IMG/VR virus record: IMGVR_UViG_3300027811_000003
Location: 32,001 to 96,000 of that record
Length of the DNA stretch: 64,000 nucleotides
Direction: 5' to 3' (one strand)
Origin: a virus
Part shown: in pieces, positions 1 to 64,000 of the stretch
How the letters are laid out: every line of letters starts with the position of its first letter
Position numbering within the stretch: position 1 is the stretch's first letter
Notes under the pieces: model-generated
What the model saw: the letters and a program-made list of their open reading frames with translations, nothing else
Told to the model about the DNA's origin: nothing
The model's database searches: none
Program-made: the position numbers and the translations under genes

Positions 1-48
1 CCCTCATGTATAACTAGCAAAGACAAATAGCTCGAGGTTCGTAACTTG

Positions 49-300
49 TTAGTTGACTGAAAGCGAGTCTGCCGTCCACTTTTCCCAGTTCTCGTCCAAA
101 TCGTGAATCGACACTGTGCCAACTTGATCCCGACGCTGAATCAGCGTCCTGGGATCAACGCCAACGAGAACTCCCTTCACAAGTTCACCGTGAGTTTCCC
201 ACACCTGAAAATACGAGCCGCTCATGCCGGGATCTTTCGGAATGTAAACGTCCTGCTGACTTGGCACGTACTTCACTTCACGATATCGCACGTTGGTCAT
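49..300 (-). CDS. hypothetical protein
   Basis: 83-aa ORF, ATGA overlap with upstream ORF, in the all-minus gene array. Confidence 0.6.
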   Translation of the reverse strand: MTNVRYREVKYVPSQQDVYIPKDPGMSGSYFQVWETHGELVKGVLVGVDPRTLIQRRDQVGTVSIHDLDENWEKWTADSLSVN

Positions 301-494
301 CCTTTCACTACTACATCTTCTTTGAGCTTCAAATTCTTCAACACGTTGTACACTTTTTCAGCAGCGCTGTTCATCCTCTTCATGTTGCCATCTGAAAAAT
401 TACGTCCCAAGTCTGTCGACGCGCTTATGAGATCTTCGATCATCTCGAACAAGAATTCTTCAATCTCAGAACCGTCGCTCAACGTTATCTTCAT
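297..494 (-). CDS. hypothetical protein
   Basis: 65-aa ORF immediately downstream of a sigma70-like promoter. Confidence 0.6.
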   Translation of the reverse strand: MKITLSDGSEIEEFLFEMIEDLISASTDLGRNFSDGNMKRMNSAAEKVYNVLKNLKLKEDVVVKG

Positions 495-501
495 TATGGA
501 G

Positions 502-531
502 ATTGTATTACGAAATTGCTGAACATGTCAA
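502..531 (-). promoter_or_regulatory. sigma70-like promoter
   Basis: TTGACA (531-526), 18-nt spacer, TACAAT (507-502) on minus strand. Confidence 0.55.
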
Positions 532-698
532 AAACAATCAAACATGAACATGACGACAACCAAGCAACACACCGACGCAAGCAACGCCAATATAGCAGCC
601 ATCGCGTTTGTCATCAACGCAAGCACGAAGTGGATGAAAAAGAATGTCACGACTATCTTTAACAAGAAGTCTGTGACTGCGCTGAACTGCTCGTTCAT
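528..698 (-). CDS. small membrane protein (two hydrophobic segments)
   Basis: MNEQFSAVTDFLLKIVVTFFFIHFVLAL...; start re-assigned to ATG 698. Confidence 0.55.
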   Translation of the reverse strand: MNEQFSAVTDFLLKIVVTFFFIHFVLALMTNAMAAILALLASVCCLVVVMFMFDCF

Positions 699-829
699 GG
701 TTCGTCTACTTCCTCCATGGACTTCTTGAATTCTTCTACGACGTAAAAGACGAATGCCGCTGGAATCAGAACGATGAGCGGCACGAAGAGTATGACGAGC
801 CACCTGTACTTGCGAAGTTTGTTCATCAT
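695..829 (-). CDS. small single-TM protein (not in ORF track)
   Basis: Read manually: MMNKLRKYRWLVILFVPLIVLIPAAFVFYVVEEFKKSMEEVDEP, ATGA overlap with next gene. Confidence 0.55.
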   Translation of the reverse strand: MMNKLRKYRWLVILFVPLIVLIPAAFVFYVVEEFKKSMEEVDEP

Positions 830-831
830 CG

Positions 832-1155
832 TTAAGATCCGTTCGTCAGCTTGAAAAGAAAATCGTGCCTCGGTATAGAACTAACTGAAGCGAGGTAAGT
901 GAAGTTGTACAACCCAGCGTGCACTTTCTCGATCATACCGATCTTGACAAGCTTCTTAATGAATGCGTCTGTCTTCTGAAGAAAAAACAGTTTCTTGTAT
1001 ACCGGCGTGTTCCAACTGAACGTAGAGACGCAGTCGATGGCGTTTCTAAGCTGATACCACCTGAACAAGTTTCCACGAGATTTCGACAACTCTCTCGTGA
1101 TCAAAAACGCTTCTTCTAACTCATTCATCGCTTCACCCGTTGTTTCGAACTGCAT
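832..1155 (-). CDS. hypothetical protein, possible winged-helix
   Basis: IKKLVKIGMIEKVHAGLY resembles a wHTH recognition helix/wing. Confidence 0.45.
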   Translation of the reverse strand: MQFETTGEAMNELEEAFLITRELSKSRGNLFRWYQLRNAIDCVSTFSWNTPVYKKLFFLQKTDAFIKKLVKIGMIEKVHAGLYNFTYLASVSSIPRHDFLFKLTNGS

Positions 1156-1294
1156 ACAGCAACGCAGTAAACGCGCAAATGCAGGCGCTAAACACCTGGA
1201 AGCCTATGCTTTTTCCGGCGTTGTTGTTCAGAATCGCTATGACTGCGTTTACGAAAATGCAGAAGATCATCACCCAAAACATTACGCTATTCAT
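1133..1294 (-). CDS. small two-TM protein (not in ORF track)
   Basis: Read manually: MNSVMFWVMIFCIFVNAVIAILNNNAGKSIGFQVFSACICAFTALLYAVRNNG. Confidence 0.5.
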   Translation of the reverse strand: MNSVMFWVMIFCIFVNAVIAILNNNAGKSIGFQVFSACICAFTALLYAVRNNG

Positions 1295-1472
1295 TTTTCC
1301 CTCGCTTCGTTGAGATTTTGATGTTACGAACGTAAAACATGCAATCGGTTATCATCGCTACGAACCTGTCGTTCAACACTCCGTCTGTCTTGTCAAGCAT
1401 TTCTTTCAACGTGTCTTCAAGTCTAACTACGTTCTGGTTTGTGTCAGTCGAATCGAACACGCCGATCCTCAT
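1287..1472 (-). CDS. hypothetical protein
   Basis: 61-aa ORF tightly packed with neighbours. Confidence 0.5.
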   Translation of the reverse strand: MRIGVFDSTDTNQNVVRLEDTLKEMLDKTDGVLNDRFVAMITDCMFYVRNIKISTKRGKNE

Positions 1473-1768
1473 AGCGAAACCGACGCTTCAGTGAACAAGT
1501 CAGAAAGTTCAAGAGGAATCTCGAACGAAGGAACTCTGACAATGGTAGGATTATAAAGAGTGATTGGCTTGCCGCACTTGAGCAAGCGCCACTTGTTGTA
1601 TTCTTTCTCAGCGCAGATAGCTTGCAGCTTGTAGACAGCTTTTCCGTACACGTCGCAAAGCTTGTAGCCAACGACCTCGCCTACGTGAAGATAGACGGAG
1701 CTTCCGTGTCGAACGACATACGACACGTAGTCTCCCTCAACCAACTCGTTGCCCAAAAAGTCTTTCAT
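1469..1768 (-). CDS. hypothetical protein (SH3/KOW-like start)
   Basis: MKDFLGNELVEGDYV is a typical phage small beta-barrel N-terminus; ATGA overlaps. Confidence 0.6.
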   Translation of the reverse strand: MKDFLGNELVEGDYVSYVVRHGSSVYLHVGEVVGYKLCDVYGKAVYKLQAICAEKEYNKWRLLKCGKPITLYNPTIVRVPSFEIPLELSDLFTEASVSL

Positions 1769-2052
1769 CGTCTGTTCCTTTCCTTGACTAATCCTTGATT
1801 CGCTTTTCTCAGCTCTTCTTTTCGTTCTATGAAGTCGAGCGCGACGTTCAACGTGCCCAACGTTTGCTTTTGACTTTCCCAGATCGTTATTTGTGTCTTA
1901 GACAGCTTCACCACCTCGGCACGCAAATTGTCCACGTGACCCAGAGCCTCGTCTATCACTACTTTGTTTTTGTTGTGAGCCACTACCATACCACACAAAA
2001 ACGTTACACAGAGTGTGAGCAGAGACACCACGACCCATCCCAACCACCACAT
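1765..2052 (-). CDS. membrane-anchored coiled-coil protein
   Basis: N-terminal TM MWWLGWVVVSLLTLCVTFLCG, then heptad-like helix; start re-assigned. Confidence 0.55.
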   Translation of the reverse strand: MWWLGWVVVSLLTLCVTFLCGMVVAHNKNKVVIDEALGHVDNLRAEVVKLSKTQITIWESQKQTLGTLNVALDFIERKEELRKANQGLVKERNRR

Positions 2053-2256
2053 CTTAGTGTACCTGGCGCCTTTGGCTAGCGTCGACACTGGCACTATCAC
2101 GTGTTCCTCAAGCTTCACCGTGTCATACCGTAGACGTTCGCGATGATCAACGGACCGAGCAAAGCCGCGAGAGGCGCAGTCACGACTGCCCAGATGCAAA
2201 CGAGTTCGACTAGCTCTGACAGAAAATCAAATTTGTTGTTCACGTGCGCTCCTCAG

Positions 2257-2490
2257 TTAAAGCACAGAAGCCGGACTATTCAAATAATATCCAAACCCAC
2301 CGCGTGGACCTATTCCTGGAATTCTATTCAGAAGTCGAGCATCGCACATCTTCTTGAGAAGCGACGACAATGAGTCAAGTCTAATTCCAGTTCTTTTCGA
2401 AATGAAAGTCGAAGTGCAGGTCAAGTTTTTAGCATGCACGTCGTATGCAAACATTCGCAGCACTTTGACGGTATTGTTGTTTGGTTTCAT
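2257..2490 (-). CDS. small winged-helix DNA-binding protein
   Basis: ISKRTGIRLDSLSSLLKKMCDARLL...GPRGGFGY HTH plus wing pattern. Confidence 0.55.
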   Translation of the reverse strand: MKPNNNTVKVLRMFAYDVHAKNLTCTSTFISKRTGIRLDSLSSLLKKMCDARLLNRIPGIGPRGGFGYYLNSPASVL

Positions 2491-2491
2491 A

Positions 2492-2881
2492 TCACTTCCT
2501 GTTCAGCTCGTTGCAGAGGTCGTCCAAGCTAGAGAACGAAATTACAGCAAACGATTCTTCAACGACTTGATTGCTTGCGTAGTTGTACAGCTCGATGCGG
2601 ACGTCAAGTCGACGAATTCCCTCGAAGTTGTAAACTCTCGAACCCCTTGCTTCGACGAGCTTGATCGTGTCCAATTCGTATTCTTTCACGAAAGCAGAAG
2701 CATCTTGAACTTTTGCTGCGAGAGTAAGTCTGTGTGTAACGTCGTCGTCGTACGTCTTGACAGTACGTGCGTTGATAAACACGATGTCCTTGCAACCGTC
2801 ATCTGGCCAGCGCAGCGCTCCTTCTAAAGTCAATTTCATGAATTTGTCCTCGTGGTCTTTGGAAACTGAATGATTTTGCAC
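2492..2881 (-). CDS. hypothetical protein
   Basis: ORF in packed array; true start may be the internal MKLTLE. Confidence 0.55.
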   Translation of the reverse strand: MQNHSVSKDHEDKFMKLTLEGALRWPDDGCKDIVFINARTVKTYDDDVTHRLTLAAKVQDASAFVKEYELDTIKLVEARGSRVYNFEGIRRLDVRIELYNYASNQVVEESFAVISFSSLDDLCNELNRK

Positions 2882-3171
2882 TCGTTGTCTTCACTCTTCA
2901 ATCTCTTCGCCAATCGTTCTTCGATCAGTATTACGTACGTGTTCTCTGGAACTCCGAGGACTTCGTCGTTTGTCCAGAAGAAAGACCCGTCGCTTGGAGT
3001 CCAGAAGTGGATAAGCGAGTCAAATCTAGAAGCCTCGTTCTCTCCGCACAAGGCGAGCAGCGTAGACAAGAAATTAGAAGTCATGTTGTCCAATTCGCCG
3101 TTTATCTCTTCGTAGATCGATTCACCGTCCTTAGACATCTTGGCGAAATATGATCTTGAGAGTTGAGGCAT
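2836..3171 (-). CDS. hypothetical protein
   Basis: 111-aa ORF with AGGA upstream. Confidence 0.55.
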   Translation of the reverse strand: MPQLSRSYFAKMSKDGESIYEEINGELDNMTSNFLSTLLALCGENEASRFDSLIHFWTPSDGSFFWTNDEVLGVPENTYVILIEERLAKRLKSEDNECKIIQFPKTTRTNS

Positions 3172-3184
3172 ACGAATTGCTTTC

Positions 3185-3259
3185 CTATTGCTTGACGACG
3201 TAGTGAAAGATGGCAGCAGTGAAACAACCGAACCAAAGCCAAGTCAAAAGAAAAAGCAT
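3185..3259 (-). CDS. 24-aa hydrophobic peptide
   Basis: Read manually: MLFLLTWLWFGCFTAAIFHYVVKQ, fills the gap between ORFs. Confidence 0.4.
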   Translation of the reverse strand: MLFLLTWLWFGCFTAAIFHYVVKQ

Positions 3260-3260
3260 T

Positions 3261-3473
3261 TCAGAGTTCCTTAAGCAGCTCAGTCGGGTCTACGTAGTTC
3301 TCGTTTGGCGTCGTGAGACACTCGTCGTAATAAGACCTAGGAGAATTCCCGTCGGAAAAATATCCCCTAGCTTGACGCATCTCGAACTCCTGTATGTCAG
3401 TCAACTCTACTTCAAGTTCCTCGTTCACTATCTTGTTCAGCGCCGTCAGCCACTCCTTGAACGTCAGATTCAT
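3261..3473 (-). CDS. hypothetical acidic protein
   Basis: 70-aa ORF, AAGGA RBS. Confidence 0.6.
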   Translation of the reverse strand: MNLTFKEWLTALNKIVNEELEVELTDIQEFEMRQARGYFSDGNSPRSYYDECLTTPNENYVDPTELLKEL

Positions 3474-3795
3474 TTTCGCTTCCTTTCAGTTTGTTGATTT
3501 CGTTCAACCTGCTCCACCGTCTCGTCTTCAAGATCGACACTTTGTATTCAAGAACTCTCAACGCTGACAACGGCAACCCTTCGAACGTGTCAGCGTCGTC
3601 TAGATTCTTTGCCAACGTTCCAACTCTCAAGCAACGTCTAACGTGAGTCCATTTTCTGAAAAATGTGGCGTCTCTCTCTTCTACCCAAGATAATTTTCTA
3701 TCACCGCACTTCTTCAAGTATTGCCCGTCAGGACTCCTTATCTTGTACATCAATTGACCGTTCTTGATCGTCAAGCTTTGTCGTCCCACGAACAC
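3412..3795 (-). CDS. hypothetical protein
   Basis: Likely start MYKIRSPDGQYLKK, a common phage small-protein N-terminus. Confidence 0.55.
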   Translation of the reverse strand: MFVGRQSLTIKNGQLMYKIRSPDGQYLKKCGDRKLSWVEERDATFFRKWTHVRRCLRVGTLAKNLDDADTFEGLPLSALRVLEYKVSILKTRRWSRLNEINKLKGSENESDVQGVADGAEQDSERGT

Positions 3796-4115
3796 GGAAG
3801 ATTGTCTTCGACTTTGAACATGTAGGCCATCACTGCTTCGCTGTTCAAATTCGTGACGTATTTGATGGCTACTTCGTAATACGTTCCAAAGTCGTGCGAA
3901 TTGCTCTTGACAACGTACGACGACCCGTTCGGAGGTTCACCAAATCGCTTGACGAGCAACGCGATGAACCTTTCGCACTCGGCTCGTGCTCTCAACTCGT
4001 ATCCTTCTTCTCCAACCTGAGCACAAGGTTCGTCGCACGGAGTTGGTCCCAGCTCAAAGTATTCGATCACGCTTGCTCCTTTCGATCGTTTCGATGATCT
4101 CGTATCAAAAATCAT
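3771..4115 (-). CDS. conserved phage hypothetical protein
   Basis: LGPTPCDEPCAQVG...HDFGTYYEVAI pattern. Confidence 0.6.
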   Translation of the reverse strand: MIFDTRSSKRSKGASVIEYFELGPTPCDEPCAQVGEEGYELRARAECERFIALLVKRFGEPPNGSSYVVKSNSHDFGTYYEVAIKYVTNLNSEAVMAYMFKVEDNLPCSWDDKA

Positions 4116-4305
4116 CCCAAATACATGTGATCAAGAAAGAAAAAACCAAAAATATCGCCACACAGAGCACGCCGAAAAGCACAATCCCAGTGACATGCGG
4201 CTGCAACCAAAAGCACAATCCAATCGCAGCAAACGCAAGTACCACGACTACAAACTTCCCTTCAAACGTAAGCTCCATTTTTCTCCTCATTGTCACATTG
4301 TACAA
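4105..4305 (-). CDS. small two-TM protein
   Basis: Two hydrophobic helices; GAGGAG before internal ATG (MELTFE). Confidence 0.55.
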   Translation of the reverse strand: MYNVTMRRKMELTFEGKFVVVVLAFAAIGLCFWLQPHVTGIVLFGVLCVAIFLVFSFLITCIWDDF

Positions 4306-4314
4306 CGTAATTTC

Positions 4315-4551
4315 TTAATGATTTTTTTCGTTTGAACCCGTCAAACGCTCTCGCTCGTATTCTAATTCTATTTCTCGTAACAGCTTTCTGCTTTCGTCTA
4401 TCGACTCGTTCATCGCTTTCTTGGAGTCGTTCATCAAAGCGAAAGGAAAGCATATCGCGAAAAGCAAGGCGAGCAAGACGAGAGTCACGAGCGCTTTGAT
4501 CGCGACCACGAAGCTGACTAAACCGACGATGATCTCGATGAGTTCTATCAT
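4315..4551 (-). CDS. membrane protein
   Basis: Long N-terminal hydrophobic stretch followed by charged helix. Confidence 0.55.
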   Translation of the reverse strand: MIELIEIIVGLVSFVVAIKALVTLVLLALLFAICFPFALMNDSKKAMNESIDESRKLLREIELEYERERLTGSNEKNH

Positions 4552-4967
4552 TCGTTCACGTCAACGACAAGTTCTCTGTTCAAGTACTTTATCGTGTTGC
4601 TCTCGCATTCGACTGAGCAAAACGAATCTCCGTGAAACACGTCGCCGCCGCAGTCAGCACAAACACCGCTTGGAATGATTAATTCGACAGTCGCGTCGTC
4701 TAACTCTTCGTACAAGAGTTTGTGACCTTCATCGAGCATGAACTGGCTCGCAGTCGGATCAACTACGTCTCCGTCTTCAGTCACGCACCACCAATGTTGA
4801 TATCTGCCAGCAGAACAATAAACGAATCCCCTAGCACGTCGAAGTTCTGGGAAGTCGTCTACCATGTCTTCTGTCGCAGAAGAACACGTTCCTTTCACTG
4901 TGTGTCCATGCGTCCAACAGTCATGCTCGTAGCTTTCAATCCACGTAGTGTATTCTTGCTTCATCAA
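4548..4967 (-). CDS. papain/transglutaminase-fold-like protein
   Basis: GTC...HWW...VDPTASQF (Cys-His-Asp order) plus C-terminal CxxC...CxxxC; AGGAGG RBS. Confidence 0.5.
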   Translation of the reverse strand: MMKQEYTTWIESYEHDCWTHGHTVKGTCSSATEDMVDDFPELRRARGFVYCSAGRYQHWWCVTEDGDVVDPTASQFMLDEGHKLLYEELDDATVELIIPSGVCADCGGDVFHGDSFCSVECESNTIKYLNRELVVDVNE

Positions 4968-5000
4968 AAACCTCCTTGAAACATTTTAACACTGATATAC

Positions 5001-5051
5001 AAAATGAAAAAACTCTGGTGGCAAGGACGCCCATTGACCCTTGCCACCAGA
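5001..5051 (-). terminator. intrinsic terminator
   Basis: 12-bp stem CTGGTGGCAAGG/CCTTGCCACCAG (5015-5050) followed by a T-tract on minus; a second 9-bp hairpin at 5056-5084. Confidence 0.7.
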
Positions 5052-5099
5052 TAAAGTCAACGAGCATGCACTCAACTCGTTGACGTTTCCGCTACACTG

Positions 5100-5651
5100 C
5101 TAGACGACAGGCGTCTCGACAGGAGCAGGAATTTCAGCGACAGGCGTCTCAGCGACAGGAGCAGGAGTCTCAGTGACAGGAGCAGGAGTCTCGACGACAG
5201 CCTTCGGTGCGCGTTTCGGCTTCTCGACGACGGGCGTCACGACCGCGAGAACTGCGAGAGCAGCCTTGAACGCGCCTAGAATCTCGTCATCCGACTTGTC
5301 AAAGTCAATCTCGCCTCGCACTCGACCGAGGTGCTTCGCCTTCGCCTGCTCCTCGGAAATCTGCACGACTGCTGGACTGTCAAGCGTGAATCCCGCCAGA
5401 GTGACTCGACCTCCACGTCGAGCAATGCAAAGCTGCTTGTTCTTGATACCATTCGCGGCGTCAGTCGCGTTGCGAACGTGGTGGAAACCAGTCTTGTCCT
5501 CGACGAGGAAATCGCTGTTGGTAGTGACGAGCTCGAGAAGGGTCGGAAGAAGATGACTTCCCTTGACGACACGCTGTCGACGCTCGAGACTCTCCTGCTC
5601 CGCCTTCGCCACAGCCTTCGCGAAAAGTCCATCCAAAGTAGTGTTGCTCAT
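5100..5651 (-). CDS. hypothetical protein with C-terminal ETPAPV repeats
   Basis: 183 aa, GGAG RBS, own promoter and terminator. Confidence 0.75.
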   Translation of the reverse strand: MSNTTLDGLFAKAVAKAEQESLERRQRVVKGSHLLPTLLELVTTNSDFLVEDKTGFHHVRNATDAANGIKNKQLCIARRGGRVTLAGFTLDSPAVVQISEEQAKAKHLGRVRGEIDFDKSDDEILGAFKAALAVLAVVTPVVEKPKRAPKAVVETPAPVTETPAPVAETPVAEIPAPVETPVV

Positions 5652-5728
5652 TTCGTTCTCCGTTTCTTTCGTTTAAGTTTCCGCCATCTTGTTAAGTTTG
5701 ACGGAGGCGGCCGTCATTTTATGAAAAC

Positions 5729-5757
5729 ATTGTACAACGTCAAATAGAGAATGTAAA
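5729..5757 (-). promoter_or_regulatory. sigma70-like promoter
   Basis: TTTACA-17 nt-TACAAT; the 14-mer ACGTTGTACAATGT recurs at 4295-4308. Confidence 0.6.
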
Positions 5758-6075
5758 TCACTGTTGATTTGTCGTTATGCTAGAAGCTGTGCCACGACGA
5801 CAATATCTCTTTTGAGTTACAACTGCACAAAACAACGAGCACAACCTGAAATCAACGTTGCCATTCTCTATTTTCAATAGATATGTTTTCCGGCCGTTCA
5901 TTTCACTTCCGCACGTTGGGCAATGAAACGCCAAATGACTCTTGACAAAACGCTGGCTGTCCTTGACTGCACGTTCCATTTCTTTTTCGTCCTTGTCGTC
6001 TTCTACAAGCACGCCTTCTATGATTTCATCGATGCACTCGTCGTCTGGAATAATGAGCTCGTATTCGCTAGTCAT
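5758..6075 (-). CDS. hypothetical zinc-finger protein
   Basis: CPTCG...CSLFC. Confidence 0.55.
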   Translation of the reverse strand: MTSEYELIIPDDECIDEIIEGVLVEDDKDEKEMERAVKDSQRFVKSHLAFHCPTCGSEMNGRKTYLLKIENGNVDFRLCSLFCAVVTQKRYCRRGTASSITTNQQ

Positions 6076-6371
6076 CTAGTCACCAAGAAAAGCAGCGTGT
6101 TGTTCACTACTGTGGCAAAATACGCAAAAACTGAAATGACCAACACGACATTCACTGTTCTATTGTTTCTCAACGCGAAGTAAACAGCAAGCGCCGTTCC
6201 GATGGAAATCTTGAACAACAAGAACGTCGTGACATCATTCTCGAGCAAATTGTTCATGATTGGATTCAATTCGACGTTCCCAGCGTTTATCGAAAGAACA
6301 GTTGAAATGGCGTCAAAGACGTTCAAGATGAAAAAAGAAACAGCTAAAGCGATTACATGTTTACGAACCAT
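6072..6371 (-). CDS. DUF5658-like membrane protein
   Basis: LNVFDAIST...ELNPIM motif with three TM segments. Confidence 0.6.
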   Translation of the reverse strand: MVRKHVIALAVSFFILNVFDAISTVLSINAGNVELNPIMNNLLENDVTTFLLFKISIGTALAVYFALRNNRTVNVVLVISVFAYFATVVNNTLLFLVTR

Positions 6372-6925
6372 CACTGAGTTTTCGCCAACTTTTCTATCAG
6401 GTTCAGAAACTCGTTCCAGTGCTTGACTCTGTGCGCGCATTTGCAGTTTTTGTTCCACGGCGCGTCAAACACGACTGCAGGTTTTCCAGATTGAGTCCAC
6501 TCTTGAATGTTGTGAGGACCGTCATCCAGCAGGATGTCTCCCTGCAACAGACCCTTTCTGTGTATGGCGACAAAGTTATTGAGGTCAAACCACGGCATGT
6601 TACGTCTAAGCCACTCTAGTTTGCCATTGTACACTACGCCGGCGCAGCGAGGGACAGCTGACGCTATGACGACGTCGTGTCCAGCGTCTATGAGCTTCTT
6701 CATGCCGTATATCGCGCCTTCTACTGGCGCAAGATCCCGCATCAGTTCAGGATATCTCATCATAGATCTGATGAAATCTTCCGATCCCTGTCCCAACGTA
6801 CTTTCCATCCGCCAGTCCTTGATGTCATCTCTCATCACGCTTGTGTGTTTGTCTTCGTTCCAGTATTCGAGCATGCGTTCGACGAACCTGCAAATTACTT
6901 CGTCTTGGTCGACGATTATTCTCAT
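6371..6925 (-). CDS. 5'(3')-deoxyribonucleotidase (HAD/NT5C family)
   Basis: IVDQDEVI (DxD), KLEWL, LLDDGPHN, APWN motifs. Confidence 0.85.
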   Translation of the reverse strand: MRIIVDQDEVICRFVERMLEYWNEDKHTSVMRDDIKDWRMESTLGQGSEDFIRSMMRYPELMRDLAPVEGAIYGMKKLIDAGHDVVIASAVPRCAGVVYNGKLEWLRRNMPWFDLNNFVAIHRKGLLQGDILLDDGPHNIQEWTQSGKPAVVFDAPWNKNCKCAHRVKHWNEFLNLIEKLAKTQ

Positions 6926-7332
6926 CAATACTCCAAATTGAATCCGTGAAGATGACCCCACGGCAGAAACACCGTCGGAAGTTCTTTACAACTTTGTATC
7001 CATTCGATGATAGGAATAATACCACGACTTTTCAAAAAGTCATTGAAGTTTTTCTTATTCGACTTTTTATATTCTTCGAGATTTTTATCGTATTCTTTCC
7101 TCAACCTCTTTAGCTCGCCTATCGTCATGTCGTCTGACGCGAGCGTAGGAATGAAGTATTCTGGCTTGTATTGCGGCTCAAGCGTGTTCTTTCGCTCTTT
7201 CACGTGTGTGATGTACTCTTCTTGAGCAGCTTCGACGATCAGAGACAACTTGTCTTGTAGCATGTCTTCACACCAATAATATTCAAACTTGTCAAATTCG
7301 TTGCAACGATCGTGTTCGATAGCGAATATCAT
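6925..7332 (-). CDS. hypothetical protein
   Basis: 135-aa ORF with overlapping start/stop junctions. Confidence 0.6.
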   Translation of the reverse strand: MIFAIEHDRCNEFDKFEYYWCEDMLQDKLSLIVEAAQEEYITHVKERKNTLEPQYKPEYFIPTLASDDMTIGELKRLRKEYDKNLEEYKKSNKKNFNDFLKSRGIIPIIEWIQSCKELPTVFLPWGHLHGFNLEY

Positions 7333-7532
7333 TCTTTCTCCAAGTTCACGTCTTTCAAGTATTCTGGGAAGGCAGTCATGTCGTCATGACAATAGCTTAC
7401 GCCGATTTTGACGTTAAGAAAATCCAGTATGTCATTTGGACTTATGTTTCCTGCTACTTTGACGAGTTTGCCGTTCGCGTAAAGCGCTTTGCGATCGTAG
7501 TCATCGTTAACGACAACGAATCTGTGCTTCAT
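7329..7532 (-). CDS. hypothetical protein
   Basis: 67-aa ORF, ATGA overlaps. Confidence 0.55.
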   Translation of the reverse strand: MKHRFVVVNDDYDRKALYANGKLVKVAGNISPNDILDFLNVKIGVSYCHDDMTAFPEYLKDVNLEKE

Positions 7533-7993
7533 TTACCGTCCCTCTCGTAGATCAAACCCCTGAGATAGTGAACGAGATCAAGCGCTTCCTGATACGCGTC
7601 TACGAGAAAGTCACGCCCGTTGTTCGGTTGCAGATACGTGCCGTACTTCTTGAGACCAAACTCTGCACGTTCAGAGATGTCAGTTGCAACGAGATCCTTG
7701 ACTGCGGGAAGATCGTTCTTTATCGGAGTTGGCTGAGCAAACGAATCAGTCAACTTGTCGCACTTTTCTTTATACAGGTTGCTGAACTGTCCAGACGGCG
7801 GTGGCGGCCTTTCTGTGAATTGGTAACTATCGTTGACGCCTCCCTTGCAAAGATATCCCTCTCGCAATTCATCGTGAAGTTGTTCGCTAAAACTTTTTTC
7901 ACATAACTTCTTGTCAAGATTCTCCGCGAGCTTTGCTTTTTCGCACATCTTGTCACAACCATGAGGGTCTCCAAAAAGCCAATTCCAATTCAT
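7529..7993 (-). CDS. all-alpha nucleotide pyrophosphohydrolase-like protein
   Basis: C-terminal RAEFGLKKYGTYL...DAYQEALDLVHYL. Confidence 0.5.
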   Translation of the reverse strand: MNWNWLFGDPHGCDKMCEKAKLAENLDKKLCEKSFSEQLHDELREGYLCKGGVNDSYQFTERPPPPSGQFSNLYKEKCDKLTDSFAQPTPIKNDLPAVKDLVATDISERAEFGLKKYGTYLQPNNGRDFLVDAYQEALDLVHYLRGLIYERDGK

Positions 7994-8640
7994 ATTCTTG
8001 CTCCTTGCTCGTTAACTTCGTGGAAATAGACAAAGATCAACGGACACACCTTCATCAGCTCGTCCTCGATCATCGTGGCGATCTCTCTCATCTGCGGATT
8101 AGCTGCCTTTGAAGTTCTCAAGTTGATGAAGTGCACCCACTCTCTGAAGTTTGCCGTCATGACGATCTCTGTCTTGAGACACGTCGGAAGAACTGAGCGA
8201 GCGATCTGCGGAGTCACGCCAGTTAAAAGCAAATTTAAGTACGTTTGTTCTGAAATTTGACACGCTGACCTCCAACAATCAGATTGAGTGAAAGTCAATC
8301 CTGGTGGTTCTACCACAGAAATTTCATTACCGAACTTTTCTTTGTTGTACGCGCAGTATCTCGTGCTCTCTTGACTGTAGCTCGCGATTCGATGTCTGAC
8401 GATCTCGTGCGAAACTCCTCTGTCACACAAGATGTGAAACGTCGCAGACGCGTGTTCGATCACTGACATGTGATTTTTGTTGAGACAACTTTCAACGAGT
8501 CTCTCGGCAGTTCCAGGACCGATCTTGTCTTCACTCTTGTAACAAGTTCTAGCAGCGCGTTCTATCAACTTTAAAGAATCTTGTGTGACAGAAAGCAACT
8601 CTACGCTTTGTTTTACGATCTTCAAGCTTCGTCCTTCCAC
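7990..8640 (-). CDS. thyX: FAD-dependent thymidylate synthase
   Basis: HMSVIEH, RGVSHEIVRHRIASYSQESTRYC (RHRx7S signature), NFREWVHFINLR. Confidence 0.95.
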   Translation of the reverse strand: MEGRSLKIVKQSVELLSVTQDSLKLIERAARTCYKSEDKIGPGTAERLVESCLNKNHMSVIEHASATFHILCDRGVSHEIVRHRIASYSQESTRYCAYNKEKFGNEISVVEPPGLTFTQSDCWRSACQISEQTYLNLLLTGVTPQIARSVLPTCLKTEIVMTANFREWVHFINLRTSKAANPQMREIATMIEDELMKVCPLIFVYFHEVNEQGARI

Positions 8641-8882
8641 TCGAGATCCACGTTCTTATCGGCTTCACGACGAGCCTTCTCTGCTTCGACGATGCTCTTG
8701 ATCTTCTCTGCTCTCTCGTGCATGTCTAGCTTCTTGGAAAACTGGCTGAACGACGGCTTCTTTCCAAGAAGCTTGCCATTCACTAGCTGCCCAGTCCTCT
8801 TCGCCAAGTTCCACTCTTCAGTGAACGTCTCGAAATGCTTTCGACGTTGCTGTCTTCTCATCTTTCTCTCGATCGAACTCAT
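8622..8882 (-). CDS. hypothetical basic protein
   Basis: 86-aa ORF in packed array. Confidence 0.5.
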   Translation of the reverse strand: MSSIERKMRRQQRRKHFETFTEEWNLAKRTGQLVNGKLLGKKPSFSQFSKKLDMHERAEKIKSIVEAEKARREADKNVDLEWKDEA

Positions 8883-9208
8883 TGCTTTCCTTTCTCTTTT
8901 TCCTGCATGTCATACAGTTCTTTCGCTATGTCGTCCCTCTCCCTGTGAGACAGCATGTACTTGTCACGCATCTCTCGCGGGATGACGTTCAAATCTTTCC
9001 AATCCTTGATGATCTTCAATGCACTCGGGTCAGCTCTCAAGAACGCTTCCATACACGCTGTGAAAAATTCCTGGAAATTCATTCCAACGTCGTCTAGCAA
9101 CTTCCTGAACACGACTCTGTCGTTGATGTGAAGCCGGACAGACATCTGACTCCAGAGACCGTGTTGCTCAGAAAGATCCTTCAACTTTTTAATGCCTTTA
9201 CGCATCAT
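8879..9208 (-). CDS. hypothetical protein, possible ribbon-helix-helix
   Basis: MSVRLH strand followed by two helices. Confidence 0.5.
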   Translation of the reverse strand: MMRKGIKKLKDLSEQHGLWSQMSVRLHINDRVVFRKLLDDVGMNFQEFFTACMEAFLRADPSALKIIKDWKDLNVIPREMRDKYMLSHRERDDIAKELYDMQEKEKGKQ

Positions 9209-9291
9209 ACAGTATCAGTTCCGCAAGTCATAAGCGACCTCCTGTTTGCAGCTAGATCGATTTCTAGCGGCATTCTTTTTGTGTCATGACA

Positions 9292-9705
9292 TCAATTGTA
9301 GTTGTAACCCACGAAATTGTTTCCAGTGCTGTCGCAGTTAGTCGCGACGGGAGTGCCATACGACACGATCAACGAACCTGACGAAGGATACGTGTACGTC
9401 GAAGTAAACGTGTACGGATAAACGACGTAGCTCAAATCAGCACCGCAAGTGCACATCGGAGGTGTGATGTACAACCACGAACCTCGGGCAGCGAGAGCGA
9501 TTTGACACTGTTCAGAGTGAGGGTAATCACGATACTCATGCGGGCTTCGCCAATCGAAACGGCGCAGCTCGTCAGTCAAAAGTCCTGGAGTCTTCTTTTC
9601 CTGCACGATTGATTCCTTGAGCTTTTTCTCGTATGAAGCGAGTTCCTCGGCAGTTCCTTCGATCTCTTCTTTCGTTCCATCTGGTTTCGTTATAACTTTC
9701 TTCAT
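9292..9705 (-). CDS. hypothetical protein
   Basis: GAGGAG RBS; HSEQC...CTCG metal-binding-like motif. Confidence 0.6.
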   Translation of the reverse strand: MKKVITKPDGTKEEIEGTAEELASYEKKLKESIVQEKKTPGLLTDELRRFDWRSPHEYRDYPHSEQCQIALAARGSWLYITPPMCTCGADLSYVVYPYTFTSTYTYPSSGSLIVSYGTPVATNCDSTGNNFVGYNYN

Positions 9706-9715
9706 TCTGTTCTCC

Positions 9716-9931
9716 TCACTTCTTTTTGAATTTGCACCCTGTCGTATGACCGTTAGACATCAGATCGCGTATGTCACACGTGCAACTGTTGTCTTCAATC
9801 TCAAAGACGACCAAATGCTCGTCGCACAAATCGACGTCGACATTGTACATCGTCTGAGACATGCTTTTCTTCTTGCCGCAGTTGACGCACTCGTAACCGT
9901 CAGAGACAGTTTTCCATTTGTGATACGTCAT
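9716..9931 (-). CDS. small Cys/His zinc-binding protein
   Basis: HKW...CVNCG...CTC...GHTTGC. Confidence 0.55.
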   Translation of the reverse strand: MTYHKWKTVSDGYECVNCGKKKSMSQTMYNVDVDLCDEHLVVFEIEDNSCTCDIRDLMSNGHTTGCKFKKK

Positions 9932-10380
9932 GCACAGTCTCCGTTGAAATCGTTTACGCTTCCAACATATCTATGGATGTCGATCCCGACTTTTTTCAAC
10001 AGTTCAAAACCTTCTGTCTTTCTGTAGTCGTTGAAATACACGACCTGCGAGATGTCTGCTTGTATGATCCGTTTAGCGCACACGAAACAAGGACAAGTCG
10101 TCGTGTAAAGCTTCTTCACTGACGGATCGTTGTAGTTAAGCTTGATGACAGCGTTCTCTTCAGCGTGAAGACAACAGCATTGTCCAGGGTTTATTTCTCC
10201 GTTGGGAGTTTCGCAGATGTTCTTTCCTCCCTTGTAATTTCCGTTGTATCCCATCGACAACACTCTGCAGTTGTCGTCAGACACGATCACGCAGCCTACG
10301 CTAGCCCTTTGACAAGTGCTTCGTTTCGAGAGATGGACGGCGAACGTCATCCAAATCTCGTCCCACTCAGGTCTATCCAT
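9928..10380 (-). CDS. dCMP deaminase
   Basis: RSTCQRASVG, GYNG, HAEENA, PCFVCAKRI. Confidence 0.92.
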   Translation of the reverse strand: MDRPEWDEIWMTFAVHLSKRSTCQRASVGCVIVSDDNCRVLSMGYNGNYKGGKNICETPNGEINPGQCCCLHAEENAVIKLNYNDPSVKKLYTTTCPCFVCAKRIIQADISQVVYFNDYRKTEGFELLKKVGIDIHRYVGSVNDFNGDCA

Positions 10381-10382
10381 CG

Positions 10383-10706
10383 TCAGGCGATCTCGACATT
10401 CGTGTTGTCGATCACGAAGCAAGTGGCGACGAGCTCACCGCGACTCAACGACATGTTAGATCCTCCAGTGACGATAAGAGTGTGCAACTCGGCTCCCGCT
10501 GGAATGACTTCACAAGTTGACCCGTAAAAGCTTTGAACTATGACGGGAAGATTGCAAAACACGCCAAGCTTGATCGACTTCGTTCCTCTAGTGTTGATGT
10601 CGATTGGAGAGAACAGCTCGAACGGTCCGCCTTGTCTGTTTGACTTCTTGGGATTAACTCCGTCAGTATTCCTAAACGTCACCTTCGTCATCTTGAAAAC
10701 AGGCAT
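10383..10706 (-). CDS. hypothetical protein, degenerate dUTPase-like beta fold
   Basis: FELFSP...SIKLG...RGELVA loosely resembles trimeric dUTPase without catalytic motifs. Confidence 0.35.
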   Translation of the reverse strand: MPVFKMTKVTFRNTDGVNPKKSNRQGGPFELFSPIDINTRGTKSIKLGVFCNLPVIVQSFYGSTCEVIPAGAELHTLIVTGGSNMSLSRGELVATCFVIDNTNVEIA

Positions 10707-10731
10707 CTTGATTTCCTCTTTCTTTGTTTCG

Positions 10732-11856
10732 TTATTTCGCTGCTTTTTCGAGCTCGTCGACAAAAAACTTGACATCCATGAAACCAAGTTTTTCCACATT
10801 CTTTTCCCTCAGCTTCTCTTTCTCTGCTCTAGATAACTTCGACATTCTCTCAACGACGTCTATCATATCTAGACCGTCCTTAGCCACAAATTCGTCAAGA
10901 ACGTATTGACTTATTCCGTTTGCGCTCGCGAGTCCGATCGGAAGAGTGCCAAACAAAATCGCTTCCCAAGGTCTAGGAGTTATGAACCCAGATTCAAGAT
11001 ACGATCTCTTCGCGAGCAATGGAACTCCGACTGCTGTCCCGTAAGCGTCTCTGAAGCCGCTCGTCGTGATCCTGTCACAATATTTAACGTTCGGCCAACG
11101 AGCCCTGCAATCGTCGACAGTTTTCAGCCAATTACCGTAGAACTCGACCTGATAAGGAAACGCGTCTGACACAGGCTTTATCCATTCGTCAATCACGTCG
11201 TCTCTCTCGTACCTACTGCCAACATACACCAGCTTTCTGTTTGGGTCTGGAAACATCGGCGACCACTGCAGAAGGTCTGAAACAACAGTTGGTGGTTCTA
11301 TCCTAACTCTGTCTTTGTGTAAACGCCGAGGCCTCGAGGAGGTTTCGAACACAACGTCAGGTTGCCACATGATTTCATCTTGCTCTGTCAGCTTGTGGTC
11401 GAGGTCCCAAACAATGATCTTCGTTTTCGTTTGCTTGTAGTGGTTCAGCAATTCGACTTGTCTGTGCAAGTCAGGTTGATGTTTGAACGAATCGAAGTCA
11501 AGATCTCCGTTTTCTTTCACGTCACAATTTCTGCCGTTGATCGGGAACCGCCACTCGATCAAAAGCACGTCAAGCTCTGGCAACATCTGCGACGAGCCCT
11601 GAGTGTGCATGATGTTTTCGTACGCAGACAAGCGTTTCTGCTGAGAGAACGCCGAAAACGCACGCTCGTGGAATGACTTGTAAGCTGGATAATCTCTGTC
11701 CTTCTGCATCGCGAAGACCTGGTGTCCACGACGCTGAGCTTCCCAGATTATCGACCACCCGTATGTCGCGTTCCCGTCTGGAGACGACACTTCGTTGTGG
11801 TTATCGTCGAGTTTAACGTCAGCGAGAAATCCCCAAAACGAATAGCCAATCCTCAT
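10732..11856 (-). CDS. GT-B glycosyltransferase, putative DNA glycosyltransferase
   Basis: MRIGYSFWGFL..PDG, WDLD, LVYVGSRYERD, GFITPRPWEA; BGT-like layout; sits among nucleotide-modification genes. Confidence 0.7.
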   Translation of the reverse strand: MRIGYSFWGFLADVKLDDNHNEVSSPDGNATYGWSIIWEAQRRGHQVFAMQKDRDYPAYKSFHERAFSAFSQQKRLSAYENIMHTQGSSQMLPELDVLLIEWRFPINGRNCDVKENGDLDFDSFKHQPDLHRQVELLNHYKQTKTKIIVWDLDHKLTEQDEIMWQPDVVFETSSRPRRLHKDRVRIEPPTVVSDLLQWSPMFPDPNRKLVYVGSRYERDDVIDEWIKPVSDAFPYQVEFYGNWLKTVDDCRARWPNVKYCDRITTSGFRDAYGTAVGVPLLAKRSYLESGFITPRPWEAILFGTLPIGLASANGISQYVLDEFVAKDGLDMIDVVERMSKLSRAEKEKLREKNVEKLGFMDVKFFVDELEKAAK

Positions 11857-12008
11857 TTACGTGTCCATTTTGGAAATTTCGCAGGACGTTCGTTGCCAGC
11901 GCTACCCCAATACATGACACCTATTTCAGTTTCTCCTGGTTCGCCGACGACGACGTAAATCCTGAAGCCAGTGTAACAGAGCCATTTATTTATCGACCAA
12001 AGTTTCAT
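11853..12008 (-). CDS. 51-aa hypothetical protein (not in ORF track)
   Basis: MKLWSINKWLCYTGFRIYVVVG...; ATGA overlaps at both ends. Confidence 0.5.
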   Translation of the reverse strand: MKLWSINKWLCYTGFRIYVVVGEPGETEIGVMYWGSAGNERPAKFPKWTRK

Positions 12009-12592
12009 TTTGTTCCTCTGTTGAATCCGCACTTGTATCTGATTGAAAAATCGAATCCAAATTCTTCAACGTCTCTCAATCCCTTCTTGATCTCTGGAAT
12101 CTCTAAGTCTAAGTCGTTTAAGAAATCGTCAGTATAGAATCGGATCGTCTTGCAGGCAGTCCAATTACAGAAATCGTGGTACGTCGTGTGGATTTCTTGC
12201 ATCTTTTCGAGTGGAACGACTTCGTCTTTGACAGAAGCGTAGCTATTTCGCATCGGGATGATGATCACCGTGCCCAAGTCGGCGAATGCTTCGTCGACGT
12301 CGCATAGCACAACTTCGTCAGTCTTCCTCTTGAAGACCTTGGAATAACAAAACTCAGATGGAAACCCACGGTCGAGGACCACGCTATATCCCGTTTGTTT
12401 CAAGAACGCGACTGAATAAGTCTGGTCGTAGCGTAGGGCGTTCACAAACGCACCAGGGACTTTCCAATTCTGGTGTTGTGTGTCCATCCTGAAGTACGGG
12501 ATCCTGTATCGACGCGACAGCTCTTTGGCGATCTGAGTCTTTCCGCACCCGTCGGGCCCTTCAAGCATGAATATTCTTTGTTTTCGTTTCAT
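12005..12592 (-). CDS. dNMP (thymidylate-type) kinase
   Basis: LEGPDGCGKT P-loop; VLDRGFPSEFCY. Confidence 0.85.
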   Translation of the reverse strand: MKRKQRIFMLEGPDGCGKTQIAKELSRRYRIPYFRMDTQHQNWKVPGAFVNALRYDQTYSVAFLKQTGYSVVLDRGFPSEFCYSKVFKRKTDEVVLCDVDEAFADLGTVIIIPMRNSYASVKDEVVPLEKMQEIHTTYHDFCNWTACKTIRFYTDDFLNDLDLEIPEIKKGLRDVEEFGFDFSIRYKCGFNRGTK

Positions 12593-12593
12593 G

Positions 12594-13652
12594 TCACTCC
12601 TTGAACAATCCGGCCCAAACAGACATCGCAGAACCCAGCGTATGAAAATAATCGTCGTACTCGCTGAACTTAGGGTAATCAACAACGAAATCAGCGATGT
12701 GAAGCGCCAGCTGCTCGTAACACGACACGGGATCATTTCCAACGAGAACGAGCTTGTCGACGTGCTCCCACATAAATTCATTTACCTCTAGACCGTTAGC
12801 TTCCTTCTTGAGATTCGTAAACGGGTTTGACGCACGTTCGTGATGGATGTACGGAAGACCTGAGGTCACGATGAGGCCCAAGTGATCGACGATCTTCTTC
12901 ATGAAGATTCCCGACCATATGTCGCCGAACCTGTCGAACGGCAGCACTTCAAGATATTTCGTAGTCATGTTGTTGCCCAACGACTTGCCCATCATCAAGT
13001 GGTACGTCAAAACTGCGATCTCTCTAGAAAACGCCACGTTCATTCCGCACATCGGGAAATAAAATCCAGCTGGAATGACTTGAGTAGTAAACGAGAACTT
13101 CTCCTTAGCTGGATTGACAAGCTGAGTCGGGGCATCGTAGTCGAGAACGTTTGTCCACAGCCCGTGGTTAAGCACTGCTCGTCTTGCTCCGACATTGAAA
13201 TACGGAATCCCACGAGGTTTTACGTTACTGAGTGTGCTGTGCCACTTAGTCAATCCACCCTTCATGAACTTGAGATGCTCGTTCACGAAAGCCCTTCCAT
13301 CGTAAGTGATGCCTTCAGCTTCTGACGTGGGATAACAATCGTCGTCCAACGTGATCACGTACTTGTATCCCTGCTTCCAGGCTTCGTAATATCCGAACGA
13401 CCTCACTGTGTCTGAACGACGAGGAATGATCCAACTTGAGTCTCCCAGTTGAGCGTCTATCTCTTCCCACGAGAAATGACCCAGCTTACACGTCGCTCCT
13501 TGCAAGTTGAACGTTTTGCTATCGTTGTCCTCGACGACGAGCAAGTCGACGACGTCGAACAACTTGATCTTGTTCCAGCGTTCGATAAAATCATACAAGC
13601 ACTTCTCTCTGATCGACGGCACGACAAGACACACTTCATTGTTAGAACTCAT
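12594..13652 (-). CDS. RGP / UDP-arabinopyranose mutase-like protein (GT75 family)
   Basis: RSFGY, LDDDCYP, RGIPY, HGLWTNVLDYDAPTQL, PMCGMNVAF, RFGDIWSG, GLPYIHHERASNPFTNLKKE match plant RGP motifs. Confidence 0.85.
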   Translation of the reverse strand: MSSNNEVCLVVPSIREKCLYDFIERWNKIKLFDVVDLLVVEDNDSKTFNLQGATCKLGHFSWEEIDAQLGDSSWIIPRRSDTVRSFGYYEAWKQGYKYVITLDDDCYPTSEAEGITYDGRAFVNEHLKFMKGGLTKWHSTLSNVKPRGIPYFNVGARRAVLNHGLWTNVLDYDAPTQLVNPAKEKFSFTTQVIPAGFYFPMCGMNVAFSREIAVLTYHLMMGKSLGNNMTTKYLEVLPFDRFGDIWSGIFMKKIVDHLGLIVTSGLPYIHHERASNPFTNLKKEANGLEVNEFMWEHVDKLVLVGNDPVSCYEQLALHIADFVVDYPKFSEYDDYFHTLGSAMSVWAGLFKE

Positions 13653-13860
13653 TTATTCTCTTTCCTCCAACGATTTTTAGAACATGCTTCATCGCTTCAC
13701 GAAGTTCAAACGGACCGTCACGTCCCTCGTCGCGGTTAACAAACCACACGCCGTCCACGAAACTAATGTCAGCCACCTTGCTCTGTAAGGCTGAACCAGT
13801 GACAGAGTTGTCGTGACACGACATGTTGCCGTATCCGTCTTCGATCCAGTTAACTATCAT
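13642..13860 (-). CDS. hypothetical protein
   Basis: 72-aa ORF from MIVNWIED, overlaps at both junctions. Confidence 0.5.
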   Translation of the reverse strand: MIVNWIEDGYGNMSCHDNSVTGSALQSKVADISFVDGVWFVNRDEGRDGPFELREAMKHVLKIVGGKRINEF

Positions 13861-14576
13861 GACTTCTTCTCCCACAGTGCAGGGTGTCCGTTGTACGGTG
13901 ACTTGAGTCCTCGAAGCTTCCAATACCTCTCGAAACCGTTAGCACGCAGTATCGCGTTGAACGGACGCTTGGCGTTGTCACGTGGAACGTCTCTTCCCTC
14001 GAGAGTGTACACGTCGAAGTGACCTGGACTGACGATTCCAAAAGTGCTAGCGTCGAGATATTGCTTCGGCTTGACGACGTCGAGCAACTCTTGAATTCCC
14101 TTGAATGGATCCTTGATGTGCTCGAACGTCTCCTGAGCGAGCAACAGATCGCAGTCACGCTCGATCTTGTCGACGACCTTGACGTTCGACAAGTTCAGAC
14201 GTCTAGCCAGCTCTGACGCCGCGTCACGTTGCTTCGGAGCGATGTTGTGTGTGACGCATTCAGCGTCAGGAAACACCGTGGCAAGCAAACACGCAGACAT
14301 ACCGATCCCGCCGCAGTAGTCGAACACTCGCTTCGGTTTCAGCAACAAGTCGTGCTTGACGCAGTACTCGACGTCAGACCAGCTGCGAACTGTCCACGAG
14401 TTCAACGCGAGGTACATGTAGTCTGGATGATCGTAGAAGCTAAAGTCTGTCTGACCAGAGCCGTCCCACACTTTCTGAAACTCTTGTTCCTTGGCGACGA
14501 TCTCTTCCTTCGTCGGCACCTTTCCCAACACGATGTCAGAAGCGATCGCGTAAATGTTCTTACAACGTTTGTTCAT
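13857..14576 (-). CDS. class I SAM-dependent methyltransferase
   Basis: VFDYCGGIG motif I; DLLLAQETFEHIKDP. Confidence 0.8.
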   Translation of the reverse strand: MNKRCKNIYAIASDIVLGKVPTKEEIVAKEQEFQKVWDGSGQTDFSFYDHPDYMYLALNSWTVRSWSDVEYCVKHDLLLKPKRVFDYCGGIGMSACLLATVFPDAECVTHNIAPKQRDAASELARRLNLSNVKVVDKIERDCDLLLAQETFEHIKDPFKGIQELLDVVKPKQYLDASTFGIVSPGHFDVYTLEGRDVPRDNAKRPFNAILRANGFERYWKLRGLKSPYNGHPALWEKKS

Positions 14577-14803
14577 ATCAAACTCCTCGTGAGTTTTGAA
14601 AAAATCAAAAATCTAGCCCACGCTAGATACGCAGCTGAACTGCCAGGTAAGATAAAAAAGTGACTGTATGCTTCTGCGCGAGCACGTTTGTCGTAACGAT
14701 TTACACCGTCATGATAACAACAGTTTATCACAGCAGCCTCATTACGACGAGTTCCTGAACGAAGTGTACAAGCTTTGAGAGTTGCAAATAATACGACATT
14801 CAT
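14573..14803 (-). CDS. small hypothetical protein, paralog of 15025..15213
   Basis: Shared LKxCTLR...YDKxARAxA...LPxxSA. Confidence 0.5.
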   Translation of the reverse strand: MNVVLFATLKACTLRSGTRRNEAAVINCCYHDGVNRYDKRARAEAYSHFFILPGSSAAYLAWARFLIFSKLTRSLI

Positions 14804-14812
14804 TTCGTCGTT

Positions 14813-15028
14813 CTAAACATTCGCTTGTCTACGACCATCATACCACGCACCAACAGAAAAAGGTATTGAACGATTGCCAATTCTTCCTGCGTGGCAATAA
14901 GCGTGAGCCCACGGGATCCTATTAAACATCTGAATACTGCTTGCTCTTGAATGCACGTCCATCTCGTTGACGCGTGAAGCGTTTGGATACGCGATCGGTC
15001 TGCGCAAAATGTGAACGAACAGTGTCAT
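14813..15028 (-). CDS. small hypothetical protein
   Basis: 71-aa ORF between two paralogs. Confidence 0.4.
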   Translation of the reverse strand: MTLFVHILRRPIAYPNASRVNEMDVHSRASSIQMFNRIPWAHAYCHAGRIGNRSIPFSVGAWYDGRRQANV

Positions 15029-15213
15029 TGTCTCACCAATACAAAATATCGTGCTGATGTAGCTGGCAACGTGTATGTGCTTTCTGCTTGTGCACGTGCT
15101 TTCTTATCGTAACAAACGACAACGTCACGATAAGAAACAACGAAGTTTTCGTGATAAACGTGACGCGTTATTGCACGAAGTGTGCAAGTTTTAAGAATTA
15201 CAAACAATATCAT
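15025..15213 (-). CDS. small hypothetical protein, paralog of 14573..14803
   Basis: ATGA overlap with DnaE-C stop; paralogy. Confidence 0.5.
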   Translation of the reverse strand: MILFVILKTCTLRAITRHVYHENFVVSYRDVVVCYDKKARAQAESTYTLPATSARYFVLVRQ

Positions 15214-16295
15214 GTTTCAACTGAGTCCAAGTCTATCATGTATCCTTGAGCTGAATTCATCGAGTGCGCGAACCCTGGCTTTCCAACTACAAACCCGCCG
15301 TCTTCATCTCCAAGCTTTCTGTTGAACGTAGCTAAGTAGACGCTCGACACCTTGGTTATCGGCTTGATCCACTTCCATATCGTCGAAAAGCACGGCGCGT
15401 CGAACGGGACGTTGTTCTTGTCTTCAAACGTCAAGAACGCCATCATCTGACCGTTTCGCTGCGGCTTCTCGAAGATCCTCTTGACGACGACTGGAATGAC
15501 ACCGACCTCCCAATCGCTCTCGACGAAGTGGTCGTGTCCCTCGAATATGTTGTCAGCTCCAACGACTGCGTCGATCTTCTTGTCGCGATCCAAGATCTCG
15601 AACGGAGAGCCGCGGAGAGAGAAACCGAACAGCTCGTTTTCAAACGCGACCTTTTCATGGAGTTGATAGTCAGGAATTCCCAACGGTGTGTTGAAGTATC
15701 TTACATAATCTTCCCAACAATGTGAACCTTCTTTTTTCCCTCTCGTCTTCTTTTTGTATTCCTTGTTGTCGTCAAGAAACGTGAACTTCACTTCAAGCTC
15801 TTTCATGTTTGAGTGCAGACAATCGAACGCTCCAGCCTTGATCAGCGGAGAGATCGCAGTCTTGCTTACGCCAGAACGAATGACGAAGTCTATGAAGTCC
15901 GTGTACGGTTGATTAGAAACGATCTTCTCGATCGCAGCGGGACCGACGCCGATCACAGAGCTGAGAGCTAACCTGATGATGTCTCCTTCTATGACATGGT
16001 TTGCCTTACTCGAGTTGACATCGACGGGAAGCAACTTGATGCCTGCGCGCTTGATGTCACCTACGTATTGTTGTAACTCTCCCGACTGACCTTTGGTTAG
16101 CACTGCGGCATACCACTCCATCGGATAGTACGTGGCTAGGTAAGCACACTGCATCGTCATGACTGAATACGCGTCTGAGTGCGAGTTAGAAGTCAAGAGA
16201 CCGTTAGACAGGAAGAATTGGTGATCAGGGTGAGCGAGCTCGACGTCGAATGTCTGATGCTTGCCGATGTTCTTAGCGTAGATTATTTTTGGCAT
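15210..16295 (-). CDS. dnaE: DNA polymerase III alpha, C-terminal part, preceded by split C-intein
   Basis: 37-aa C-intein ending TSN, then SHSDAY..YLATYYPMEWYAA, LLPVDVNSS, HhH, OB-fold MAFLTFED. Confidence 0.93.
   Translation of the reverse strand: MPKIIYAKNIGKHQTFDVELAHPDHQFFLSNGLLTSNSHSDAYSVMTMQCAYLATYYPMEWYAAVLTKGQSGELQQYVGDIKRAGIKLLPVDVNSSKANHVIEGDIIRLALSSVIGVGPAAIEKIVSNQPYTDFIDFVIRSGVSKTAISPLIKAGAFDCLHSNMKELEVKFTFLDDNKEYKKKTRGKKEGSHCWEDYVRYFNTPLGIPDYQLHEKVAFENELFGFSLRGSPFEILDRDKKIDAVVGADNIFEGHDHFVESDWEVGVIPVVVKRIFEKPQRNGQMMAFLTFEDKNNVPFDAPCFSTIWKWIKPITKVSSVYLATFNRKLGDEDGGFVVGKPGFAHSMNSAQGYMIDLDSVET
16185..16295 (-). mobile_element. split intein C-fragment
   Basis: MPKIIYAKNIGKHQTFDVELAHPDHQFFLSNGLLTSN|S: blocks F/G. 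Confidence 0.9.
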
Positions 16296-16306
16296 GAAAA
16301 AGAACC

Positions 16307-16558
16307 TTAATCTGACAAGCAACATTTTTTCATCAAACGAAGTAAATCAATAATGCCAATATATTCGTCTTGATTTCCACGAACTGTATTTTTAATCTTT
16401 TTAATATTTTCCTTTGACGAAATATCTAAATCTTCAAAAAATTCGTATTCACGAATTTTGTTTGCCAGTCTTTCAAATGCGCGATTTGGATCTGCACCTT
16501 TTTCAATTTTTTCGATTGTCTCATCTATAAAAATTGCTAAAGCATCAATACTTGTCAT
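16307..16558 (-). CDS. AT-rich hypothetical protein inside the split dnaE locus
   Basis: 83-aa ORF, AGGAG RBS, overlaps endonuclease stop. Confidence 0.6.
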   Translation of the reverse strand: MTSIDALAIFIDETIEKIEKGADPNRAFERLANKIREYEFFEDLDISSKENIKKIKNTVRGNQDEYIGIIDLLRLMKKCCLSD

Positions 16559-17531
16559 ATGCTTCTCCTACCTTGTAGATTCCAGGAATTTGATTTTCTA
16601 CTAAAGACTTTATTTGTTCTAAGACTCTTTGAGAGAATGAACCACCTTGACGATGATAGTAATCTTCGTAAGACACACGAACGATTGCGTATCCAGAAGC
16701 AGACAACACTTCGTTTAGTTCGTTGTCATGTACTTTAGTCTTTCCCAAATCTTGTCCTGCTCTAAATTTTCTGAAATGACACGGTCCATCGAATTCGACT
16801 ATAATCTTCTTTGTCAGTTGCAAGACGTCTATCTGTCTTCTTCTTGTCTTGTTGCTGAACAATTCGTTCTTGATTTGCTGATTGTGCTTAAATCCAGAAT
16901 CAATCTTCTTGCATTCTCTAAACAAAATCAATTGCGGCTTGCTAACAAACGTGTTATGCATCGCGACTATACACTTTTGATAAAAATCTTCAGGTTTTTC
17001 ATCTCTCCAATTCTGTAAAGCTGTAGACCTGGCTTCTTGAATGTCTTGACGTGCTGACGTTTTTATCGCAGTTTCAGATTCTTTCTTTCTACCATCTTTT
17101 GATTTGGCCCAAGCCGTGATAGTCATCTTGGACAATTCCTTTCTACGCTCTATCTCTTTTGGATTTGATAAGATGGCAGCACTGACAGATTTTCCTATGT
17201 TACTTTTCCAAGTCTCAAGCTTCCCACGTTCTATCATCCTTGGATACGCGAGTGCTCCGCTCTTTGCGTTTATGCCAGCACGCCACCTCGCATAAATTTC
17301 GCATGTCTTTCGATGAATTTTTAGATCTGGATTCGTGCCAGCGAACCCAAAGAATTCAGAGCCGCATCTGCAAACGTGTTGATTTATACAACTTTCGTAA
17401 TGCGTTCGCTCATTTCTGATAGAACATCCACACCATCTGCAAGAGACGCTACTTCTAGATCTCTTGCCATTATCTCTGAGATCGGAAGCATTTCTCCCGT
17501 CGTCGTTCTGAATTTGTGGTTCGGTGTGCAT
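16545..17531 (-). CDS. free-standing homing endonuclease (Vsr/DUF559-like)
   Basis: IDVL...IIVEFDGPCH...HD...GYAIVRV; lies between dnaE halves; start uncertain. Confidence 0.8.
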   Translation of the reverse strand: MHTEPQIQNDDGRNASDLRDNGKRSRSSVSCRWCGCSIRNERTHYESCINQHVCRCGSEFFGFAGTNPDLKIHRKTCEIYARWRAGINAKSGALAYPRMIERGKLETWKSNIGKSVSAAILSNPKEIERRKELSKMTITAWAKSKDGRKKESETAIKTSARQDIQEARSTALQNWRDEKPEDFYQKCIVAMHNTFVSKPQLILFRECKKIDSGFKHNQQIKNELFSNKTRRRQIDVLQLTKKIIVEFDGPCHFRKFRAGQDLGKTKVHDNELNEVLSASGYAIVRVSYEDYYHRQGGSFSQRVLEQIKSLVENQIPGIYKVGEAYDKY

Positions 17532-17734
17532 CTTACTACGCTCCCGTCGTCAAACGTAAATTCTATAAGCTCGAGTTCACCATGATCATGCAAAGCTGTC
17601 ACAGGCTCGAGGAAGATCTTACCACTGAATTCGTCGCGGGAAAATAGGAGATCACCAGGTTTGATATCTTTTATTTCTTTCCGTGCAACTATTTCATTTT
17701 CAAAAACGTTAATGGTTTCATTGGCTTGCAAACT
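17384..17734 (-). mobile_element. split intein N-fragment (Ser1)
   Basis: FNK|SLQANETI, EIKDIKPGD, block B CTPNHKF. Confidence 0.9.
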
Positions 17735-20212
17735 TTTATTAAAACCGTACGACCCCCATCCGAGGAGATTTTTCCAAAGCTTGTCTGCTTTGCTTTTTTC
17801 AAGTCCATTCTCTTCACATCCGCTCAAGAATATTGCCGTAAGTCTATCACGTTCAGATTTTACGAACTCTGGCGTTTTGCTCTTGTCCTTCTTGAGGAGA
17901 ATTTTCCGTACGGCGTTCACGTCTTTCCAGCTCATTTTGCCAAGAACGTTACAAATCTTCATAAGTTGTTCCTGAAAAATAAGACAAGATCTCGTTGGTT
18001 TCAAGATCTCTTCGAGCAACGGATGATCATACGTTATGTCTTCGGGATGATGTTTGTTGTGAGCGTACAGCTTGTCAAATCCGCCCGAAAGAGGCCCTGG
18101 ACGATATATCGAACAAATCGCAGACACGTCAACAAACGTGTCAGGCTCTACTTGTTTCGCCAGTCTGCGAATTCCAGAATTCGTGAATTGAAATATCCCA
18201 GCAAAATTGCCATCGTGGAAAACATGCTTCAAAACTTTCTGATCGTTCAAATCCATGTTTTTAGAGCGAATCGTCTCTCTAAGCTCAGCAAAAGTCTTGC
18301 CAGTGTTTTTCGCGATCAGGTCCAAACAAAAGTGAATGATCTTCAAAGTCGCGATCGACAGAACGTCAATTTTACAGAATCCCATAGACGAAACGTTTTT
18401 GTTGACGATGCCCTCAGTGAACGCAGCCTGCGTGATGTATTGACCGTAAGTCGGGCTGTCCTTCTTAGTGTCCTTCACTCTGAGCAACGCAGTTTCTGCG
18501 GGAAGGTTGTCGCCAACGATAGTTCCAGCAGCGTGCCTTCCCATCTGTCTTATACGTCCGTACAGCGACGGGAAGTGCGTCATCATCTCAGGTCTGTCTG
18601 AAACGAGTTTGTTGAACGTGGGACTCACTCTCTTGATATCGTCGAGAGTGATCACGAGAGTGCTCTTGTCGTTGTCGATATAGAGAACTTTCAACTCTTT
18701 CTCTATTTTTCTGTTCAAGAGATTTATCTCGTTGTGATCGACGTCGTAGATGCGTCCAAGATCTTTCAGCAGACCCTTGACTTGAAACGTGCCGTACGTC
18801 GACAGACACGCGACGTTGTCTTCGCCGTACATCTTTCGAAGCAACTCTTTCGTCTCGTTCACGTCTTCGAAGTCTACATCGATGTCTGGAAGTTCTGAGC
18901 GATTTGGATCGAGGAATCTCTCGAACATCAGATCATATTTGATCGAGTCCAAGTCTGTTATACCGAGGCAATAGCAAGCGAGAGACCCGCAGCTCGAGCC
19001 TCGCCCTTCGCCCACGAGCATTGTCTTCTTCGCTTCTTCTATGATTCGCTGAACCATCAAGAAGTAATTCTGAAATCCCTTGTCCTTGATCACTTTGAGT
19101 TCACTGAGTAACCTCGCCTTGTACTTCTCGTCATGGGCAAGTCCAAGCTTCTTGAGTCCGTCTATCGACCTCTTCATGAGCTCCATCACTGGATCTTCGT
19201 ATGGAAGAGACGGCAGTCGTTGATGAGTGTCTGGTTCAAAATTCTCCACCAACGAATCGATCAACAACGTGTTTTCCATCGCTTCAATAGCAACCTTCGG
19301 CTCTAGCGTTCCGCCAAATTTCAAGAACGATTGCCACATCTCTTCTGGAGACTTGATGTACAGTTGTCTGACTCTGAAGTCCCAGTCAGGGCCTCGAGTG
19401 GCCAACGTGACCTTCTTTCGTAGCATGTACAAGATCTCTTGTGCTTGCCACTCCTCAGGCTTCGTGTAATGACTGTCAGTCGTCACAGTTAAAGGAATTC
19501 CCGTGACATCGTGAACTTTGACTAGCCAGTCGTTCAACACTCGTTGGTCGTCTGCTTCGTTGAGTTGCAGCTCCAAGAAGAACCTTCCCTTGCCGAAGAT
19601 CCTCTCAAAGTCTTGCGCCTGTGCGACGACGTCTTGAAACGTTCCATTCCCTGAAATCATGTCCCAAACCTTGAGAGCTATGATCCCACCCATGCACGCA
19701 GAAGTAGCGATCAGTCCCTTCGAATGCTCTGACAGCATCTTCTTGTCCATACGAGGCTTAGAATAGAAGCCGTACTTGTACGACTTGTAAACGAGTTGGT
19801 TGAGATTCGCGAGTCCTTCCAAACTAGACGCGAGAATGACCATATGACCTTTGCGATACAAGCTCTTAGCATCAGACTTCACTTTAGAGTTAGTGTCACG
19901 ATCAGCGTCGTCGTCGCTTCCTTCTCCGTCATCATCTTCGTCGTTTGTCTTGTTCTTCGCTCGCTCTTTCGCTATCCTCCACTCGTCAAGCGAATCGATG
20001 ACATAAGCCTCCACGCCGAAAATCGTCCTGACTCCGTGCTTCTTGCCAAACAGAAAAAAGTCCGCGTGACACGAATTGCCGCCGTGGTCAGTTATCGCGA
20101 TAGAACGAAGACCCTTGGCCTTCGCCGTCTTGATCATCTCTTCTGGCATAGCTAGAGAGTCTGCTATGGAAAATTGCGAATGGTTGTGCAGACTCGCGAA
20201 ATCTTTTATCAA
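17384..20212 (-). CDS. dnaE: DNA polymerase III alpha, N-terminal part, fused to split N-intein
   Basis: PHP LHNHSQFS/ITDHG, GRGS, PDIDVDF, GRHAAG, YRPGP, YGFNK. Confidence 0.96.
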   Translation of the reverse strand: MIKDFASLHNHSQFSIADSLAMPEEMIKTAKAKGLRSIAITDHGGNSCHADFFLFGKKHGVRTIFGVEAYVIDSLDEWRIAKERAKNKTNDEDDDGEGSDDDADRDTNSKVKSDAKSLYRKGHMVILASSLEGLANLNQLVYKSYKYGFYSKPRMDKKMLSEHSKGLIATSACMGGIIALKVWDMISGNGTFQDVVAQAQDFERIFGKGRFFLELQLNEADDQRVLNDWLVKVHDVTGIPLTVTTDSHYTKPEEWQAQEILYMLRKKVTLATRGPDWDFRVRQLYIKSPEEMWQSFLKFGGTLEPKVAIEAMENTLLIDSLVENFEPDTHQRLPSLPYEDPVMELMKRSIDGLKKLGLAHDEKYKARLLSELKVIKDKGFQNYFLMVQRIIEEAKKTMLVGEGRGSSCGSLACYCLGITDLDSIKYDLMFERFLDPNRSELPDIDVDFEDVNETKELLRKMYGEDNVACLSTYGTFQVKGLLKDLGRIYDVDHNEINLLNRKIEKELKVLYIDNDKSTLVITLDDIKRVSPTFNKLVSDRPEMMTHFPSLYGRIRQMGRHAAGTIVGDNLPAETALLRVKDTKKDSPTYGQYITQAAFTEGIVNKNVSSMGFCKIDVLSIATLKIIHFCLDLIAKNTGKTFAELRETIRSKNMDLNDQKVLKHVFHDGNFAGIFQFTNSGIRRLAKQVEPDTFVDVSAICSIYRPGPLSGGFDKLYAHNKHHPEDITYDHPLLEEILKPTRSCLIFQEQLMKICNVLGKMSWKDVNAVRKILLKKDKSKTPEFVKSERDRLTAIFLSGCEENGLEKSKADKLWKNLLGWGSYGFNKSLQANETINVFENEIVARKEIKDIKPGDLLFSRDEFSGKIFLEPVTALHDHGELELIEFTFDDGSVVRCTPNHKFRTTTGEMLPISEIMARDLEVASLADGVDVLSEMSERITKVV

Positions 20213-21114
20213 GTAGTTTTTCCGATCAATCGCAATTTGAACATCGTCGCAGTCGCGTTTCCAATAGCCTTTCGATTAGACTTCGTATCTTCAACCTCGC
20301 CAGCTCCCTCGCGTAACACATCTTCCATCATTGCATCGATGAGCTCAGGGATGTCAGACGGACTCAAATCTCTCTGCAACTTTCCCTTGAGATGATCTAC
20401 AACGTGATGAAGTCTCATCAATGTCACGAACTCGTCAGCCACAGCTTTCGCAGACGCCAGAACAAGTGCCTTGTCGCCATTCGACTCGGTGTCTTTTTTA
20501 GACTTTCGTTCGCTGAAGTCATCGCGCTTGTGCTTCGCTATGATCCTGCTTCCGTTTGGATAGTTCAACTCGATAACGGGACGAATCACGATTCCTTCTG
20601 CTGGCTTGAACGTGTAATCAGTGATATCACCGTCACGTTGAGCGTTGAGAATTCCGATCCTGGACGGTAAATCGCGTTCGCAATCGAGAGATTCCTGAGT
20701 GCATTCAACGAGGTTGAACGCGACAAAGTCCAGTCCCAGACCTTCGACCAATCTCTTCGCGTGTTCTACCTGCAGCCAGTGATCGTTTATCATGACGTCG
20801 AACGCTACGAAGCGAGCTTTCTTGCCGTAAGTCTCAGACATACCTTGCATCTTGCCGCCGTATGCTTCTCCGTAAACTGTGACCTTCGCTGGAGACTCTG
20901 GAAATGCTTCGTTGAATCGTCTAGCGAGATCTTCTTGATCGAAAACCTTGACGAACGTCTCGTATCTTTCGCCGCCAGAAAAGAACTTGATGCTCCCAGA
21001 CTCAAAACTGACGTGTGCGCTTGTTCCGTGTACTTTCTCCAACGCATAAACTCTCTTGAACAAGTCAAGAATCGAATGGTCTTTAGACAGATTTGAAATG
21101 TGCAAGTAGCCCAT
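20209..21114 (-). CDS. ATP-dependent RNA ligase (Rnl2-like)
   Basis: EKVHGT (motif I), GEAYG, FDV, EGIVIRP, IAKHK. Confidence 0.85.
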   Translation of the reverse strand: MGYLHISNLSKDHSILDLFKRVYALEKVHGTSAHVSFESGSIKFFSGGERYETFVKVFDQEDLARRFNEAFPESPAKVTVYGEAYGGKMQGMSETYGKKARFVAFDVMINDHWLQVEHAKRLVEGLGLDFVAFNLVECTQESLDCERDLPSRIGILNAQRDGDITDYTFKPAEGIVIRPVIELNYPNGSRIIAKHKRDDFSERKSKKDTESNGDKALVLASAKAVADEFVTLMRLHHVVDHLKGKLQRDLSPSDIPELIDAMMEDVLREGAGEVEDTKSNRKAIGNATATMFKLRLIGKTT

Positions 21115-21127
21115 GTTAGTCTCCTCC

Positions 21128-21301
21128 TTAAGACAATTTTCTGACGTACGTCGCCTTCGCCTTGTTTCCTTTTCTGTCGTAAGACTTGAAAACGTATCCC
21201 TCAGGAGACATGTTGATTACTAAAAGAGCGATGCTCGTGTACGGATCTACGTCGAATGTCAAAATTTTCTCATCAGGATTTTTCTTTTGCTTTTTGCTCA
21301 T
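21128..21301 (-). CDS. hypothetical protein
   Basis: 57 aa from MSKKQKK, ATGA overlap. Confidence 0.5.
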   Translation of the reverse strand: MSKKQKKNPDEKILTFDVDPYTSIALLVINMSPEGYVFKSYDRKGNKAKATYVRKLS

Positions 21302-21876
21302 GTCGTCTTTCTCTTCAACCACGCGATGAACGATCTGTTCGTCGGCTTCGGACCGTTGACTTTGTAAACGACCTTGTCGATTATAACACAACATTTCTCT
21401 AAATCATACGCGCCGTCGAAAGCAGCTCTCTCTTCTTGAACATGATATCTCATCACGTCGCCGTCGTTTAACGCGAGTTCAGATCCGTTTGGACCGCAAC
21501 GCCAACCCTCGATCATGTCAGCTATCCACGCGTTCTCGCACGCTGAAAAAACGTTCTTCAACCAAAGAGCGGGATCTTTCGCGCACATGAACACAGCGTT
21601 CGCCCAATACAGATCGAACTTCTTCTCCGTCAAAGGAACGTTATCTAGATTCCATTGATTCTTGTCGAACGACTCAATGTTCGCAGAAGGAAACATCGTC
21701 TTCAATATATCGAGTTCAACGTTAGTCGGCGAAGACGCCGCTATATTTTTTATGTCTCCTATGCTGTGTGCCCAGACAGGCAACGTCCTCATCATGACGT
21801 CAGCGTCTATTTGTCTCACGTTTTTCTCCTTTGTACCCCCGGCACGATTCGAACATGCGATTTTGATCCAATTCAC
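21298..21876 (-). CDS. methyltransferase-like protein (degenerate class I fold)
   Basis: KKFDLYWANAVFMCAKDPALWL motif II/III-like; motif I poorly conserved. Confidence 0.5.
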   Translation of the reverse strand: MNWIKIACSNRAGGTKEKNVRQIDADVMMRTLPVWAHSIGDIKNIAASSPTNVELDILKTMFPSANIESFDKNQWNLDNVPLTEKKFDLYWANAVFMCAKDPALWLKNVFSACENAWIADMIEGWRCGPNGSELALNDGDVMRYHVQEERAAFDGAYDLEKCCVIIDKVVYKVNGPKPTNRSFIAWLKRKTT

Positions 21877-21942
21877 CTCGTGTTTCGCTCAGCTCTAGAT
21901 CCAAGCTAACCGTCAGTGTTCAGGGGCAAAAACTTCAGTTAT

Positions 21943-22245
21943 TCAATAAATCGTGCACTTAAAGAAACCATGAGAATGATCTGCGTGAACGCAACTATCT
22001 GGATGCTGGCACGCGTCAAGAGTATTATACCCCAGACACTGATGCGTCAGCGACTCTCTAACAAAGGCACACTCAGTGTGTACGCTTCCGTGCCCAAGAT
22101 TTTCAATGACCTGATAGCAACCAGTCGTGTGCTGCTTGACTTTGATGTACTGCTTGTCAAGCATCGCTCTGAGAACAGCTTCCTCTTCGCTCTCAGCTTC
22201 TACTTCTTGAAACTCTCCACGCATTTCAACGATATACTTTTTCAT
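21943..22245 (-). CDS. Cys/His-rich hypothetical protein
   Basis: From MKKYIVE; C-terminal C/H cluster. Confidence 0.5.
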   Translation of the reverse strand: MKKYIVEMRGEFQEVEAESEEEAVLRAMLDKQYIKVKQHTTGCYQVIENLGHGSVHTECAFVRESLTHQCLGYNTLDACQHPDSCVHADHSHGFFKCTIY

Positions 22246-22571
22246 TCGTTTTCCTTCACTTGTCTGATGTGCTCTATCGGTTCTCCAAGCTTCGCTTTTC
22301 TCCAGTCTGGCCAAAGTCGAAGCTCGTTCTTTATCTGCTTCTTTCTGAGCATGTCTGCGATCTGTTCTGCCGTGTGACCGCTCCTCCAGGCGCCGTCAAG
22401 AGCGAGTATCACGACGTCGATCCACTCTTCTAAATCAAGCGTGTTTTCTTCTATTTCATCCAATTCCTTCTTAATATGAGCGATGATTCCAGCTGCGCGT
22501 TCACCTGGTCCAAACGTGCTTTCTGAAAACTTTCGCTGTCGTTCCAAGTGCTCAACGAGATCGAACGTCAT
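22242..22571 (-). CDS. DUF550-type dATP/dGTP pyrophosphohydrolase
   Basis: TFGPG...HIKKELDEI...EEWIDVVILALDGAWRSG...NELRLWPDWR. Confidence 0.8.
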   Translation of the reverse strand: MTFDLVEHLERQRKFSESTFGPGERAAGIIAHIKKELDEIEENTLDLEEWIDVVILALDGAWRSGHTAEQIADMLRKKQIKNELRLWPDWRKAKLGEPIEHIRQVKENE

Positions 22572-22843
22572 TTATAAGCTCCGTCGCTTGGAAGACATGT
22601 TCCGACGACATTACCGCGTTGCTTCACGACGTTCTTGCTCTTCAATTTCCTATTCGCAGATTTCTTGCTGTTCTTGAAACCCTTCAAATACCCGTTAGCG
22701 TACGTTACAGCTAACGAATCAAATTTATGCGCTTCAAAATTTAATCTTTTTGCTATAGACAGTCCTCTGCACCAAATTTCCCAATCACTTTTAGTTTTCA
22801 TTTCGTCACAGTCTTTGTCCTTGTATACGCGCAGAAGTCGCAT
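22568..22843 (-). CDS. hypothetical protein
   Basis: YANGYLKG...KNVVKQ; resembles neighbour. Confidence 0.45.
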   Translation of the reverse strand: MRLLRVYKDKDCDEMKTKSDWEIWCRGLSIAKRLNFEAHKFDSLAVTYANGYLKGFKNSKKSANRKLKSKNVVKQRGNVVGTCLPSDGAYK

Positions 22844-23052
22844 TCACAACCTTCGAGGATCACACTAACATCTTGTTTAACGACTTTATTCTTTCTAGCC
22901 ATCGATCGCTTGACTGCAATCTTTCCCGCGATAAAGCCGTAAGCATACGCATAAGCGTAAGTCAGGCCGCATCCGCGCTTCATTTCTCTCGCCACGATCT
23001 TGTCAAATTCTTCGTAAAACTTTGATTTCCTTTTCACGTCTTTTCCTTTCAA
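22798..23052 (-). CDS. hypothetical protein
   Basis: YAYGFIAG...KNKVVKQ; resembles neighbour. Confidence 0.45.
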   Translation of the reverse strand: MKGKDVKRKSKFYEEFDKIVAREMKRGCGLTYAYAYAYGFIAGKIAVKRSMARKNKVVKQDVSVILEGCECDFCAYTRTKTVTK

Positions 23053-23399
23053 AAGTCATCGTTAATGTCGTTCAACTCGCGAGCGACTTCCTGCAGCGAC
23101 TCTATTTCGTTCTTGACGCAGTTCAACGTCTTCAAAACATTCAACTTCCATCTAGTTTCATCGACAAGTTCACTCGTAAGCACGATCTCTCTGTGACAAC
23201 TGTCGTTGACGAACATTCTGCCAAACGCTCTCAAGCTTCCTGCGTTTCTATTTGTGTCAACATCTTCGAAGTAAAGCTTCGTGTCGCTAACTTCGTCGAC
23301 GATGAACAAACGAACAAACCCAATCGGATTGTTTGAGTTCATCTCGTTGAACACCATCATTTTCGTTATGTCGTTTTCGTTCATTCTGTCAGTACTCAT
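23049..23399 (-). CDS. hypothetical protein
   Basis: 116-aa ORF in packed array. Confidence 0.55.
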   Translation of the reverse strand: MSTDRMNENDITKMMVFNEMNSNNPIGFVRLFIVDEVSDTKLYFEDVDTNRNAGSLRAFGRMFVNDSCHREIVLTSELVDETRWKLNVLKTLNCVKNEIESLQEVARELNDINDDF

Positions 23400-23772
23400 T
23401 CAATATCGAATGATCAACTTCCATCAACGTCCACTTCAGCGCATTGATCAAAATGTCGATTTCGATCGGCGGATCAAACACGTAGCCTATTCTCTTCTCT
23501 CTCAAACGTTCGATTTCCTTCAAGATCGCTTCACGAGAACGCATTCTTTCTTTCTTCTTTCCCTGCGACTTGAACTTGCGTTCGCATGCGTCACAAGGAT
23601 TGCCATCGTTGCAACACGGCTCACGTGTTCCTTTGTACTTGTCAGCGTTAGAACAACGTTTGATCTTGACGGGTTTGCACGAATGATCTTTGCAATAGCA
23701 ATTGTCTGGACAAGGACAGACATTTGGCATCTCGTTAGCGTGTTCGCAGTACATCGCGCTAAGCTTCTTCAT
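23389..23772 (-). CDS. Cys-rich hypothetical protein
   Basis: CEHANE..CPCPDNCYCKDHSC...CCNDGNPCDAC. Confidence 0.6.
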   Translation of the reverse strand: MKKLSAMYCEHANEMPNVCPCPDNCYCKDHSCKPVKIKRCSNADKYKGTREPCCNDGNPCDACERKFKSQGKKKERMRSREAILKEIERLREKRIGYVFDPPIEIDILINALKWTLMEVDHSILNEY

Positions 23773-24349
23773 GTTCGCTTCCTTCCGTGAACAACTCCAC
23801 GTCGTTCTTGATCTCATTTCCCCAACAATCCCAGCCGGGAACGTTCTTCCTGGCGAACAGTTCCACGAACGGTCCGTGTCCGATCAGTTCAACTCTTCGT
23901 CTCATCTCCTCTGGCTTCTCTGAATGGGCACCTCGAGGAGCTTCGACGACTGATCTGACTTGAACTCTCTTGCCGAGATCATCGAGCTTGTAACCCGGCG
24001 ACCCTCTGACGCCGAACAAGCAAATCTCGTGGTCTCCTCGAATATACTGTCCGATCCCGTATCCAGTCGTCTTGCGCCACACGAGGTTGTTGACGTAACG
24101 AAAATTCCACGCTGTCATCACGTTTAGTCCTTCAGCGAGGAATCCGTTCACCACCCACAGAAACAAGCATGAATCGTCCTTTGCTATGCTCGCCACTGGA
24201 AGAGCTGTTATGTCATTGACGCTCATCAAAGAATAGTGAGCTGACGGCGAAACTGTCTTGCTCCACCCGCTCTTCCCGTTCTTTCCGCCAGACACGGGCC
24301 ATGGAGGATCCACGTAGAGTGTTCCGTACCTCTTAGTTTCAATATCCAC
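23759..24349 (-). CDS. MT-A70 family N6-adenine methyltransferase
   Basis: DPPW, LFLWV, EICLFG, HSEKPE, ELFAR, GWDCWGNE. Confidence 0.92.
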   Translation of the reverse strand: MDIETKRYGTLYVDPPWPVSGGKNGKSGWSKTVSPSAHYSLMSVNDITALPVASIAKDDSCLFLWVVNGFLAEGLNVMTAWNFRYVNNLVWRKTTGYGIGQYIRGDHEICLFGVRGSPGYKLDDLGKRVQVRSVVEAPRGAHSEKPEEMRRRVELIGHGPFVELFARKNVPGWDCWGNEIKNDVELFTEGSEHEEA

Positions 24350-24704
24350 TCTTCAACCTTTCGAAAACGATCTTGTTCTTCTTGCAGTATTCTTCATAAA
24401 GTTGTTCTGCATCGATTCCAGACAAGATACAAAGTTCGACGAAATACGCGAACGCATCTCCGATCTCTTCTTTGTAATGATCAATGTCAAGAGCAGTGTC
24501 GTCTGTTGACCGATGAATCTTATTTCGTAAAGTGAAGCTCGCCTCACAAAGTTCTTCTATCACGTTGAACACAGTTTCCTTCGCGAGACGTTGTCCAAAC
24601 TTTGTCTGCAAAGGAACTGGAAATTCAGGTAGCTTGTCATCTGCAACGAGCTCATTCATGAAACATTTCTGCTTGAAGAACATGTCTTCTAACTTGTCTG
24701 TCAC
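24339..24704 (-). CDS. MazG/dimeric dUTPase-dCTPase-like pyrophosphatase
   Basis: EELCEA...KEEIGDAFAY...YCKKN; directly follows the ThyA-like gene. Confidence 0.75.
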   Translation of the reverse strand: MTDKLEDMFFKQKCFMNELVADDKLPEFPVPLQTKFGQRLAKETVFNVIEELCEASFTLRNKIHRSTDDTALDIDHYKEEIGDAFAYFVELCILSGIDAEQLYEEYCKKNKIVFERLKSGY

Positions 24705-25675
24705 TTTTTCTTCTCCTCTTTGTCTCTCTTGCTTCTGTGATCGTTGAGCTGCTTGATTATCCATTTGGCTGCCCCCTTGAAGTTCATCGATGTCGTGTGG
24801 TGAACCAAACCCTCACGGAGGCCTGATTCTATATCTAGCAAGTCTCTGATATCCCAGGCGTCGCTGAGAGGTTGCATCGTTCCCGTTGAACAATGGCCCT
24901 CAAAAGAACTATCCAATTCTTCAACGACTTTCTTAGCTGTCTTCCAATCTCGTTCGTACAGATGCATCGACCCAGCCGAATGATGATATTCGCCGAGCTT
25001 AAGATTTATCATGCCGCTTAGCTGAAGAGTCTTGAGCATCATTTCCTGTAAGAGAGTGAAACTGAAAACATCGTAAGGCAGCCCCCACCACACGTCGTTT
25101 GAACGCATAGTAACATGCAAATGAAGTTTGCTTTTTCTTATGAAGAATTGCAAAGACAAAGTGCAAGGGACGTCTTTCGATTGTCGTAACGACGCGTAAA
25201 CGACATCTTTAGGCTGATTGATTGTGATCACGGCTCTACGTGAATCGTTGTCGTCAAGAAGCGTGTTCGTCACAGCGTCCCATTGCGTGACAGGATTCGA
25301 TATTCCTTCGCTTGGATGATAAAAATTTTCAGTTAGCATCCTGTGACCGTAAGCTGAATTGAGTGTCTCTCCGTCGTCTGAGAAATCCTTCATGCGTTTG
25401 TTGTAGTACAACATCGTTTCCAAATCGTTTCTACCTGCAGCATACCACAGAAATTCTCCACAAGCGAATCCGTAGTTCACTTTGCGTACTTTAGAAGTTA
25501 CAAGTCTAGCTCGAGGATTTGACAACGTGATGTCGAAGAACAGATTCTCCTTTATTTTCATGTCACGAGGGCTGCACGTAAATTCGCTGTGCTTAAGAAG
25601 CTCACGCAACACGTCATGATACACTTCGTTCATCGTGTCGCAAACAAGATTAGTTCCCAAACATTCAAATGCCAT
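24701..25675 (-). CDS. thymidylate-synthase-fold enzyme, probable dCMP hydroxymethylase/methylase
   Basis: AYGHR, SRRA, PCT, MRSNDVWWGLPYD (Asp in place of the TS Asn), SMHLYE. Confidence 0.85.
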   Translation of the reverse strand: MAFECLGTNLVCDTMNEVYHDVLRELLKHSEFTCSPRDMKIKENLFFDITLSNPRARLVTSKVRKVNYGFACGEFLWYAAGRNDLETMLYYNKRMKDFSDDGETLNSAYGHRMLTENFYHPSEGISNPVTQWDAVTNTLLDDNDSRRAVITINQPKDVVYASLRQSKDVPCTLSLQFFIRKSKLHLHVTMRSNDVWWGLPYDVFSFTLLQEMMLKTLQLSGMINLKLGEYHHSAGSMHLYERDWKTAKKVVEELDSSFEGHCSTGTMQPLSDAWDIRDLLDIESGLREGLVHHTTSMNFKGAAKWIIKQLNDHRSKRDKEEKKK

Positions 25676-26582
25676 GTATGTCCTCTATCAATCTTTCTAG
25701 TATGTCTGAACTTATAGAATGACCTGCCGCTCTCTTATGCCCGCCGCCGCCGAACAGTTGCGCGAGCTTGGACACGTCGTAATCTCTTGACCTAAAGCTT
25801 ACACTTCCTTTCTCAACGTTTATCTGACATGCTACGTCCAAATCCTTTCTTCTAGCAAGAAGTCTGTTAAGCAACGGAGAAGTGTTGTTATCTGACGACA
25901 CGATGTACCCAACGCTTATTTCGCTTCCGTCTATCGTGAGTTGCTTTTCGCGCACTTTTCCGATCAAATCTTCTATTATTCGTTCTTTCCTGTCTCCGAT
26001 CATCGACACAATTTCTTTTTCGTCTACGTCGAATATGCTTTCTCTGTACACATTTCTACCGTAACGAAATCTATCTACGAAGTTGTCGCTTCCGACGAAA
26101 GCATGAAACGCAGACAAGTCATCCGACTCTGGAATTTTCTTTGTCCAGAGATCGTCATCCTGAATAATACGAGAAAGCTTGTACGAATAGTCATCTGACA
26201 ATTCGAGATAAAGCCTAAGCAATTCTGTGCCACATTTTTCTTGATCTATCAAGCACCAGCTTTCGTTTGTCAAGTGAGAAGCCGTGTTGTGATGGTCAAG
26301 AAGAACGCAGTTGCCTCTTTTTTCAAGCAACTTGTGGTCGTCGTGGTCCTTTGCAAACCCGACATCTGCAAAAATCAAAAACTTGTCATTTAAATCATGA
26401 AGATTTCTGTTTATGAACCTTCCAACTTCGCCAGCGTTTACTTCGTAGATGCTGCTTTTATCACCGCCAGCGCGCAAGAACATGATCTTCGCGCCGCTGC
26501 CGTCAAGACAATTCTTGTGAGTCACAAGCACTGCGTCTTCTATGTTTTGAAAACGAGGTAACGATTTTATTGAAGCCATCAT
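25665..26582 (-). CDS. DHH family phosphoesterase
   Basis: HKNCLDG, FAD, LDHH, GGGGHKRAAG. Confidence 0.9.
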   Translation of the reverse strand: MMASIKSLPRFQNIEDAVLVTHKNCLDGSGAKIMFLRAGGDKSSIYEVNAGEVGRFINRNLHDLNDKFLIFADVGFAKDHDDHKLLEKRGNCVLLDHHNTASHLTNESWCLIDQEKCGTELLRLYLELSDDYSYKLSRIIQDDDLWTKKIPESDDLSAFHAFVGSDNFVDRFRYGRNVYRESIFDVDEKEIVSMIGDRKERIIEDLIGKVREKQLTIDGSEISVGYIVSSDNNTSPLLNRLLARRKDLDVACQINVEKGSVSFRSRDYDVSKLAQLFGGGGHKRAAGHSISSDILERLIEDIHGI

Positions 26583-29299
26583 AACACAGCTTTCTGCGGA
26601 AGGTCACAAACTCCGTTCCTACAGTTGTCGTTGCTCAAAGCTCCAGCTGACTCTGAGTCTATGTGTTTCATTGCTTCCTCAAGAGACATCGGAGTTATCG
26701 GTTGTTCTTCTCTGCTGCCCTCTGGATAAACTGTCAACCCCTTGACATCTGGCAAATATTCCATGACAAGGTTTGACAGCTCACTTTCAGAAGTTCCCTG
26801 CGGAACGTTCACAGTCTTCGATATAGCGTTGTCTACGTGTCTTTGACAAACTCTCTGCATGTCGAAATGATTTCGCATTGACAACTCGTGAGCACTCTGG
26901 AAGTGCGAAACGTCTCTTCCTTCTCTCACGAATTTCTTGAACAACGGGTGGATGATAGTCTCAGACTTGAGTTCGTCTCCGACTCTGAATTTCCTTGTCC
27001 ATCCAGGACCGAACGACGGTTCGATCGCGCTGTCGACGTCGCACACTATCGACGTCGTTCCAGTGGGAGCAGTTGTCAAGATCGCGCAGTTGCGTATGCC
27101 ATGTTTTCTGATAGACGAACGAATCGACGGCTTGAGAGTCTTGACGAATCCTCCCTTCAAAAACTGATCTGCATCAAACTTTTGGAAAGGACCTTTTTCT
27201 TCTGCGAGTTTCACGCTTGCTTCGTAAGCTCTGTTCTTGACGTGTTCCATAAGTTTGTCTGTGAATTCAAGCGCTTCGTCAGACCCGTATTTCATTCCCA
27301 GCAACAGCAACAAGCTAGACAATCCCATCACGCCCATTCCTATGCGTCTCTCTCCCAAGCTCACCTCTTTGATCTCTGGCAATGGATGATTGTTGACAGT
27401 AATAATATCATCCAAAAATCTTACGGCTAAATCAACAGTTGAATCGATAAGTTTCCAATCAATGTGAAATTTGTCTCCGCTGTTCTTCACAAAACGAGGA
27501 AGCACAAGAGAACCTAAGCAACACGAAAAATATGCAGGTCCCCACACTTCTCCACAATTTTTAACACAAATTCCAGAAGACACTATCGCTTTTTCATCTT
27601 GTTTGCTAGTAACAACATGATAGTTATGATTATCGTCTACTGTTATGTTGTAAACATCTTCGTAGCAATCAAATTCTACTTTCAAAACTTTATGATTTTG
27701 AGATACTTGATTTTTGAAATTAGTCCAAGAACCAAATCTAAATTCGTTCGACAAAAAAATTGGCATTCCACATTCTTTTGCTCGTTTTGACCATAAGCTT
27801 TTCGAAATTCTGCCGTTTTCTATGAAAAGCTTTCTTCCTTCATCGAGAATTTGTTCATTTGTAAAATTTGAATATCTTGGATTGGACATTCCAGGATGAG
27901 ACGAGGATACAAATCTCCACTTGAATTTCAATTCATCTGACATTCTGTGATATGGATTTAATTTTCCTCTCATGTTCTTTGCGTGAAGTTCTCTATGCTC
28001 TTCATGCGACATTACTTTAAGATTTTCAAATCTGTCATCTGTGCAATCACAATTAACATGATGTATTGCAAATTCCTTCGCGTCAACTGGTACACTGTTA
28101 AATTCATGAATAAGACGATACTGACGTCTATTTCTTCTGAAATTTCCTTGAATCTCTCCTGAATTGCAAATTTGTCTATAGGAGTTCGAATCAAAAGAAT
28201 TAAACGGAAAAATGCTATCATTCTCTTTCAAGGACTGTAACTCACGATATTCTAAATTCCTCAAAAGAATTTTATGATCGGGAGTAGCTCTGACAACTGA
28301 GCCATCGTCAAGAGTAAGTTTCCAAACTTCTTTTTTGACACCAGTAATTCTAGGATGTCTTCCCATTTTTATTTCAACTTTTCCAGTCTCAAGATTAGTT
28401 GAGTAAACGGGAACGTCCTTACATTCATCTGAAAGTTGTTTTATCGAAACGGCGTTCCTGCCATCTGCTGTAGCTATCAGAGTATCTCCCGTGACACAGG
28501 GATTCGTGGTTATAAGAGGGTAAAGATATGAAACGTTTGACATCTTGTTAGCAAGATAGCTGTTCAAGATACCCGGTTCACCGCACTTAAGCGCGTTCAG
28601 AATCACCTTTTTCCACAAAGCTTTCGCGCTTAACGTGTTTATCGTCCTGCCGTTGAACACCAAGTTGAACTGCTCGTCTTTACGCACCTTTTCGAAGAAC
28701 GCTTCTGGATCGGTAGCGAAGTTTATCGAAACGTTGGCGTTATTGAGTTGCTTGAGATCAAGCTTCTTGTCAAGAAATTCTTCTATGTCGCCGTGGTCGT
28801 GATTCAAGCTGAACATCAGCGCAGTTCGTCTACCTCCTCCAGCTTTGATCACTTCGCCGGCAGAGTTCAATATCTCAAACAAGCTGACAGCACCCGTCGC
28901 TTTGCCACCAGAGCCATTTATGAAAGTCCCTCTAGGTCTTATCGGAGAGCCGTTCAGCCCAACTCCTCCACCAGTGCCAGCTATTACTATCATGTCGTAT
29001 GCTGTCGTTCCCCATCCTTCTCTGCTGTCGACTGTTGGAATTCCGAAACAATTTGACAACTGACCCTTTGGTCTTCCGGCTCCATACCAAATTCTGCCAG
29101 CTGGCATGAACGTGTTCGCACACAGAAAATCTTTGAATGTCTTTCTGTAAAGAGGAATGTTGTCGCCTTCTTCGGCGTAAGCGACGTGTTCTGCGAGTCT
29201 GCAACATGCGTCAAGCCACGTCTCTTTTTCGTGCAAGGTGTATCTCTTCTGAAAAATGTCAAGAGCAAAACCTGTGGGCTCGTATAACGTGCTAAACAT
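26579..29299 (-). CDS. nrdJ: class II (B12-dependent) ribonucleotide reductase with intein
   Basis: NCF, GGGVG, GGRRTA, TNP|CGE after intein removal, RRIGMG, APTGTTS, DNAISKTVN. Confidence 0.9.
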   Translation of the reverse strand: MFSTLYEPTGFALDIFQKRYTLHEKETWLDACCRLAEHVAYAEEGDNIPLYRKTFKDFLCANTFMPAGRIWYGAGRPKGQLSNCFGIPTVDSREGWGTTAYDMIVIAGTGGGVGLNGSPIRPRGTFINGSGGKATGAVSLFEILNSAGEVIKAGGGRRTALMFSLNHDHGDIEEFLDKKLDLKQLNNANVSINFATDPEAFFEKVRKDEQFNLVFNGRTINTLSAKALWKKVILNALKCGEPGILNSYLANKMSNVSYLYPLITTNPCVTGDTLIATADGRNAVSIKQLSDECKDVPVYSTNLETGKVEIKMGRHPRITGVKKEVWKLTLDDGSVVRATPDHKILLRNLEYRELQSLKENDSIFPFNSFDSNSYRQICNSGEIQGNFRRNRRQYRLIHEFNSVPVDAKEFAIHHVNCDCTDDRFENLKVMSHEEHRELHAKNMRGKLNPYHRMSDELKFKWRFVSSSHPGMSNPRYSNFTNEQILDEGRKLFIENGRISKSLWSKRAKECGMPIFLSNEFRFGSWTNFKNQVSQNHKVLKVEFDCYEDVYNITVDDNHNYHVVTSKQDEKAIVSSGICVKNCGEVWGPAYFSCCLGSLVLPRFVKNSGDKFHIDWKLIDSTVDLAVRFLDDIITVNNHPLPEIKEVSLGERRIGMGVMGLSSLLLLLGMKYGSDEALEFTDKLMEHVKNRAYEASVKLAEEKGPFQKFDADQFLKGGFVKTLKPSIRSSIRKHGIRNCAILTTAPTGTTSIVCDVDSAIEPSFGPGWTRKFRVGDELKSETIIHPLFKKFVREGRDVSHFQSAHELSMRNHFDMQRVCQRHVDNAISKTVNVPQGTSESELSNLVMEYLPDVKGLTVYPEGSREEQPITPMSLEEAMKHIDSESAGALSNDNCRNGVCDLPQKAVL
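27557..28498 (-). mobile_element. intein with HNH endonuclease (314 aa)
   Basis: CVTGDT...ATPDHK...IHHVNCDCTDDRFENL...H...VYNITVDDNHNY...VKN|C; AT-rich. Confidence 0.92.
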
Positions 29300-30683
29300 T
29301 TTGACTATCTCCGGCCTTAGAATGTGAGAAAAGAGAGTTGTATCTTTCAGCCATTACTTTCTGCCTATTCTGACTGTTGTCCATGAACAACGCGACTGGG
29401 TCATCTCCTTGTTCTAAAATCTTTACTTTGACTGTAGCTGTCTTCAGAGTGAAAGGATAAACCATGCCGTCCTGTCCCAACCTTGACTTAGCTACGAGCA
29501 TTCTGCCAGAGTTGGTTTGCTTGTCTTCAGTCTTCCTAGACACAGTCAAAATGACGTCGCACACTTGCGCTTTGCCGTAACTCTCACCTATTTGACTGAC
29601 AGTGACAATCTCTGATTCAAGACCCGACCTGTTTGTCTGGTCTGCAGTTATTACGACAATGTTGAGCTCCTGAGCAAGCGCTCTCAAGTCTTCGTACGTT
29701 CCTTCCAACTCGAATCTCTTGTCTTTGGTGGCTCCAGATCCGCGAAGCAAGTCTGCGTAATCAACCAACAAAATGTCAGGTTTGAATTCACGAGTGGCAG
29801 CTAAGCGCTGCAAATAAGCTCTGATAGTCTGAACGCTGGCTTGTTTAGTCGGCCATTCTTTGATGAACAAACGACCTTTAACCGTGTCGTTGATGACGTT
29901 TTGAACTTTGTCCTGATTGTTAGAAACTTCGTTGATCTCGACTCCAGAGTAATATGAATCGAAACGAATGCCGATCTTCCAGTCAGCCATTTCCAAAGTG
30001 ACGTAAACGACGTTGAGACCTTGTTCAAGAGCGGCCGCGCCGCAGTTGACCAAGAACATCGACTTTCCAGCTCCAGTTGGAGCGATAAACGTGCTTAAAG
30101 TTTGCCTTTCCCAGCCGCCGTTGAATGCCTTGTCAAGCACTTGCCATCCAGTAGAGATTGGATGTCTGACTGACTTCTTTCCTCTCTGAGACAAGCATTC
30201 CTTGTACTCATGTCCGAGGTCTCTAGCAACGCCTTTGTTGAGAGAGTCATTGATGATCGTTCTGATCGAATCGTAGTTTCCGCTCTCCATCTGGTCAATG
30301 GCTTTGATCAAACCTTCCTTCAGACTTTGCTTTCGTGCAAACTCTAGAAAAGTGTCTTGGATGTATCTCATGTCACCGTTTAAGTGAGTCACCTTTACTT
30401 TTTCGAGATACTCTTTTACCTGTGTTTTGACCAAGTCATCTTCGTCAGAGTTGTTCACAGTTATCGTCTCGAGAACGTCAAGCGACGGATAAGTCTTGTA
30501 TTTCTGTTTGAAATCGAAATACTTCTCAGCGACATGCTGCAAGTATCTCAGCTCGAAAAAATCGGGCTTGATGATGTCAGAAATTTGTTCTGCGAAAAGC
30601 GTGTCTTGTATAAACGCGTGACACGCCTTCTCTTGAAACGTTCTACCAAACTTTGCCAGACTCTCGACAGTTTCTTCGCTCAC
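29292..30683 (-). CDS. replicative DNA helicase (DnaB/T4 gp41-like)
   Basis: APTGAGKS, VTLEM, LLVDYADLL, TADQTNR, KSRLG. Confidence 0.93.
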   Translation of the reverse strand: MSEETVESLAKFGRTFQEKACHAFIQDTLFAEQISDIIKPDFFELRYLQHVAEKYFDFKQKYKTYPSLDVLETITVNNSDEDDLVKTQVKEYLEKVKVTHLNGDMRYIQDTFLEFARKQSLKEGLIKAIDQMESGNYDSIRTIINDSLNKGVARDLGHEYKECLSQRGKKSVRHPISTGWQVLDKAFNGGWERQTLSTFIAPTGAGKSMFLVNCGAAALEQGLNVVYVTLEMADWKIGIRFDSYYSGVEINEVSNNQDKVQNVINDTVKGRLFIKEWPTKQASVQTIRAYLQRLAATREFKPDILLVDYADLLRGSGATKDKRFELEGTYEDLRALAQELNIVVITADQTNRSGLESEIVTVSQIGESYGKAQVCDVILTVSRKTEDKQTNSGRMLVAKSRLGQDGMVYPFTLKTATVKVKILEQGDDPVALFMDNSQNRQKVMAERYNSLFSHSKAGDSQNV

Positions 30684-31423
30684 TCTTTTTCTCCGAGTTT
30701 CTTCATGACATCAACCCACATGGAAGCAGTCCTCTTCTTAAGCTTGTTCTTGTACTTATCTGTGAAATGCTTGTTTCCCGGTATGAGGTCCAAGACGAGT
30801 TTGAAAAAATCATCAGGTGATTTGCCTATTACTTTTAAGGCCTTGTCCTTGGATACCGTTGTTAAATAATCTTCAATTTGCGTAAGGCCTTGCTGAATTA
30901 TGGCGTTTGACTCAAGAGGATCATTGAAATAATCAGCCTTCGTTGTCGAACCTGAGCGCTTCTTGTTAGTGAAATCTACAAACGCCTTTTTAGTTCCAGG
31001 AGCTCTTTCGAAGTCCATGTAGTGAACAAATTCGTGATAGAAAAGTCCGTTAGTTCTCTCCATGATCTTGGCGATGTTGCTTCCTTTTTGCAGCACTTTT
31101 CGCCATTCGTCGTCTGACATGTTCGCCGCCTTCGCAGGAACTTCGACAAACAGCACTATCTTCTTTTCTTTCTTGTTGACGTTGGTGACAAACTTCGCGT
31201 CAGATTTCGATTTTTCGTCTTCAGCTCTCCTGACAAATTCGACAGACAAATCTTTCATAGAATCATCGTCAAGCAGATCTCCGACATTCACGACGTTGCT
31301 TACTTTGCTTTTGTCTGTAACGAGAGCTTTGGTTATCTTGCCGTGAACGTCTATAGCTCTCTGCCTATATTTCGCGTCATCAGCTCCTTCGAAAAGCATA
31401 AAATATTCATCAAGTATTTTCAT
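30680..31423 (-). CDS. HExxH protein (putative metallopeptidase)
   Basis: FYHEFVHYMD...YFNDPLESNA. Confidence 0.6.
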   Translation of the reverse strand: MKILDEYFMLFEGADDAKYRQRAIDVHGKITKALVTDKSKVSNVVNVGDLLDDDSMKDLSVEFVRRAEDEKSKSDAKFVTNVNKKEKKIVLFVEVPAKAANMSDDEWRKVLQKGSNIAKIMERTNGLFYHEFVHYMDFERAPGTKKAFVDFTNKKRSGSTTKADYFNDPLESNAIIQQGLTQIEDYLTTVSKDKALKVIGKSPDDFFKLVLDLIPGNKHFTDKYKNKLKKRTASMWVDVMKKLGEKE

Positions 31424-31425
31424 TT

Positions 31426-32394
31426 TCAGACCTCGTAAAGCGACTCAGATCGTATCTTGTAGCACTTGAGAACAGTGAATATGTCGTCCTGCAGCTGCAA
31501 GCCGTACAGCATCAGCTTCAATTTCGCTTCAGTGAACGAAAACGTCGGACGTTGTTCTAACGTAGATATGCGAATTGTCCTAGCTGAACTAACGCTTATG
31601 CTAGGGTTTGACAGTTGCATCAATTTGATGTTCTCTAGCAGCTTGGGCCATTGGTCCAACACGCTTTTATACTTAGCTGACGAAGACGCATTGAGCTCAC
31701 AGTGGACGCGAATGTCTTCTAGCGTAGATTCTTTCTCAGACAAGAACGGAAAAAGCTTGACGACAGTCTTCAATCCAAAGCCGCCCAACCCTTTTATGTT
31801 GTCAGACGAATCTCCCATCAAAGCTTTGGCGTAAATCCAGTTGTCTGGTCTGACGTTGAGATTCGTGAGCATGTCTCTGCAATTCCAGTAACATTTCTTC
31901 GATGGAGAATAAACGAGAGTGTTCTTGTCGATCAGCTGAAGCATGTCTTTGTCAGACGACACGATTATCTTTTGAACGTCGACGTATATGTGCTTGCAGA
32001 TGAGAGCTAAACCATCGTCCGCTTCTATGTCTTGAGCTTCTACTTGGATCATTCCGAGCAGCGTCAGCAGATTTTTAAGCTTCTTGAGTTGCGAAGACAT
32101 GTTCGACGAAGACTCTTCGTTTGTCTCAGAGTCATCAGACCTGTTTAGTCTAACTTTGCGACCGCTCTTGTACTCTGAAAATATGCCGCGACGACGTCTA
32201 GAACCTCCTTCACCGTCCCACACCACTATCACTCTGTCTGGAGACACGTCTTCAATCAAGTTCTTGACAGATTTGAGAAATCCCGTTATTCCACCCGACG
32301 GTTCACCGTCTGCGTTCGTGGTGGGGACAACGACGAAAGATCTTATGAAGACGTTGAGACCGTCGATCAACAACACTCGCTTCGGTGTCTTCAT
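31426..32394 (-). CDS. 5'-3' exonuclease / RNase H (FEN-like)
   Basis: LIDGLN, WDG, YKSGR, EADD, SSDKD, GDSSDNIKG. Confidence 0.93.
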   Translation of the reverse strand: MKTPKRVLLIDGLNVFIRSFVVVPTTNADGEPSGGITGFLKSVKNLIEDVSPDRVIVVWDGEGGSRRRRGIFSEYKSGRKVRLNRSDDSETNEESSSNMSSQLKKLKNLLTLLGMIQVEAQDIEADDGLALICKHIYVDVQKIIVSSDKDMLQLIDKNTLVYSPSKKCYWNCRDMLTNLNVRPDNWIYAKALMGDSSDNIKGLGGFGLKTVVKLFPFLSEKESTLEDIRVHCELNASSSAKYKSVLDQWPKLLENIKLMQLSNPSISVSSARTIRISTLEQRPTFSFTEAKLKLMLYGLQLQDDIFTVLKCYKIRSESLYEV

Positions 32395-32399
32395 CTCGT

Positions 32400-32918
32400 T
32401 CAGACCTTCTTAAACACGCCACCACTTGGACCTGCGCTAGGAGCCTTGTCTACGGCTCCCACGGACTCACTCTTGTGAAACAAAGGTTTCGCGTTATAGG
32501 TTCCACCCCTTACTTCGCTCGACTTCACCGTCGTCACTCCAGACATTCGAGACGGATCGTACGTCCTGTACGCGTCTATCTTTCTCAAGAACACCTTGAC
32601 GAACTTTTGGTAGAAGCTCATCGGATTCTTTATTTCATCAAGAGGTTTCATCCTTCGCAAAATGTCGTTTACTAGCGGCAACCTGCTGTTCACAGTGCTG
32701 GAATTGAAGATAGAGTGCAGCACTTCACGTTCGGCGGCAGTCAACCGCTTGACATCGATACCGTGCAGCTTGCCGTGCCAGTTCGGATTCAAAACGAAAA
32801 CTTCCTTGTAACGATCTCCAGTAGCGTCGTCAACTACTGTGTGGTTGTACGTGAAACGAAGAGTGTCTGCTGGCTTTACTCTTGCCGACGCGAGAAGAAG
32901 ATGAGTAGATTCTGTCAT
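32400..32918 (-). CDS. hypothetical protein, weakly T4 gp2 (DNA end protector)-like
   Basis: FTY...VFVL...LHGID...AYRTY pattern. Confidence 0.4.
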   Translation of the reverse strand: MTESTHLLLASARVKPADTLRFTYNHTVVDDATGDRYKEVFVLNPNWHGKLHGIDVKRLTAAEREVLHSIFNSSTVNSRLPLVNDILRRMKPLDEIKNPMSFYQKFVKVFLRKIDAYRTYDPSRMSGVTTVKSSEVRGGTYNAKPLFHKSESVGAVDKAPSAGPSGGVFKKV

Positions 32919-34162
32919 GACTTCTGCTCTACGGCGACCTGTATCGCGCTTTCGACTTCGAGCAAGCTCTCAGTGTCAAGTTCAGCGTCCTTCGGAGCTT
33001 CGCCGTACTTCACGATCATGTTCTTTTCCAGCAGATCCAACACGAACTTTTTGACGTTTGGATCGCTCTTCACCAAGTCTGCCAGAGCACGTTCTCTGAA
33101 CTTAAGACCGCGGTCCTTTCCAGCGTACGCACCCTTCTCATCTAGCCTACCAGAAGGAAACTTCGACAAGTAACACCATCCGTCGTTCTTCTCTATTTCG
33201 CCACATTCGTGCAGTCGCTGAAACCAAGAACCTTCGTCGTCGATGCCAGACGCGAACAAGATGTCGAATTCGCATTTTCGCCACGGTGGCCCGATCCTGT
33301 TCTTGATTATTTTAGAAGACGTGTGAATGCCGTAAATGTCTCCAGCGTCTTCTCCAGTTTCAAGTCCTCCTTTCTTTTCTACCTTCTTCTTCTGACCAGC
33401 GAAAAGACGAATTCTCACAGAAGCGTGATACCCTATTGCTTTACCTCCCGGAGTAGTCATCGGGTCGCCGTACATCACGCCAATTTTGATCTTGAGCTGA
33501 TTCGTTATGACGAGAGCTATTCTTTCCTTGCCGATCATGTCAGTGATCTTTCTCATCATCTTAGACAGCAGCTTCGACTTCGCCAACTGCAAGTCCATGC
33601 TAAGATCGAAACTGCCTTCGACTTCTGCCTTCGTAGGAGACGCCGCCGCAGAATCGTAAATCACGACGACAAGCTTGTTAGGCGCTCTTGTCCTCACCAT
33701 CGTGATCGTCTTCTCGATCGCCTCGCCTACCTCTTCCAGAGTGCCGGGTTGCAAATAGACGAGCTCGGAGATGTTCACTCCTACTCGTCGCAAGAAATCT
33801 GGATTCGCTGCGTTTTCGCTGTCGATGTACACGACTATTCCACCGCGCTTTTGACATTCAGCTGCGATGTGAGCACAAAGCAGAGACTTTCCTGACGCCT
33901 CTTCACCAGTGATCTCAGTGACCTTGCCGACTGGAATTCCACCGTCTCTTCTGTTTGAAATCGTGTAGTTAAGAAGAGTCGAGCCGGTTCCTATGAACTC
34001 TTTTACGTCAGTAGGACAATCGAGGTCAGACGCCAAACACCAAGCCATCTTGCCACGCTTGTCTTCATCTTTGTTGAACTCTTTGATCAATAGTCTGCTT
34101 AGCTTGATGGAATCGACTTCTTCCTGCACTGTTTCTTCGCTCTCTTCCTTTTTCCTTGCCAT
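32915..34162 (-). CDS. recA: RecA/UvsX recombinase
   Basis: GEEASGKS, YIDSE, TNQL, TPGGKAIGYHASVRI, KNR. Confidence 0.93.
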   Translation of the reverse strand: MARKKEESEETVQEEVDSIKLSRLLIKEFNKDEDKRGKMAWCLASDLDCPTDVKEFIGTGSTLLNYTISNRRDGGIPVGKVTEITGEEASGKSLLCAHIAAECQKRGGIVVYIDSENAANPDFLRRVGVNISELVYLQPGTLEEVGEAIEKTITMVRTRAPNKLVVVIYDSAAASPTKAEVEGSFDLSMDLQLAKSKLLSKMMRKITDMIGKERIALVITNQLKIKIGVMYGDPMTTPGGKAIGYHASVRIRLFAGQKKKVEKKGGLETGEDAGDIYGIHTSSKIIKNRIGPPWRKCEFDILFASGIDDEGSWFQRLHECGEIEKNDGWCYLSKFPSGRLDEKGAYAGKDRGLKFRERALADLVKSDPNVKKFVLDLLEKNMIVKYGEAPKDAELDTESLLEVESAIQVAVEQKS

Positions 34163-34168
34163 TTCTTC

Positions 34169-34660
34169 TTACTCCCTTTGTGTTACACCTACGCGTTTAC
34201 AAGATTCGTTGAGCTCGAACACGAGGTCTTCAGCCGAGCGATCTTTCCTGTTTACGATCAAATCTTTGATCTTGTCAACGTCTTCATGGAAATACTTCGC
34301 AAACAACGTCTTGTTTGTGGCAGAGTCAGATATGACGACTGACAAAACTTTGTCGTATTGAGCGCAAGCGATCGTCACAGCTTCAGTTTTTTCGTTCATC
34401 TCCCACAGCAGCTTGCCGAAAGGATTACGATGGTCGAACGCCATCGCCTCTACGTCAAGTTCATGTTTCAAAAACTCTCTCGCGATGAACAATGAGTCTG
34501 GTGGAAAAGAAAATGACAAATGTCTGTCACCGATCACGGTGTCTCTGTCGATGACTTTGCTAACAGAAACAAGTTCTGGGATGTCATCGTTTGCTTCACC
34601 TTCGACCAACAAGCCATCGAAGCCCGCTCCTATGTCAGTTACGGAAAAGAATGTTTTCAT
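34169..34660 (-). CDS. hypothetical protein
   Basis: 163-aa ORF, AGGAG RBS. Confidence 0.65.
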   Translation of the reverse strand: MKTFFSVTDIGAGFDGLLVEGEANDDIPELVSVSKVIDRDTVIGDRHLSFSFPPDSLFIAREFLKHELDVEAMAFDHRNPFGKLLWEMNEKTEAVTIACAQYDKVLSVVISDSATNKTLFAKYFHEDVDKIKDLIVNRKDRSAEDLVFELNESCKRVGVTQRE

Positions 34661-34728
34661 TTTGTTCTCCTGCCGATGTAAATGTCATATGTCTCTTTAC
34701 GCAAATTCACTACTCTCGTGCTTGTCAT
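34657..34728 (-). pseudogene. truncated DUF4326-like remnant
   Basis: MTSTRVVNLRKETYDIYIGRRTK*, strong RBS, stops before the expected WGNP. Confidence 0.5.
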
Positions 34729-34741
34729 TTCTCTCCTAGCA

Positions 34742-34784
34742 TGACGAAACTGCGGAGTCGAACCGCAGCAAACCGCTTTTCGTC
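34742..34784 (-). ncRNA. tRNA-like minihelix (T-arm plus acceptor-like stem)
   Basis: GACGAAA-9nt-CTGCGG TTCGACT CCGCAG-TTTCGTC-A. Confidence 0.4.
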
Positions 34785-34800
34785 GTTTCAGTTATCTTGT

Positions 34801-35685
34801 TTACGCTCCGTCGACGAGGTCTTCGAAAGCTTCGTCGATAGATCGAGTTCCGGAAACCTTTGCGTTCTCTTTCGTGTTTGGCTTCGCGTCAGCCTTCTTC
34901 TCGTACTTCTCGTTGCCGGGAGCAGTGTCTGTCGTCTCGGGCTTCGCGTTTCCGACGAACTTCTGAAGCAGCTTGTCTACCTCTTCAGACTTGACTTCAG
35001 GAAAGACCTCAGAAAGCTTCTTGACAGAAGACAAAATTCCCTGAGTGAGATCATCGTTCTTCGCGAGAAGAGACGACTTGATGCGACCCTTGATCTCGAT
35101 GACAGTGAAGTTCTTCGTGTTTCCCTTTTCGTTTGGCTTCTTGAACGAGACCTGGATGTCGTATCCCTTCTTCACGTCGTAAAGGATGCGAAGCGCTTCC
35201 TTGTCGTCCTTCTGGAGGCCGAGTTCCTCGAGGCGGTCACCGTCCATGCACACGTCAAGCACCTGACCGACCTGAGCTGAAGTCATGCCCCACCACTTAG
35301 CCTTGTTACCGTCGGGCTTGCCTTCGACGCCGCGCTCGATCACTGGAGCAAAAATGCGTGGCTTCGACTGGATCTTCTTGAAAATCTCGAAGTCTGCCTT
35401 CCTTGCGTTTTCTGGTTTGTCGTTTCCGTCGGGACCCTTCCACGCCTTGAGCAAATCTGCGAAGTCGCAAATCGTGCAAGGCTTTCCGAAATTTGCCTTT
35501 GGACAAAGAATCGGGGTCATACCCGCGATCTCGTAGTGAAAGTGAAGCTCCTGAAACAGGTCTGCGCAGTACGGATTCTGCACGAATCTGACCTGATGTT
35601 CGTCCTTGGGCTTCCAAACGTTTTCGTTAGACCCTGCTTTGTTGTTAAGCTGTGTCAATCTCTCTTTGAGTTCTTTGATGTTCAT
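34801..35685 (-). CDS. single-stranded DNA-binding protein (gp32-like)
   Basis: WKP..RF, HY...CP...CTIC Zn site, GYDI, acidic C-tail DEAFEDL; next to recA. Confidence 0.85.
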   Translation of the reverse strand: MNIKELKERLTQLNNKAGSNENVWKPKDEHQVRFVQNPYCADLFQELHFHYEIAGMTPILCPKANFGKPCTICDFADLLKAWKGPDGNDKPENARKADFEIFKKIQSKPRIFAPVIERGVEGKPDGNKAKWWGMTSAQVGQVLDVCMDGDRLEELGLQKDDKEALRILYDVKKGYDIQVSFKKPNEKGNTKNFTVIEIKGRIKSSLLAKNDDLTQGILSSVKKLSEVFPEVKSEEVDKLLQKFVGNAKPETTDTAPGNEKYEKKADAKPNTKENAKVSGTRSIDEAFEDLVDGA

Positions 35686-35745
35686 TTAGTGTGCTTTCCT
35701 TTTCTCTTTTCCTACGTTTTACGACGTTATAAATAAGCCTTCGAA

Positions 35746-36291
35746 TCACGTCATTTTTGCAAACTTATGATGAGTAAGGCTTATCTTTTTAAATAGATAG
35801 GGATTCTTCTTGCGTAACTTTTTCTTCGCTTTCTCGTCACCGAAGTAGAACACCTCGTTGCCGCACGCCCAGTACTCTCCAACGTCTTTTCTAGAGTAAC
35901 CGTCAGACATGAACTTCGCCTTTTTCGTTTTCTCCCTCACCAATCTCTCGTCTGACGTTATGTCTTCAGAGAAGTCGACGTGGTGAGCGAGTTCGTGAAC
36001 GAGTATCTTCGCAGCGTTTCTCATGCCTTCTTTCGTCGTAGAGACGCGGATCACGCCGTTCAAGTACTCGCCGACGTCTTTAGTCATGCGAGTGAACGTC
36101 ACTTCTCTCAAACCGCTAGAATATGCTATCGGAACCTGCGCGTCTTCCATCTCAGACATCAGTCGCGCGATGAACATGTCCTTGACTTCACGAATCATGT
36201 TCACTTTTTTGCCAAAAGTCACAAGCGTGAGATGTCCGTTTATCAACTCAAACTTGTCATCGTCGACGAACAAAACGTTCCACGAAAACAT
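35746..36291 (-). CDS. zinc metallopeptidase-like protein
   Basis: LVHELAHHVD...YSRKDVGEYWA (lethal-factor/MtfA-like pattern). Confidence 0.7.
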   Translation of the reverse strand: MFSWNVLFVDDDKFELINGHLTLVTFGKKVNMIREVKDMFIARLMSEMEDAQVPIAYSSGLREVTFTRMTKDVGEYLNGVIRVSTTKEGMRNAAKILVHELAHHVDFSEDITSDERLVREKTKKAKFMSDGYSRKDVGEYWACGNEVFYFGDEKAKKKLRKKNPYLFKKISLTHHKFAKMT

Positions 36292-36303
36292 TGATGCCTC
36301 TTT

Positions 36304-37002
36304 TCACGCTTTGTTTACGACGTACTTCGCAGTTCCAAGAGAAATTCTGTTGAACGTCAGATACCTATCGATTTCGTTTTTCGTGATCATGGCGTATCCA
36401 TCGTCAGCGTTAACGAGAATCAAGCCAGCGACTTCGTCAAACGCACGTGACGGCTTGGCCAAGTTTTCCCACGCGATCTTTAGTAACAACGAAGATTCAG
36501 GAGTCAACGTCTCAACGATCTTGTGCAAACCGATCGGGTACTTCTTGCTGCCGTAAAACGCTCCTGCAGAAAATTCTCCGATGAGAAGCGACAACTTCAT
36601 CTTTTCGAGCTCGACAAGAACAAAATCGCGCTCGAAGCCAGCGTACGTTTTGCTTTCAGAAAATCTGACGTTCGTGCACGCTTCGACGATGAAGCACCTT
36701 AGAACATCGGTAAGATGACCTATCGCTTTCTTTCCGTCCCTGCCCGACCTGACTTCGTCAGACTTTCTGCTTATCTTCTTCACTTCCCACTTCGTTGACA
36801 AAGTCACGCCGTCATCGATCACCAAGTCAAACGTAGAAGAGTATCCACCAGTTTTTTCGTGTTTTGCTCCGAGCTCTGCGATAACCTTTTCTTCGCCGTC
36901 TCCTATCCCGCTCCTGACAGAGCTGAACGGGATCGTTTCAGACTTAGACGAAAACGGGATCCAGTAACGCGGCGGCAAAAGCAAACTTTCCTTGACTGTC
37001 AT
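36304..37002 (-). CDS. PD-(D/E)xK nuclease-like protein
   Basis: GEEKV...STFDL...WEVKK; ATGA overlap with the polyprotein stop. Confidence 0.55.
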   Translation of the reverse strand: MTVKESLLLPPRYWIPFSSKSETIPFSSVRSGIGDGEEKVIAELGAKHEKTGGYSSTFDLVIDDGVTLSTKWEVKKISRKSDEVRSGRDGKKAIGHLTDVLRCFIVEACTNVRFSESKTYAGFERDFVLVELEKMKLSLLIGEFSAGAFYGSKKYPIGLHKIVETLTPESSLLLKIAWENLAKPSRAFDEVAGLILVNADDGYAMITKNEIDRYLTFNRISLGTAKYVVNKA

Positions 37003-40000
37003 TTTTCCTCCGGAAGAGATCCAGACCCAAATATTCTCAATCTGCTTAATTGGTTTTGCCACAACTCTTTTGACTTCGGATCGACGCTGTTTTTAAACGA
37101 AGAAACGGCTGAAGATCCTGCGCTTTGACCGACGTGAGCGTTGCCCAATCCAACGAACGGACCGATCTCGTTGATGACGTTCTCTACCACTTTCTCCACC
37201 AACGCGCTGTTCCTGAGCTTGGCATATACGTCTTCGAAGTCTTCTGAGTTAGACACGAGGTGAGGGTCCATGAAACGCTTGAACGTTTGTCTGTTGTCGT
37301 ACACCAAAGCTTTCTTGACTTCAGATCCCTTGACGCCGCCAACGTCTGTGTAGTTCTTCGCGTCGTTGAGCGCCACGACTGAAGCGAGCGAAGGATCTAA
37401 ACCGCCGTCTTCTCGATCGAGTCTTTCCAGCTGTTGCTTCAACGTGTCTACGAGATCGATCGGAACGACGAAGTTGACAGCAGTGTCTGCTTCCACAGTC
37501 GAACTCGAGTCGTGAACAAGCTTCGACACGAACTGCGCGAACTCTTGACCTTGATCGCTCTTCTCGTGCAACTCGAACTTCGACATCACGTCAGGCAACG
37601 ACTTCTTTATCATCTCACTTTGCAAATCGAAGTCAAGCGCTGGAGCGACTGAGTCGACGATAAGCACGACTTTGTTGAACTTGGACGCGAGTCGTCTCAA
37701 AACATCTGCGTGACCTCGGTGAAATGGATTAAACGAACCTATAGTAACGGCCACCTTGTCCGCCCTAGCTTCGCAGACGACGCGCCGAATGGTTTCGAAC
37801 ACATTCTTGTTCAATTCCATGGACTCAAGACGCTGCGGTAACGCACCGGGCGACTTGGTGTCTCCACCCAGGTCGACAAGCACGAGGTCTTTCCCACGTT
37901 TCATGAAGTTGTCAACGTGGACGTCTCTGTAAACTATGCTGTTGCTTTTCAGCTCTTTCATCAACTCGTCGAAGCCCAAGCTCTCTAGATCTGCAAAATG
38001 CGTTTGTGCTTCTGCTATTTCTTCTCCTTCGACGTTTGACATCGCCTTCGCCTTTATGGCTTCCCAGCTTTGCGACCATATGTTGTCGGTGATCTTGAAC
38101 TCTTTCGAATACGTTTTGTTCAGTATGAACGATATTCCCTTTGACAACTTGAACAGCTCTTGGTCTGGAAGAGGAGCAAGCTTTTCCTCGACGACGCAGT
38201 ACCAATCGACTTTTTGCTGAGCTTGTTTTGGCAAGTAAAACACGTTAAACACTTTGACTATGTGTTTGAGTCTCTTGCCCTTCACGAAGTTGCTAGTCTT
38301 CGCGTCAGACAAGTCAGTGGTTAACTTCACCGCGATTCCAGGGCCAGATTCAAACACGACTCCGCTCACGCCGTGTCCCAACATCTTTCCTATCTTGATG
38401 TGTTGTCTCAGAAGTTGTTGGCCGTAATTCGTCAAGACTGGATGGACGTCGAGACGTTTTGGAATCGCAGCTTCGTCGACTCCTTTGATAGTTCCACCTC
38501 TGACAGATGAACCGCCGAGGTCAGACAGCACAAACGTGTCACCACGTTTCATGATGTTGCCACCGTGCCAGTCGTTGTACCTTATTCCGAGAGACCTGAG
38601 ATCGTTCTGAATGTCGTTGAAGTTGAACTTCTGAAGTACGTCTAAATCGTCTTCAGCATACGCTGAATTAAATTCGCCAGCCTCGCCCTCAGTGCTGTTT
38701 GGTCCTAGTTCAGAACCAGTCAGCGGAGTCAGCTTCTCCATCACGATTCCGTAAAGATCGTAGTGCTGTCCGCCGCGATACACGAACTTAAACACGTCGA
38801 ACACTTTTACCATGCGTTTGAGGTTCTTGCTCTTGATTTTCAGCGCAAGCAACGCGTCAGTCTCGTCCTCTGTGACCTTTAGAACTTTGCCGCCGCCGAT
38901 GTCGAACACGATCGCCCTTGTACCCTCGCCGATTTCTTTGCCGACAGTTATGCCACGTTTCTTGAGAAGTTCTTTATCTGCTTCCAACGCGTTCTTGATG
39001 TCGTCAGCGAGAACGTATTCTACCTCTTCTGCGAGATTCGTGATGACGTTCTCCATGACGCGTTCGATCACGTCGGGTTCAGGTCCTTCAGAGTCAGAAA
39101 CTCCCAAGTCTATCGCCACGAACTCGTTTCCGCGTTTCATAACGTTGCCAGAGCTGAGATCCATCCAGTCTATGTGATTTTCTCTCAGCTCGTCTAGCAT
39201 CTCGAACACGCTGAACTTCGACAACGTCCTCATAGCCAACTTTGCTTCTTCTTCTTTTCCAGGGTGTGCTTGCTCCCAAGCTGAAATTTGATTTTGCACG
39301 GCCTGTTCGTCGAGCGACATCCAACGGAACTCCAAGTTTTCGCCGCACCAGCCCAAAGCGTCGTCCAAATCACGTTTGTCAGACTCAGACATGTCTGTGA
39401 CAAGTTCTTGCACGACTCCGTAATAGTGTTGATCGTGTTTGCCTTGAGCTTCTGCTGGTTGCTTGAACTTGAACACGTCGAAGATCTTCGCCACGTGTCT
39501 GAGCGACTTGCCCTTGATCGCGTTGCTAGAACGAGCTTCGGTGTCGTCGACAGTGATCTTCAGGACTTTTCCGTTTCTCAGCTTGAACGCGATGCCACGG
39601 CCGCCGTGGCCCATCTCAGATGCTACGTCGTACCCGTGTTTCTTCAAAATGGCGTCGTTTTGCGCCAAGACGTTGCCTATGCCAACAGAATGCTTTGACT
39701 TGCCAGCTTCTCTCAAGACGCCTTCTATGATCCAGTTGTCCAACGTCGTCTCTATGGGTTCTAGACGATGAACTGCGACGTCCAATCCTTTCATCATTGG
39801 CAACGTGTCCCAGGATTTCACGTACTTCAAAGTCACATGAGGAGAATAACCGTGTCTTTCGTTCGCTTCGACTCCTATCTCCTTAAGACGCATCGTAAGC
39901 TCAGCTTGCATGTCAGACAACGTCGGACAATCTACTGAAGCGTAGATGACGTCGGTGCCTCCTGTCTCATCAGCGCTGAACCTTCCTATGCCACCGAGCT

Positions 40001-40523
40001 TCACTTTGAATCCAAGAGCGCCGTTTTCGAACGTGCGTTCAGTGTATTTCGCGAGAAGCTCGTTCGCTATCTCGACGACTTTCTGCTTTAATTCGGCTGG
40101 AACTGACTTCAGATACGCCACAGTGACGTGCAAGTCTACGACTTCTTCTCCGTCTGGCAACGAAATCTTTTGGCCGACGTCAGCGGGTATCTTCAAAGCG
40201 AAAAAGAACTTTTCCTTTTCTGGAGCGATCAAATCTACCAGGTTGGCTTTGGCTAAAACGTCGAGCGTCGGCGAAGGGCCAACAACGTCTCTGTTGGAAT
40301 CTCTCCTGACAACGCCGATGGACGAAGCGATTGACGAAACGAGATCGTCGACAAATGACTCCATGACGCCAGGAAATCCAGCGTTGTTGGGATCTTGTGG
40401 CTCAAACTCTTCGATGTTGTTCTTCATGTCGTCGGGAAGCGGGTACCCTGGCTTTCCCTTGCCTCCACGAAACCCCATTCCGGCGCCTGAGCCGTTGCCC
40501 GATCTAACGTTGAAGCTAGCCAT
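36999..40523 (-). CDS. multidomain protein: 2H phosphoesterase + 3 protein-kinase-like domains + HxGH nucleotidyltransferase
   Basis: LHVT/PHVT; three repeats of GxG..K..D(x)4N..DLG; GSFNPFHRGH. Confidence 0.85.
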   Translation of the reverse strand: MASFNVRSGNGSGAGMGFRGGKGKPGYPLPDDMKNNIEEFEPQDPNNAGFPGVMESFVDDLVSSIASSIGVVRRDSNRDVVGPSPTLDVLAKANLVDLIAPEKEKFFFALKIPADVGQKISLPDGEEVVDLHVTVAYLKSVPAELKQKVVEIANELLAKYTERTFENGALGFKVKLGGIGRFSADETGGTDVIYASVDCPTLSDMQAELTMRLKEIGVEANERHGYSPHVTLKYVKSWDTLPMMKGLDVAVHRLEPIETTLDNWIIEGVLREAGKSKHSVGIGNVLAQNDAILKKHGYDVASEMGHGGRGIAFKLRNGKVLKITVDDTEARSSNAIKGKSLRHVAKIFDVFKFKQPAEAQGKHDQHYYGVVQELVTDMSESDKRDLDDALGWCGENLEFRWMSLDEQAVQNQISAWEQAHPGKEEEAKLAMRTLSKFSVFEMLDELRENHIDWMDLSSGNVMKRGNEFVAIDLGVSDSEGPEPDVIERVMENVITNLAEEVEYVLADDIKNALEADKELLKKRGITVGKEIGEGTRAIVFDIGGGKVLKVTEDETDALLALKIKSKNLKRMVKVFDVFKFVYRGGQHYDLYGIVMEKLTPLTGSELGPNSTEGEAGEFNSAYAEDDLDVLQKFNFNDIQNDLRSLGIRYNDWHGGNIMKRGDTFVLSDLGGSSVRGGTIKGVDEAAIPKRLDVHPVLTNYGQQLLRQHIKIGKMLGHGVSGVVFESGPGIAVKLTTDLSDAKTSNFVKGKRLKHIVKVFNVFYLPKQAQQKVDWYCVVEEKLAPLPDQELFKLSKGISFILNKTYSKEFKITDNIWSQSWEAIKAKAMSNVEGEEIAEAQTHFADLESLGFDELMKELKSNSIVYRDVHVDNFMKRGKDLVLVDLGGDTKSPGALPQRLESMELNKNVFETIRRVVCEARADKVAVTIGSFNPFHRGHADVLRRLASKFNKVVLIVDSVAPALDFDLQSEMIKKSLPDVMSKFELHEKSDQGQEFAQFVSKLVHDSSSTVEADTAVNFVVPIDLVDTLKQQLERLDREDGGLDPSLASVVALNDAKNYTDVGGVKGSEVKKALVYDNRQTFKRFMDPHLVSNSEDFEDVYAKLRNSALVEKVVENVINEIGPFVGLGNAHVGQSAGSSAVSSFKNSVDPKSKELWQNQLSRLRIFGSGSLPEEK

Positions 40524-40524
40524 G

Positions 40525-40875
40525 TCAAGACCCGCTTATTATGCCGAGCAGCGCCTTGATACCGACGCCGCTGCCGCCGAGAGCTCCGCCTGCGAGCAAT
40601 ATCTTCGTTGCCAGCTTGAAGTAAAACTTCGCACGTTCGTTGTCAATCTCTAACGGTTTCACCTTGTCGTTGACTTCTTTCAGACTTTCTTCTAAGAGAT
40701 TCGTTCTTTTCACGTGAACTTCCAAAACGTTTTCCTGCTTCACAAGAGTGCGGTCGATCGCGTCCAACCTGTCTTCGACTTTGTCGAACCTATTCACGAT
40801 CCTGTTGTCCATGTTTTCTATGCGTTGGGACAAGTTAGAAAGCAACAACGTGATATCTGAATTTGTATTCGACAT
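40525..40875 (-). CDS. coiled-coil protein with C-terminal TM (holin/XhlA-like)
   Basis: Heptad helix followed by hydrophobic Gly-rich tail. Confidence 0.5.
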   Translation of the reverse strand: MSNTNSDITLLLSNLSQRIENMDNRIVNRFDKVEDRLDAIDRTLVKQENVLEVHVKRTNLLEESLKEVNDKVKPLEIDNERAKFYFKLATKILLAGGALGGSGVGIKALLGIISGS

Positions 40876-40882
40876 ATAGTTT

Positions 40883-41419
40883 TTACCTCGTCACACGAAA
40901 AACAGTAGACATGGCTGGAATTTTCGATTCAGAGACTGACAGCATCGACTTTTCCCAGCCGTCAGGTAGTCGCGGAATTCGTTGCGCGTCTTTCGGATTC
41001 GTAATCTCGACTGTGTAGTCAGGCTTGAAATGAAGCAAGACACCCTTGTAGTCACCTACCAAGCCAGTTTCAGAAAACTCCTTGAACAAAAGTTTCTTTT
41101 CAGACTCTGGTATCGGATACTTCTCGATGCGCAAATCGATAGCTTCGAAGTGTTTGCCCGCAGCGCTGAAGTCGGCTTCAAGATGCGGCATCTCTTCTAT
41201 CGGATCGTCGTTGAACTCTTGGACGTCAAATCCCAAGTGCTTCGTTTGGTTGTCGTCTTCTCCGAATCCGTCTTCGACATTTTCGTAAAAGTCTTTTTCT
41301 TCTTTCTTGACGTGATAAGGAAGCTTGGCTCCCTTTTTCGTGTGCTTTTCCCAACGCTTAGCCATCTTGGGATCGTGGATGTGCATCCACGCACGTTGTG
41401 CTTTGCTCACGAATGGCAT
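40883..41419 (-). CDS. hypothetical protein, probable virion component
   Basis: N-terminal MPFVSKAQRAWMH..P..AKRW...LP is a recurrent phage motif. Confidence 0.6.
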   Translation of the reverse strand: MPFVSKAQRAWMHIHDPKMAKRWEKHTKKGAKLPYHVKKEEKDFYENVEDGFGEDDNQTKHLGFDVQEFNDDPIEEMPHLEADFSAAGKHFEAIDLRIEKYPIPESEKKLLFKEFSETGLVGDYKGVLLHFKPDYTVEITNPKDAQRIPRLPDGWEKSMLSVSESKIPAMSTVFRVTR

Positions 41420-41432
41420 CTACGTCTACCTC

Positions 41433-41954
41433 TCATAATTCGTTGTGCAATGCATTTCTGTAATAAAATTTTACTTGACCAGAGTTAGTTATCAAGATCT
41501 TCAACGGATCGGGACTCTCGTTGAAAGTCAAGTTGATCTCTTGCGCACCAGGCAAAATCTTGCTCTTTGGCTCAGCAGTGACCGACTGTATAGTCTTTCC
41601 CACTATCTCTTTCGAAATCTTGCCACCAGTTACGTCTTCTATGTCTTCTTCTGATCCAGCGACATCTTTCTCAAGATCATCGTCTGCGGGTTCGTCCTTG
41701 ACGGGAAGCTCTTTCTTCTTTTCGGGAGCTTTTTCAGGTGACTTCTTTGCCGGTTCATTGACGTTTTTCTTGTCTTTAGACTTCTGCTTGTCGTTTACTT
41801 TCTCGCCGTCGTCATTGACATCATGATCATTCTCGTCGCTAGCGTCTACTACAGAAACATCGCTTTTCTTTTCAGCTTCATACAGTTCCATCGTGTGTTT
41901 AATCAGTTCTTCTCTAATCATGTTTTCTAAAACTGATTTCTTGATTTTCATCAA
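41433..41954 (-). CDS. acidic hypothetical protein, possible head-internal protein
   Basis: MIREE..LYEA propeptide-like start; TAATTA upstream. Confidence 0.6.
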   Translation of the reverse strand: MMKIKKSVLENMIREELIKHTMELYEAEKKSDVSVVDASDENDHDVNDDGEKVNDKQKSKDKKNVNEPAKKSPEKAPEKKKELPVKDEPADDDLEKDVAGSEEDIEDVTGGKISKEIVGKTIQSVTAEPKSKILPGAQEINLTFNESPDPLKILITNSGQVKFYYRNALHNEL

Positions 41955-42024
41955 AGTGCTCCGGCGTAAGATGTCTAACTGTAATTATGAGAGCTGCGAC
42001 AAAACTACATGTTTCGTCAAGTAA

Positions 42025-42615
42025 CTACGTTCTCTCCTGCTCACACGACCAGCGGTCTGCCCAGTGAAGCAGCAAAGCTAGTTTCGACTCTTTCATCCCG
42101 TAAATTTTGTTGGCTTCTACGTATTGACCGTCTGACAACTTGAGAGCTAGGTATTCGTCTGAGTTGAGTGACACTCCAAATCTCTGAAAAATGAAAAGCG
42201 TTCTATCTTCAGTGGAATGAATCTGACATTTTTTGTTTATCTCGTACAAAAAACCTCTCTTCCTACCATACTCGTTTTCGTTGTACACGTAATACGGTTC
42301 GACACCGTCTCCCGCTTTTCCCAAGTCATGAAACAATCCGACAAAAGCGAGAGTTTGATCATCATATTCTGAACCCACGAGAGACGCTGAAATTTTCTTC
42401 AGGTTCTTAACGACGTTAAGAGAATGAAGCAGCAATCCTCCGGCAAAGCAATTGTGAAAATCTTCTCTCGACGACGCCGGCGCCAAGAAAAATTGCTCTT
42501 GCATGTTGTCCATCAGTAACTTAACGTCTTCTTGTCTTTTTTCAGACATCGAACCGATCAACGCATTGAAAATTCTTATGTTCTTTTCAAGATCTTGTTC
42601 ACTCAACGTCTTCAT
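42025..42615 (-). CDS. HD-domain hydrolase (YhaM-like)
   Basis: PASS..FHNCFAGGLLLHS, LFHDLGK, LHWAD. Confidence 0.85.
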   Translation of the reverse strand: MKTLSEQDLEKNIRIFNALIGSMSEKRQEDVKLLMDNMQEQFFLAPASSREDFHNCFAGGLLLHSLNVVKNLKKISASLVGSEYDDQTLAFVGLFHDLGKAGDGVEPYYVYNENEYGRKRGFLYEINKKCQIHSTEDRTLFIFQRFGVSLNSDEYLALKLSDGQYVEANKIYGMKESKLALLLHWADRWSCEQERT

Positions 42616-43939
42616 AATTTTCTCCGATCTTCATCTTTGTCACGAATCCAGTAGTTTTTTCTATTTCTTTCTTTATATCCGAAGCATGTCGAATTTCTTC
42701 TGGATGCAGATCGAAAACGACTTCATCGTACACTGTGAAAATCATCTTGCTTTTGATGTCTCTAACGATTTCGTCGGCTCGAGACAGCGCTTTTCCGAAC
42801 ACGAAGCTGCTAAACGTTTGTGCGTAAAGTCCTATCACTTTTCCAGGGCTGAAATCATCGTCTATTTTTATTCTGTGATAGCCTGGCGTGTCTAAAAACC
42901 CGTTTTTCTTTGACTCTGCAACCAATTCATTTCTGAAACGAATTATGGGTTCAAACAATTTGTCAAGCTTAATTAGCATTTCCTTAAGCTCAAAATGTGA
43001 CAGGCCAGTAGACGCGTTTAGCGTGTCCAACGCTCCTCCATAGATGTGAGCGTAAGTGATTTTCTTTATGTCGTCTCTGAGCTTCGGAGTCACTTCTCCG
43101 AACAGTGAAGCAGTTCTGGCGTGAAAATCCAGCACGCCTGCGTAAAATCTCGTCAAGTCGCTGTCGTTGACAGCTTCTACGAGACATCTGTAGTCTATGG
43201 CGTTGAAGTCGAGAGTACATATCTTGCCGTTTTCAAACCTGCTAGTCAACACGCTCCTGCAAAATCCGTGTGGAATTGACATGCATTTGAAACCACTTTC
43301 GACTCTTATTCTCCACGTCTTAGATCCTACTGGACTCATCGCAGACTTTACAAATCCGTTTTTTTCTTGACTCTTGATGCTTCTCAAAAAGTTCGTTTCA
43401 TGCATGTTTAGAGACGAATCGTTTAAACCGACAGATATCTTTTCGACATCGACTTTTATCTTCGCGTCTTCCATTCGTGAAATCACTTTGAACAACGGCC
43501 AAATTCTGTTTTTGTAGTGCTTTATGTCGTGTTCAGTTACAGATCTCAAGATCTCGCGCATCGCTTCAGCCCTAAGGCTAGCACGCTTCGACAACATTCC
43601 GTTAGGCAAAAGTTCTTCCAAACAGATAGACTCGAGATCTACATTGGCGTTTAGAAGAGCGTTAGCGTGCGCAGAAAATTTCTGTTCGTGTTTCAAAAAT
43701 TCGTCCTTGCACGCCAACGCGCTTTTCTCGACGAACGAAGACAGACTGCAGTCTATGTCTAGCAACATCTTCAAGTCGAAAACTATTTCGTTGCTAACAA
43801 GTTCTACGGCTTTTCTCGCGTCAAAACACACCACGAAATCGTCAGCGTCTAGTTTGACTTGTCTGAGACTTTCGTCAAACGAAAACAATTCTATCTTGCC
43901 AGTTTTGTCTCTGAAACCGTCGATGAACGTCAGACTCAT
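42599..43939 (-). CDS. minimal family A DNA polymerase-like protein
   Basis: Motif A LDFNAIDYR, DFH, motif B RDDIKKITYAHIYG, motif C TVYDEVVFD. Confidence 0.8.
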   Translation of the reverse strand: MSLTFIDGFRDKTGKIELFSFDESLRQVKLDADDFVVCFDARKAVELVSNEIVFDLKMLLDIDCSLSSFVEKSALACKDEFLKHEQKFSAHANALLNANVDLESICLEELLPNGMLSKRASLRAEAMREILRSVTEHDIKHYKNRIWPLFKVISRMEDAKIKVDVEKISVGLNDSSLNMHETNFLRSIKSQEKNGFVKSAMSPVGSKTWRIRVESGFKCMSIPHGFCRSVLTSRFENGKICTLDFNAIDYRCLVEAVNDSDLTRFYAGVLDFHARTASLFGEVTPKLRDDIKKITYAHIYGGALDTLNASTGLSHFELKEMLIKLDKLFEPIIRFRNELVAESKKNGFLDTPGYHRIKIDDDFSPGKVIGLYAQTFSSFVFGKALSRADEIVRDIKSKMIFTVYDEVVFDLHPEEIRHASDIKKEIEKTTGFVTKMKIGENYEDVE

Positions 43940-43970
43940 ATGCGCCTATCGTACAACGAAACAGCAAGCT

Positions 43971-45776
43971 TTAAAAATCTTTCCTGCTCTTTGTTCCAAG
44001 AGGGTCAGTGCAACTGGAGAACACTTTGTAATTCGTTACAAAGCTGCCACGTTGGATGACGTCTTCTTTCTCGTAAAGCGTGAACGGACCGTCCCACCTG
44101 CTTATACCGAAGTCGAGCCATATCAAACCAAACGTGTCTAACACGAAGTTTCCTATCGTGATTATCTGTCCTTGAATAGTGGGAGAAAAAATCTGCTGAA
44201 CAGCCGGCGCTCTGTCTTCTTTCCAAGCTGCGTCAGGAGATGTAACTTTTTCTGACCTGTTCACACTCTTGTCACCGAAGTAACGTCTCATGAAGATGCC
44301 AGCCATCTGCTCGTCTTGTATAACTTCAAACGACGTGTCTTGCACGAATGAGTTTCCTTTGACTAAAGAAACGAACGGAACTCCCTTGTCGTTCACTGCT
44401 TTTTTTATGTCGTTCCTGCTCACTATCTCACTTGGTAGCTTCTGCGCATCGTCGGGAGAAAACTTGACGAATTCTGATTTCGTGTCAAAAATGTAGTAGT
44501 AAACTTCCATCTTGCCGCTTCTGTTTCTCCTAGACACACTCTTCATGATCAGCTCGGGTATAGATCTATTCGAATTGTTGTCTTCTCCTTTCCTGTCCCA
44601 GACGTATTCTTTCGAAAACAATCTCAAAAAAGGTTCGATGAAGTTGTACACAGTCAGTCTAGAGCCAGCCTTCATGAGATCTCTGAACACTTTTTCGACG
44701 TCGTCTAGCGGAAAAGTGAAGTCAGATATCGGTTTGTTAGACACGTCTGCACCGGCAGAATATTTTGGAGCTGGCTTCCCCGCTCTGCCGTTCAAGCACC
44801 CGACGAACATCTCCTTGAAATCAAATCCTAAGCTCGTGAACGAGTCTTTGATCGCGTCTGCGAATATCACGTCTATGACCATCCCGAACGGAATGTCGAC
44901 AACGCCTTTCTTCTTTGACAACTTTCCAGAAGAAGACACTTCGTCGTGAAACTTGTTCAGCAGCGCTTTGACGGGCGAACCTCCGTCAGCGTACGGGTCT
45001 ATTTCTACTAGTTTCCCAGCTTTCGTTATAGTCGTCGTAGCGTTGGGATCGCGTACCAAGAAAGCTTGTCTCAATCCGCTTTCTCCCAGCTCGTACGCTT
45101 GAATCGCAAAACGTATCTGCGAATCTGTCTGCAAGTTGAACTTGTAACTCGTGACGTAAAATCTTACTTGTTCTCTTCCTTGGACTGCGATTCCTTTTGA
45201 CCTGTCTACGAAGCCTTCGCCGTTAAGCAACCCGTTGCTCACTCCCGTGCTTGCAGACCAACCATACTCCAAAGCAAAAGCTTGTCCTGGAGTGATGAGT
45301 GACGACCACGAGTCTTCGTCGCCGACATGCGACCCGTCAGATCTTATGTGTTGGTCGAACACTACGTCAGGTCTGTGGACGACAAACGTGATCTCAAGCG
45401 TCCTGTACAAGATGATGCCTCTTGGATTCGCCACTTTCACGCTTATCTTTTCCAACGAAACTGGGGGCCTGTCTCTGAATCTCTCGTTGGCGCTCGACAA
45501 CGACCTACCGAATTTAGGAGGCTCTACCCAAGTCATGTTCAACGGATGTCTTGGCGACCCGTCAGAGTTTGCGTGCATCGCCTTCCCAGTCGACGGGTCT
45601 ATCTCCCACATGGTGACGTAAGGTACAGCTTGCGCTTTTTCAGCTGGAGTTATTCCTTCGAGGAGTTCAATCGCTTTCTGAGAGCACGCGTAAAAGGGTT
45701 TGCCGCTCGTGTCACCGTCGTTAGAAGGCGGCGCAGAGTTAGACAGCACTGCGAACTTTTGCGGTTTGTAGCTCAT
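43971..45776 (-). CDS. putative baseplate hub protein
   Basis: 601 aa, LEYGWS motif, position after tail X/LysM-like gene. Confidence 0.5.
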   Translation of the reverse strand: MSYKPQKFAVLSNSAPPSNDGDTSGKPFYACSQKAIELLEGITPAEKAQAVPYVTMWEIDPSTGKAMHANSDGSPRHPLNMTWVEPPKFGRSLSSANERFRDRPPVSLEKISVKVANPRGIILYRTLEITFVVHRPDVVFDQHIRSDGSHVGDEDSWSSLITPGQAFALEYGWSASTGVSNGLLNGEGFVDRSKGIAVQGREQVRFYVTSYKFNLQTDSQIRFAIQAYELGESGLRQAFLVRDPNATTTITKAGKLVEIDPYADGGSPVKALLNKFHDEVSSSGKLSKKKGVVDIPFGMVIDVIFADAIKDSFTSLGFDFKEMFVGCLNGRAGKPAPKYSAGADVSNKPISDFTFPLDDVEKVFRDLMKAGSRLTVYNFIEPFLRLFSKEYVWDRKGEDNNSNRSIPELIMKSVSRRNRSGKMEVYYYIFDTKSEFVKFSPDDAQKLPSEIVSRNDIKKAVNDKGVPFVSLVKGNSFVQDTSFEVIQDEQMAGIFMRRYFGDKSVNRSEKVTSPDAAWKEDRAPAVQQIFSPTIQGQIITIGNFVLDTFGLIWLDFGISRWDGPFTLYEKEDVIQRGSFVTNYKVFSSCTDPLGTKSRKDF

Positions 45777-46087
45777 CTCATTATCTTGTCAAGCACATCT
45801 TGTGCGCTTGTCGGAATTTTCAACGTTTTTCCTGGAACAAGCCCGCCAGACGCGAAAGGATAAGATATGTCATTCACCAGAGCTATGACCCACCAGTATT
45901 GATCGTCTCCGAGAAACTTCGCAGCTAGATGGTCAAGCCTGTCTCCAGCCTTGTAGTCGTAATCAAACGTCTCGACGCCTTCCAGTAAATTCAATCTAAC
46001 GTATCCCGCAGATCTCACGGGAGTTGAAAACGTCTTGTACGACTTCCCGTCAAGCAACGGAGTGTCAGAATATCTGCCTTTTGCCAC
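45773..46087 (-). CDS. tail X / LysM-like baseplate protein
   Basis: GDRLDHLAAKFLGDDQYWWVIALVN...LKIP. Confidence 0.85.
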   Translation of the reverse strand: MAKGRYSDTPLLDGKSYKTFSTPVRSAGYVRLNLLEGVETFDYDYKAGDRLDHLAAKFLGDDQYWWVIALVNDISYPFASGGLVPGKTLKIPTSAQDVLDKIMR

Positions 46088-46095
46088 GTTTCACC

Positions 46096-47922
46096 TCACA
46101 CGTCAGTTATCTTGTCGTAGTCAAGCTGCGAATCATCACCGAAACGTCTAAAGAACCCTTGACCGACTGGGACGACATTTTTACCGGTCATGTTGTCGAT
46201 GATCGTAGACAAATAGTTTCCCGATGCGTCGAAAGTGCCGAGACCGCCAAACTTGCCGTCTTTCCCTCTGCCGACGGGAACGTCGTGCAGCACAGTGAAC
46301 GTCATAGAAACTTCTATGTTTCTTGGAAGCTTGAAGTCTTTCTTGAGTTCCCACAACGCTTCAGAATAATCGAAGTCAAGACTTTTGATGATTCCAGGCA
46401 TGCCCTTGCTTCCTTCTTGCCCGTTCGAATTGAAAACGTCTCCTATATGCAACCTGACTACTGGACCTGACGTCATCACTAGATTGTTGTCGTATTCTGG
46501 ATATACCATGGAAGAGAGCCAGTGAAGCTTCTGCCATATAGTTACCACGTCTTCAGGACCAAACGCGACCAACGCGAAATCTATCGAAATGTTCCTTGCT
46601 GTAGACTGATACGTCGCCACTGCGTCTACTCTTCCCATGTAGTTCGTTTCGTTCCACTGAGGAGACAAGCTCTCCCTCAATCCTCTTATCAACGGTCTGA
46701 AATACACTGTCCTGTACGTGTCGCCGATCGGCCTGAGATCGGTGAAAGACAACGGCAAGTACATGTCGTCGTCGTCTATCTGGTCTCCCCGTCCTTTTCT
46801 AAACGTCGTGAACCCGAGATCGTTCTCGCCCTTCGTTCTCATCGGAATGATCCCGTCAGCGAACGCCGTGGCAGTCAATCTATCGACTGAGCCGACGCTA
46901 GATCCGTTAGCGAGAGAATTTCTGACTCCGTCGAAAGCTTTCACAAGGTCGTCAGACTTCTTCATCCTGGCCAAACGCGGCTGACCGTCCATCTTGTTCT
47001 GACCAGTGTCCATCATGCTGGTCAAAGAACCTGCGCGACCGTTCAGGACCTCGTCTACTAACGAACCGACTTGAATTTGAAACTGTGCTGTTCCTTCGGC
47101 TGGCAAGTCTAAAGCAGGCAACAAGAGATCGCCGTTTCCTGGAACCGGAGCGATCAGCGCCGGGTTCCATATGTTTCCGAAAGTGTTCAAAGCGAACAAC
47201 GACTTCTGCGTCATCGCGTGAACGATCAACTTTTCAGGACCAAGTCGAGCGAGCCTCTCCAAGTGCCTCTCGTACAACACGGGATCACCAGCCAACGAAC
47301 CAGGATCTGAAACTCCTATCATGGGAGAGTAAGTGTCTCCGTCTATGCTGTAGCCAGAAGTCTGTTTGAAGTCTGGAGCGACGTTTTCCTTGGAAGGCTT
47401 TGCCAACGCGACGTCTGCGGGAGGAGCCAAGAAAGACGCTTCGGGTCTGACGAACTTCGGAGGGTTTGGGACGTCGTCGTGCTTCGACAACTCTACGTTG
47501 ACGGGTTTGACGGGATCGCTCGGATGACCCTCGACGAACTTCGGAGGAAACGGAACGCTTGACTCGCTTGTTTTCTCTGGCACGAGCGGAGGAGGCAGCC
47601 TCGATGGATAAATCAGCGTCGGCGATATGACGAGCGTGTTTGTTTGCCCTGTCGCCGGCTCAAATGACAACGGAGGCGAGGAAGGAGACGGAGTGCTCAA
47701 GACGACGTTCTGTGGTGACGACATAAGAGAGTGGATAGGTACAATGAACTCAGGAGGAAGTGGGAGCTGCGCCTTGACGGCGGGCTTCGGTGCGAGGCCT
47801 GGCATGCGTGCTATCAGCTCGATGGGGCTTTCTCTCAACGGATCGTAAGGATCTTCGGGGGTGTCTGGGCTTCGTTCCCTAGAAACCAAAAACTGTCCAA
47901 TCAAGACTTCTATCTCTGACAT
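46096..47922 (-). CDS. baseplate/tube-initiator-like protein with Pro-rich N-terminus
   Basis: C-terminal ESLSPQWN..YMGR...YQSTAR...P.VRL.IGD...LP..IEVSMTF; follows tape measure. Confidence 0.6.
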   Translation of the reverse strand: MSEIEVLIGQFLVSRERSPDTPEDPYDPLRESPIELIARMPGLAPKPAVKAQLPLPPEFIVPIHSLMSSPQNVVLSTPSPSSPPLSFEPATGQTNTLVISPTLIYPSRLPPPLVPEKTSESSVPFPPKFVEGHPSDPVKPVNVELSKHDDVPNPPKFVRPEASFLAPPADVALAKPSKENVAPDFKQTSGYSIDGDTYSPMIGVSDPGSLAGDPVLYERHLERLARLGPEKLIVHAMTQKSLFALNTFGNIWNPALIAPVPGNGDLLLPALDLPAEGTAQFQIQVGSLVDEVLNGRAGSLTSMMDTGQNKMDGQPRLARMKKSDDLVKAFDGVRNSLANGSSVGSVDRLTATAFADGIIPMRTKGENDLGFTTFRKGRGDQIDDDDMYLPLSFTDLRPIGDTYRTVYFRPLIRGLRESLSPQWNETNYMGRVDAVATYQSTARNISIDFALVAFGPEDVVTIWQKLHWLSSMVYPEYDNNLVMTSGPVVRLHIGDVFNSNGQEGSKGMPGIIKSLDFDYSEALWELKKDFKLPRNIEVSMTFTVLHDVPVGRGKDGKFGGLGTFDASGNYLSTIIDNMTGKNVVPVGQGFFRRFGDDSQLDYDKITDV

Positions 47923-47935
47923 GTGAGTCGCCTCG

Positions 47936-50785
47936 TTATTCTGACAAAGCCCGCCTCGATATGTGTCTGGCGACGTGCTGTCCGACCAAGTTTCCGTCCA
48001 AGAACACGTCGCCAGCGACTATCGTCACGTCCTTGCTATGCTTGCCAGCGTCCTTAGTCTTAGCGGCGTAGTTAACGGGACCAGAGTTTCCAGCCGGTTT
48101 TGCTACAGTCGCTGCGGGAGGGTTGACAGTCGTCGCTTGAACGACGGGAGTTTTGTTCGCGCGTTCGCCAGCGAACCTTATCGACTGCTTGTCTACTATG
48201 CTTCTGATCTCTTCTTCGTTCAGGGCGCCCTGCGAGAACTGCGACAGCAACCTCGCGTTCTTGCTAACAAGCTGAGACTGAGCGACGTCGCCTTGACCAA
48301 GTTTAGCTTTCTTCAATTGTTCGACGAGCACTTTGGCCTGCTCTTCGCCCGTGAACCCTGCTTCCTTGAGGTTCGTCGACATGTCCTTCTCGCCGAAGAT
48401 CATCTTGCCGAACGTGCTGTACCTGATCGCGTCCCAGAGCTTGTCGAACAAGCTGCTCATCTTCTCGTATCCGACGACTACCCAATCGTTTATGCTCTTG
48501 CCGCCGACTTCGAGAGTTCCGACGAACTTGCCCAACTCCCATCCAGCCAAGCCAGCAGCTGCGACTAGACCCGCCTGCATCGCTCTTCCAGACATCCCTG
48601 CGGCGTTCGACAAGTTGTTCAACGAACCGAACAGCGCTCCACCCGCTGCTTGAACGCTCGCTCTCAGAGCTTGAAAAGTTCCGCCGACCCCCGGCAGTTC
48701 TTTCTTTACGTTCATGAAAGCTGTCACGCTCGCTTCGCCAGCGGTCGCGAACTTGCTAGCAGTAGACCACAGCAGCTTGCCTGAAGATTGTATCAGACCG
48801 ATGAGACCTTTTTCTCCGCCTAGAAGCTTTATTGTGCTGTTGAGCCCGCCGACGACAGTCGAAACGCCCATGACGCCCTTCAGCACGCCGAAACCAACGA
48901 CGATCTTGTCTATGTTGTTCGCGATGAATCCGAAGATGTCGTGCGCCATCTTGATGTGCTCGTCAGTGAAGACTTTCTTGTCGAGAGTTTCGACGAGACT
49001 CTTCAAGCCGCCGTATATCTTGCCGACGCCCGTGATCGCGTCGTCGACCCACTTCTTGAGCTCTCCGCTGTCGACGAACGTCTTCACTCTCAAGGCGAAG
49101 TCCTTGAAGTCTGTCGCCCATCCAGAGATCATCTTCATCGTCTTCGGGTCGCTGGCCATCTTGTCTATGAAGTCAGTCAACGTCTTGAACGACGCTTTCA
49201 TGACTTGACCGAACGTCATCTTCTTCCCCTTGTCGTCGACGTCGTTCATCAGACCGAACACCTTCAAGAACGGCTTGATCAAATTAGCCAAAGACACAGT
49301 CACAGTGTCCCAAGCTTGTCCGAAGTTGAACAGAGTCTCTGCGGTCTTAGACAGAGCGTCCCTGATCTTCTTTTCGTCGTTGACCTGAGCTGCACGAGCT
49401 TCCACTTGCTTCTTCTGGAATTCTTCTAGAGTCAGATTACTGTTTAGGACACCCGCAGCTTCCTCTTCTGTCAAATTCATCGTCTGCGAGAAGAACTTTC
49501 TCTCTTGACGATTCATTCCTTCCCAAGTCTTTCCCTGTTCTTTGAAAGCTTTTCTGACAGTTTCTAGACGTTTGCTGGGGTCCTGCTCGAGCATGAGCTC
49601 CATCGCGTTTATGCTAGAGCCGAAGACGGTGTTCATCTTCGCAGCAGCTTCTGCAGTAGACTGGAACGTGTCTGTCATCTCAGTGAAACGTTGCAACGAC
49701 TGTAGCGACACGCCCAACTTTTCAGCGAAGGCAGCTGAGTCGAGGAACGTCTTCTTGCCGACCTTGCCGAACGTGACCATGAAGTTCTTTGCGGCGACGA
49801 TGCTCTTGCTGAACTTTGACGTTTGAACTCCAGCGTCGTTCGCGGCGTCAGAGATCATCGCCATGTTCTTGTCGACGTCAGCTGCGCCTTCGCCCAACAT
49901 GTAGAACGTCCTGGAGAGCTCACCTGCGGCAGCGCTGCCTATTCCTATCGCTCTGCCCGCTAAAGTAGCCTTGGTCGCGATGTCGTCGAACCCCTTTCCG
50001 ACGAACCCCAACGCGAGCGACGTATCCTGCCACATCTGCAATCCGACGCCCAAAGCTCCGCCAGTCAACGACCTCAACGTGCCTTCAACCTTCCACGCTT
50101 CCTTGCGAGTTTCAGACAGACCCTTCGTAGACGCGCCCATCGCCAAATTGAACTGTCCGACTGCTTTTGTTGTTCGTTCAAACAGATCGTAGACTTTCAA
50201 GAACGCGTCCTTGATCTTCTCAAAAGTGAACAGCAAAGAGTCAAAAGCTAGAACAGTCATCGACTTTCCAAGCTTGTCTACTGCAGCTAGAGCTTGGTTC
50301 GCGACGACCTTGGCGAACATTCCTGTCGCGCTGCTCAACCCTTTCACTTGGGTTTGCTGGATATCAAGATCCTTATTCAGATCTTTTATCACTTTCCCGA
50401 AATCTACGTTGTCTTTGGTGAGACGCCTCCACTCCTTGTGCTCGTCTTTAGTCAGCTTCTTGTTCTTCAGCTGGTTGTAGCGCTTCTGCGCGGCGCTGAC
50501 TTCGTTTATCTTGTCTCTGGTGTCCTTTATGGCCTTGCTCAACTGTATTTCGGCCTTGGCGCGTTCACCCAAGCTTTTCGCCAACTGAGAGTTCACGCGA
50601 GCAGCGCTTTTGATATTCTTTTCGAGTTGTTCTATCTTGTTGAGTCCAGACACTCTGACGTCGATTGGAATCACGTCGAGCTTCTGAATCGCGACTAGCT
50701 TGGCAGACATGTCAGTTAGGAGGCTGTTGATGGCCTCCAATTCTGGTTTTACGTTCCTGGGTATCTTCGGGATGTCATTTGCCAC
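47936..50785 (-). CDS. tape measure protein
   Basis: 949 aa, Ala/Gly/Lys-rich helical, downstream of tail chaperone. Confidence 0.8.
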   Translation of the reverse strand: MANDIPKIPRNVKPELEAINSLLTDMSAKLVAIQKLDVIPIDVRVSGLNKIEQLEKNIKSAARVNSQLAKSLGERAKAEIQLSKAIKDTRDKINEVSAAQKRYNQLKNKKLTKDEHKEWRRLTKDNVDFGKVIKDLNKDLDIQQTQVKGLSSATGMFAKVVANQALAAVDKLGKSMTVLAFDSLLFTFEKIKDAFLKVYDLFERTTKAVGQFNLAMGASTKGLSETRKEAWKVEGTLRSLTGGALGVGLQMWQDTSLALGFVGKGFDDIATKATLAGRAIGIGSAAAGELSRTFYMLGEGAADVDKNMAMISDAANDAGVQTSKFSKSIVAAKNFMVTFGKVGKKTFLDSAAFAEKLGVSLQSLQRFTEMTDTFQSTAEAAAKMNTVFGSSINAMELMLEQDPSKRLETVRKAFKEQGKTWEGMNRQERKFFSQTMNLTEEEAAGVLNSNLTLEEFQKKQVEARAAQVNDEKKIRDALSKTAETLFNFGQAWDTVTVSLANLIKPFLKVFGLMNDVDDKGKKMTFGQVMKASFKTLTDFIDKMASDPKTMKMISGWATDFKDFALRVKTFVDSGELKKWVDDAITGVGKIYGGLKSLVETLDKKVFTDEHIKMAHDIFGFIANNIDKIVVGFGVLKGVMGVSTVVGGLNSTIKLLGGEKGLIGLIQSSGKLLWSTASKFATAGEASVTAFMNVKKELPGVGGTFQALRASVQAAGGALFGSLNNLSNAAGMSGRAMQAGLVAAAGLAGWELGKFVGTLEVGGKSINDWVVVGYEKMSSLFDKLWDAIRYSTFGKMIFGEKDMSTNLKEAGFTGEEQAKVLVEQLKKAKLGQGDVAQSQLVSKNARLLSQFSQGALNEEEIRSIVDKQSIRFAGERANKTPVVQATTVNPPAATVAKPAGNSGPVNYAAKTKDAGKHSKDVTIVAGDVFLDGNLVGQHVARHISRRALSE

Positions 50786-50957
50786 GCTTTTCGTCTCTCT
50801 GCTTCTTCTCTTCTAACTCTCTGCTCTTTCTCTTGATCCACCACTTCCTTACGACAATCGGCATAGATTTCGCTTCGTTGAATCCTATGTCGCAGTACTC
50901 CTTGAGTTGAAAAAGCTCTTCAAGAACATTCTCAGCGTCCTCAGGCCGAAGGCCAAA
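50775..50957 (-). CDS. frameshift extension of tail assembly chaperone (GT-like)
   Basis: Open +1 frame FGLRPEDAENVLEELFQL...MPIVVRKWWIKR without its own start; entered at GAA TTC TTT TGG. Confidence 0.65.
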   Translation of the reverse strand, partial: FGLRPEDAENVLEELFQLKEYCDIGFNEAKSMPIVVRKWWIKRKSRELEEKKQRDEKRGK

Positions 50958-51762
50958 AGAATTCAGTCGTCATCGGGACGTCCACCTCCGACTCCTCAGT
51001 ACAGAAAGGACACTTGAACAGTTGTTTCATGTCGACACCGGGAGAAATCTTCTCGATGTGCTTCCTGAGTTCCTTCGAATCGCGTGCCGGGATCGACCTG
51101 ACAAGCTGAGAAATCTTGCTCCTGTCTGTTTCTCCGTTTATCGACAGCAACTGATACGTCAATCTCGCTGTCACAAGACCTTCGTTTCCAAGCTTCTTGA
51201 GCTTCGACAACATCGCAGACAAGTCCTTTTCGTCTGCGCCAGTTAGAAGCTTGAAAGTGATCTGTGCTTTGCTAACTGGCAGCTGAAAATAGAATTCGTT
51301 AGTGTTTGGGATCTTCGGCAAAACGCCGAGTCGCTTAACTGGAATCTGTGCTAGGTCGAACTCATAGTTGCTCTTCTTCCCGCAACACGGGCACTCCACT
51401 TCGATGACGTATTCTTGACCGTAGCCAGTGATGCGAATAGCAGTCAAGATCGCGTTCTTGTCTCCTGCGATCATAGTAGAAACGTCTATGGAGCGGTCTA
51501 TCAGACACGCTTTCATCAGAACGTCAAGCACTGTGCCGTTCTTCAAAAGACCCTGAGAAGTCAAGATGTCTTCCTCAAGAGCAGTCATCGCCTTGATTTC
51601 GACGAATTCTTTCCCAGCGAGCGGAGAATCTGACGGATAAATCAAACCCATGCTAGGAAGCGGAACTGACGCAGCTGGAACAACAAAACCTTTGTCGCCT
51701 GGAGCTGGCTGGTTCTTAGAAAGCGAAACTTTTTCTTCTGACATTGATAGTCCTTTCGACAA
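50941..51762 (-). CDS. tail assembly chaperone / T4 gp26-like baseplate hub assembly protein
   Basis: VPLPS.G..Y, MTALEEDIL, RITGYG, CPCC, CPFC, ends FFWP. Confidence 0.8.
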   Translation of the reverse strand: MSKGLSMSEEKVSLSKNQPAPGDKGFVVPAASVPLPSMGLIYPSDSPLAGKEFVEIKAMTALEEDILTSQGLLKNGTVLDVLMKACLIDRSIDVSTMIAGDKNAILTAIRITGYGQEYVIEVECPCCGKKSNYEFDLAQIPVKRLGVLPKIPNTNEFYFQLPVSKAQITFKLLTGADEKDLSAMLSKLKKLGNEGLVTARLTYQLLSINGETDRSKISQLVRSIPARDSKELRKHIEKISPGVDMKQLFKCPFCTEESEVDVPMTTEFFWPSA

Positions 51763-51815
51763 CGAAATTCTTCAATGATAAGTAGGACATCAAATCGCTT
51801 TATTTCTGTTACACG

Positions 51816-52136
51816 TCACTCGCCTACGGCTGCGAACGTCGTTCCGAAGATGGCTCCCAACGTCGCCGTTATTGTCGCCCCAGGGTTAGAACTCGGCGAA
51901 TGAACTAAACCACCGTGTTCAGTCACAGTCCACCTCTCAGGTACAGAGCTCGTCCAAGTGCACGATGTAGTTATGTTCTGAGTCGGTCCGATGTCGTACG
52001 TCCCTGTGGCAGTACACTGTCTGCTGCTGTTTGATCCCATGTGGCAAGGGCTGGGAGTGACTGCGATGGACAAAAGAACTGGAACGGGAGCGCTTGAAGC
52101 ATGTTTTGGTTTGATGAGCATCAAAGAAGCGAACAT
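51816..52136 (-). CDS. Ig-like (Big_2) small protein with MFASLMLIKPK leader
   Basis: LLSIAVTP...QCTATGTY...ITTSCTWTSS...ATITATLG. Confidence 0.7.
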   Translation of the reverse strand: MFASLMLIKPKHASSAPVPVLLSIAVTPSPCHMGSNSSRQCTATGTYDIGPTQNITTSCTWTSSVPERWTVTEHGGLVHSPSSNPGATITATLGAIFGTTFAAVGE

Positions 52137-52150
52137 GGTTTGTTATTTCT

Positions 52151-52852
52151 CTAGAAAGGATATTGTTTGCCGGCGCCTGCGTTGTATAACTGCGTTATCT
52201 CAGTAAACGTCAGAACTCTGTTCCACAAAGCGATTTCGTCTATACAACCAGTGAATTTGTCCATCATTATGATGCTTTTTCCAATAACGATTGGGCCGCT
52301 CGCAGTGTCAGGCGAAGCAGCTGCCGGTGTCCAAGAAACACCGTCTAGAAAACACGTTGTGTTTACACCGTCGTACGTCCAGACTACATGATGCCACAAG
52401 CCCATGACAACTATCACTGGTCCCGTCATTATCTGGCCGCCTAAGTCTAGCACGAATGTCTCTACGACCGGTCCACCCATTTCCATGTGGTGTATGGTTG
52501 GAACCCACATTTGGCCTGGCATCGCGCCGCCGTAACCGAATATCGGCATTGCCGTGAACACACCACCAGACTTCGTGCTTTTTATCCACACGCTTGAAGT
52601 TCTAGGCGTTGCACCGAGAACGTTTGGAGAAACTGAAGTGACGATTTGGCTAGTCGAACCATCAAACAAGCCGCCCTGATTGATTTTGCCATACGACACG
52701 TCATATACGACATTCGTGTCAGTTCCAAAAGCGCTGCTAATCTCTTCGTATGAATTATCATCCATCTTGAAGTAAGATACCAGCCCATCGCATAAAGGAT
52801 TTAATTGCGCAGCAGCTGGCTTTGGTTTCAGTAGCATCAGAGACGCGAACAT
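52151..52852 (-). CDS. LamG/concanavalin-A-like lectin protein with MFASLMLLKPK leader
   Basis: GLVSYFKMD, FDG, WHHVVWTYDG, FTGCIDEIALWNRVLT..EI..LY. Confidence 0.8.
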   Translation of the reverse strand: MFASLMLLKPKPAAAQLNPLCDGLVSYFKMDDNSYEEISSAFGTDTNVVYDVSYGKINQGGLFDGSTSQIVTSVSPNVLGATPRTSSVWIKSTKSGGVFTAMPIFGYGGAMPGQMWVPTIHHMEMGGPVVETFVLDLGGQIMTGPVIVVMGLWHHVVWTYDGVNTTCFLDGVSWTPAAASPDTASGPIVIGKSIIMMDKFTGCIDEIALWNRVLTFTEITQLYNAGAGKQYPF

Positions 52853-52856
52853 GGTT

Positions 52857-53174
52857 TTACTCTCCTGGAGCGAATACTCTAGTGTTAGACACTGCTCCTA
52901 GAGAAGCAGTAGCCGTTGCGCTCAAAAAACTAAGCATGTGAGCGTTTCCTACAGTAGAGTCAAAAGCCAAGCGTGCTATGTTAGAACTCGTGAACGTGCA
53001 CTGAGTCGTTATGTCAGCAGTCGAGCTGTCGTTGTACGTTCCTATGACTGTCAGCTGCTGATAATCCGGAGGTGCTTGTATGACGAGCAACGGATAGATT
53101 GTCAACGACAGAAGAGTTGGAGCAGGAGCGCTTGAAACAGGCTTTGGCTTGATGAGCATCAATGACGCGAACAA
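52857..53174 (-). CDS. Ig-like (Big_2) small protein with MFASLMLIKPK leader
   Basis: TTG start 1 nt after fibre stop; QLTVIGTYND..ADIT..TFTSSN. Confidence 0.7.
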   Translation of the reverse strand: MFASLMLIKPKPVSSAPAPTLLSLTIYPLLVIQAPPDYQQLTVIGTYNDSSTADITTQCTFTSSNIARLAFDSTVGNAHMLSFLSATATASLGAVSNTRVFAPGE

Positions 53175-53175
53175 G

Positions 53176-55191
53176 TTATCCGCCGATGTTTTTGAGCAAG
53201 TTGCAAATCGCAGAAGTTCCATTAGACCTGACGTTGTACACGAGAGTATCAAGCGCTCCCGAAGTCGTGGTAAAAGTAACGTCAGAACCGCTAGGCACTT
53301 TCCAGAACGAATCGAGAATCAGAGTCCCAGCGTCTATGCTTATCTCGAAGATGCCAGACTGTCCAGCGACTGCGTTAGTCGGGGCCGCGAGAGTTCCAGT
53401 AGCAGCTATAGTGTACACGAAGTTGTTGTTGAGCGACAAGTCGACTGCTATCGTGCCCGCGACGTTTGTTAAAGTCGTGTAAGCCGCTCGCTGACCTCCG
53501 ACGAACGTCTGAGAGCCAGAGAGATTCGCTTTGTTCGACAAATCCTGGTCGCCCGTGTTTACTCCGCTGACGTTAGACGCGCTTAAGTTTCCTGTCGCGT
53601 CGATGTAGGCCAACGTCGCGCCACCGTATGTCTTTACAGTGAGAGGGTCACCGACGACTGCAGTGTGAACTGCTTTCCCAGCAGAATCTATGGAAAACAA
53701 CGTGTAAGTTCCGCTTGAGTCTTTCACAGTCAAGTGATTTCCAGTTATCGCCTTGATCAAAAGTTCGCCTGCGCTTCCGACAGCCAAAGGCGTATACGTT
53801 TCAGTAGAATCCTTGATCGTCAAGTGATTGCCGACAAGCGCCTTGATAGTAACTCCACCAGTAGAACCAATCTTGAAGTATTGAGTCCCTCCTGGAGCTG
53901 AAAGCACTTGAATGGCGGGGTCTACGGCGTCACTCACAGTTATGTTGCTTCCCGTCGTTATCTTGCTGGCGAGAGACGAACTGATGTCTGTCTGGTCGTA
54001 CAGAGAACCAGAGATAAAGCCCCAAGTCGTGCTACCTGAAATTGTGATGTTTGCAGTGCCGTCGAAAGGAACGCCGTTTATCGTTCTCGCAGTCGAAAGC
54101 TTCTCAGCTTCGCTCGAAGGAAAAACGAAGACGGTGCCTCCGCCAGTGTTAGTCACAGTCATGAGTGAACGAGTGTCAGAATCGACATCTACCCAGTTGG
54201 AAGAATCGAGCAACACGACGTTGAAGTTCGTTCCACCGACCTTTTCTCCGACGTATTCAAGCATCAAGTACGCGTCGGTTCCTTGCAACGTGATCGTCGC
54301 TTGAGTCGAACCTCCGTACATCTGAACTGGAGAAGCGTCAATTGTCATTGCTGCAGAAGTGCCGTGGCACCCGTATAACCAAGCGCTTGAACCCTTTTCG
54401 AACAACATCGTGCTAGTGAACATGCTGTCATAAGCATAAGTTATGATAGAACCCGCTGTAGAGTCTTCTGATTCTACGAAAGGAACGGCTATCCTCAAGT
54501 CGTGTAAGTAAACTCTAGGAACGTTTGCACCAGACACGTTGCTTCCAGTTATAGTGAAAGAACCGACTGGAAAGCCAACGTCTGAGATATTCGTGTTCCA
54601 CGGTGACCCGTCTGGCGTTATCGAAAACACGCCATTAATGAAAGTCGCCCAGCTTCCTTCACCTTCAATCGCGACGTACGGTTTATCGACAGTCACGTCT
54701 TCTGTGTACGAACCCGCAGAGACGTTTATGGTATACGGAGCAGTTGCACTTGGACTCGTGACGCTGTCTATGGCGGCCTGGATTGTCTTGAAAGGCTTGG
54801 CAACAGAACCGTTTTCTACGTACGAGTCGACTCTAAAATTGTCGACGTAGAGAGAATGACCTGCAATTTGCGACAAGTTAGCTGAGGCACTGACGGCAGT
54901 CAACGAAGAGCTGAGATCAGTCTGACCGTACAAGTCTCCTGTTATACCGCCCCAGACGCTCGGACCAGCGGGACCGATCGAACCGCTTGGGCCCGCGGGA
55001 CCCGCTGAACCGCTGGGGCCCGGAGGTCCTATCGAGCCAGTGCCGATTCCAGCACAAAACTCGTCTATGATCGACAGCGAAGACGAAAGCTGCTGATCAA
55101 GACCGACTTCGCTTGCGTAATCATTCTTGGAAACGTCGGCCCAGTCTGGAATCTCCAGATTGAGAAACGTTGTGTTTGGATAGTAGCCCAT
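53176..55191 (-). CDS. fibre protein with collagen-like repeat and beta-helix-like region
   Basis: (Gxy)n, two WGxIxGxLYxQTD repeats, PFKTIQAAID, ARTINGVPFDG, C-terminal IAVDLS..NNF..PTNAVAGQSG domain. Confidence 0.75.
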   Translation of the reverse strand: MGYYPNTTFLNLEIPDWADVSKNDYASEVGLDQQLSSSLSIIDEFCAGIGTGSIGPPGPSGSAGPAGPSGSIGPAGPSVWGGITGDLYGQTDLSSSLTAVSASANLSQIAGHSLYVDNFRVDSYVENGSVAKPFKTIQAAIDSVTSPSATAPYTINVSAGSYTEDVTVDKPYVAIEGEGSWATFINGVFSITPDGSPWNTNISDVGFPVGSFTITGSNVSGANVPRVYLHDLRIAVPFVESEDSTAGSIITYAYDSMFTSTMLFEKGSSAWLYGCHGTSAAMTIDASPVQMYGGSTQATITLQGTDAYLMLEYVGEKVGGTNFNVVLLDSSNWVDVDSDTRSLMTVTNTGGGTVFVFPSSEAEKLSTARTINGVPFDGTANITISGSTTWGFISGSLYDQTDISSSLASKITTGSNITVSDAVDPAIQVLSAPGGTQYFKIGSTGGVTIKALVGNHLTIKDSTETYTPLAVGSAGELLIKAITGNHLTVKDSSGTYTLFSIDSAGKAVHTAVVGDPLTVKTYGGATLAYIDATGNLSASNVSGVNTGDQDLSNKANLSGSQTFVGGQRAAYTTLTNVAGTIAVDLSLNNNFVYTIAATGTLAAPTNAVAGQSGIFEISIDAGTLILDSFWKVPSGSDVTFTTTSGALDTLVYNVRSNGTSAICNLLKNIGG

Positions 55192-55213
55192 TCAAGTCGC
55201 CTCAGTCAGACGT

Positions 55214-55702
55214 TTAAAACGCCAGCACAGCGTTATCGAAGCGCATCTGGAAAGTGATCTCAGTCGCGTCGCTAGAAGCCATGTCAAGATCGCCCCAGTC
55301 GATGTCCTGAGCCCAAGCTCCCTTGACGTCCCAAAGCTCGACGACGGTGCCGTAAGGATCGAGAAGCTTGAGAGAGACGTCCTTCTTGTACATTGTGGCG
55401 TAACCCATTCGTCCAGTAGCAGCTTCGTAGTTCAGTCGCAGCCAGTCCATGATCTTCATGGCAGCAGAAGGAGCGATGGGATCGTACATGACGACCTGCA
55501 TTGGGTTCCAAGACATCTTCCCAGAGAGGTATCTCTTCGTGTTCACGTAATCGATCACTGTCTCTTCGAAAGTCGCCTTGGGACGAGCAGAAGTCTTGAG
55601 CGTGAACGCGTCGATGCCGTCTATCTGAAGCAGCCATCTAAACTTTCTTTTGGGCTCGTAAGCGTTAGCGAGCATCTGATTAACTTCGAGGATCTCGGCC
55701 AT
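55214..55702 (-). CDS. tail tube protein (T4 gp19-like)
   Basis: YEPKRKFRW, GKMSW, YDPIAPS, YKKD, E.W..KGAW; follows sheath. Confidence 0.9.
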   Translation of the reverse strand: MAEILEVNQMLANAYEPKRKFRWLLQIDGIDAFTLKTSARPKATFEETVIDYVNTKRYLSGKMSWNPMQVVMYDPIAPSAAMKIMDWLRLNYEAATGRMGYATMYKKDVSLKLLDPYGTVVELWDVKGAWAQDIDWGDLDMASSDATEITFQMRFDNAVLAF

Positions 55703-55805
55703 GTTAAATCTCCTGAATGACGTCCGCTGGACGTTCTCTCAATAAAATTAGCTACGAAATTAGTTTTATGTCAATCGCGAAGTTTTCTTTGCGGCAGACA
55801 AAGCT

Positions 55806-55837
55806 ACGGCGGGAAACTCGTTGGAGTCGCCCGCCGT
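55806..55837 (-). terminator. GC-rich hairpin after sheath gene
   Basis: ACGGCGGG...CCCGCCGT stem; short T-tract. Confidence 0.4.
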
Positions 55838-55850
55838 GCGAAACATTCAG

Positions 55851-58169
55851 TTATTCGCCGAAAGAAACTCCAGCGTTGGTGATCGTGAACGTGACTGCGA
55901 CGAATTCTGCAGATTTCGTGGGCTGCAAGAATATCTTACCAGTCATGATGTTCTTGTCGATGAGTTCGGCGGTGTTTGTCGTCGAATCCATGACGATCTT
56001 GAAACGCTCAACTCCTTGGTCCTGCCTGATCTGCTCGAAGATCGGGTTGACTTTCTTGGTGAACTTCTGCCACGTGGCGGCGTTGTTACTCTCGAAGAGA
56101 AGACCGCGAGCGGCCTTGGCAACGACTTTCTTCCCGTAAATCATCAGTCTTCGAACGTTGACTCTGTCAAGCGCAGAAGCTTTGACTTGGAGAGTTTTCT
56201 GTCCGTAGATCACGATACCCTCATCAGGGAACGTGGCGATCGGGTTGATCCTGTTGTCATAGAGAAGGTTGCGATCGTCGACGTTCAAGCGATCAGCTAC
56301 GTCGAACACGTCGAACTGGTTGAGTCCCCCTCGGTTGTGACCAGCGGGAGCAAACCAAGGATGACCGACGCGGTCAGAGAACGCGAGTGCGCCGAGGACA
56401 GCGACAGACGGAGCGACCCTAACGATCTTGACGCTCTTCTTGTCTTTCATCTTCAGGTCAGGATAGTAACACGAAGTGTAATTGTCGTCGATTTCTCTAG
56501 ACTTGAGGAGGTCGACAGCTTCAGCGACAGAAGAACCAGTGACATCCATGACGTACAGAGTGTCTTTTCTGTTGTTGACCATCTGTCTAGCGTTGTCAGT
56601 CACCTTGATGTTGTGCACCGCTGGAATTGCGACGATGTTCATATCGACAGTGTCAGGATTAGATATGGTGTCTATAGCTCTCTTGAGAGAAACGACACCG
56701 ATGTCAGTGTCGTCAGCGCTGTTCGTGATATAAGTTGGATCAGACACTCTAGCGTCAAATCCGTCGAATCCACCCTGGAACGGCATGACAAACTTGTGCA
56801 TCGACGACGAAGCATAAACTCCAGCGTATTTCAAGCTATCGGCGAGAGTGGGAACGTAATTCCAAACCTGCTTGCCGTTTCTGTAACTCGCGCTGAGGAA
56901 CGAAAGCGAGAAGTCTGCGTCTGCACCAAGTACTGCTGTAATAGGATCTGCCTTCATCCTCTCTTCGACAGAGCCGCTGACGAACGAAATTCCCCAGCAG
57001 ATGTTAGTGTCGATGTTTCCGACTCTGTCTATCTGGTTAGGTGTGAGACGGAGATCGGGAACAACTGAAATGTTGCTGCCCGTGGCAAACGACTCTTTCG
57101 CGTAGCCTCTGTGTCCCCATGGCAGAGATTCGTCGGGAGCGTCGACTGTCGTGTCCAACTCGACTCTAACGAACCTGCTGTTGTTCTCGTGGTCGCCAGA
57201 ACCAACGAACTTCCTCTGAGTCGTGTCGAACACTTCCTGATGGTCGCCGATGACGCGAAGGATGTAGTTGGGAGAGTCAGGATCAAGCGTGCATCCAACG
57301 AATGTCTCCGTTGTTTCAACTCTCTGGTCTGTGTCGAAGAAGTTTCTCACTATGACGTCGAACGTTCCGTACGGAGTAGAGAGCGGAGAAGGAGAAGACT
57401 TGACGTTGGCGATTTCCACCTTCACGTCGTCGTTGGCAGAGTTACCGTGTCCGAGAGTGTGGAACCTGAAAAGATTAAACTCCTGACCACCGACAGGCTG
57501 CGACTTGATCCAAGGAGTAGAAGCTCCAGTGAAGTTCTTCCTGTAGTCAGTCGTACTACCCGTTATCTCAGTGAGACCCCACGACGCAGAAGCAGAAGGA
57601 ACTGCCCACTTGTACATCTCGTAGAGATAGTGACCATAAACATCATACTTCGTCGGGTCAGTGTTCATGACTTTCTGGATGTAATCGGGAGACGTGGGAG
57701 CGAACGACGCAGTAGTTGCGAACAGAACTCCAGCCGAACCAGTGAGCTTCACGACGAACTTGTTAGCGTCGAGAGCGACTCCAACGACAGACAAAGATTC
57801 TTTGCTTCCAGTGTGATGAACGATCGCGAGGACCTGTCCGACGTCAGCGTCGGTGATACCAGAAATCTGATCAACGAAGTATCCGTTCGTTGTCGAAGTG
57901 CCGTCGTCGTGACCGAGCACTCTGACGACGTTAAGAACGTTAGAATTCTTCAGATAGTTCTTCGCGGCATACGGCATCTGCATCGAAGTATCGACGTCAC
58001 CGAAGACTGAAGCAAAACCGTCGAAGCCATCGACAGTGACGGGAACGAACGCAGGACCTTTAGCAGTCCTGCCTATGACAGCGGCGCCAGTGCCGACAGT
58101 ACCCTGAGAAAGAAAACTGACGTCGTTTTCCTCAGAGAAAACTCCAGGTGAACCATATTTTTGAGCCAT
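55851..58169 (-). CDS. tail sheath protein (T4 gp18-like)
   Basis: SPGVF..E.D, KGPAFVP, PWFAPAG..RG, INPI, GQKTLQ...LDRVNVRRL, QPTKSAEF. Confidence 0.95.
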   Translation of the reverse strand: MAQKYGSPGVFSEENDVSFLSQGTVGTGAAVIGRTAKGPAFVPVTVDGFDGFASVFGDVDTSMQMPYAAKNYLKNSNVLNVVRVLGHDDGTSTTNGYFVDQISGITDADVGQVLAIVHHTGSKESLSVVGVALDANKFVVKLTGSAGVLFATTASFAPTSPDYIQKVMNTDPTKYDVYGHYLYEMYKWAVPSASASWGLTEITGSTTDYRKNFTGASTPWIKSQPVGGQEFNLFRFHTLGHGNSANDDVKVEIANVKSSPSPLSTPYGTFDVIVRNFFDTDQRVETTETFVGCTLDPDSPNYILRVIGDHQEVFDTTQRKFVGSGDHENNSRFVRVELDTTVDAPDESLPWGHRGYAKESFATGSNISVVPDLRLTPNQIDRVGNIDTNICWGISFVSGSVEERMKADPITAVLGADADFSLSFLSASYRNGKQVWNYVPTLADSLKYAGVYASSSMHKFVMPFQGGFDGFDARVSDPTYITNSADDTDIGVVSLKRAIDTISNPDTVDMNIVAIPAVHNIKVTDNARQMVNNRKDTLYVMDVTGSSVAEAVDLLKSREIDDNYTSCYYPDLKMKDKKSVKIVRVAPSVAVLGALAFSDRVGHPWFAPAGHNRGGLNQFDVFDVADRLNVDDRNLLYDNRINPIATFPDEGIVIYGQKTLQVKASALDRVNVRRLMIYGKKVVAKAARGLLFESNNAATWQKFTKKVNPIFEQIRQDQGVERFKIVMDSTTNTAELIDKNIMTGKIFLQPTKSAEFVAVTFTITNAGVSFGE

Positions 58170-58274
58170 GTTTGTTAATCTCCAAAGAAAACGTGTCGGG
58201 TCGTCAAATCATGACGACGCTTCTCGAGATTAACTATGTCGCGAAAAACTCAAAAGCGCAAAAACGCGTATTAA

Positions 58275-59111
58275 TTAGCTTCCAAAGATCTTTTCTATTT
58301 CTTCTAAGTCATCGAGAAACACAACTTCTTCATCGACGAATCTCAGATTGAAGGCTGTTCGTTCCATTTTCACGGCTGGTTTCTCTCCCTCTGGGTCTAA
58401 CTGAAGGACGGCAGGAACAGTGAACGAAGTGTTGAACGCTATTATTCTTTCTTGATCAGTAAATTCTTCCAAGTTGCCAGCGTCGTTTATGGTCGAGTCG
58501 AAGAAACCAACGACGTAAGCCTTGCCGGGAGATTTCCTGTCTTCGAACTCGACTCCGATCTGCGGATGTTTGCCCGGGTTGTCGAACTCAGCCACGAAGG
58601 ACTTTCCTATGTCTAGTTCGTTGAACATCTTCTCCAGGATCGAATTCATTTGAGATATGTACTGCGCCTGTATCTGCAACTCGTAAGTTATCTTGTTCTT
58701 GTCTGGAAACGGAATCGAGAACACTTCATAGACGACAGGTTTGTTCAATGATCTTTGAGACAGAGGTCTAAGCTTTTCTAGATTCATCAAGTCGTTAGTT
58801 TTCTGCGAGATCCTCTTCGAGAAGACGATGTTCGCAGTTTCTGCTCCCAGCGCTCCCATGCTAGGCTCAGGATTTATGTTCGAACGTCTTATGGATATTA
58901 TGGGAAGGATCAGGACGCCGTTCGAATCTCTGACACCCCTCTTAGTTCTAGAAGTGACCCATCGCTCTCCAGACGACCAATTCACAACGACTTTCTTCCT
59001 GTCGCCGTTCGGTTGCTTCACGTGTGCGTCTACTGTCAGATCAAACCATGCCGCTACAGCCTTATCGATACTTTCGATAGTAATATTTTGATAATCAGGA
59101 TATTGTTGCAT
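58275..59111 (-). CDS. tail completion/terminator protein (gp15-like)
   Basis: Position before sheath; ERW...RDSNG.LILP.ISI.R, P....ITYE. Confidence 0.65.
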   Translation of the reverse strand: MQQYPDYQNITIESIDKAVAAWFDLTVDAHVKQPNGDRKKVVVNWSSGERWVTSRTKRGVRDSNGVLILPIISIRRSNINPEPSMGALGAETANIVFSKRISQKTNDLMNLEKLRPLSQRSLNKPVVYEVFSIPFPDKNKITYELQIQAQYISQMNSILEKMFNELDIGKSFVAEFDNPGKHPQIGVEFEDRKSPGKAYVVGFFDSTINDAGNLEEFTDQERIIAFNTSFTVPAVLQLDPEGEKPAVKMERTAFNLRFVDEEVVFLDDLEEIEKIFGS

Positions 59112-59958
59112 ATTTCACCAAATAACGATGTAATGTCTGTTTCGAAACATTCAACTCTGGATGAGAATCGTAAAAAGCGGATTCAGTTAAACGAGATTTT
59201 TTCCACTCTTCAACGAGCTCATTTGCTTTGTCGTCTGATATTTTTCTATGCTTGAGCGAGTTGACTCTTTTAACTTCTGGTCTTGCATTAAAAACTTTTG
59301 CAATTAAGCTCATTTTTGCTTTTGCTTCTGACAAATTTTTGATTCGCTTTTGAGTAATACTCATTTTTGCTTTTGACTTTGCAGAATGTTTTTTACCAAT
59401 ATGCGATAAACTCATTTTTGCTTTTACTTCTTGTTTACTAAGCGCGATCCTGGTAGAAATGCTTATCTTTTCTTTTACGTCTAAACGATTTTGAGATATT
59501 TTTGACGCAGCACTTTTTCTTGCTTTGACATCGGGACGTTCATTGACAAGCTTCATTTTTTGTCTTGTTTCAATGGACCACTTTGTTCCTCCACTACCAT
59601 CACCACCGAGAGTGCAATTCGTTAAGTCTTCTCCCCGTTTTCTCAATTCGCTTATGAACATTATCTCGTAAAGATTAACAAACTCAGAATTATTAAATTC
59701 AGCAAGAATACTAACTTTAGGTTCAAGATTTTTGTATTTCAAGCTTTTAAGCCAATTGCCAACGTGGGCAAATTCGTGACGTTTGAAATCAAATATTCTA
59801 TTTTTGCCATTTATTGTTTTGCCGATGTAACGAATCTTTAAAGTTTCAGGATCATGATATCCGTAAATGCAGTTAGACGAAATAAAATCATTCTTGGACA
59901 CAAAAGTATAGTCTACGTCTTCTATAGTGACGTTCTGATAGTTTGGTCGAGGGTCCAT
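59095..59958 (-). mobile_element. GIY-YIG homing endonuclease with NUMOD3-like repeats
   Basis: CIYG...RYIGKT, E..I, NCTLGGDG, repeated KAKMS; AT-rich. Confidence 0.88.
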
Positions 59959-60005
59959 GTATATCTCCTGGCCTTTCTAAGTAGGCCCACTCAGACCTTC
60001 AAGCG

Positions 60006-60698
60006 TCACCGTGACAAGAATTTCTTGATCGTAGTGGCTGAAACGATGAACGCCATATGTTCGTATCCTTCGTGCGCCATAGAGACTATTCCGACGATTC
60101 GACCGTCTTGAAACACTGGACTGCCGCTTGAACCGCCAACTACTGGCGCTGAGACGAGTTGCCTTCCTCCGACAGCGGGAACGCTGTCGTCAAAAGTGAC
60201 TGTCACGAATCCAGAAGTCAGTACTGGAAATGTGACACCGTCAGGATATCCGATGTTCGTGACTTCAGATCCAGCTTCTGCGTCGCGTGATGCGACAGCT
60301 GCGATGTTCTTGAGATCGCAATCTGTCTTGAGCAACGCCAAGTCGTTTTCTTTGTCTATCTTTTCGAGCGTCGCCTCGCACACGACAGAACCAGAAAAAT
60401 TCAAGAATTTCATTTTCACGTCATCAACGGTGACGCCTAGATCTGACAGTGATGTTGGTAAGAGCGTAGAAGCGCAATGAGCAGCAGTCAGAACGTTGTG
60501 CGTAGATATCGCCACTCCCGAACACGTCGACTTTATCTTTACGTCTTTGAACTTCTCCGCGAGCTTTCCAGTGAATTTCAGCGTCTTGACCGTGCTCAAG
60601 AACACAGTCGACTTGATGTCTCGCTGATTTTCAGAAACGGAGACATGACAGCACGAAGAAAGAAAAAGCGTTGCGACGATCAGTGACATCTTGTTCAT
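60006..60698 (-). CDS. trypsin-like serine protease, putative lipoprotein
   Basis: TAAHC, NDLAL, GGSSGSP; N-terminal signal with LSSC lipobox. Confidence 0.88.
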   Translation of the reverse strand: MNKMSLIVATLFLSSCCHVSVSENQRDIKSTVFLSTVKTLKFTGKLAEKFKDVKIKSTCSGVAISTHNVLTAAHCASTLLPTSLSDLGVTVDDVKMKFLNFSGSVVCEATLEKIDKENDLALLKTDCDLKNIAAVASRDAEAGSEVTNIGYPDGVTFPVLTSGFVTVTFDDSVPAVGGRQLVSAPVVGGSSGSPVFQDGRIVGIVSMAHEGYEHMAFIVSATTIKKFLSR

Positions 60699-60712
60699 TC
60701 GAATCCCTTCGT

Positions 60713-61261
60713 TTAGTGTTGCGTTTCAGCCCACTCTTTGTATCTACGCTCTTCGCAGCTACAGCACTCGCAATTTCTCGGGTGAGAGTTGTCTATACCT
60801 TCTGAGTTTCTGCCTCCCGCGGTGAACTGTCCCTCGCGAGCAGGAACGCAAACGCACTTGACTTGCAGACGTTCGTTCAATTGTCCGAACACTATCTGAG
60901 GAGTCGTCGCTGACGTGATCTCTGAGTACACGCCGCCAATTTCGAGGAAGTCGCCTTCCTTCGGAGAAACGTTGCGCTCGTCCAACTCGTTCTTGTGGAA
61001 GTAAACTTCTGTCGGGTATTTCGAATCGACGCCAAACTTCGTCGTAGTCGACTGCGTGTTGTCCCACAAGATACGCGCGTTGATCTTGACGGGAGGTTCC
61101 CACACTTTCTCTATCGCTTCTTCGTAGAGAGAGTGCACGCTGCTCTTCTCTAGAGAGATAGCGTAGTACGTAACTTCTTCGCCAGTGACGCTTTGAACTA
61201 GCTCTCTATCGATTGAATCGATGAAGTCAAGCTCAGCGTGAGTTACGAACTTACGAGACAA
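60713..61261 (-). CDS. neck/head-closure protein (gp14-like)
   Basis: Follows gp13-like gene; LYEEA..K, PKEGDF..G..SEI. Confidence 0.7.
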   Translation of the reverse strand: MSRKFVTHAELDFIDSIDRELVQSVTGEEVTYYAISLEKSSVHSLYEEAIEKVWEPPVKINARILWDNTQSTTTKFGVDSKYPTEVYFHKNELDERNVSPKEGDFLEIGGVYSEITSATTPQIVFGQLNERLQVKCVCVPAREGQFTAGGRNSEGIDNSHPRNCECCSCEERRYKEWAETQH

Positions 61262-62474
61262 TCGTCGCTCCGTGTTTGTTCAACATATCAAGCAAAAATT
61301 GTCCAATAATTATAACAGGTATGGCCCCGATGTAGATTCCGAGAGGGACGTTCTTGATCACTTCAGCCAACGCAGTAGCTTTCTCAGCTTCTATGGTAGC
61401 TAGTTTGTCGTACGTCATGCTGTCAAGCATCGCCTTCAAGTCTTCGCGAAGTCTGTCTTGCGTCGTTCTAGCGTCAGCTATGAGCTCAGGACCGTTCAAC
61501 GTCAGATCGCCGTTAGGAATTGGTATGGTCGCCATCTTCGACCTGATCTGTCCTTCTATCTCTTTCGCGTAAGCGAACGTCATGTTTCTTATCCACGTCT
61601 TCGAAATAGAATTCAAGTTCGAATATACTATGTTTCCAAACGGGATGTTAGACAAGTTAGAGACGCCGCTGTAACGCGGGTTTTCCACTGTTGACCCAGA
61701 GACAGAGCTGATCACTGTCGGTTTAGTCGGGTCAGAAGGGTAGCACCACTCTATCCACAACGGGATGTTGTTAGTCGGAGGAGGGTACAGAGTCAACACG
61801 TTGTTATTGATTTCATAGCTATAGTTCGATCGTCTGACGTTGTTAGACGACTTGAACTGCATCCCGCGGAGGATGTCTTCCCAAATAGGCAAGAGGTAGA
61901 ATATCGTCTCTGGCGTGTACGACTCGAAGCCAAACTGATTGTTCAAGTAGTTTAGACCCGACGTCGTTCCAAAGAACCTGTAAGCAGACACTGGAGAGAA
62001 GTGGAACACTTTCTTAATTACTATTCTTCCTGAACCTGACGAATGTGTGGTGAGCAACGCATCCAAATCGTACTTCTGTTGGCCTATGGACAAGTCTATC
62101 GACGCGCTGTACATCTTCGTAGAAGTGTTCACGGTGAACGGACCAGCGTCGCCATACGGCTCTGCCATCTGGTTTTCAAATTCCAAGTTCTGGATGACGT
62201 ACTTGTTCTCTGACCCTTGCAACGACCCCGTCGGCGCGCCCAAGAACGTCGTTAGCACTGACTTCGCCTGATACGAGTTGACTATCGCGCTGTATTCGAG
62301 AGACGCTTCTTCGAACGACGCGTACACTTGGTTCTCGTATATGTGAGCCTTCATCACGGGAGCGCCCAACTTACGACGGACGAAGTCCACCATGGCATCA
62401 GCGTCGTGTTGAAACTGGACGTCAGCGTCGAACACTCCGAATGGCGTCGGCGTCTTCATCGGATCAAACGGCAT
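61251..62474 (-). CDS. neck/adaptor protein (gp13-like)
   Basis: RRKLGAPV, WIR...A.AKE..G.IRSK...IPIP...LNG..L, VPLGIYIG. Confidence 0.8.
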   Translation of the reverse strand: MPFDPMKTPTPFGVFDADVQFQHDADAMVDFVRRKLGAPVMKAHIYENQVYASFEEASLEYSAIVNSYQAKSVLTTFLGAPTGSLQGSENKYVIQNLEFENQMAEPYGDAGPFTVNTSTKMYSASIDLSIGQQKYDLDALLTTHSSGSGRIVIKKVFHFSPVSAYRFFGTTSGLNYLNNQFGFESYTPETIFYLLPIWEDILRGMQFKSSNNVRRSNYSYEINNNVLTLYPPPTNNIPLWIEWCYPSDPTKPTVISSVSGSTVENPRYSGVSNLSNIPFGNIVYSNLNSISKTWIRNMTFAYAKEIEGQIRSKMATIPIPNGDLTLNGPELIADARTTQDRLREDLKAMLDSMTYDKLATIEAEKATALAEVIKNVPLGIYIGAIPVIIIGQFLLDMLNKHGATIVS

Positions 62475-62488
62475 AGTTATACCACTCC

Positions 62489-63169
62489 TTATCTGTAGAA
62501 GCTCTTAGAGGTCGGAGCGGCCCTCGGATCAATCGCCAGGCCACCGTCAACATTGTCGAGGAATTCAGCTATCTTCTTCTCCATTCCGCGCTGAACCCAA
62601 CGTCTTGTCTTGATCTCGACTGACTCAGACTCGGGAGAAAAGTCATCCCACTTCTTGAAGCCTGCACGTTCAGCAGCAGCGCAGAAAGCGTCTCTCACTT
62701 TGTCGTCAGGAAACGCGAGAGTCGTTGGCTCACCACGCTGAGAGTTGTTCTTGAGCGTGGAAACGATCTCGTTAGACCTACGCTCTCCGACAGCTTCCTT
62801 GGCGAGCGACCGAGGAGTTGCTGGTTTCGTGTCGTCGCCAGTCAATGGAGAAGACATGAAGTTTCGATTTGCTCTGACGTAGCCCTTCTCTTTCTGCATG
62901 AAGTCTCCTACAGCCTTGGCAAATCCTCGACTGACGAAGTGCTGAGTGTCGATGTCGACGACGTCTTGCTCTTCGCCTTGTTCGAAGTCCTTGTCTGGAA
63001 CGAAGCCAGCCTTCTTGGCAGCGACCATGAAGTTGGAAGCTGACTCGTCGTCAGGAAAAACGAGAGAAATCTTCTCGCGCTTGTTCGCAGCGTCCTTGAG
63101 AGCGAAAACGATCTCGCCAGGTTGTCTGGCGTCTTCGCGGATCACAAAGACGTGGCGAATCGAGATCAC
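62489..63169 (-). CDS. hypothetical protein with internal duplication
   Basis: Two FPDD...AA..AGF....F...RG units. Confidence 0.7.
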   Translation of the reverse strand: MISIRHVFVIREDARQPGEIVFALKDAANKREKISLVFPDDESASNFMVAAKKAGFVPDKDFEQGEEQDVVDIDTQHFVSRGFAKAVGDFMQKEKGYVRANRNFMSSPLTGDDTKPATPRSLAKEAVGERRSNEIVSTLKNNSQRGEPTTLAFPDDKVRDAFCAAAERAGFKKWDDFSPESESVEIKTRRWVQRGMEKKIAEFLDNVDGGLAIDPRAAPTSKSFYR

Positions 63170-63172
63170 GTG

Positions 63173-63508
63173 TTACGCCTCGATTTCGCTCGGACTCTCA
63201 CCCTCTGCGCTTTCGATCTGAACAGAGAACTCGCGGAGGACGTCCTTGATACGTTCAAGCGCTTTGGGATCAACTCCTTTGATACCGGCCTTCATCGTGA
63301 GAACTTTCGCGTAATCGTCGACGATCTTCTCAAGCTTAGGATCAAGCTTCGGAGCAGCTTCGTCGATGTCATGTTCAGCCTCAGGACCGACGACGTCGAT
63401 ATGAGCGTCCTTGGCCTTGACTTCGATGTCGTTCTCTTCCTTGTTTCCACCTTCAGCGCACGTGCGCGCCTCTTTAATCAAAAACACTTTAGAAAGTTTC
63501 GGGGTCAT
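63173..63508 (-). CDS. acidic hypothetical protein, possible head-internal protein
   Basis: AAGGAG RBS; LIKEA motif. Confidence 0.7.
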   Translation of the reverse strand: MTPKLSKVFLIKEARTCAEGGNKEENDIEVKAKDAHIDVVGPEAEHDIDEAAPKLDPKLEKIVDDYAKVLTMKAGIKGVDPKALERIKDVLREFSVQIESAEGESPSEIEA

Positions 63509-63542
63509 TTAGTTCTCTCCTTTAAGGGAACAATCCTACGTT

Positions 63543-63548
63543 TAATTA
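63543..63548 (-). promoter_or_regulatory. putative late promoter TANTTA
   Basis: Same hexamer in several intergenic regions upstream of structural genes. Confidence 0.4.
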
Positions 63549-63608
63549 GAAGAGACGAGAAGATGGTGGAACGACGTCAACACTTTTCACGATGTTGCTA
63601 TAGCACGC

Positions 63609-63648
63609 AAAAAGCAAAAGGGACCAAGAGATTGGTCCCAGTTGCTTT
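63609..63648 (-). terminator. intrinsic terminator of capsid gene
   Basis: GGGACCAA-TCTC-TTGGTCCC followed by TTTTGCTTTTT on minus. Confidence 0.8.
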
Positions 63649-63675
63649 ATAGGAATTTAAACCTATTGATTTTGT

Positions 63676-64000
63676 TTAGATGACGCTCATGTCGTGGACG
63701 GTGATAGTGCCGTAGAAGTCAGAGCGAACCATCTTCTTGGCGTACCGAGTCATCACACCCTTGCGAGGCGAGAAATCTTCGGGAGCGTAGATTGTGGGAG
63801 TCACGATGAGAGGCACATACGGAGCGTACACGAACCCAGTCTCGAGGAACGTGCTGCCCTTGTACCCGACGAGGATCTTGTTCCGCGGGAAGTACGGATC
63901 CTTGTACACGGTGAACCTGCTGTTAAGCGTGCCGACCTTCTCAGTGCCGATGGTGAACATCGTCTCCTGCGGGTCGAGCGAAACAACCGGCTTGTAAAGC
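63676..64000 (-). CDS. major capsid protein, 3' end (T4 gp23-like; continues beyond window)
   Basis: VYKDPY, LVGYKG..FLETG.VYAPYVPL, PEDFSPRKGVMTRY. Confidence 0.95.
   Translation of the reverse strand, partial: LYKPVVSLDPQETMFTIGTEKVGTLNSRFTVYKDPYFPRNKILVGYKGSTFLETGFVYAPYVPLIVTPTIYAPEDFSPRKGVMTRYAKKMVRSDFYGTITVHDMSVI

What the first reader, a model, noticed from the sequence alone, without database searches (positions are those of the whole stretch)
10732..14576. Plant-type UDP-arabinopyranose mutase (RGP) in a phage operon with glycosyltransferase, dNMP kinase and methyltransferase
Seen: a tightly coupled run of SAM methyltransferase, small ORF, RGP-like protein (DDD, HGLW..DYDAPTQL, PMCGMN, ASNPF.NLKKE), dNMP kinase, small ORF and GT-B glycosyltransferase. 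Established: plant RGPs interconvert UDP-Arap and UDP-Araf; arabinosylated cytosines occur in RB69-like phages; a dedicated kinase is typical of modified-dNMP pathways. Inference: the phage makes an NDP-furanose donor, transfers it to modified cytosine in its DNA, and may O-methylate the sugar. This would be a mutase-based route to a possibly new hypermodified base.
Basis: partly seen in the sequence, partly recalled or inferred. Interest (0 to 1): 0.87.

Follow-up and report, generated by a model that had tools for sequence, protein, structure and literature searches.

The report
Phage furanose-sugar DNA modification genes
An uncultured contractile-tailed phage (about 200 kb when complete) carries T4-style genes for making hydroxymethylcytosine DNA, plus a conserved trio (sugar-ring mutase, nucleotide kinase, sugar transferase) that probably caps that base with an unusual five-membered-ring sugar; no chemistry has tested this.

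Summary
On the minus strand, 14576-10732 encodes a class I SAM methyltransferase, a 72-aa protein, a full-length GT75/RGP protein (PF03214, E 1.7e-46), a thymidylate-kinase/deoxynucleoside-kinase-fold kinase, a 59-aa ORF and a GT-B glycosyltransferase (AF2 pLDDT 94.8).

- **Mutase:** the GT75 protein keeps six of the seven residues whose mutation abolished activity in the bacterial mutase MtdL, plus both Mn2+ ligands.
- **Conserved module:** mutase, kinase and transferase lie together in the replication/nucleotide block of 12 related IMG/VR loci (9 distinct).
- **Base:** that block also holds a MilA/gp42-like cytosine hydroxymethylase with the signature that predicts 5-hydroxymethyl-dCMP, not 5-hydroxy-dCMP.

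Best reading (about 0.55): hydroxymethylcytosine DNA is glycosylated with a furanose whose donor the mutase makes.

- The enzyme is not specifically plant-type. It is equidistant from plant UAM and actinomycete MtdL, so the donor sugar cannot be inferred.
- The methyltransferase is absent from all 12 related loci, so it is an accessory.
- The RB69 precedent has since been revised to D-arabinofuranosyl-5-hydroxycytosine, made without a mutase.
- A flavin-type mutase route is already proposed for Rhizobium phage RL38J1.

This scan has found the same module before on other phage genomes. I rate it a new variant of a known kind, untested.

The parts
12594..13652 (-). GT75 / RGP-family NDP-pyranose mutase (352 aa)
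   Evidence: PF03214 E 1.7e-46, full length. PDB matches: MtdL 7yua 2.1e-19 and UAM 8cid 5.8e-19. Conserved residues: D81, D103-D105, R147, D171, R241, D244, H271, R273 (roles from PMC9937993).
12005..12592 (-). Thymidylate-kinase / deoxynucleoside-kinase-fold kinase, candidate dNMP kinase for the modified dCMP (195 aa from the ATG at 12592)
   Evidence: phrog_761 1.9e-9. Family profile matches YorR 2axp 1.1e-6 and dGK 2jas 1.1e-4 over full length. AF2 model with Foldseek matches YorR, TMPK and dNK, including 1w2h. Always lies between mutase and transferase in relatives.
10732..11856 (-). GT-B fold glycosyltransferase (374 aa), candidate DNA hydroxymethylcytosine glycosyltransferase
13642..13860 (-). 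72-aa protein of unknown function directly upstream of the mutase
   Evidence: Weakly conserved: 25-31% identity, invariant W5, D8, H16, N18, W39. In three relatives (L003, L004, L007) a similar small gene sits directly upstream of the mutase; in L011 it lies about 700 nt upstream with another ORF between. ATGA overlap with the methyltransferase stop.
13857..14576 (-). Class I SAM-dependent methyltransferase (239 aa), lineage-specific accessory
   Evidence: Methyltransf_11/23. Absent from 12 related loci. Only 6 homologues found. Atlas look-alikes are generic, mostly viral methyltransferases.
11853..12032 (-). 59-aa ORF between kinase and transferase; doubtful gene
   Evidence: No family and no relative in 13 loci. 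Only its overlap with the transferase start codon suggests it is translated.
10383..10799 (-). Small protein with a dUTPase / dCTP-deaminase-like fold (lead only)
   Evidence: No Pfam or PHROG hit. The Atlas structure search gives TM 0.63-0.71 to dUTPase/DCD clusters. Conserved after the transferase in L004, L007 and L011.
9928..10422 (-). dCMP deaminase
   Evidence: PF00383 3.8e-20; phrog_174 1.6e-45.
7990..8640 (-). ThyX flavin-dependent thymidylate synthase (canonical dTMP supply)
   Evidence: PF02511 2e-53.
24701..25675 (-). ThyA-family cytosine C5-hydroxymethylase (predicted 5-hydroxymethyl-dCMP synthase)
   Evidence: PF00303 84.8 bits. Best PDB match is MilA CMP hydroxymethylase, 1.1e-38. 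DVPC and RSND..GLPYD motifs correspond to L143D, C146, D169 kept and N177D, invariant in 7 relatives. The diagnostic comes from PMC13326640.
24339..24764 (-). All-alpha NTP pyrophosphohydrolase (dUTPase_2/MazG-like), candidate dCTPase analogous to T4 gp56
   Evidence: PF08761 1.3e-5; phrog_12184 2.3e-13. Conserved beside the hydroxymethylase in relatives.
25665..26582 (-). DHH/DHHA1 phosphoesterase, conserved between the ribonucleotide reductase and the hydroxymethylase
   Evidence: PF02272 1.2e-7; phrog_4771 2.3e-29; synteny.
15210..20212 (-). DnaE polymerase III alpha in two pieces with an intervening 328-aa ORF; it marks the replication module that the mutase follows in all relatives
   Evidence: tblastn to phage DnaE-like polymerases; HHH_6 in the C-terminal piece; synteny DnaE then mutase.

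Best explanation
The phage replaces cytosine with a sugar-capped hydroxymethylcytosine through a T4-like pathway that uses an unusual sugar donor.

Before replication:
1. An NTP pyrophosphohydrolase (24339-24764) and possibly the DHH phosphoesterase supply dCMP.
2. The ThyA-family enzyme (24701-25675) converts dCMP to 5-hydroxymethyl-dCMP.
3. The kinase (12005-12592) phosphorylates it, host enzymes finish the triphosphate, and the phage DnaE incorporates it.
4. dCMP deaminase and ThyX keep thymidine canonical.

After replication:
5. The GT75 enzyme (12594-13652), a Mn2+-dependent and flavin-free mutase, contracts a host NDP-pyranose to the NDP-furanose.
6. The GT-B transferase (10732-11856) moves the furanosyl group onto the hydroxymethyl oxygen in DNA. 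This would shield the genome from host nucleases.

What is shown: gene identities at family or fold level, intact catalytic residues of the mutase and the hydroxymethylase, and conserved synteny. What is inferred: DNA as the acceptor, the link between mutase and transferase, the kinase substrate and the sugar. Candidate donors are UDP-D-galactofuranose, UDP-L-arabinofuranose, or a GDP-L-fuco- or L-galactofuranose. The methyltransferase and the 72-aa protein are optional extras of unknown role.
For: 1. **Mutase.** PF03214 E 1.7e-46 over the full length. Alignment to MtdL, read with the mutagenesis in PMC9937993, shows six of the seven residues whose mutation abolished activity kept: D87/D109/R159/D195/R257/D260 correspond to D81/D103/R147/D171/R241/D244. 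The seventh, Q229, is M204. The Mn2+ ligands D111/H287 correspond to D105/H271, and R289 to R273. All of these are invariant in 35 phage homologues.

2. **Hydroxymethylase.** Best PDB match is MilA, 1.1e-38. Asp replaces N177 (cytosine specificity), Asp replaces L143 (hydroxymethyl product), and D169 is kept, so it is not the 5-hydroxy type. This holds in 7 of 7 relatives (criteria from PMC13326640).

3. **Kinase.** TMPK/dNK fold. In RL38J1 a kinase with the same best PDB match (1w2h) carries the gene number just before a predicted DNA glycosyltransferase (gp214, gp215; PMC13326640).

5. **Synteny.** The order RNR, DHH, hydroxymethylase, NTP-PPase..., DnaE, mutase, kinase, transferase, dCMP deaminase (with ThyX seen downstream only in L004) recurs in 12 IMG/VR loci (9 distinct) at 43-57% identity.

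6. **Literature.** No searchable paper links GT75 to phage DNA modification.
Against: - No chemistry exists and no cultured relative is known. INPHARED holds only one distant uncultured hit.
- The transferase shows no sequence-profile match to the T4 beta- or alpha-glucosyltransferase families in 41 members.
- Its structural scores tie with ordinary GT4 enzymes acting on lipids and small molecules.
- The transferase family is acidic (median pI 5.9), which gives no hint of DNA binding.
- GT75 genes occur in non-DNA contexts in other phages. In the 595-kb phage LR756511 the gene sits with sulfotransferases, a methyltransferase and a lectin-like protein.
- Near-complete relatives carry further sugar-nucleotide enzymes and GT4 or heptosyltransferase-like genes elsewhere, which the mutase could serve instead.
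- Q229 of MtdL, essential there, is Met here (plant enzymes have Ile).
- The kinase substrate is unknown.
Confidence: 0.55

Rival explanations
1. The mutase and the GT-B transferase build or decorate a non-DNA glycan, such as a virion protein, a host envelope polymer or a small molecule. The kinase between them is simply a thymidylate or dNMP kinase of the nucleotide-supply module. Any cytosine modification stops at hydroxymethylcytosine or is glycosylated by another enzyme.
For: - GT75 sits in a glycan-type operon with two sulfotransferases, a methyltransferase and an F5/8-type-C lectin-like protein in phage LR756511.
- Earlier notes of this scan report GT75 next to capsid genes in other phages (not checked here).
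- The transferase ties structurally with GT4 enzymes, is acidic and has no T4 glucosyltransferase profile hit.
- Relatives carry other glycan genes.
Against: In 12 of 12 related loci the pair lies inside the replication and nucleotide block, split only by a nucleotide kinase and flanked by DnaE and dCMP deaminase. It is never beside structural genes. Wherever the upstream flank was readable (7 of 9 distinct loci), the hydroxymethylase is present with the cytosine signature intact.
Confidence: 0.2
2. The DNA is glycosyl-hydroxymethylcytosine, but the transferase uses an ordinary host pyranose donor such as UDP-glucose. The GT75 protein has another role: a self-glycosylating or transglycosylating protein, a second (GT-A-type) transferase that extends the sugar, or supplier to a different transferase.
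For: - GT75 proteins also have autoglycosyltransferase activity, and plant RGPs hydrolyse or transfer from UDP-Glc without mutase activity (PMC9937993).
- The fold is GT-A-like with a DXD motif.
- The mutase family is about five times larger than the transferase family in the protein collection (1688 against 354 hits), so it pairs with other partners elsewhere.
Against: Six of the seven residues required for mutase activity in MtdL are invariant. The strict mutase-kinase-transferase adjacency is most simply explained by a donor and user relation.
Confidence: 0.15
3. In this phage sub-lineage the pathway is extended: the SAM methyltransferase O-methylates the sugar, either on the donor or on DNA, giving a methylated furanosyl base.
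For: - The methyltransferase stop overlaps the start of the 72-aa gene, which overlaps the mutase start, so the genes are probably co-translated.
- It is a small-molecule-type class I methyltransferase, not a DNA methyltransferase family.
- One 63%-identical homologue lies on a 5465-bp contig, the same length as the contig of a mutase homologue. This is suggestive only.
- An unrelated huge phage also has a Methyltransf_23 gene two genes from its GT75 gene.
Against: - It is absent from all 12 related loci and has only 6 homologues.
- It sits in a variable slot between DnaE and the mutase that holds unrelated cargo in other relatives.
- No substrate can be inferred.
Confidence: 0.1

Closest known systems
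Phage T4 glucosyl-hydroxymethylcytosine pathway (gp56 dCTPase, gp42 dCMP hydroxymethylase, gp1 dNMP kinase, Cd dCMP deaminase, alpha- and beta-glucosyltransferases)
   Same: Same logic and the same set of enzyme roles: an NTP pyrophosphohydrolase, a ThyA-family cytosine hydroxymethylase with Asp at the N177 position, a nucleotide kinase, a dCMP deaminase, and a GT-B transferase that resembles T4 AGT and BGT in fold.
   Different: None of the proteins is a close sequence relative of its T4 counterpart. The hydroxymethylase is nearest to MilA. The kinase has the TMPK/dNK fold, and T4 gp1 was not among its listed matches. The transferase has no BGT or AGT profile hit. T4 has no sugar-nucleotide mutase and uses host UDP-glucose directly.
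Rhizobium phage RL38J1 / Pootjesviridae hexosyl-5-hydroxycytosine cluster with a phage UDP-galactopyranose mutase (PMC13326640)
   Same: A phage-encoded NDP-sugar pyranose-to-furanose mutase is proposed to feed a DNA glycosyltransferase. In that table a TMPK-like kinase (gp214) is numbered next to a glycosyltransferase (gp215). The best PDB matches overlap: 1w2h for the kinase, 7fg9 for a transferase.
   Different: - The RL38J1 mutase is the flavin-dependent Glf/UGM type. Here it is the unrelated Mn2+-dependent GT75 type.
- The RL38J1 base is 5-hydroxycytosine (ThyA homologue with D169N). Here D169 is kept, which predicts 5-hydroxymethylcytosine.
RB69 / DLP3 arabinofuranosyl-5-hydroxycytosine (PMC13326640)
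   Same: A furanose sugar on a C5-modified cytosine, made by a ThyA homologue plus a dNMP kinase plus DNA glycosyltransferases.
   Different: There the donor is built from ribulose-5-phosphate (isomerase, kinase/mutase, nucleotidyltransferase) and no pyranose mutase is involved. The base is 5-hydroxycytosine. No epimerase/dehydratase gene was found in this 113-kb contig, and the isomerase route was not searched for specifically.
Bacterial GT75 mutases MtdL and Hyg20, and plant UAM/RGP (PMC9937993)
   Same: Same family (PF03214), with the same DXD, autoglycosylated Arg, Mn2+-binding His and sugar-binding Asp residues.
   Different: Those enzymes feed antibiotic or cell-wall biosynthesis. The phage clade has mixed specificity positions (Pro12 and Gly203 plant-like, Ser80-Asp81 MtdL-like) and sits in a DNA-metabolism operon.

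Membership tests
GT75 / RGP (PF03214) NDP-pyranose mutases | Profile match above the curated cut-off over the full length | tested here: met
   159.4 bits against a cut-off of 23.8; profile positions 3-338 of 342. The search on the genome gave 159.5 bits.
GT75 / RGP (PF03214) NDP-pyranose mutases | DXD (DDD) motif and a conserved His that bind Mn2+ | tested here: met
   D103-D104-D105 and H271 align to MtdL D109-D111 and H287. They are invariant in 35 homologues.
GT75 / RGP (PF03214) NDP-pyranose mutases | Autoglycosylated catalytic Arg (OsUAM1 R158 / MtdL R159) | tested here: met
   R147 in the PRG motif aligns to MtdL R159 and is invariant.
GT75 / RGP (PF03214) NDP-pyranose mutases | Sugar- and phosphate-binding residues required for mutase activity (MtdL D87, D195, R257, D260, Q229) | tested here: inconclusive
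   D81, D171, R241 and D244 are present. Q229 is Met204 here; plant enzymes have Ile at this position and are active (PMC9937993).
GT75 / RGP (PF03214) NDP-pyranose mutases | Pyranose-furanose interconversion activity | not testable with these tools
   Needs an enzyme assay.
Plant class-1 UDP-L-arabinopyranose mutase specifically | UDP-selective base pocket (Pro at MtdL T13, Asp at S86, Ser at D87) | tested here: not met
   Pro12 is plant-like, but positions 80-81 are Ser-Asp as in GDP-sugar-using MtdL, not Asp-Ser as in active plant RGPs (PMC9937993). PDB E-values are equal for MtdL and UAM.
T4-type dCMP hydroxymethylase (ThyA family, hydroxymethylating, cytosine-specific) | Catalytic Cys, Asp at the N177 position, acidic residue at the L143 position, Asp169 retained | tested here: met
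   The DVPC and RSND..GLPYD motifs are invariant in 7 relatives. Criteria from PMC13326640.
5-hydroxy-dCMP synthases (RB69 gp48 type) | D169N substitution | tested here: not met
   Asp is kept at this position in the window protein and in 6 relatives.
T4 DNA beta-glucosyltransferase (GT63) / alpha-glucosyltransferase (GT72) | Sequence-profile membership | tested here: not met
   No Pfam hit to either family at E up to 1 in 41 family members; only PF13524 in 9 of them. No tblastn hit in 50,697 phage records.
T4 DNA beta-glucosyltransferase (GT63) / alpha-glucosyltransferase (GT72) | Fold similarity that stands out from other GT-B enzymes | tested here: inconclusive
T4 DNA beta-glucosyltransferase (GT63) / alpha-glucosyltransferase (GT72) | Transfers sugar to hydroxymethylcytosine in duplex DNA | not testable with these tools
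   Needs an assay.
dNMP kinase of modified-nucleotide pathways | P-loop NMP/dN kinase fold with a DR(x) motif | tested here: met
   Invariant GxGKT and D74-R75. Profile matches YorR and dGK. Foldseek matches YorR, TMPK and dNK.
dNMP kinase of modified-nucleotide pathways | Phosphorylates 5-hydroxymethyl-dCMP | not testable with these tools
   Needs an assay.

The most novel reading that the evidence does not exclude
Every cytosine in this phage's DNA is replaced by a furanosyl-oxymethylcytosine whose donor comes from a metal-dependent GT75 mutase. That would be the first use of this enzyme family in nucleic-acid modification. In this sub-lineage the sugar would also be O-methylated by the adjacent SAM methyltransferase, giving a methylated sugar on a DNA base. 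The conserved 72-aa protein would act as a pathway cofactor.
Probability: 0.08. Interest if true: 0.85.

Novelty: new variant of a known kind. Interest (0 to 1): 0.62.

Why it matters
Sugar-capped cytosines are a main way that large lytic phages escape restriction enzymes and CRISPR nucleases. They are also the targets of type IV restriction systems and of DNA glycosylases. The known donors are host UDP-glucose (T4) or arabinofuranose built from ribulose-5-phosphate (RB69); a flavin-type mutase is proposed for RL38J1.

A Mn2+-dependent GT75 mutase in a widespread clade of roughly 200-kb environmental phages would add a third, independent way to make a furanose donor. It probably also adds a new base (furanosyl-hydroxymethylcytosine), with consequences for which defence systems can see these phages. 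It would give the biochemically thin GT75 family its first role outside cell-wall and antibiotic synthesis.

The prediction can be tested directly by co-expression in E. coli followed by nucleoside LC-MS, the assay used in PMC13326640.

Tried and rejected

In particular I could not verify that methyltransferase homologue P0242 and mutase homologue P0113 share the 5465-bp contig. The listing of cluster members gave no accessions.
- Two of my calls were malformed and returned errors.

**Searches that found nothing**
- Megablast of 10 kb against INPHARED: no match.
- tblastn of the transferase against phages: no match.
- The search for related loci with the methyltransferase: nothing.
- tblastn of the methyltransferase and the 59-aa ORF against 13 loci: nothing.
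- PF01370 (epimerase/dehydratase) in the phage's own 113 kb: none. Pfam scans of 10 further ORFs found no sugar-nucleotide genes. The contig is only about 55% complete, so absence is not shown.
- Literature searches for RGP or GT75 with bacteriophage found only plant papers and one soil-virome listing of GT75 as an auxiliary metabolic gene.

**Tests that did not discriminate**
- Single-sequence PDB search with the kinase gave only P-loop matches. The profile and the model were needed.
- Reading the nucleotide or sugar specificity of the mutase from MtdL and plant specificity residues gave a mixed signature, so I dropped it.
- The promoter and terminator scan of 9800-15400 did not exceed shuffled expectation.
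- The transferase pI is acidic, which argues neither way strongly.

**Not run**
- Complex prediction, because I do not claim that any of these proteins bind each other.
- The search of protein representatives, the look-up of sequencing runs and read laying.

Full report
**Source and setting.** The window is bases 32001-96000 of a 113,289-bp IMG/VR virus record that CheckV rates 55% complete. Almost all genes lie on the minus strand. A tail sheath (phrog_23, 2.1e-59) marks a contractile-tailed phage. No cultured relative exists in INPHARED: megablast of 10 kb finds nothing, and the DnaE piece is at most 32% identical to actinophage DnaE-like polymerases.

**Checking the observation.**
- 13857-14576 is a class I SAM methyltransferase (Methyltransf_11, 25.1 bits against a cut-off of 21.2).
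- 12594-13652 matches PF03214 (RGP) at E 1.7e-46 over positions 3-338 of 342. All four quoted motifs are present.
- 12005-12592 is a P-loop kinase. It hits phrog_761 'thymidylate kinase' at 1.9e-9. A profile of ten family members matches SPbeta YorR (2axp, 1.1e-6) and deoxyguanosine kinase (2jas, 1.1e-4) over their full lengths. An AF2 model (pLDDT 84.5) is closest to YorR, thymidylate kinases and deoxynucleoside kinases.
- 10732-11856 has no Pfam or PHROG hit. Its AF2 model (pLDDT 94.8, pTM 0.92) is an unambiguous GT-B glycosyltransferase.
- Gene junctions are overlaps or single-base spacers.

**The mutase.** The solved relatives are the actinomycete GT75 mutase MtdL (7yua, 2.1e-19) and a plant-type UDP-arabinopyranose mutase (8cid, 5.8e-19). 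With a family profile the scores are 93.8 and 80 bits.

I read the MtdL alignment against the mutagenesis in PMC9937993. Six of the seven residues whose mutation abolished mutase activity are present:

| MtdL | This protein |
|---|---|
| D87 | D81 |
| D109 | D103 |
| R159 (the autoglycosylated Arg) | R147 |
| D195 | D171 |
| R257 | R241 |
| D260 | D244 |
| Q229 | M204 (not conserved) |

The Mn2+ ligands D111 and H287 correspond to D105 and H271, and R289 to R273. All of these are invariant among 35 phage homologues. At the Q229 position active plant enzymes carry Ile.

The specificity positions are mixed. Pro12 and Gly203 are plant-like. Ser80-Asp81 match MtdL, where S86D abolishes GDP binding; in AtRGP2 the reverse change S91D abolishes UDP-Galf formation. 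I therefore call it an apparently active GT75 NDP-pyranose mutase, but not a plant-type UDP-arabinose enzyme. The donor could be UDP-Gal, UDP-L-Ara, a GDP-L-sugar or something else.

**Context.**
- Eleven kilobases upstream lies a ThyA-family gene (24701-25675; PF00303, 84.8 bits). Its best solved relative is MilA, a cytosine C5-hydroxymethylase (1.1e-38).
- Lee et al. (PMC13326640) give diagnostic positions. Asp at N177 selects cytosine. An acidic residue at L143 goes with hydroxymethylation. D169N marks the newly recognised 5-hydroxy-dCMP synthases of RB69, DLP3 and RL38J1. The window protein and six relatives all have D143, C146, D169 and D177, which predicts 5-hydroxymethyl-dCMP.
- Beside it are an all-alpha NTP pyrophosphohydrolase (PF08761; phrog_12184, 2.3e-13), a DHH phosphoesterase, a ribonucleotide reductase and an MT-A70 DNA methyltransferase.
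- Downstream of the transferase are a small dUTPase/DCD-fold look-alike, dCMP deaminase, ThyX and an NT5C deoxyribonucleotidase.
- This is the T4 logic, carried out with different proteins.

**Conservation.** The mutase has 1688 homologues at 90% clustering. The best 120 are 50-60% identical, and many lie on contigs of 185-207 kb. The transferase has 354. About three dozen contig lengths are shared between the two lists, and NCBI locus tags place the two genes close together on a 197-kb contig.

Twelve IMG/VR loci (9 distinct) fetched with a family profile show the same order: RNR, DHH, hydroxymethylase, NTP-PPase..., DnaE, mutase, kinase, transferase, dCMP deaminase (ThyX was seen downstream only in L004), at 43-57% mutase identity. 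So the core module is mutase, kinase and transferase, embedded in the replication block.

The methyltransferase is in none of these loci, by blastp or tblastn, and has only six homologues. The slot between DnaE and the mutase carries different cargo in different relatives.

In that slot I found a weakly conserved small protein. In three relatives it sits directly upstream of the mutase, and in a fourth about 700 nt upstream.

**Counter-evidence.** The only INPHARED hit, the 595-kb uncultured phage LR756511 (39% identity), has its GT75 gene in an operon with a Methyltransf_23 enzyme, two sulfotransferases and an F5/8-type-C lectin-like protein. It has no kinase and no relative of this transferase there. 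GT75 in phages is therefore not tied to DNA as such.

Two near-complete relatives (196.5 and 185.5 kb) each carry three SDR sugar-nucleotide enzymes, plus GT4 and heptosyltransferase-like genes in other regions. None was found in this phage's 113 kb. These facts keep a non-DNA target alive as a rival (0.2).

**Literature.**
- PMC13326640 revises RB69's modification to D-arabinofuranosyl-5-hydroxycytosine, made from ribulose-5-phosphate.
- The same paper proposes a flavin-type UDP-galactopyranose mutase feeding DNA glycosylation in RL38J1. Its Table 1 numbers a TMPK-like kinase (gp214) next to a glycosyltransferase (gp215). A mutase route therefore has a predicted precedent.
- That precedent uses an unrelated enzyme family and a different base.
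- No searchable paper links GT75/RGP to phage DNA modification. One soil-virome paper lists phage GT75 as a carbon-cycle auxiliary gene.

**Earlier notes of this scan.** The same module has been reported, with the same reading, on other phage genomes: 37 findings in at least 33 genomes mention it. My tests were run independently on this window and agree. What this window adds is the methyltransferase and the small protein, and the result that the former is an accessory.

**Verdict.**
- Observation confirmed; interpretation partly supported.
- Most likely (0.55): a T4-like hydroxymethylcytosine pathway whose sugar is a furanose supplied by a GT75 mutase.
- It is a new variant of a known kind, untested and with no cultured representative.
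- Interest 0.62.

Noticed in passing
window 13642-13860 (-); L003:9759-9992, L004:9752-9985, L007:9765-9989, L011:9063-9311: A 72-82-aa protein family (invariant W5, D8, H16, N18, W39 and a GPF motif) lies directly upstream of the GT75 gene in this phage and three relatives, and about 700 nt upstream in a fourth. It has no Pfam or PHROG family and its function is unknown.
   Followed up: partly
L022 (LR756511.1 193987-218910), ORFs 10447-15130: In a 595-kb uncultured phage the GT75 homologue (40% identity) sits in an operon with a Methyltransf_23 enzyme, two sulfotransferases and an F5/8-type-C lectin-like protein. This points to a methylated or sulfated glycan rather than a DNA pathway.
   Followed up: partly
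window 15210-20212 (-) and 26579-29299 (-): DnaE is in two pieces with a 328-aa ORF between them. The ribonucleotide reductase large subunit carries an intein with an HNH domain (PF14890, PF13392). The replication genes of this phage are heavily invaded by selfish elements.
   Followed up: no
window 14573-15213 (-): Three short ORFs (62-76 aa) fill the space between DnaE-C and the methyltransferase. They mark this slot as a cargo hotspot.
   Followed up: no
window 10383-10799 (-): A small protein after the transferase has a dUTPase / dCTP-deaminase-like predicted fold (Atlas TM 0.63-0.71) but no sequence-family hit. It is conserved in L004, L007 and L011.
   Followed up: partly
window 23759-24349 (-): An MT-A70-family DNA methyltransferase (PF05063, 2.7e-25) sits next to the NTP pyrophosphohydrolase. 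The phage may also carry N6-methyladenine.
   Followed up: no
window 6371-6961 (-): An NT5C-type 5'(3')-deoxyribonucleotidase (PF06941, 1.3e-30) is conserved in relatives. A dNMP phosphatase is unexpected in a phage that otherwise channels dNMPs into DNA.
   Followed up: no
L016, L018, L020 (G001) and L015, L017, L019, L021 (G002): Near-complete relatives (196.5 and 185.5 kb) each carry three SDR sugar-nucleotide epimerase/dehydratase-like genes, paired with GT4-like or heptosyltransferase-like genes, and one carries a nucleotidyltransferase. All score below the equivalog cut-offs, so their specificities are unknown.
   Followed up: partly
window 35746-36291 (-): A 181-aa protein has a sub-threshold match to the ATLF metalloprotease-like domain (PF07737, 26.1 bits against a cut-off of 27.4).
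   Followed up: no
L023:18845-19732 (-) (genome 18845-19732, outside the window): A radical SAM protein (PF04055, 2e-8) lies next to a 697-aa ORF that an earlier first-reader note of this scan calls an FtsH-like protease; I did not check that ORF.
   Followed up: no

Follow-up and report, generated by a model that had tools for sequence, protein, structure and literature searches.

A modular multi-enzyme protein from the replication cluster of an uncultured T4-like phage

The 64,000-nucleotide stretch of viral DNA analyzed here (the window) encodes, in a single ORF with an ATG start, the 1174-residue polyprotein P0001, the local member of a family of interchangeable enzyme cassettes that are set between family-specific termini and joined by Glu-rich linker helices. 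Our preferred reading, to which we give a probability of about 0.45, is that P0001 is a modular multi-effector protein of the "polyvalent" type, acting in the cytoplasm as a kit for host takeover and counter-defense. The source phage is an uncultured, T4-like myovirus with records solely from soil and sediment metagenomes, and the family of modular phage proteins to which P0001 belongs is apparently large and undescribed.

Domain layout of P0001

The ORF, its parts and the two neighboring genes of interest are as follows (h-x-E denotes a hydrophobic residue, any residue and Glu).

40525..40875, minus strand: upstream coiled-coil-like ORF, 116 aa, its stop 1 nt ahead of the polyprotein ATG
36999..40523, minus strand: whole ORF P0001 (N-terminal segment, 2H, K1, K2, K3, nucleotidyltransferase, C-terminal segment)
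40344..40523, minus strand: Gly/Pro-rich N-terminal segment, aa 1-60, conserved, without known fold (jackhmmer domain map)
39699..40226, minus strand: 2H phosphoesterase, aa 100-275, LigT/ThpR-like (Pfam PF13563, profile against PDB)
39657..39737, minus strand: linker 1, aa 263-289, a pair of h-x-E with Ala-Gly after the second (motif scan)
39090..39656, minus strand: kinase-like unit K1, aa 290-478 (AF2, Foldseek against PDB, BFVD matches)
38976..39089, minus strand: linker 2, aa 479-516, kinase tail and amphipathic helix, three h-x-E (motif scan, AF2)
38502..38975, minus strand: kinase-like unit K2, aa 517-674 (32% identical to K1 by blastp, E=1e-27)
38424..38501, minus strand: linker 3, aa 675-700, a single h-x-E with Ala-Ala after it (motif scan)
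37857..38423, minus strand: kinase-like unit K3, aa 701-889 (30% identical to K1 by blastp, E=8e-25; match to K2, E=5e-26)
37782..37856, minus strand: linker 4, aa 890-914, kinase tail and helix, with h-x-E-Ala abutting the nucleotidyltransferase (motif scan)
37209..37781, minus strand: HIGH-superfamily nucleotidyltransferase, aa 915-1105 (PF01467, phrog_395, AF2, Foldseek)
37167..37208, minus strand: linker 5, aa 1106-1119, three h-x-E within 14 residues (motif scan)
37002..37166, minus strand: C-terminal segment, aa 1120-1174, conserved and family-specific (low-confidence AF2 model)
35746..36291, minus strand: zincin metallopeptidase P0162, 181 aa, HExxH and a downstream Glu (Pfam, profile against PDB, synteny)

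The first-pass annotation called a 2H phosphoesterase, three kinases and a nucleotidyltransferase, and all five calls are correct by Pfam, PHROG, blastp, AF2 and Foldseek. The residue positions of every motif it quoted were verified: HxT at aa 131-134 and 228-231, the DxxxxN loops at aa 455-460, 651-656 and 867-872, DLG at aa 472-474, 668-670 and 884-886, the HxGH stretch at aa 929-938, and the five linker strings at aa 265-273, 489-500, 682-686, 908-919 and 1108-1119.

Both HxT motifs of the 2H domain are intact, and the domain matches PF13563 (E=1.9e-8, 34.9 bits, cut-off 27). Its profile retrieves from the PDB the LigT/ThpR-type RNA 2',3'-cyclic phosphodiesterases 1vdx (5.6e-9) and 5h7e (1.9e-8), with Acb1 absent among the matches at E<=10. 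The domain had been likened to T4 Acb1, with which it shares the 2H superfamily, the two HxT/S motifs and a T4-like phage as the source of the gene; by sequence the domain appears to be of the LigT/ThpR type instead. In our preferred reading, it would open the 2',3'-cyclic phosphate RNA ends or the cyclic nucleotides of host RNase-type or signaling defenses.

The kinase-like units are mutually homologous (blastp, 30-32% identity, E 8e-25 to 1e-27). K1 has the Gly loop, Lys, alpha-C Glu, DxxxxN and DLG, and its C-lobe stops directly past DLG. None of the three units itself has a Pfam match; K3 weakly matches phrog_3809 and phrog_4301. The AF2 model of K1 (pLDDT 89, pTM 0.82) adopts a kinase fold, for which the best Foldseek matches in the PDB are CK1, CK2, PknB and APH (E ~1e-6), every PDB match being a protein kinase or an APH enzyme. 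Since the APH-type small-molecule kinases nearly equal the protein kinases in score, the substrate class (protein, RNA 5'-OH or small molecule) is not readable from the fold. The BFVD structural matches are small phage kinases, T7-like ones included, and the T7K homologue A0A7L7SMK1, named in PMC13645617, is among the best. T7 kinase (T7K, gp0.7) is a broad, hyperpromiscuous anti-defense enzyme and, like the units of P0001, a small phage Ser/Thr-type kinase domain (PMC13645617). The Phage_T7_kinase Pfam annotation is also found on one relative of P0001 and on 11% of one nearby Atlas cluster. The polyprotein units differ from T7K in having DLG where T7K has a DPV motif, in the absence of a shut-off domain, and in their tandem arrays inside a multi-enzyme chain; P0001 had no match to the T7K PHROG at E<=0.1. 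By analogy with T7 kinase, the units may phosphorylate host proteins broadly.

The nucleotidyltransferase matches PF01467 (E=2.5e-6, 28.2 bits, cut-off 21), and its AF2 core (pLDDT ~80) is closest by Foldseek to NadM (2qjo, 3.6e-7), PPAT and archaeal NMNAT, with which it shares HxGH and a Rossmann-like fold. The earlier assignment to the HxGH enzymes holds, but NMNAT is inseparable from PPAT (CoaD). Identity to these enzymes is 14-22%, the substrate pocket is not assignable, and a Nudix or kinase partner, as in the NadM/NadR enzymes, is missing from P0001. In P0001 HxGH is intact and the family's second motif (ISxTxxR-like) degenerate, so the enzyme is possibly weakened. It might rebuild an adenylylated cofactor, for which NAD+ is the foremost candidate.

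A family of shuffled cassettes

The family comprises 2012 representatives at E<1e-3, of which 82 (1-2.5 kaa) are found at E<1e-30. Its canonical order runs from a conserved N-terminus through an optional 2H domain, an Rnl1-like ligase, one to four kinases, a nucleotidyltransferase and a further kinase to a conserved C-terminus. The N-terminal segment of P0001 is common to about half of the family proteins, and jackhmmer domain maps show cassette-like shuffling across the family. Kinase units number 1-6 per chain; the triple kinase, for which the first-pass annotation knew of no described precedent, is real as three homologous units and is not unique, as relatives carry 2-6. Positional orthologues range from 1174 to more than 2500 aa and vary extremely in domain number and content. 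The domains added in 24 relatives include InPase (7), SLT (3), RNA_lig_T4_1 (4) and kinases of the ABC1, APH and Pkinase families.

This organization recalls the polyvalent proteins of phages and conjugative elements described by Iyer, Burroughs, Anand, de Souza and Aravind in 2017 (PMC5512222), which likewise combine numerous conflict-type enzyme domains within a single phage polypeptide of cassette-like, highly variable content. Truncated kinases, 2H and InPase are all known in them, the kinases lacking the C-terminal subdomain and keeping the catalytic residues and the hinge-strand Gln, as do the units here; InPase and a peptidoglycan hydrolase recur in the relatives of P0001, and a zincin peptidase is associated in both cases (PMC5512222). 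The resemblance has limits. Neither Kinase-PolyVal (PF18762) nor MPTase-PolyVal (PF18818) gave a match at E<=10, the zincin peptidase of the polyprotein family is a separate gene that is never fused, and the gene of P0001 lies in a T4-like replication cluster rather than next to virion genes. That account describes neither the HIGH nucleotidyltransferase nor the conserved termini or Glu-rich linker helices, and the family joins 2H with an RNA ligase, a pairing that its authors report never to have seen among the polyvalent proteins (PMC5512222).

The same pairing invites the reading that P0001 is an uncleaved, cytoplasmic heal-and-seal RNA-repair enzyme, comparable to fungal and plant Trl1 (ligase, kinase and 2H CPD) or T4 Pnkp with Rnl1, which we consider unlikely. 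The LigT-type 2H would open 2',3'-cyclic ends, a kinase unit would phosphorylate the RNA 5'-OH, the Rnl1-like ligase of the relatives would seal, and the NMNAT-like domain would give NAD+ for removal of the 2'-phosphate, the ligase having been lost from P0001. At the level of the family, ligase, kinase and 2H do occur in one chain: an Rnl1-like KxDG ligase is the most frequent partner of the kinases and the nucleotidyltransferase (PF09511 in 4 of 24 relatives), it co-occurs with 2H in several relatives, and one relative (L012) is a two-domain nucleotidyltransferase-ligase. The family is also without a P-loop polynucleotide kinase, which leaves the polyprotein units as the sole kinases available. 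The units are, however, ePK-like, and we know of no ePK-fold polynucleotide kinase. The family also differs from Trl1 and from T4 Pnkp with Rnl1 in its several kinase copies and its added HIGH nucleotidyltransferase. A single repair step poorly explains 2-6 kinase copies per chain; Iyer et al. report no RNA ligase beside the 2H domains of polyvalent proteins (PMC5512222); the ligase is absent from P0001 and from the rest of the 113 kb examined (genome ~55% complete); and the ligase call in the relatives is itself moderately supported, as the family profile matched no solved ligase structure in sequence searches. In the preferred multi-effector reading, the relatives' ligase could seal RNA after the 2H step.

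The order DNApol-HD-...-polyprotein-...-SSB-UvsX-exo-DnaB-RNR is conserved in nine IMG/VR loci, which places the gene at a fixed site in a replication/recombination cluster outside the head, tail and baseplate modules. The upstream 116-aa ORF is kept in the loci L004 and L005, and the polyprotein shows stop/start (translational) coupling to its neighbors. This site, between the DNA polymerase/HD phosphohydrolase genes and SSB/UvsX and near those for RNR, thymidylate synthase and a DHH phosphoesterase, would suit an accessory enzyme of nucleotide metabolism or replication, for instance one that uses small-molecule kinases to make or salvage an uncommon nucleotide or cofactor needed in DNA synthesis or hypermodification. 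The APH-type matches of K1 and the use of small phosphorylated molecules by HIGH nucleotidyltransferases are consistent with such a role. It is nevertheless very unlikely: the extreme domain variation among orthologues is typical of conflict proteins rather than core metabolic enzymes, SLT, InPase and RNA ligase fit poorly as partners, and T7-like protein kinases rank with the best viral matches by structure.

Linkers, candidate proteases and delivery

P0001 contains 31 [LIVM]xE motifs against 23.5 +/- 3.9 in shuffles (P ~0.04), and 10 of the 31 are inter-domain, in 14% of the residues (binomial P=0.009). By itself this enrichment is modest. The 93 family proteins together show a strong, Glu-specific enrichment: 338 family linkers hold 48 h-x-E per 1000 aa and the domains 19.5, and h-x-E[AGS] is 2.5-fold more frequent in these linkers than in composition-matched shuffles, whereas h-x-D[AGS] (0.83-fold) is not enriched. 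The h-x-E linkers of the first-pass annotation are real and kept in homologues, contrary to the lack of conservation that the annotation had named as a refutation. Part of the signal has another source. A G-x-E-P-P-V-L-E tail lies 13-14 residues past DLG in 227 of 263 kinase units, packs on the kinase domain in the AF2 model (block pLDDT 92) and closes stand-alone kinases too; the first h-x-E past each kinase is part of this conserved tail.

Genes for a gp23-type capsid protein and for a prohead protease of the T4 gp21 type (Peptidase_S77, E=1.5e-33) are present in the genome, and the protease provides a possible mechanism for cutting past Glu. Putative head-core proteins adjoining the protease match the linkers in h-x-E density (49-52 per 1000 aa; genome median 17.6). 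In SLT-bearing relatives, a signal/SAR-like Ala/Gly segment precedes the SLT, usually 1-5 residues past an h-x-E, which suggests that the chain is cut there.

The first-pass annotation had proposed that the precursor is packaged in the prohead, cut in its linkers after Glu by the gp21-type protease, and ejected with the DNA as single enzymes, a ready-made counter-defense kit. We place this proposal first among the alternatives, as a doubtful one. P0001 would then resemble T4 Alt and the internal proteins and the ejection proteins of phiKZ, 201phi2-1 and SPN3US, which are processed by gp21-type proteases; T4-type proteases cleave short h-x-E motifs past the Glu, and Alt is shortened at both termini (PMC9026906, PMC5694885). 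The T4-type head and S77 protease of the genome, candidate motifs that end in Glu, and conserved non-enzymatic termini with h-x-E at their borders, which could be propeptides and possibly a route into the prohead, are all in keeping with it, as are the relatives with SLT and InPase, both marks of virion delivery according to Iyer et al. (PMC5512222). Against it stands the location of the gene in a conserved replication/recombination cluster, coupled to its neighbors and outside the late and structural clusters. No second ORF with either terminus was found in the 113 kb, at odds with a general targeting signal, and the termini are unlike the 10-residue capsid targeting sequence of T4. The cuts would hit many internal junctions to free whole enzymes, which sets P0001 apart from Alt and the ejection proteins. 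The missing Acb1 match and the NMNAT/PPAT ambiguity weaken the proposal as well. Moreover, h-x-E is a common tripeptide, and its enrichment does not amount to cleavage.

An alternative route of processing is open through a dedicated zincin peptidase encoded nearby, a rival enzyme that the first-pass annotation had not mentioned. P0162 scores 26.1 bits against Pfam ATLF, slightly below the cut-off, and the zincin profile retrieves the anthrax lethal factor catalytic domain (8e-6) and Pro-Pro endopeptidases (4e-3) from the PDB. HExxH is invariant in the zincin peptidases by polyprotein loci. Both the window and 5 of 8 readable related loci (6 of 9 genomes) have this gene 3' of the polyprotein, adjacent in four loci and separated by one ORF in the window and in L013.

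In the multi-effector reading that we prefer, the polyprotein would be made in the infected cell alongside the replication and recombination genes and act in the cytoplasm; its linkers would probably serve as processing or hinge modules, with the zincin and the gp21-type protease as candidate proteases. The analysis itself establishes what the domains are and how they fold, how the family is built, its synteny, the conservation of its linkers and the existence of the two protease genes; for P0001, we infer the substrates, the timing of expression and the occurrence of cleavage. SLT and InPase in the relatives, together with the S77 protease and the Glu-specific linkers, suit delivery in the virion no less well than action in the cytoplasm. 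The delivery and processing story first proposed is plausible but unproven. P0001 and its family extend the "polyvalent protein" theme.

Catalytic domains of the polyprotein

The segment of the window from 36999 to 40523 is, on the minus strand, one uninterrupted open reading frame of 1174 codons. The first-pass annotation had delimited this ORF correctly, leaving its strand unstated, and every motif that it quoted lies at the residues to which it had been assigned. The 2H domain has both HxT motifs (residues 131–134 and 228–231) and matches Pfam PF13563 over residues 128–262 (E = 1.9e-8; 34.9 bits against a cut-off of 27). The histidine and threonine of each motif are invariant in our alignment of 2H domains (A5). 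The PHROG labels concur with Pfam, giving 'RNA ligase'-type 2H families for this domain and 'cytidyltransferase' for the nucleotidyltransferase. The domain belongs to the 2H phosphoesterase superfamily. It had been likened to Acb1, the anti-CBASS nuclease of T4; by sequence it is LigT-like instead. The A5 profile, compared with all PDB sequences, matched LigT/ThpR-type RNA 2',3'-cyclic phosphodiesterases (E = 5.6e-9 and 1.9e-8); up to E = 10, it matched no chain of Acb1. The sole cGAMP phosphodiesterase among the matches listed was a poxvirus enzyme, at E = 1.2.

The nucleotidyltransferase matches PF01467 from residue 927 (E = 2.5e-6; 28.2 bits against a cut-off of 21), with HxGH lying within residues 929–938. 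Its AlphaFold2 model has a core with a pLDDT of about 80, flanked by a linker and a C-terminal tail below 50. Foldseek matched this model to the NMN adenylyltransferase NadM, PPAT and archaeal NMNAT (E = 4e-7 to 1e-5). The HxGH enzyme proposed at first pass is thus confirmed by motif, Pfam and fold, as a HIGH-superfamily nucleotidyltransferase for which NMNAT and PPAT are not separable. The second, ISxTxxR-like signature, which binds nucleotide phosphates, reads Lys-Gly-Ser-x-x-Lys at residues 1064–1071, compared to Ser-Gly-Thr-x-x-Arg in the family consensus.

The three kinase units (K1–K3) are mutual paralogues (30–32% identity; E = 1e-25 to 1e-27), none of which has a Pfam match. The Gly loop, beta-3 Lys, DxxxxN and DxG are complete in each, and G, K, D, N and D-x-G are invariant across the alignment of kinase units (A2). 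We modeled K1 with its linker (residues 276–515) in AlphaFold2 from 14 aligned sequences, stand-alone relatives among them, at a pLDDT of 89 and a pTM of 0.82. Foldseek returned at least 500 PDB matches at E ≤ 0.001 (best E = 2.4e-6, probability 1.00), and the best 50 listed comprised only protein kinases (CK1, CK2, PknB, CDKs) and phosphotransferases of kinase fold, APH among them. The TM-scores against full kinases are only about 0.4, because the chain exits the domain some 14 residues past DLG, without the usual C-lobe. By the model and the position of the tail, the full C-lobe (activation segment, APE and helices F–I) is not present in K1. The motifs of all three units and the model of K1 identify a protein-kinase-like (ePK/APH) fold. 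This minimal fold of about 180 residues is of interest in itself, being among the smallest ePK-like catalytic cores.

The likeness of these units to the T7 kinase family is structural only. The T7 kinase family phrog_2828 was not among the PHROG matches at E ≤ 0.1, and DPV replaces DFG in that family, whereas the present units have DLG. In a viral structure library, K1 was matched best by T7-like phage protein kinases and by small phage proteins that are uncharacterised. One structural match is a T7-kinase homologue named in a study of the T7 kinase, which disarms many defence systems through promiscuous phosphorylation (PMC13645617).

A family of variable enzyme arrays

When 1.84 billion representatives were scanned in full with HMMER, 2012 proteins matched at E < 1e-3, 82 of them at E < 1e-30. 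A word-indexed search gave 20 large relatives of 1011–2054 residues, the longest of their contigs measuring about 198 kb. Domain maps made with iterated HMMs revealed a canonical order: a conserved Gly/Pro-rich N-terminus, an optional 2H domain, a ligase-like domain of about 470 residues, one to four kinase units, the nucleotidyltransferase, one further kinase unit and a conserved C-terminus. K-x-D-G and E-G-x-V are invariant in the ligase-like domain. The identification as a ligase is based on these motifs together with the weak matches that 4 of 24 relatives have to Pfam RNA_lig_T4_1; the profile of the domain found no ligase in the PDB. The 24 relatives additionally carry InPase (seven) and SLT lytic transglycosylase (three) domains, and further kinase-family matches to ABC1, APH, Pkinase and WaaY.

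The present polyprotein is a short variant, with the N-terminus, 2H, three kinases, nucleotidyltransferase and C-terminus and without the ligase and the terminal kinase. It has five catalytic domains in its chain, compared to up to about ten in relatives, and its N- and C-terminal segments recur in no other ORF of the 113 kb of phage genome analyzed. The array is variable, and three kinases are one of its states. The triple kinase had been singled out as distinctive; multi-kinase arrays are the rule in the domain maps. A LigT-like 2H domain and a ligase-like domain are what a Trl1-like RNA-repair enzyme, working as an uncleaved chain, would contain. The ligase is missing from the short variant, and we consider this explanation unlikely.

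At L012:9989-12100 (+), a related IMG/VR locus, a 703-residue protein combines a HIGH nucleotidyltransferase with an Rnl1-like ligase, without kinases, and adjoins a DNA polymerase gene. It suggests that the family has this pair of domains as its functional core. Two other leads were set aside. A 1636-residue protein of L018, beside terminase, portal and S77 protease genes, seemed at first to argue for a head context; it has only the nucleotidyltransferase domain in common with the family and is not a member. Stop-codon recoding in the polyprotein of L004 was ruled out, as the ORF extends beyond the end of the locus.

The closest described concept, and one that the family fits, is the 'polyvalent protein' of Iyer et al., a phage or plasmid polypeptide with 2–15 conflict-related domains (PMC5512222), a range that includes the five catalytic domains found here. 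Polyvalent proteins also carry 2H, InPase and peptidoglycan hydrolase domains, frequently accompanied by a zincin peptidase with a presumed role in processing, and their kinases have lost the C-terminal subdomain while retaining the catalytic residues (PMC5512222). Of the three kinases in the first-pass annotation, the motifs and fold stand, while the truncated type had been noted in principle already in 2017. There are also differences. A place beside virion, late or transfer genes would point to delivery with the DNA; the present gene lies in a replication cluster. The Pfam models Kinase-PolyVal and MPTase-PolyVal fail on this genome, the former (PF18762) having no match anywhere in it at E ≤ 10. 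Finally, the family combines 2H with RNA ligase, explicitly not observed by Iyer et al. (PMC5512222).

Genomic setting and the neighbouring zincin

The 113 kb analyzed (G000; about 55% complete by CheckV) is from a T4-like myovirus, found in soil and sediment metagenomes. Genes for sheath, tube and baseplate hub are present, as are those for portal, terminase and a gp23-type capsid protein. A prohead protease of the T4 gp21 type (Peptidase_S77, E = 1.5e-33) is encoded at G000:101249-101851. The genes around the polyprotein all have the same orientation: a DNA-polymerase fragment and an HD hydrolase precede it, and SSB, UvsX, exonuclease, DnaB and RNR follow. This order is kept in nine IMG/VR loci, where the polyproteins measure from 1211 to more than 2500 residues. 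The conserved place of the gene, from DNA polymerase/HD to SSB/UvsX, is thus a replication cluster and not the head-related context implied earlier. Its ATG is 1 nt past the stop of a 116-residue coiled-coil ORF, and its stop overlaps the ATG of the next ORF (ATGA; window 36304-37004 (-), about 233 residues). The latter, between the polyprotein and zincin genes, has a weak DUF5655 match and is missing at that place in related loci. The late-promoter motif TATAAATA has one copy in the window, on the opposite strand and not above chance, and sigma-70-like sites near the gene (11, against 8.5 ± 2.9 in shuffles) are not in excess.

Our preferred reading, to which we assign a probability of about 0.45, is that the polyprotein is made together with the replication genes and acts in the cytoplasm, possibly after cleavage by the zincin. 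With RNR among its neighbours and an NMNAT/PPAT-like domain in its chain, it could also be an accessory enzyme of nucleotide metabolism; we judge this very improbable.

The 181-residue zincin is encoded one ORF downstream of the polyprotein, at window 35746-36291 (-). It is a zincin metallopeptidase, with an invariant HExxH and a downstream Glu. Its profile matches the catalytic domain of anthrax lethal factor (8e-6) and the M34 Pro-Pro endopeptidases that it resembles (4e-3). The protein scores slightly below the cut-off of Pfam ATLF and has no match to MPTase-PolyVal. Of the eight other loci readable beyond the polyprotein, five have a homologue downstream of it (directly adjacent in L003, L005, L009 and L010, one ORF off in L013); none was detected there in L006, L014 and L015, and L004, which ends within the polyprotein, was left out of the count. 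No fusion of zincin and polyprotein was found among 160 family proteins. The neighbouring zincin is a candidate processing enzyme for the polyprotein. Cleavage at Pro-Pro was rejected for the present protein, whose three kinase tails are without Pro-Pro, though it is conserved in the family tail. As to the protease invoked at first pass, an S77 enzyme is indeed in the genome; the second putative protease, next door, had been missed.

Several neighbouring genes are of note in their own right. The DNA polymerase is apparently split over two adjacent ORFs (window 42599-43939 and 43971-45776 (-)), a pair conserved in all related loci; the 446-residue ORF matches just the C-terminal part of PolA-type PHROGs, and the 601-residue ORF upstream has no family match. 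Two large conserved ORFs between baseplate hub and polymerase (window 46096-47922 and 47936-50785 (-); 608 and 949 residues) have no PHROG or Pfam match. HNH-endonuclease-like insertions in the 1405-residue portal ORF (L001:10099-14316 (-), equal to G000:104099-108316) and in the 906-residue RNR large subunit ORF (window 26579-29299 (-)) suggest inteins or homing elements.

Linkers, possible processing and implications

The first-pass annotation had the polyprotein packaged in the head and cut there by the gp21-type protease after the Glu of hydrophobic-x-Glu (h-x-E, [LIVM]xE) motifs in its linkers. In this polyprotein alone the surplus of h-x-E is modest. In 338 inter-domain linkers of the family its density is 48 per 1000 residues, compared to 19.5 within domains, or 1.8 times that of composition-matched shuffles. 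The proposed linker motifs are thus kept in homologues: h-x-E[AGS] reaches 2.5 times the shuffles, against 1.1 for h-x-D and 0.8 for h-x-D[AGS]. The z-scores are inflated, as the sequences are related; the specificity for Glu is clear nonetheless. E-x-h is enriched as well (1.6 times), as expected of amphipathic acidic helices. In 227 of 263 kinase units, G-x-E-P-P-V-L-E lies 13–14 residues past DLG. Because this P-P-V-L-E tail is modeled as a beta-bridge packed against the kinase (block pLDDT 92) and likewise terminates stand-alone kinase proteins, it is at least partly structural.

Two ORFs flanking the S77 protease, putatively of the head core, have 49–52 h-x-E per 1000 residues, compared to a genome median of 17.6.

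Putative head-core ORFs rich in h-x-E beside the gp21-like protease (outside the window)
G000:100660-101241, 193 residues, likely a scaffold or core protein cut up by the S77 protease
G000:103174-104034, 286 residues, likely a scaffold or core protein cut up by the S77 protease

Proteases of the T4 type cleave after Glu within short motifs (PMC9026906, PMC5694885). In all six SLT-bearing relatives inspected (P0020, P0087, P0074, P0132, P0100 and P0081), a signal/SAR-like segment, weakly hydrophobic and rich in Ala and Gly, comes before the SLT domain, in most cases 1–5 residues behind an h-x-E. This arrangement resembles an exported, endolysin-like cassette within the chain, and an exported SLT inside a cytoplasmic enzyme chain is sensible only if the chain is cut. 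The density of h-x-E in the putative head-core ORFs, the Glu cleavage of T4-type proteases and the signal segments all favour real processing.

An S77 protease in the genome and h-x-E at the inter-domain junctions are preconditions of a gp21 substrate, necessary but weak as evidence. In view of the replication context of the gene, we regard packaging of the polyprotein in the head and its cleavage there by the gp21-type protease as doubtful. The broader form of this idea, that a T4-like clade packages a giant, reshuffled enzyme polyprotein in the prohead with Glu-rich linker helices serving as core-docking modules and gp21 cleavage sites, is likewise unlikely. Were packaging true, one gene would deliver variable, ready-made kinases, RNA-repair enzymes and a cofactor synthetase into the next host; relatives would add a lytic transglycosylase that is exported. 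This would be a cassette system of injected effectors, analogous to polymorphic toxins. Should the linkers be protease sites, they would offer a transferable 'cut here' module for delivery systems based on T4-type capsids and extend to tailed phages the polyprotein strategy that is common among RNA viruses.

A whole clade of phages carries arrays of two to six minimal kinases joined to modules of NMNAT/PPAT-like, ligase and RNA-end-healing type. Provided that these domains function as predicted, the family would be a large and so far untapped source of anti-defence enzymes. It is also a natural instance of domain cassettes being shuffled at defined linker modules.
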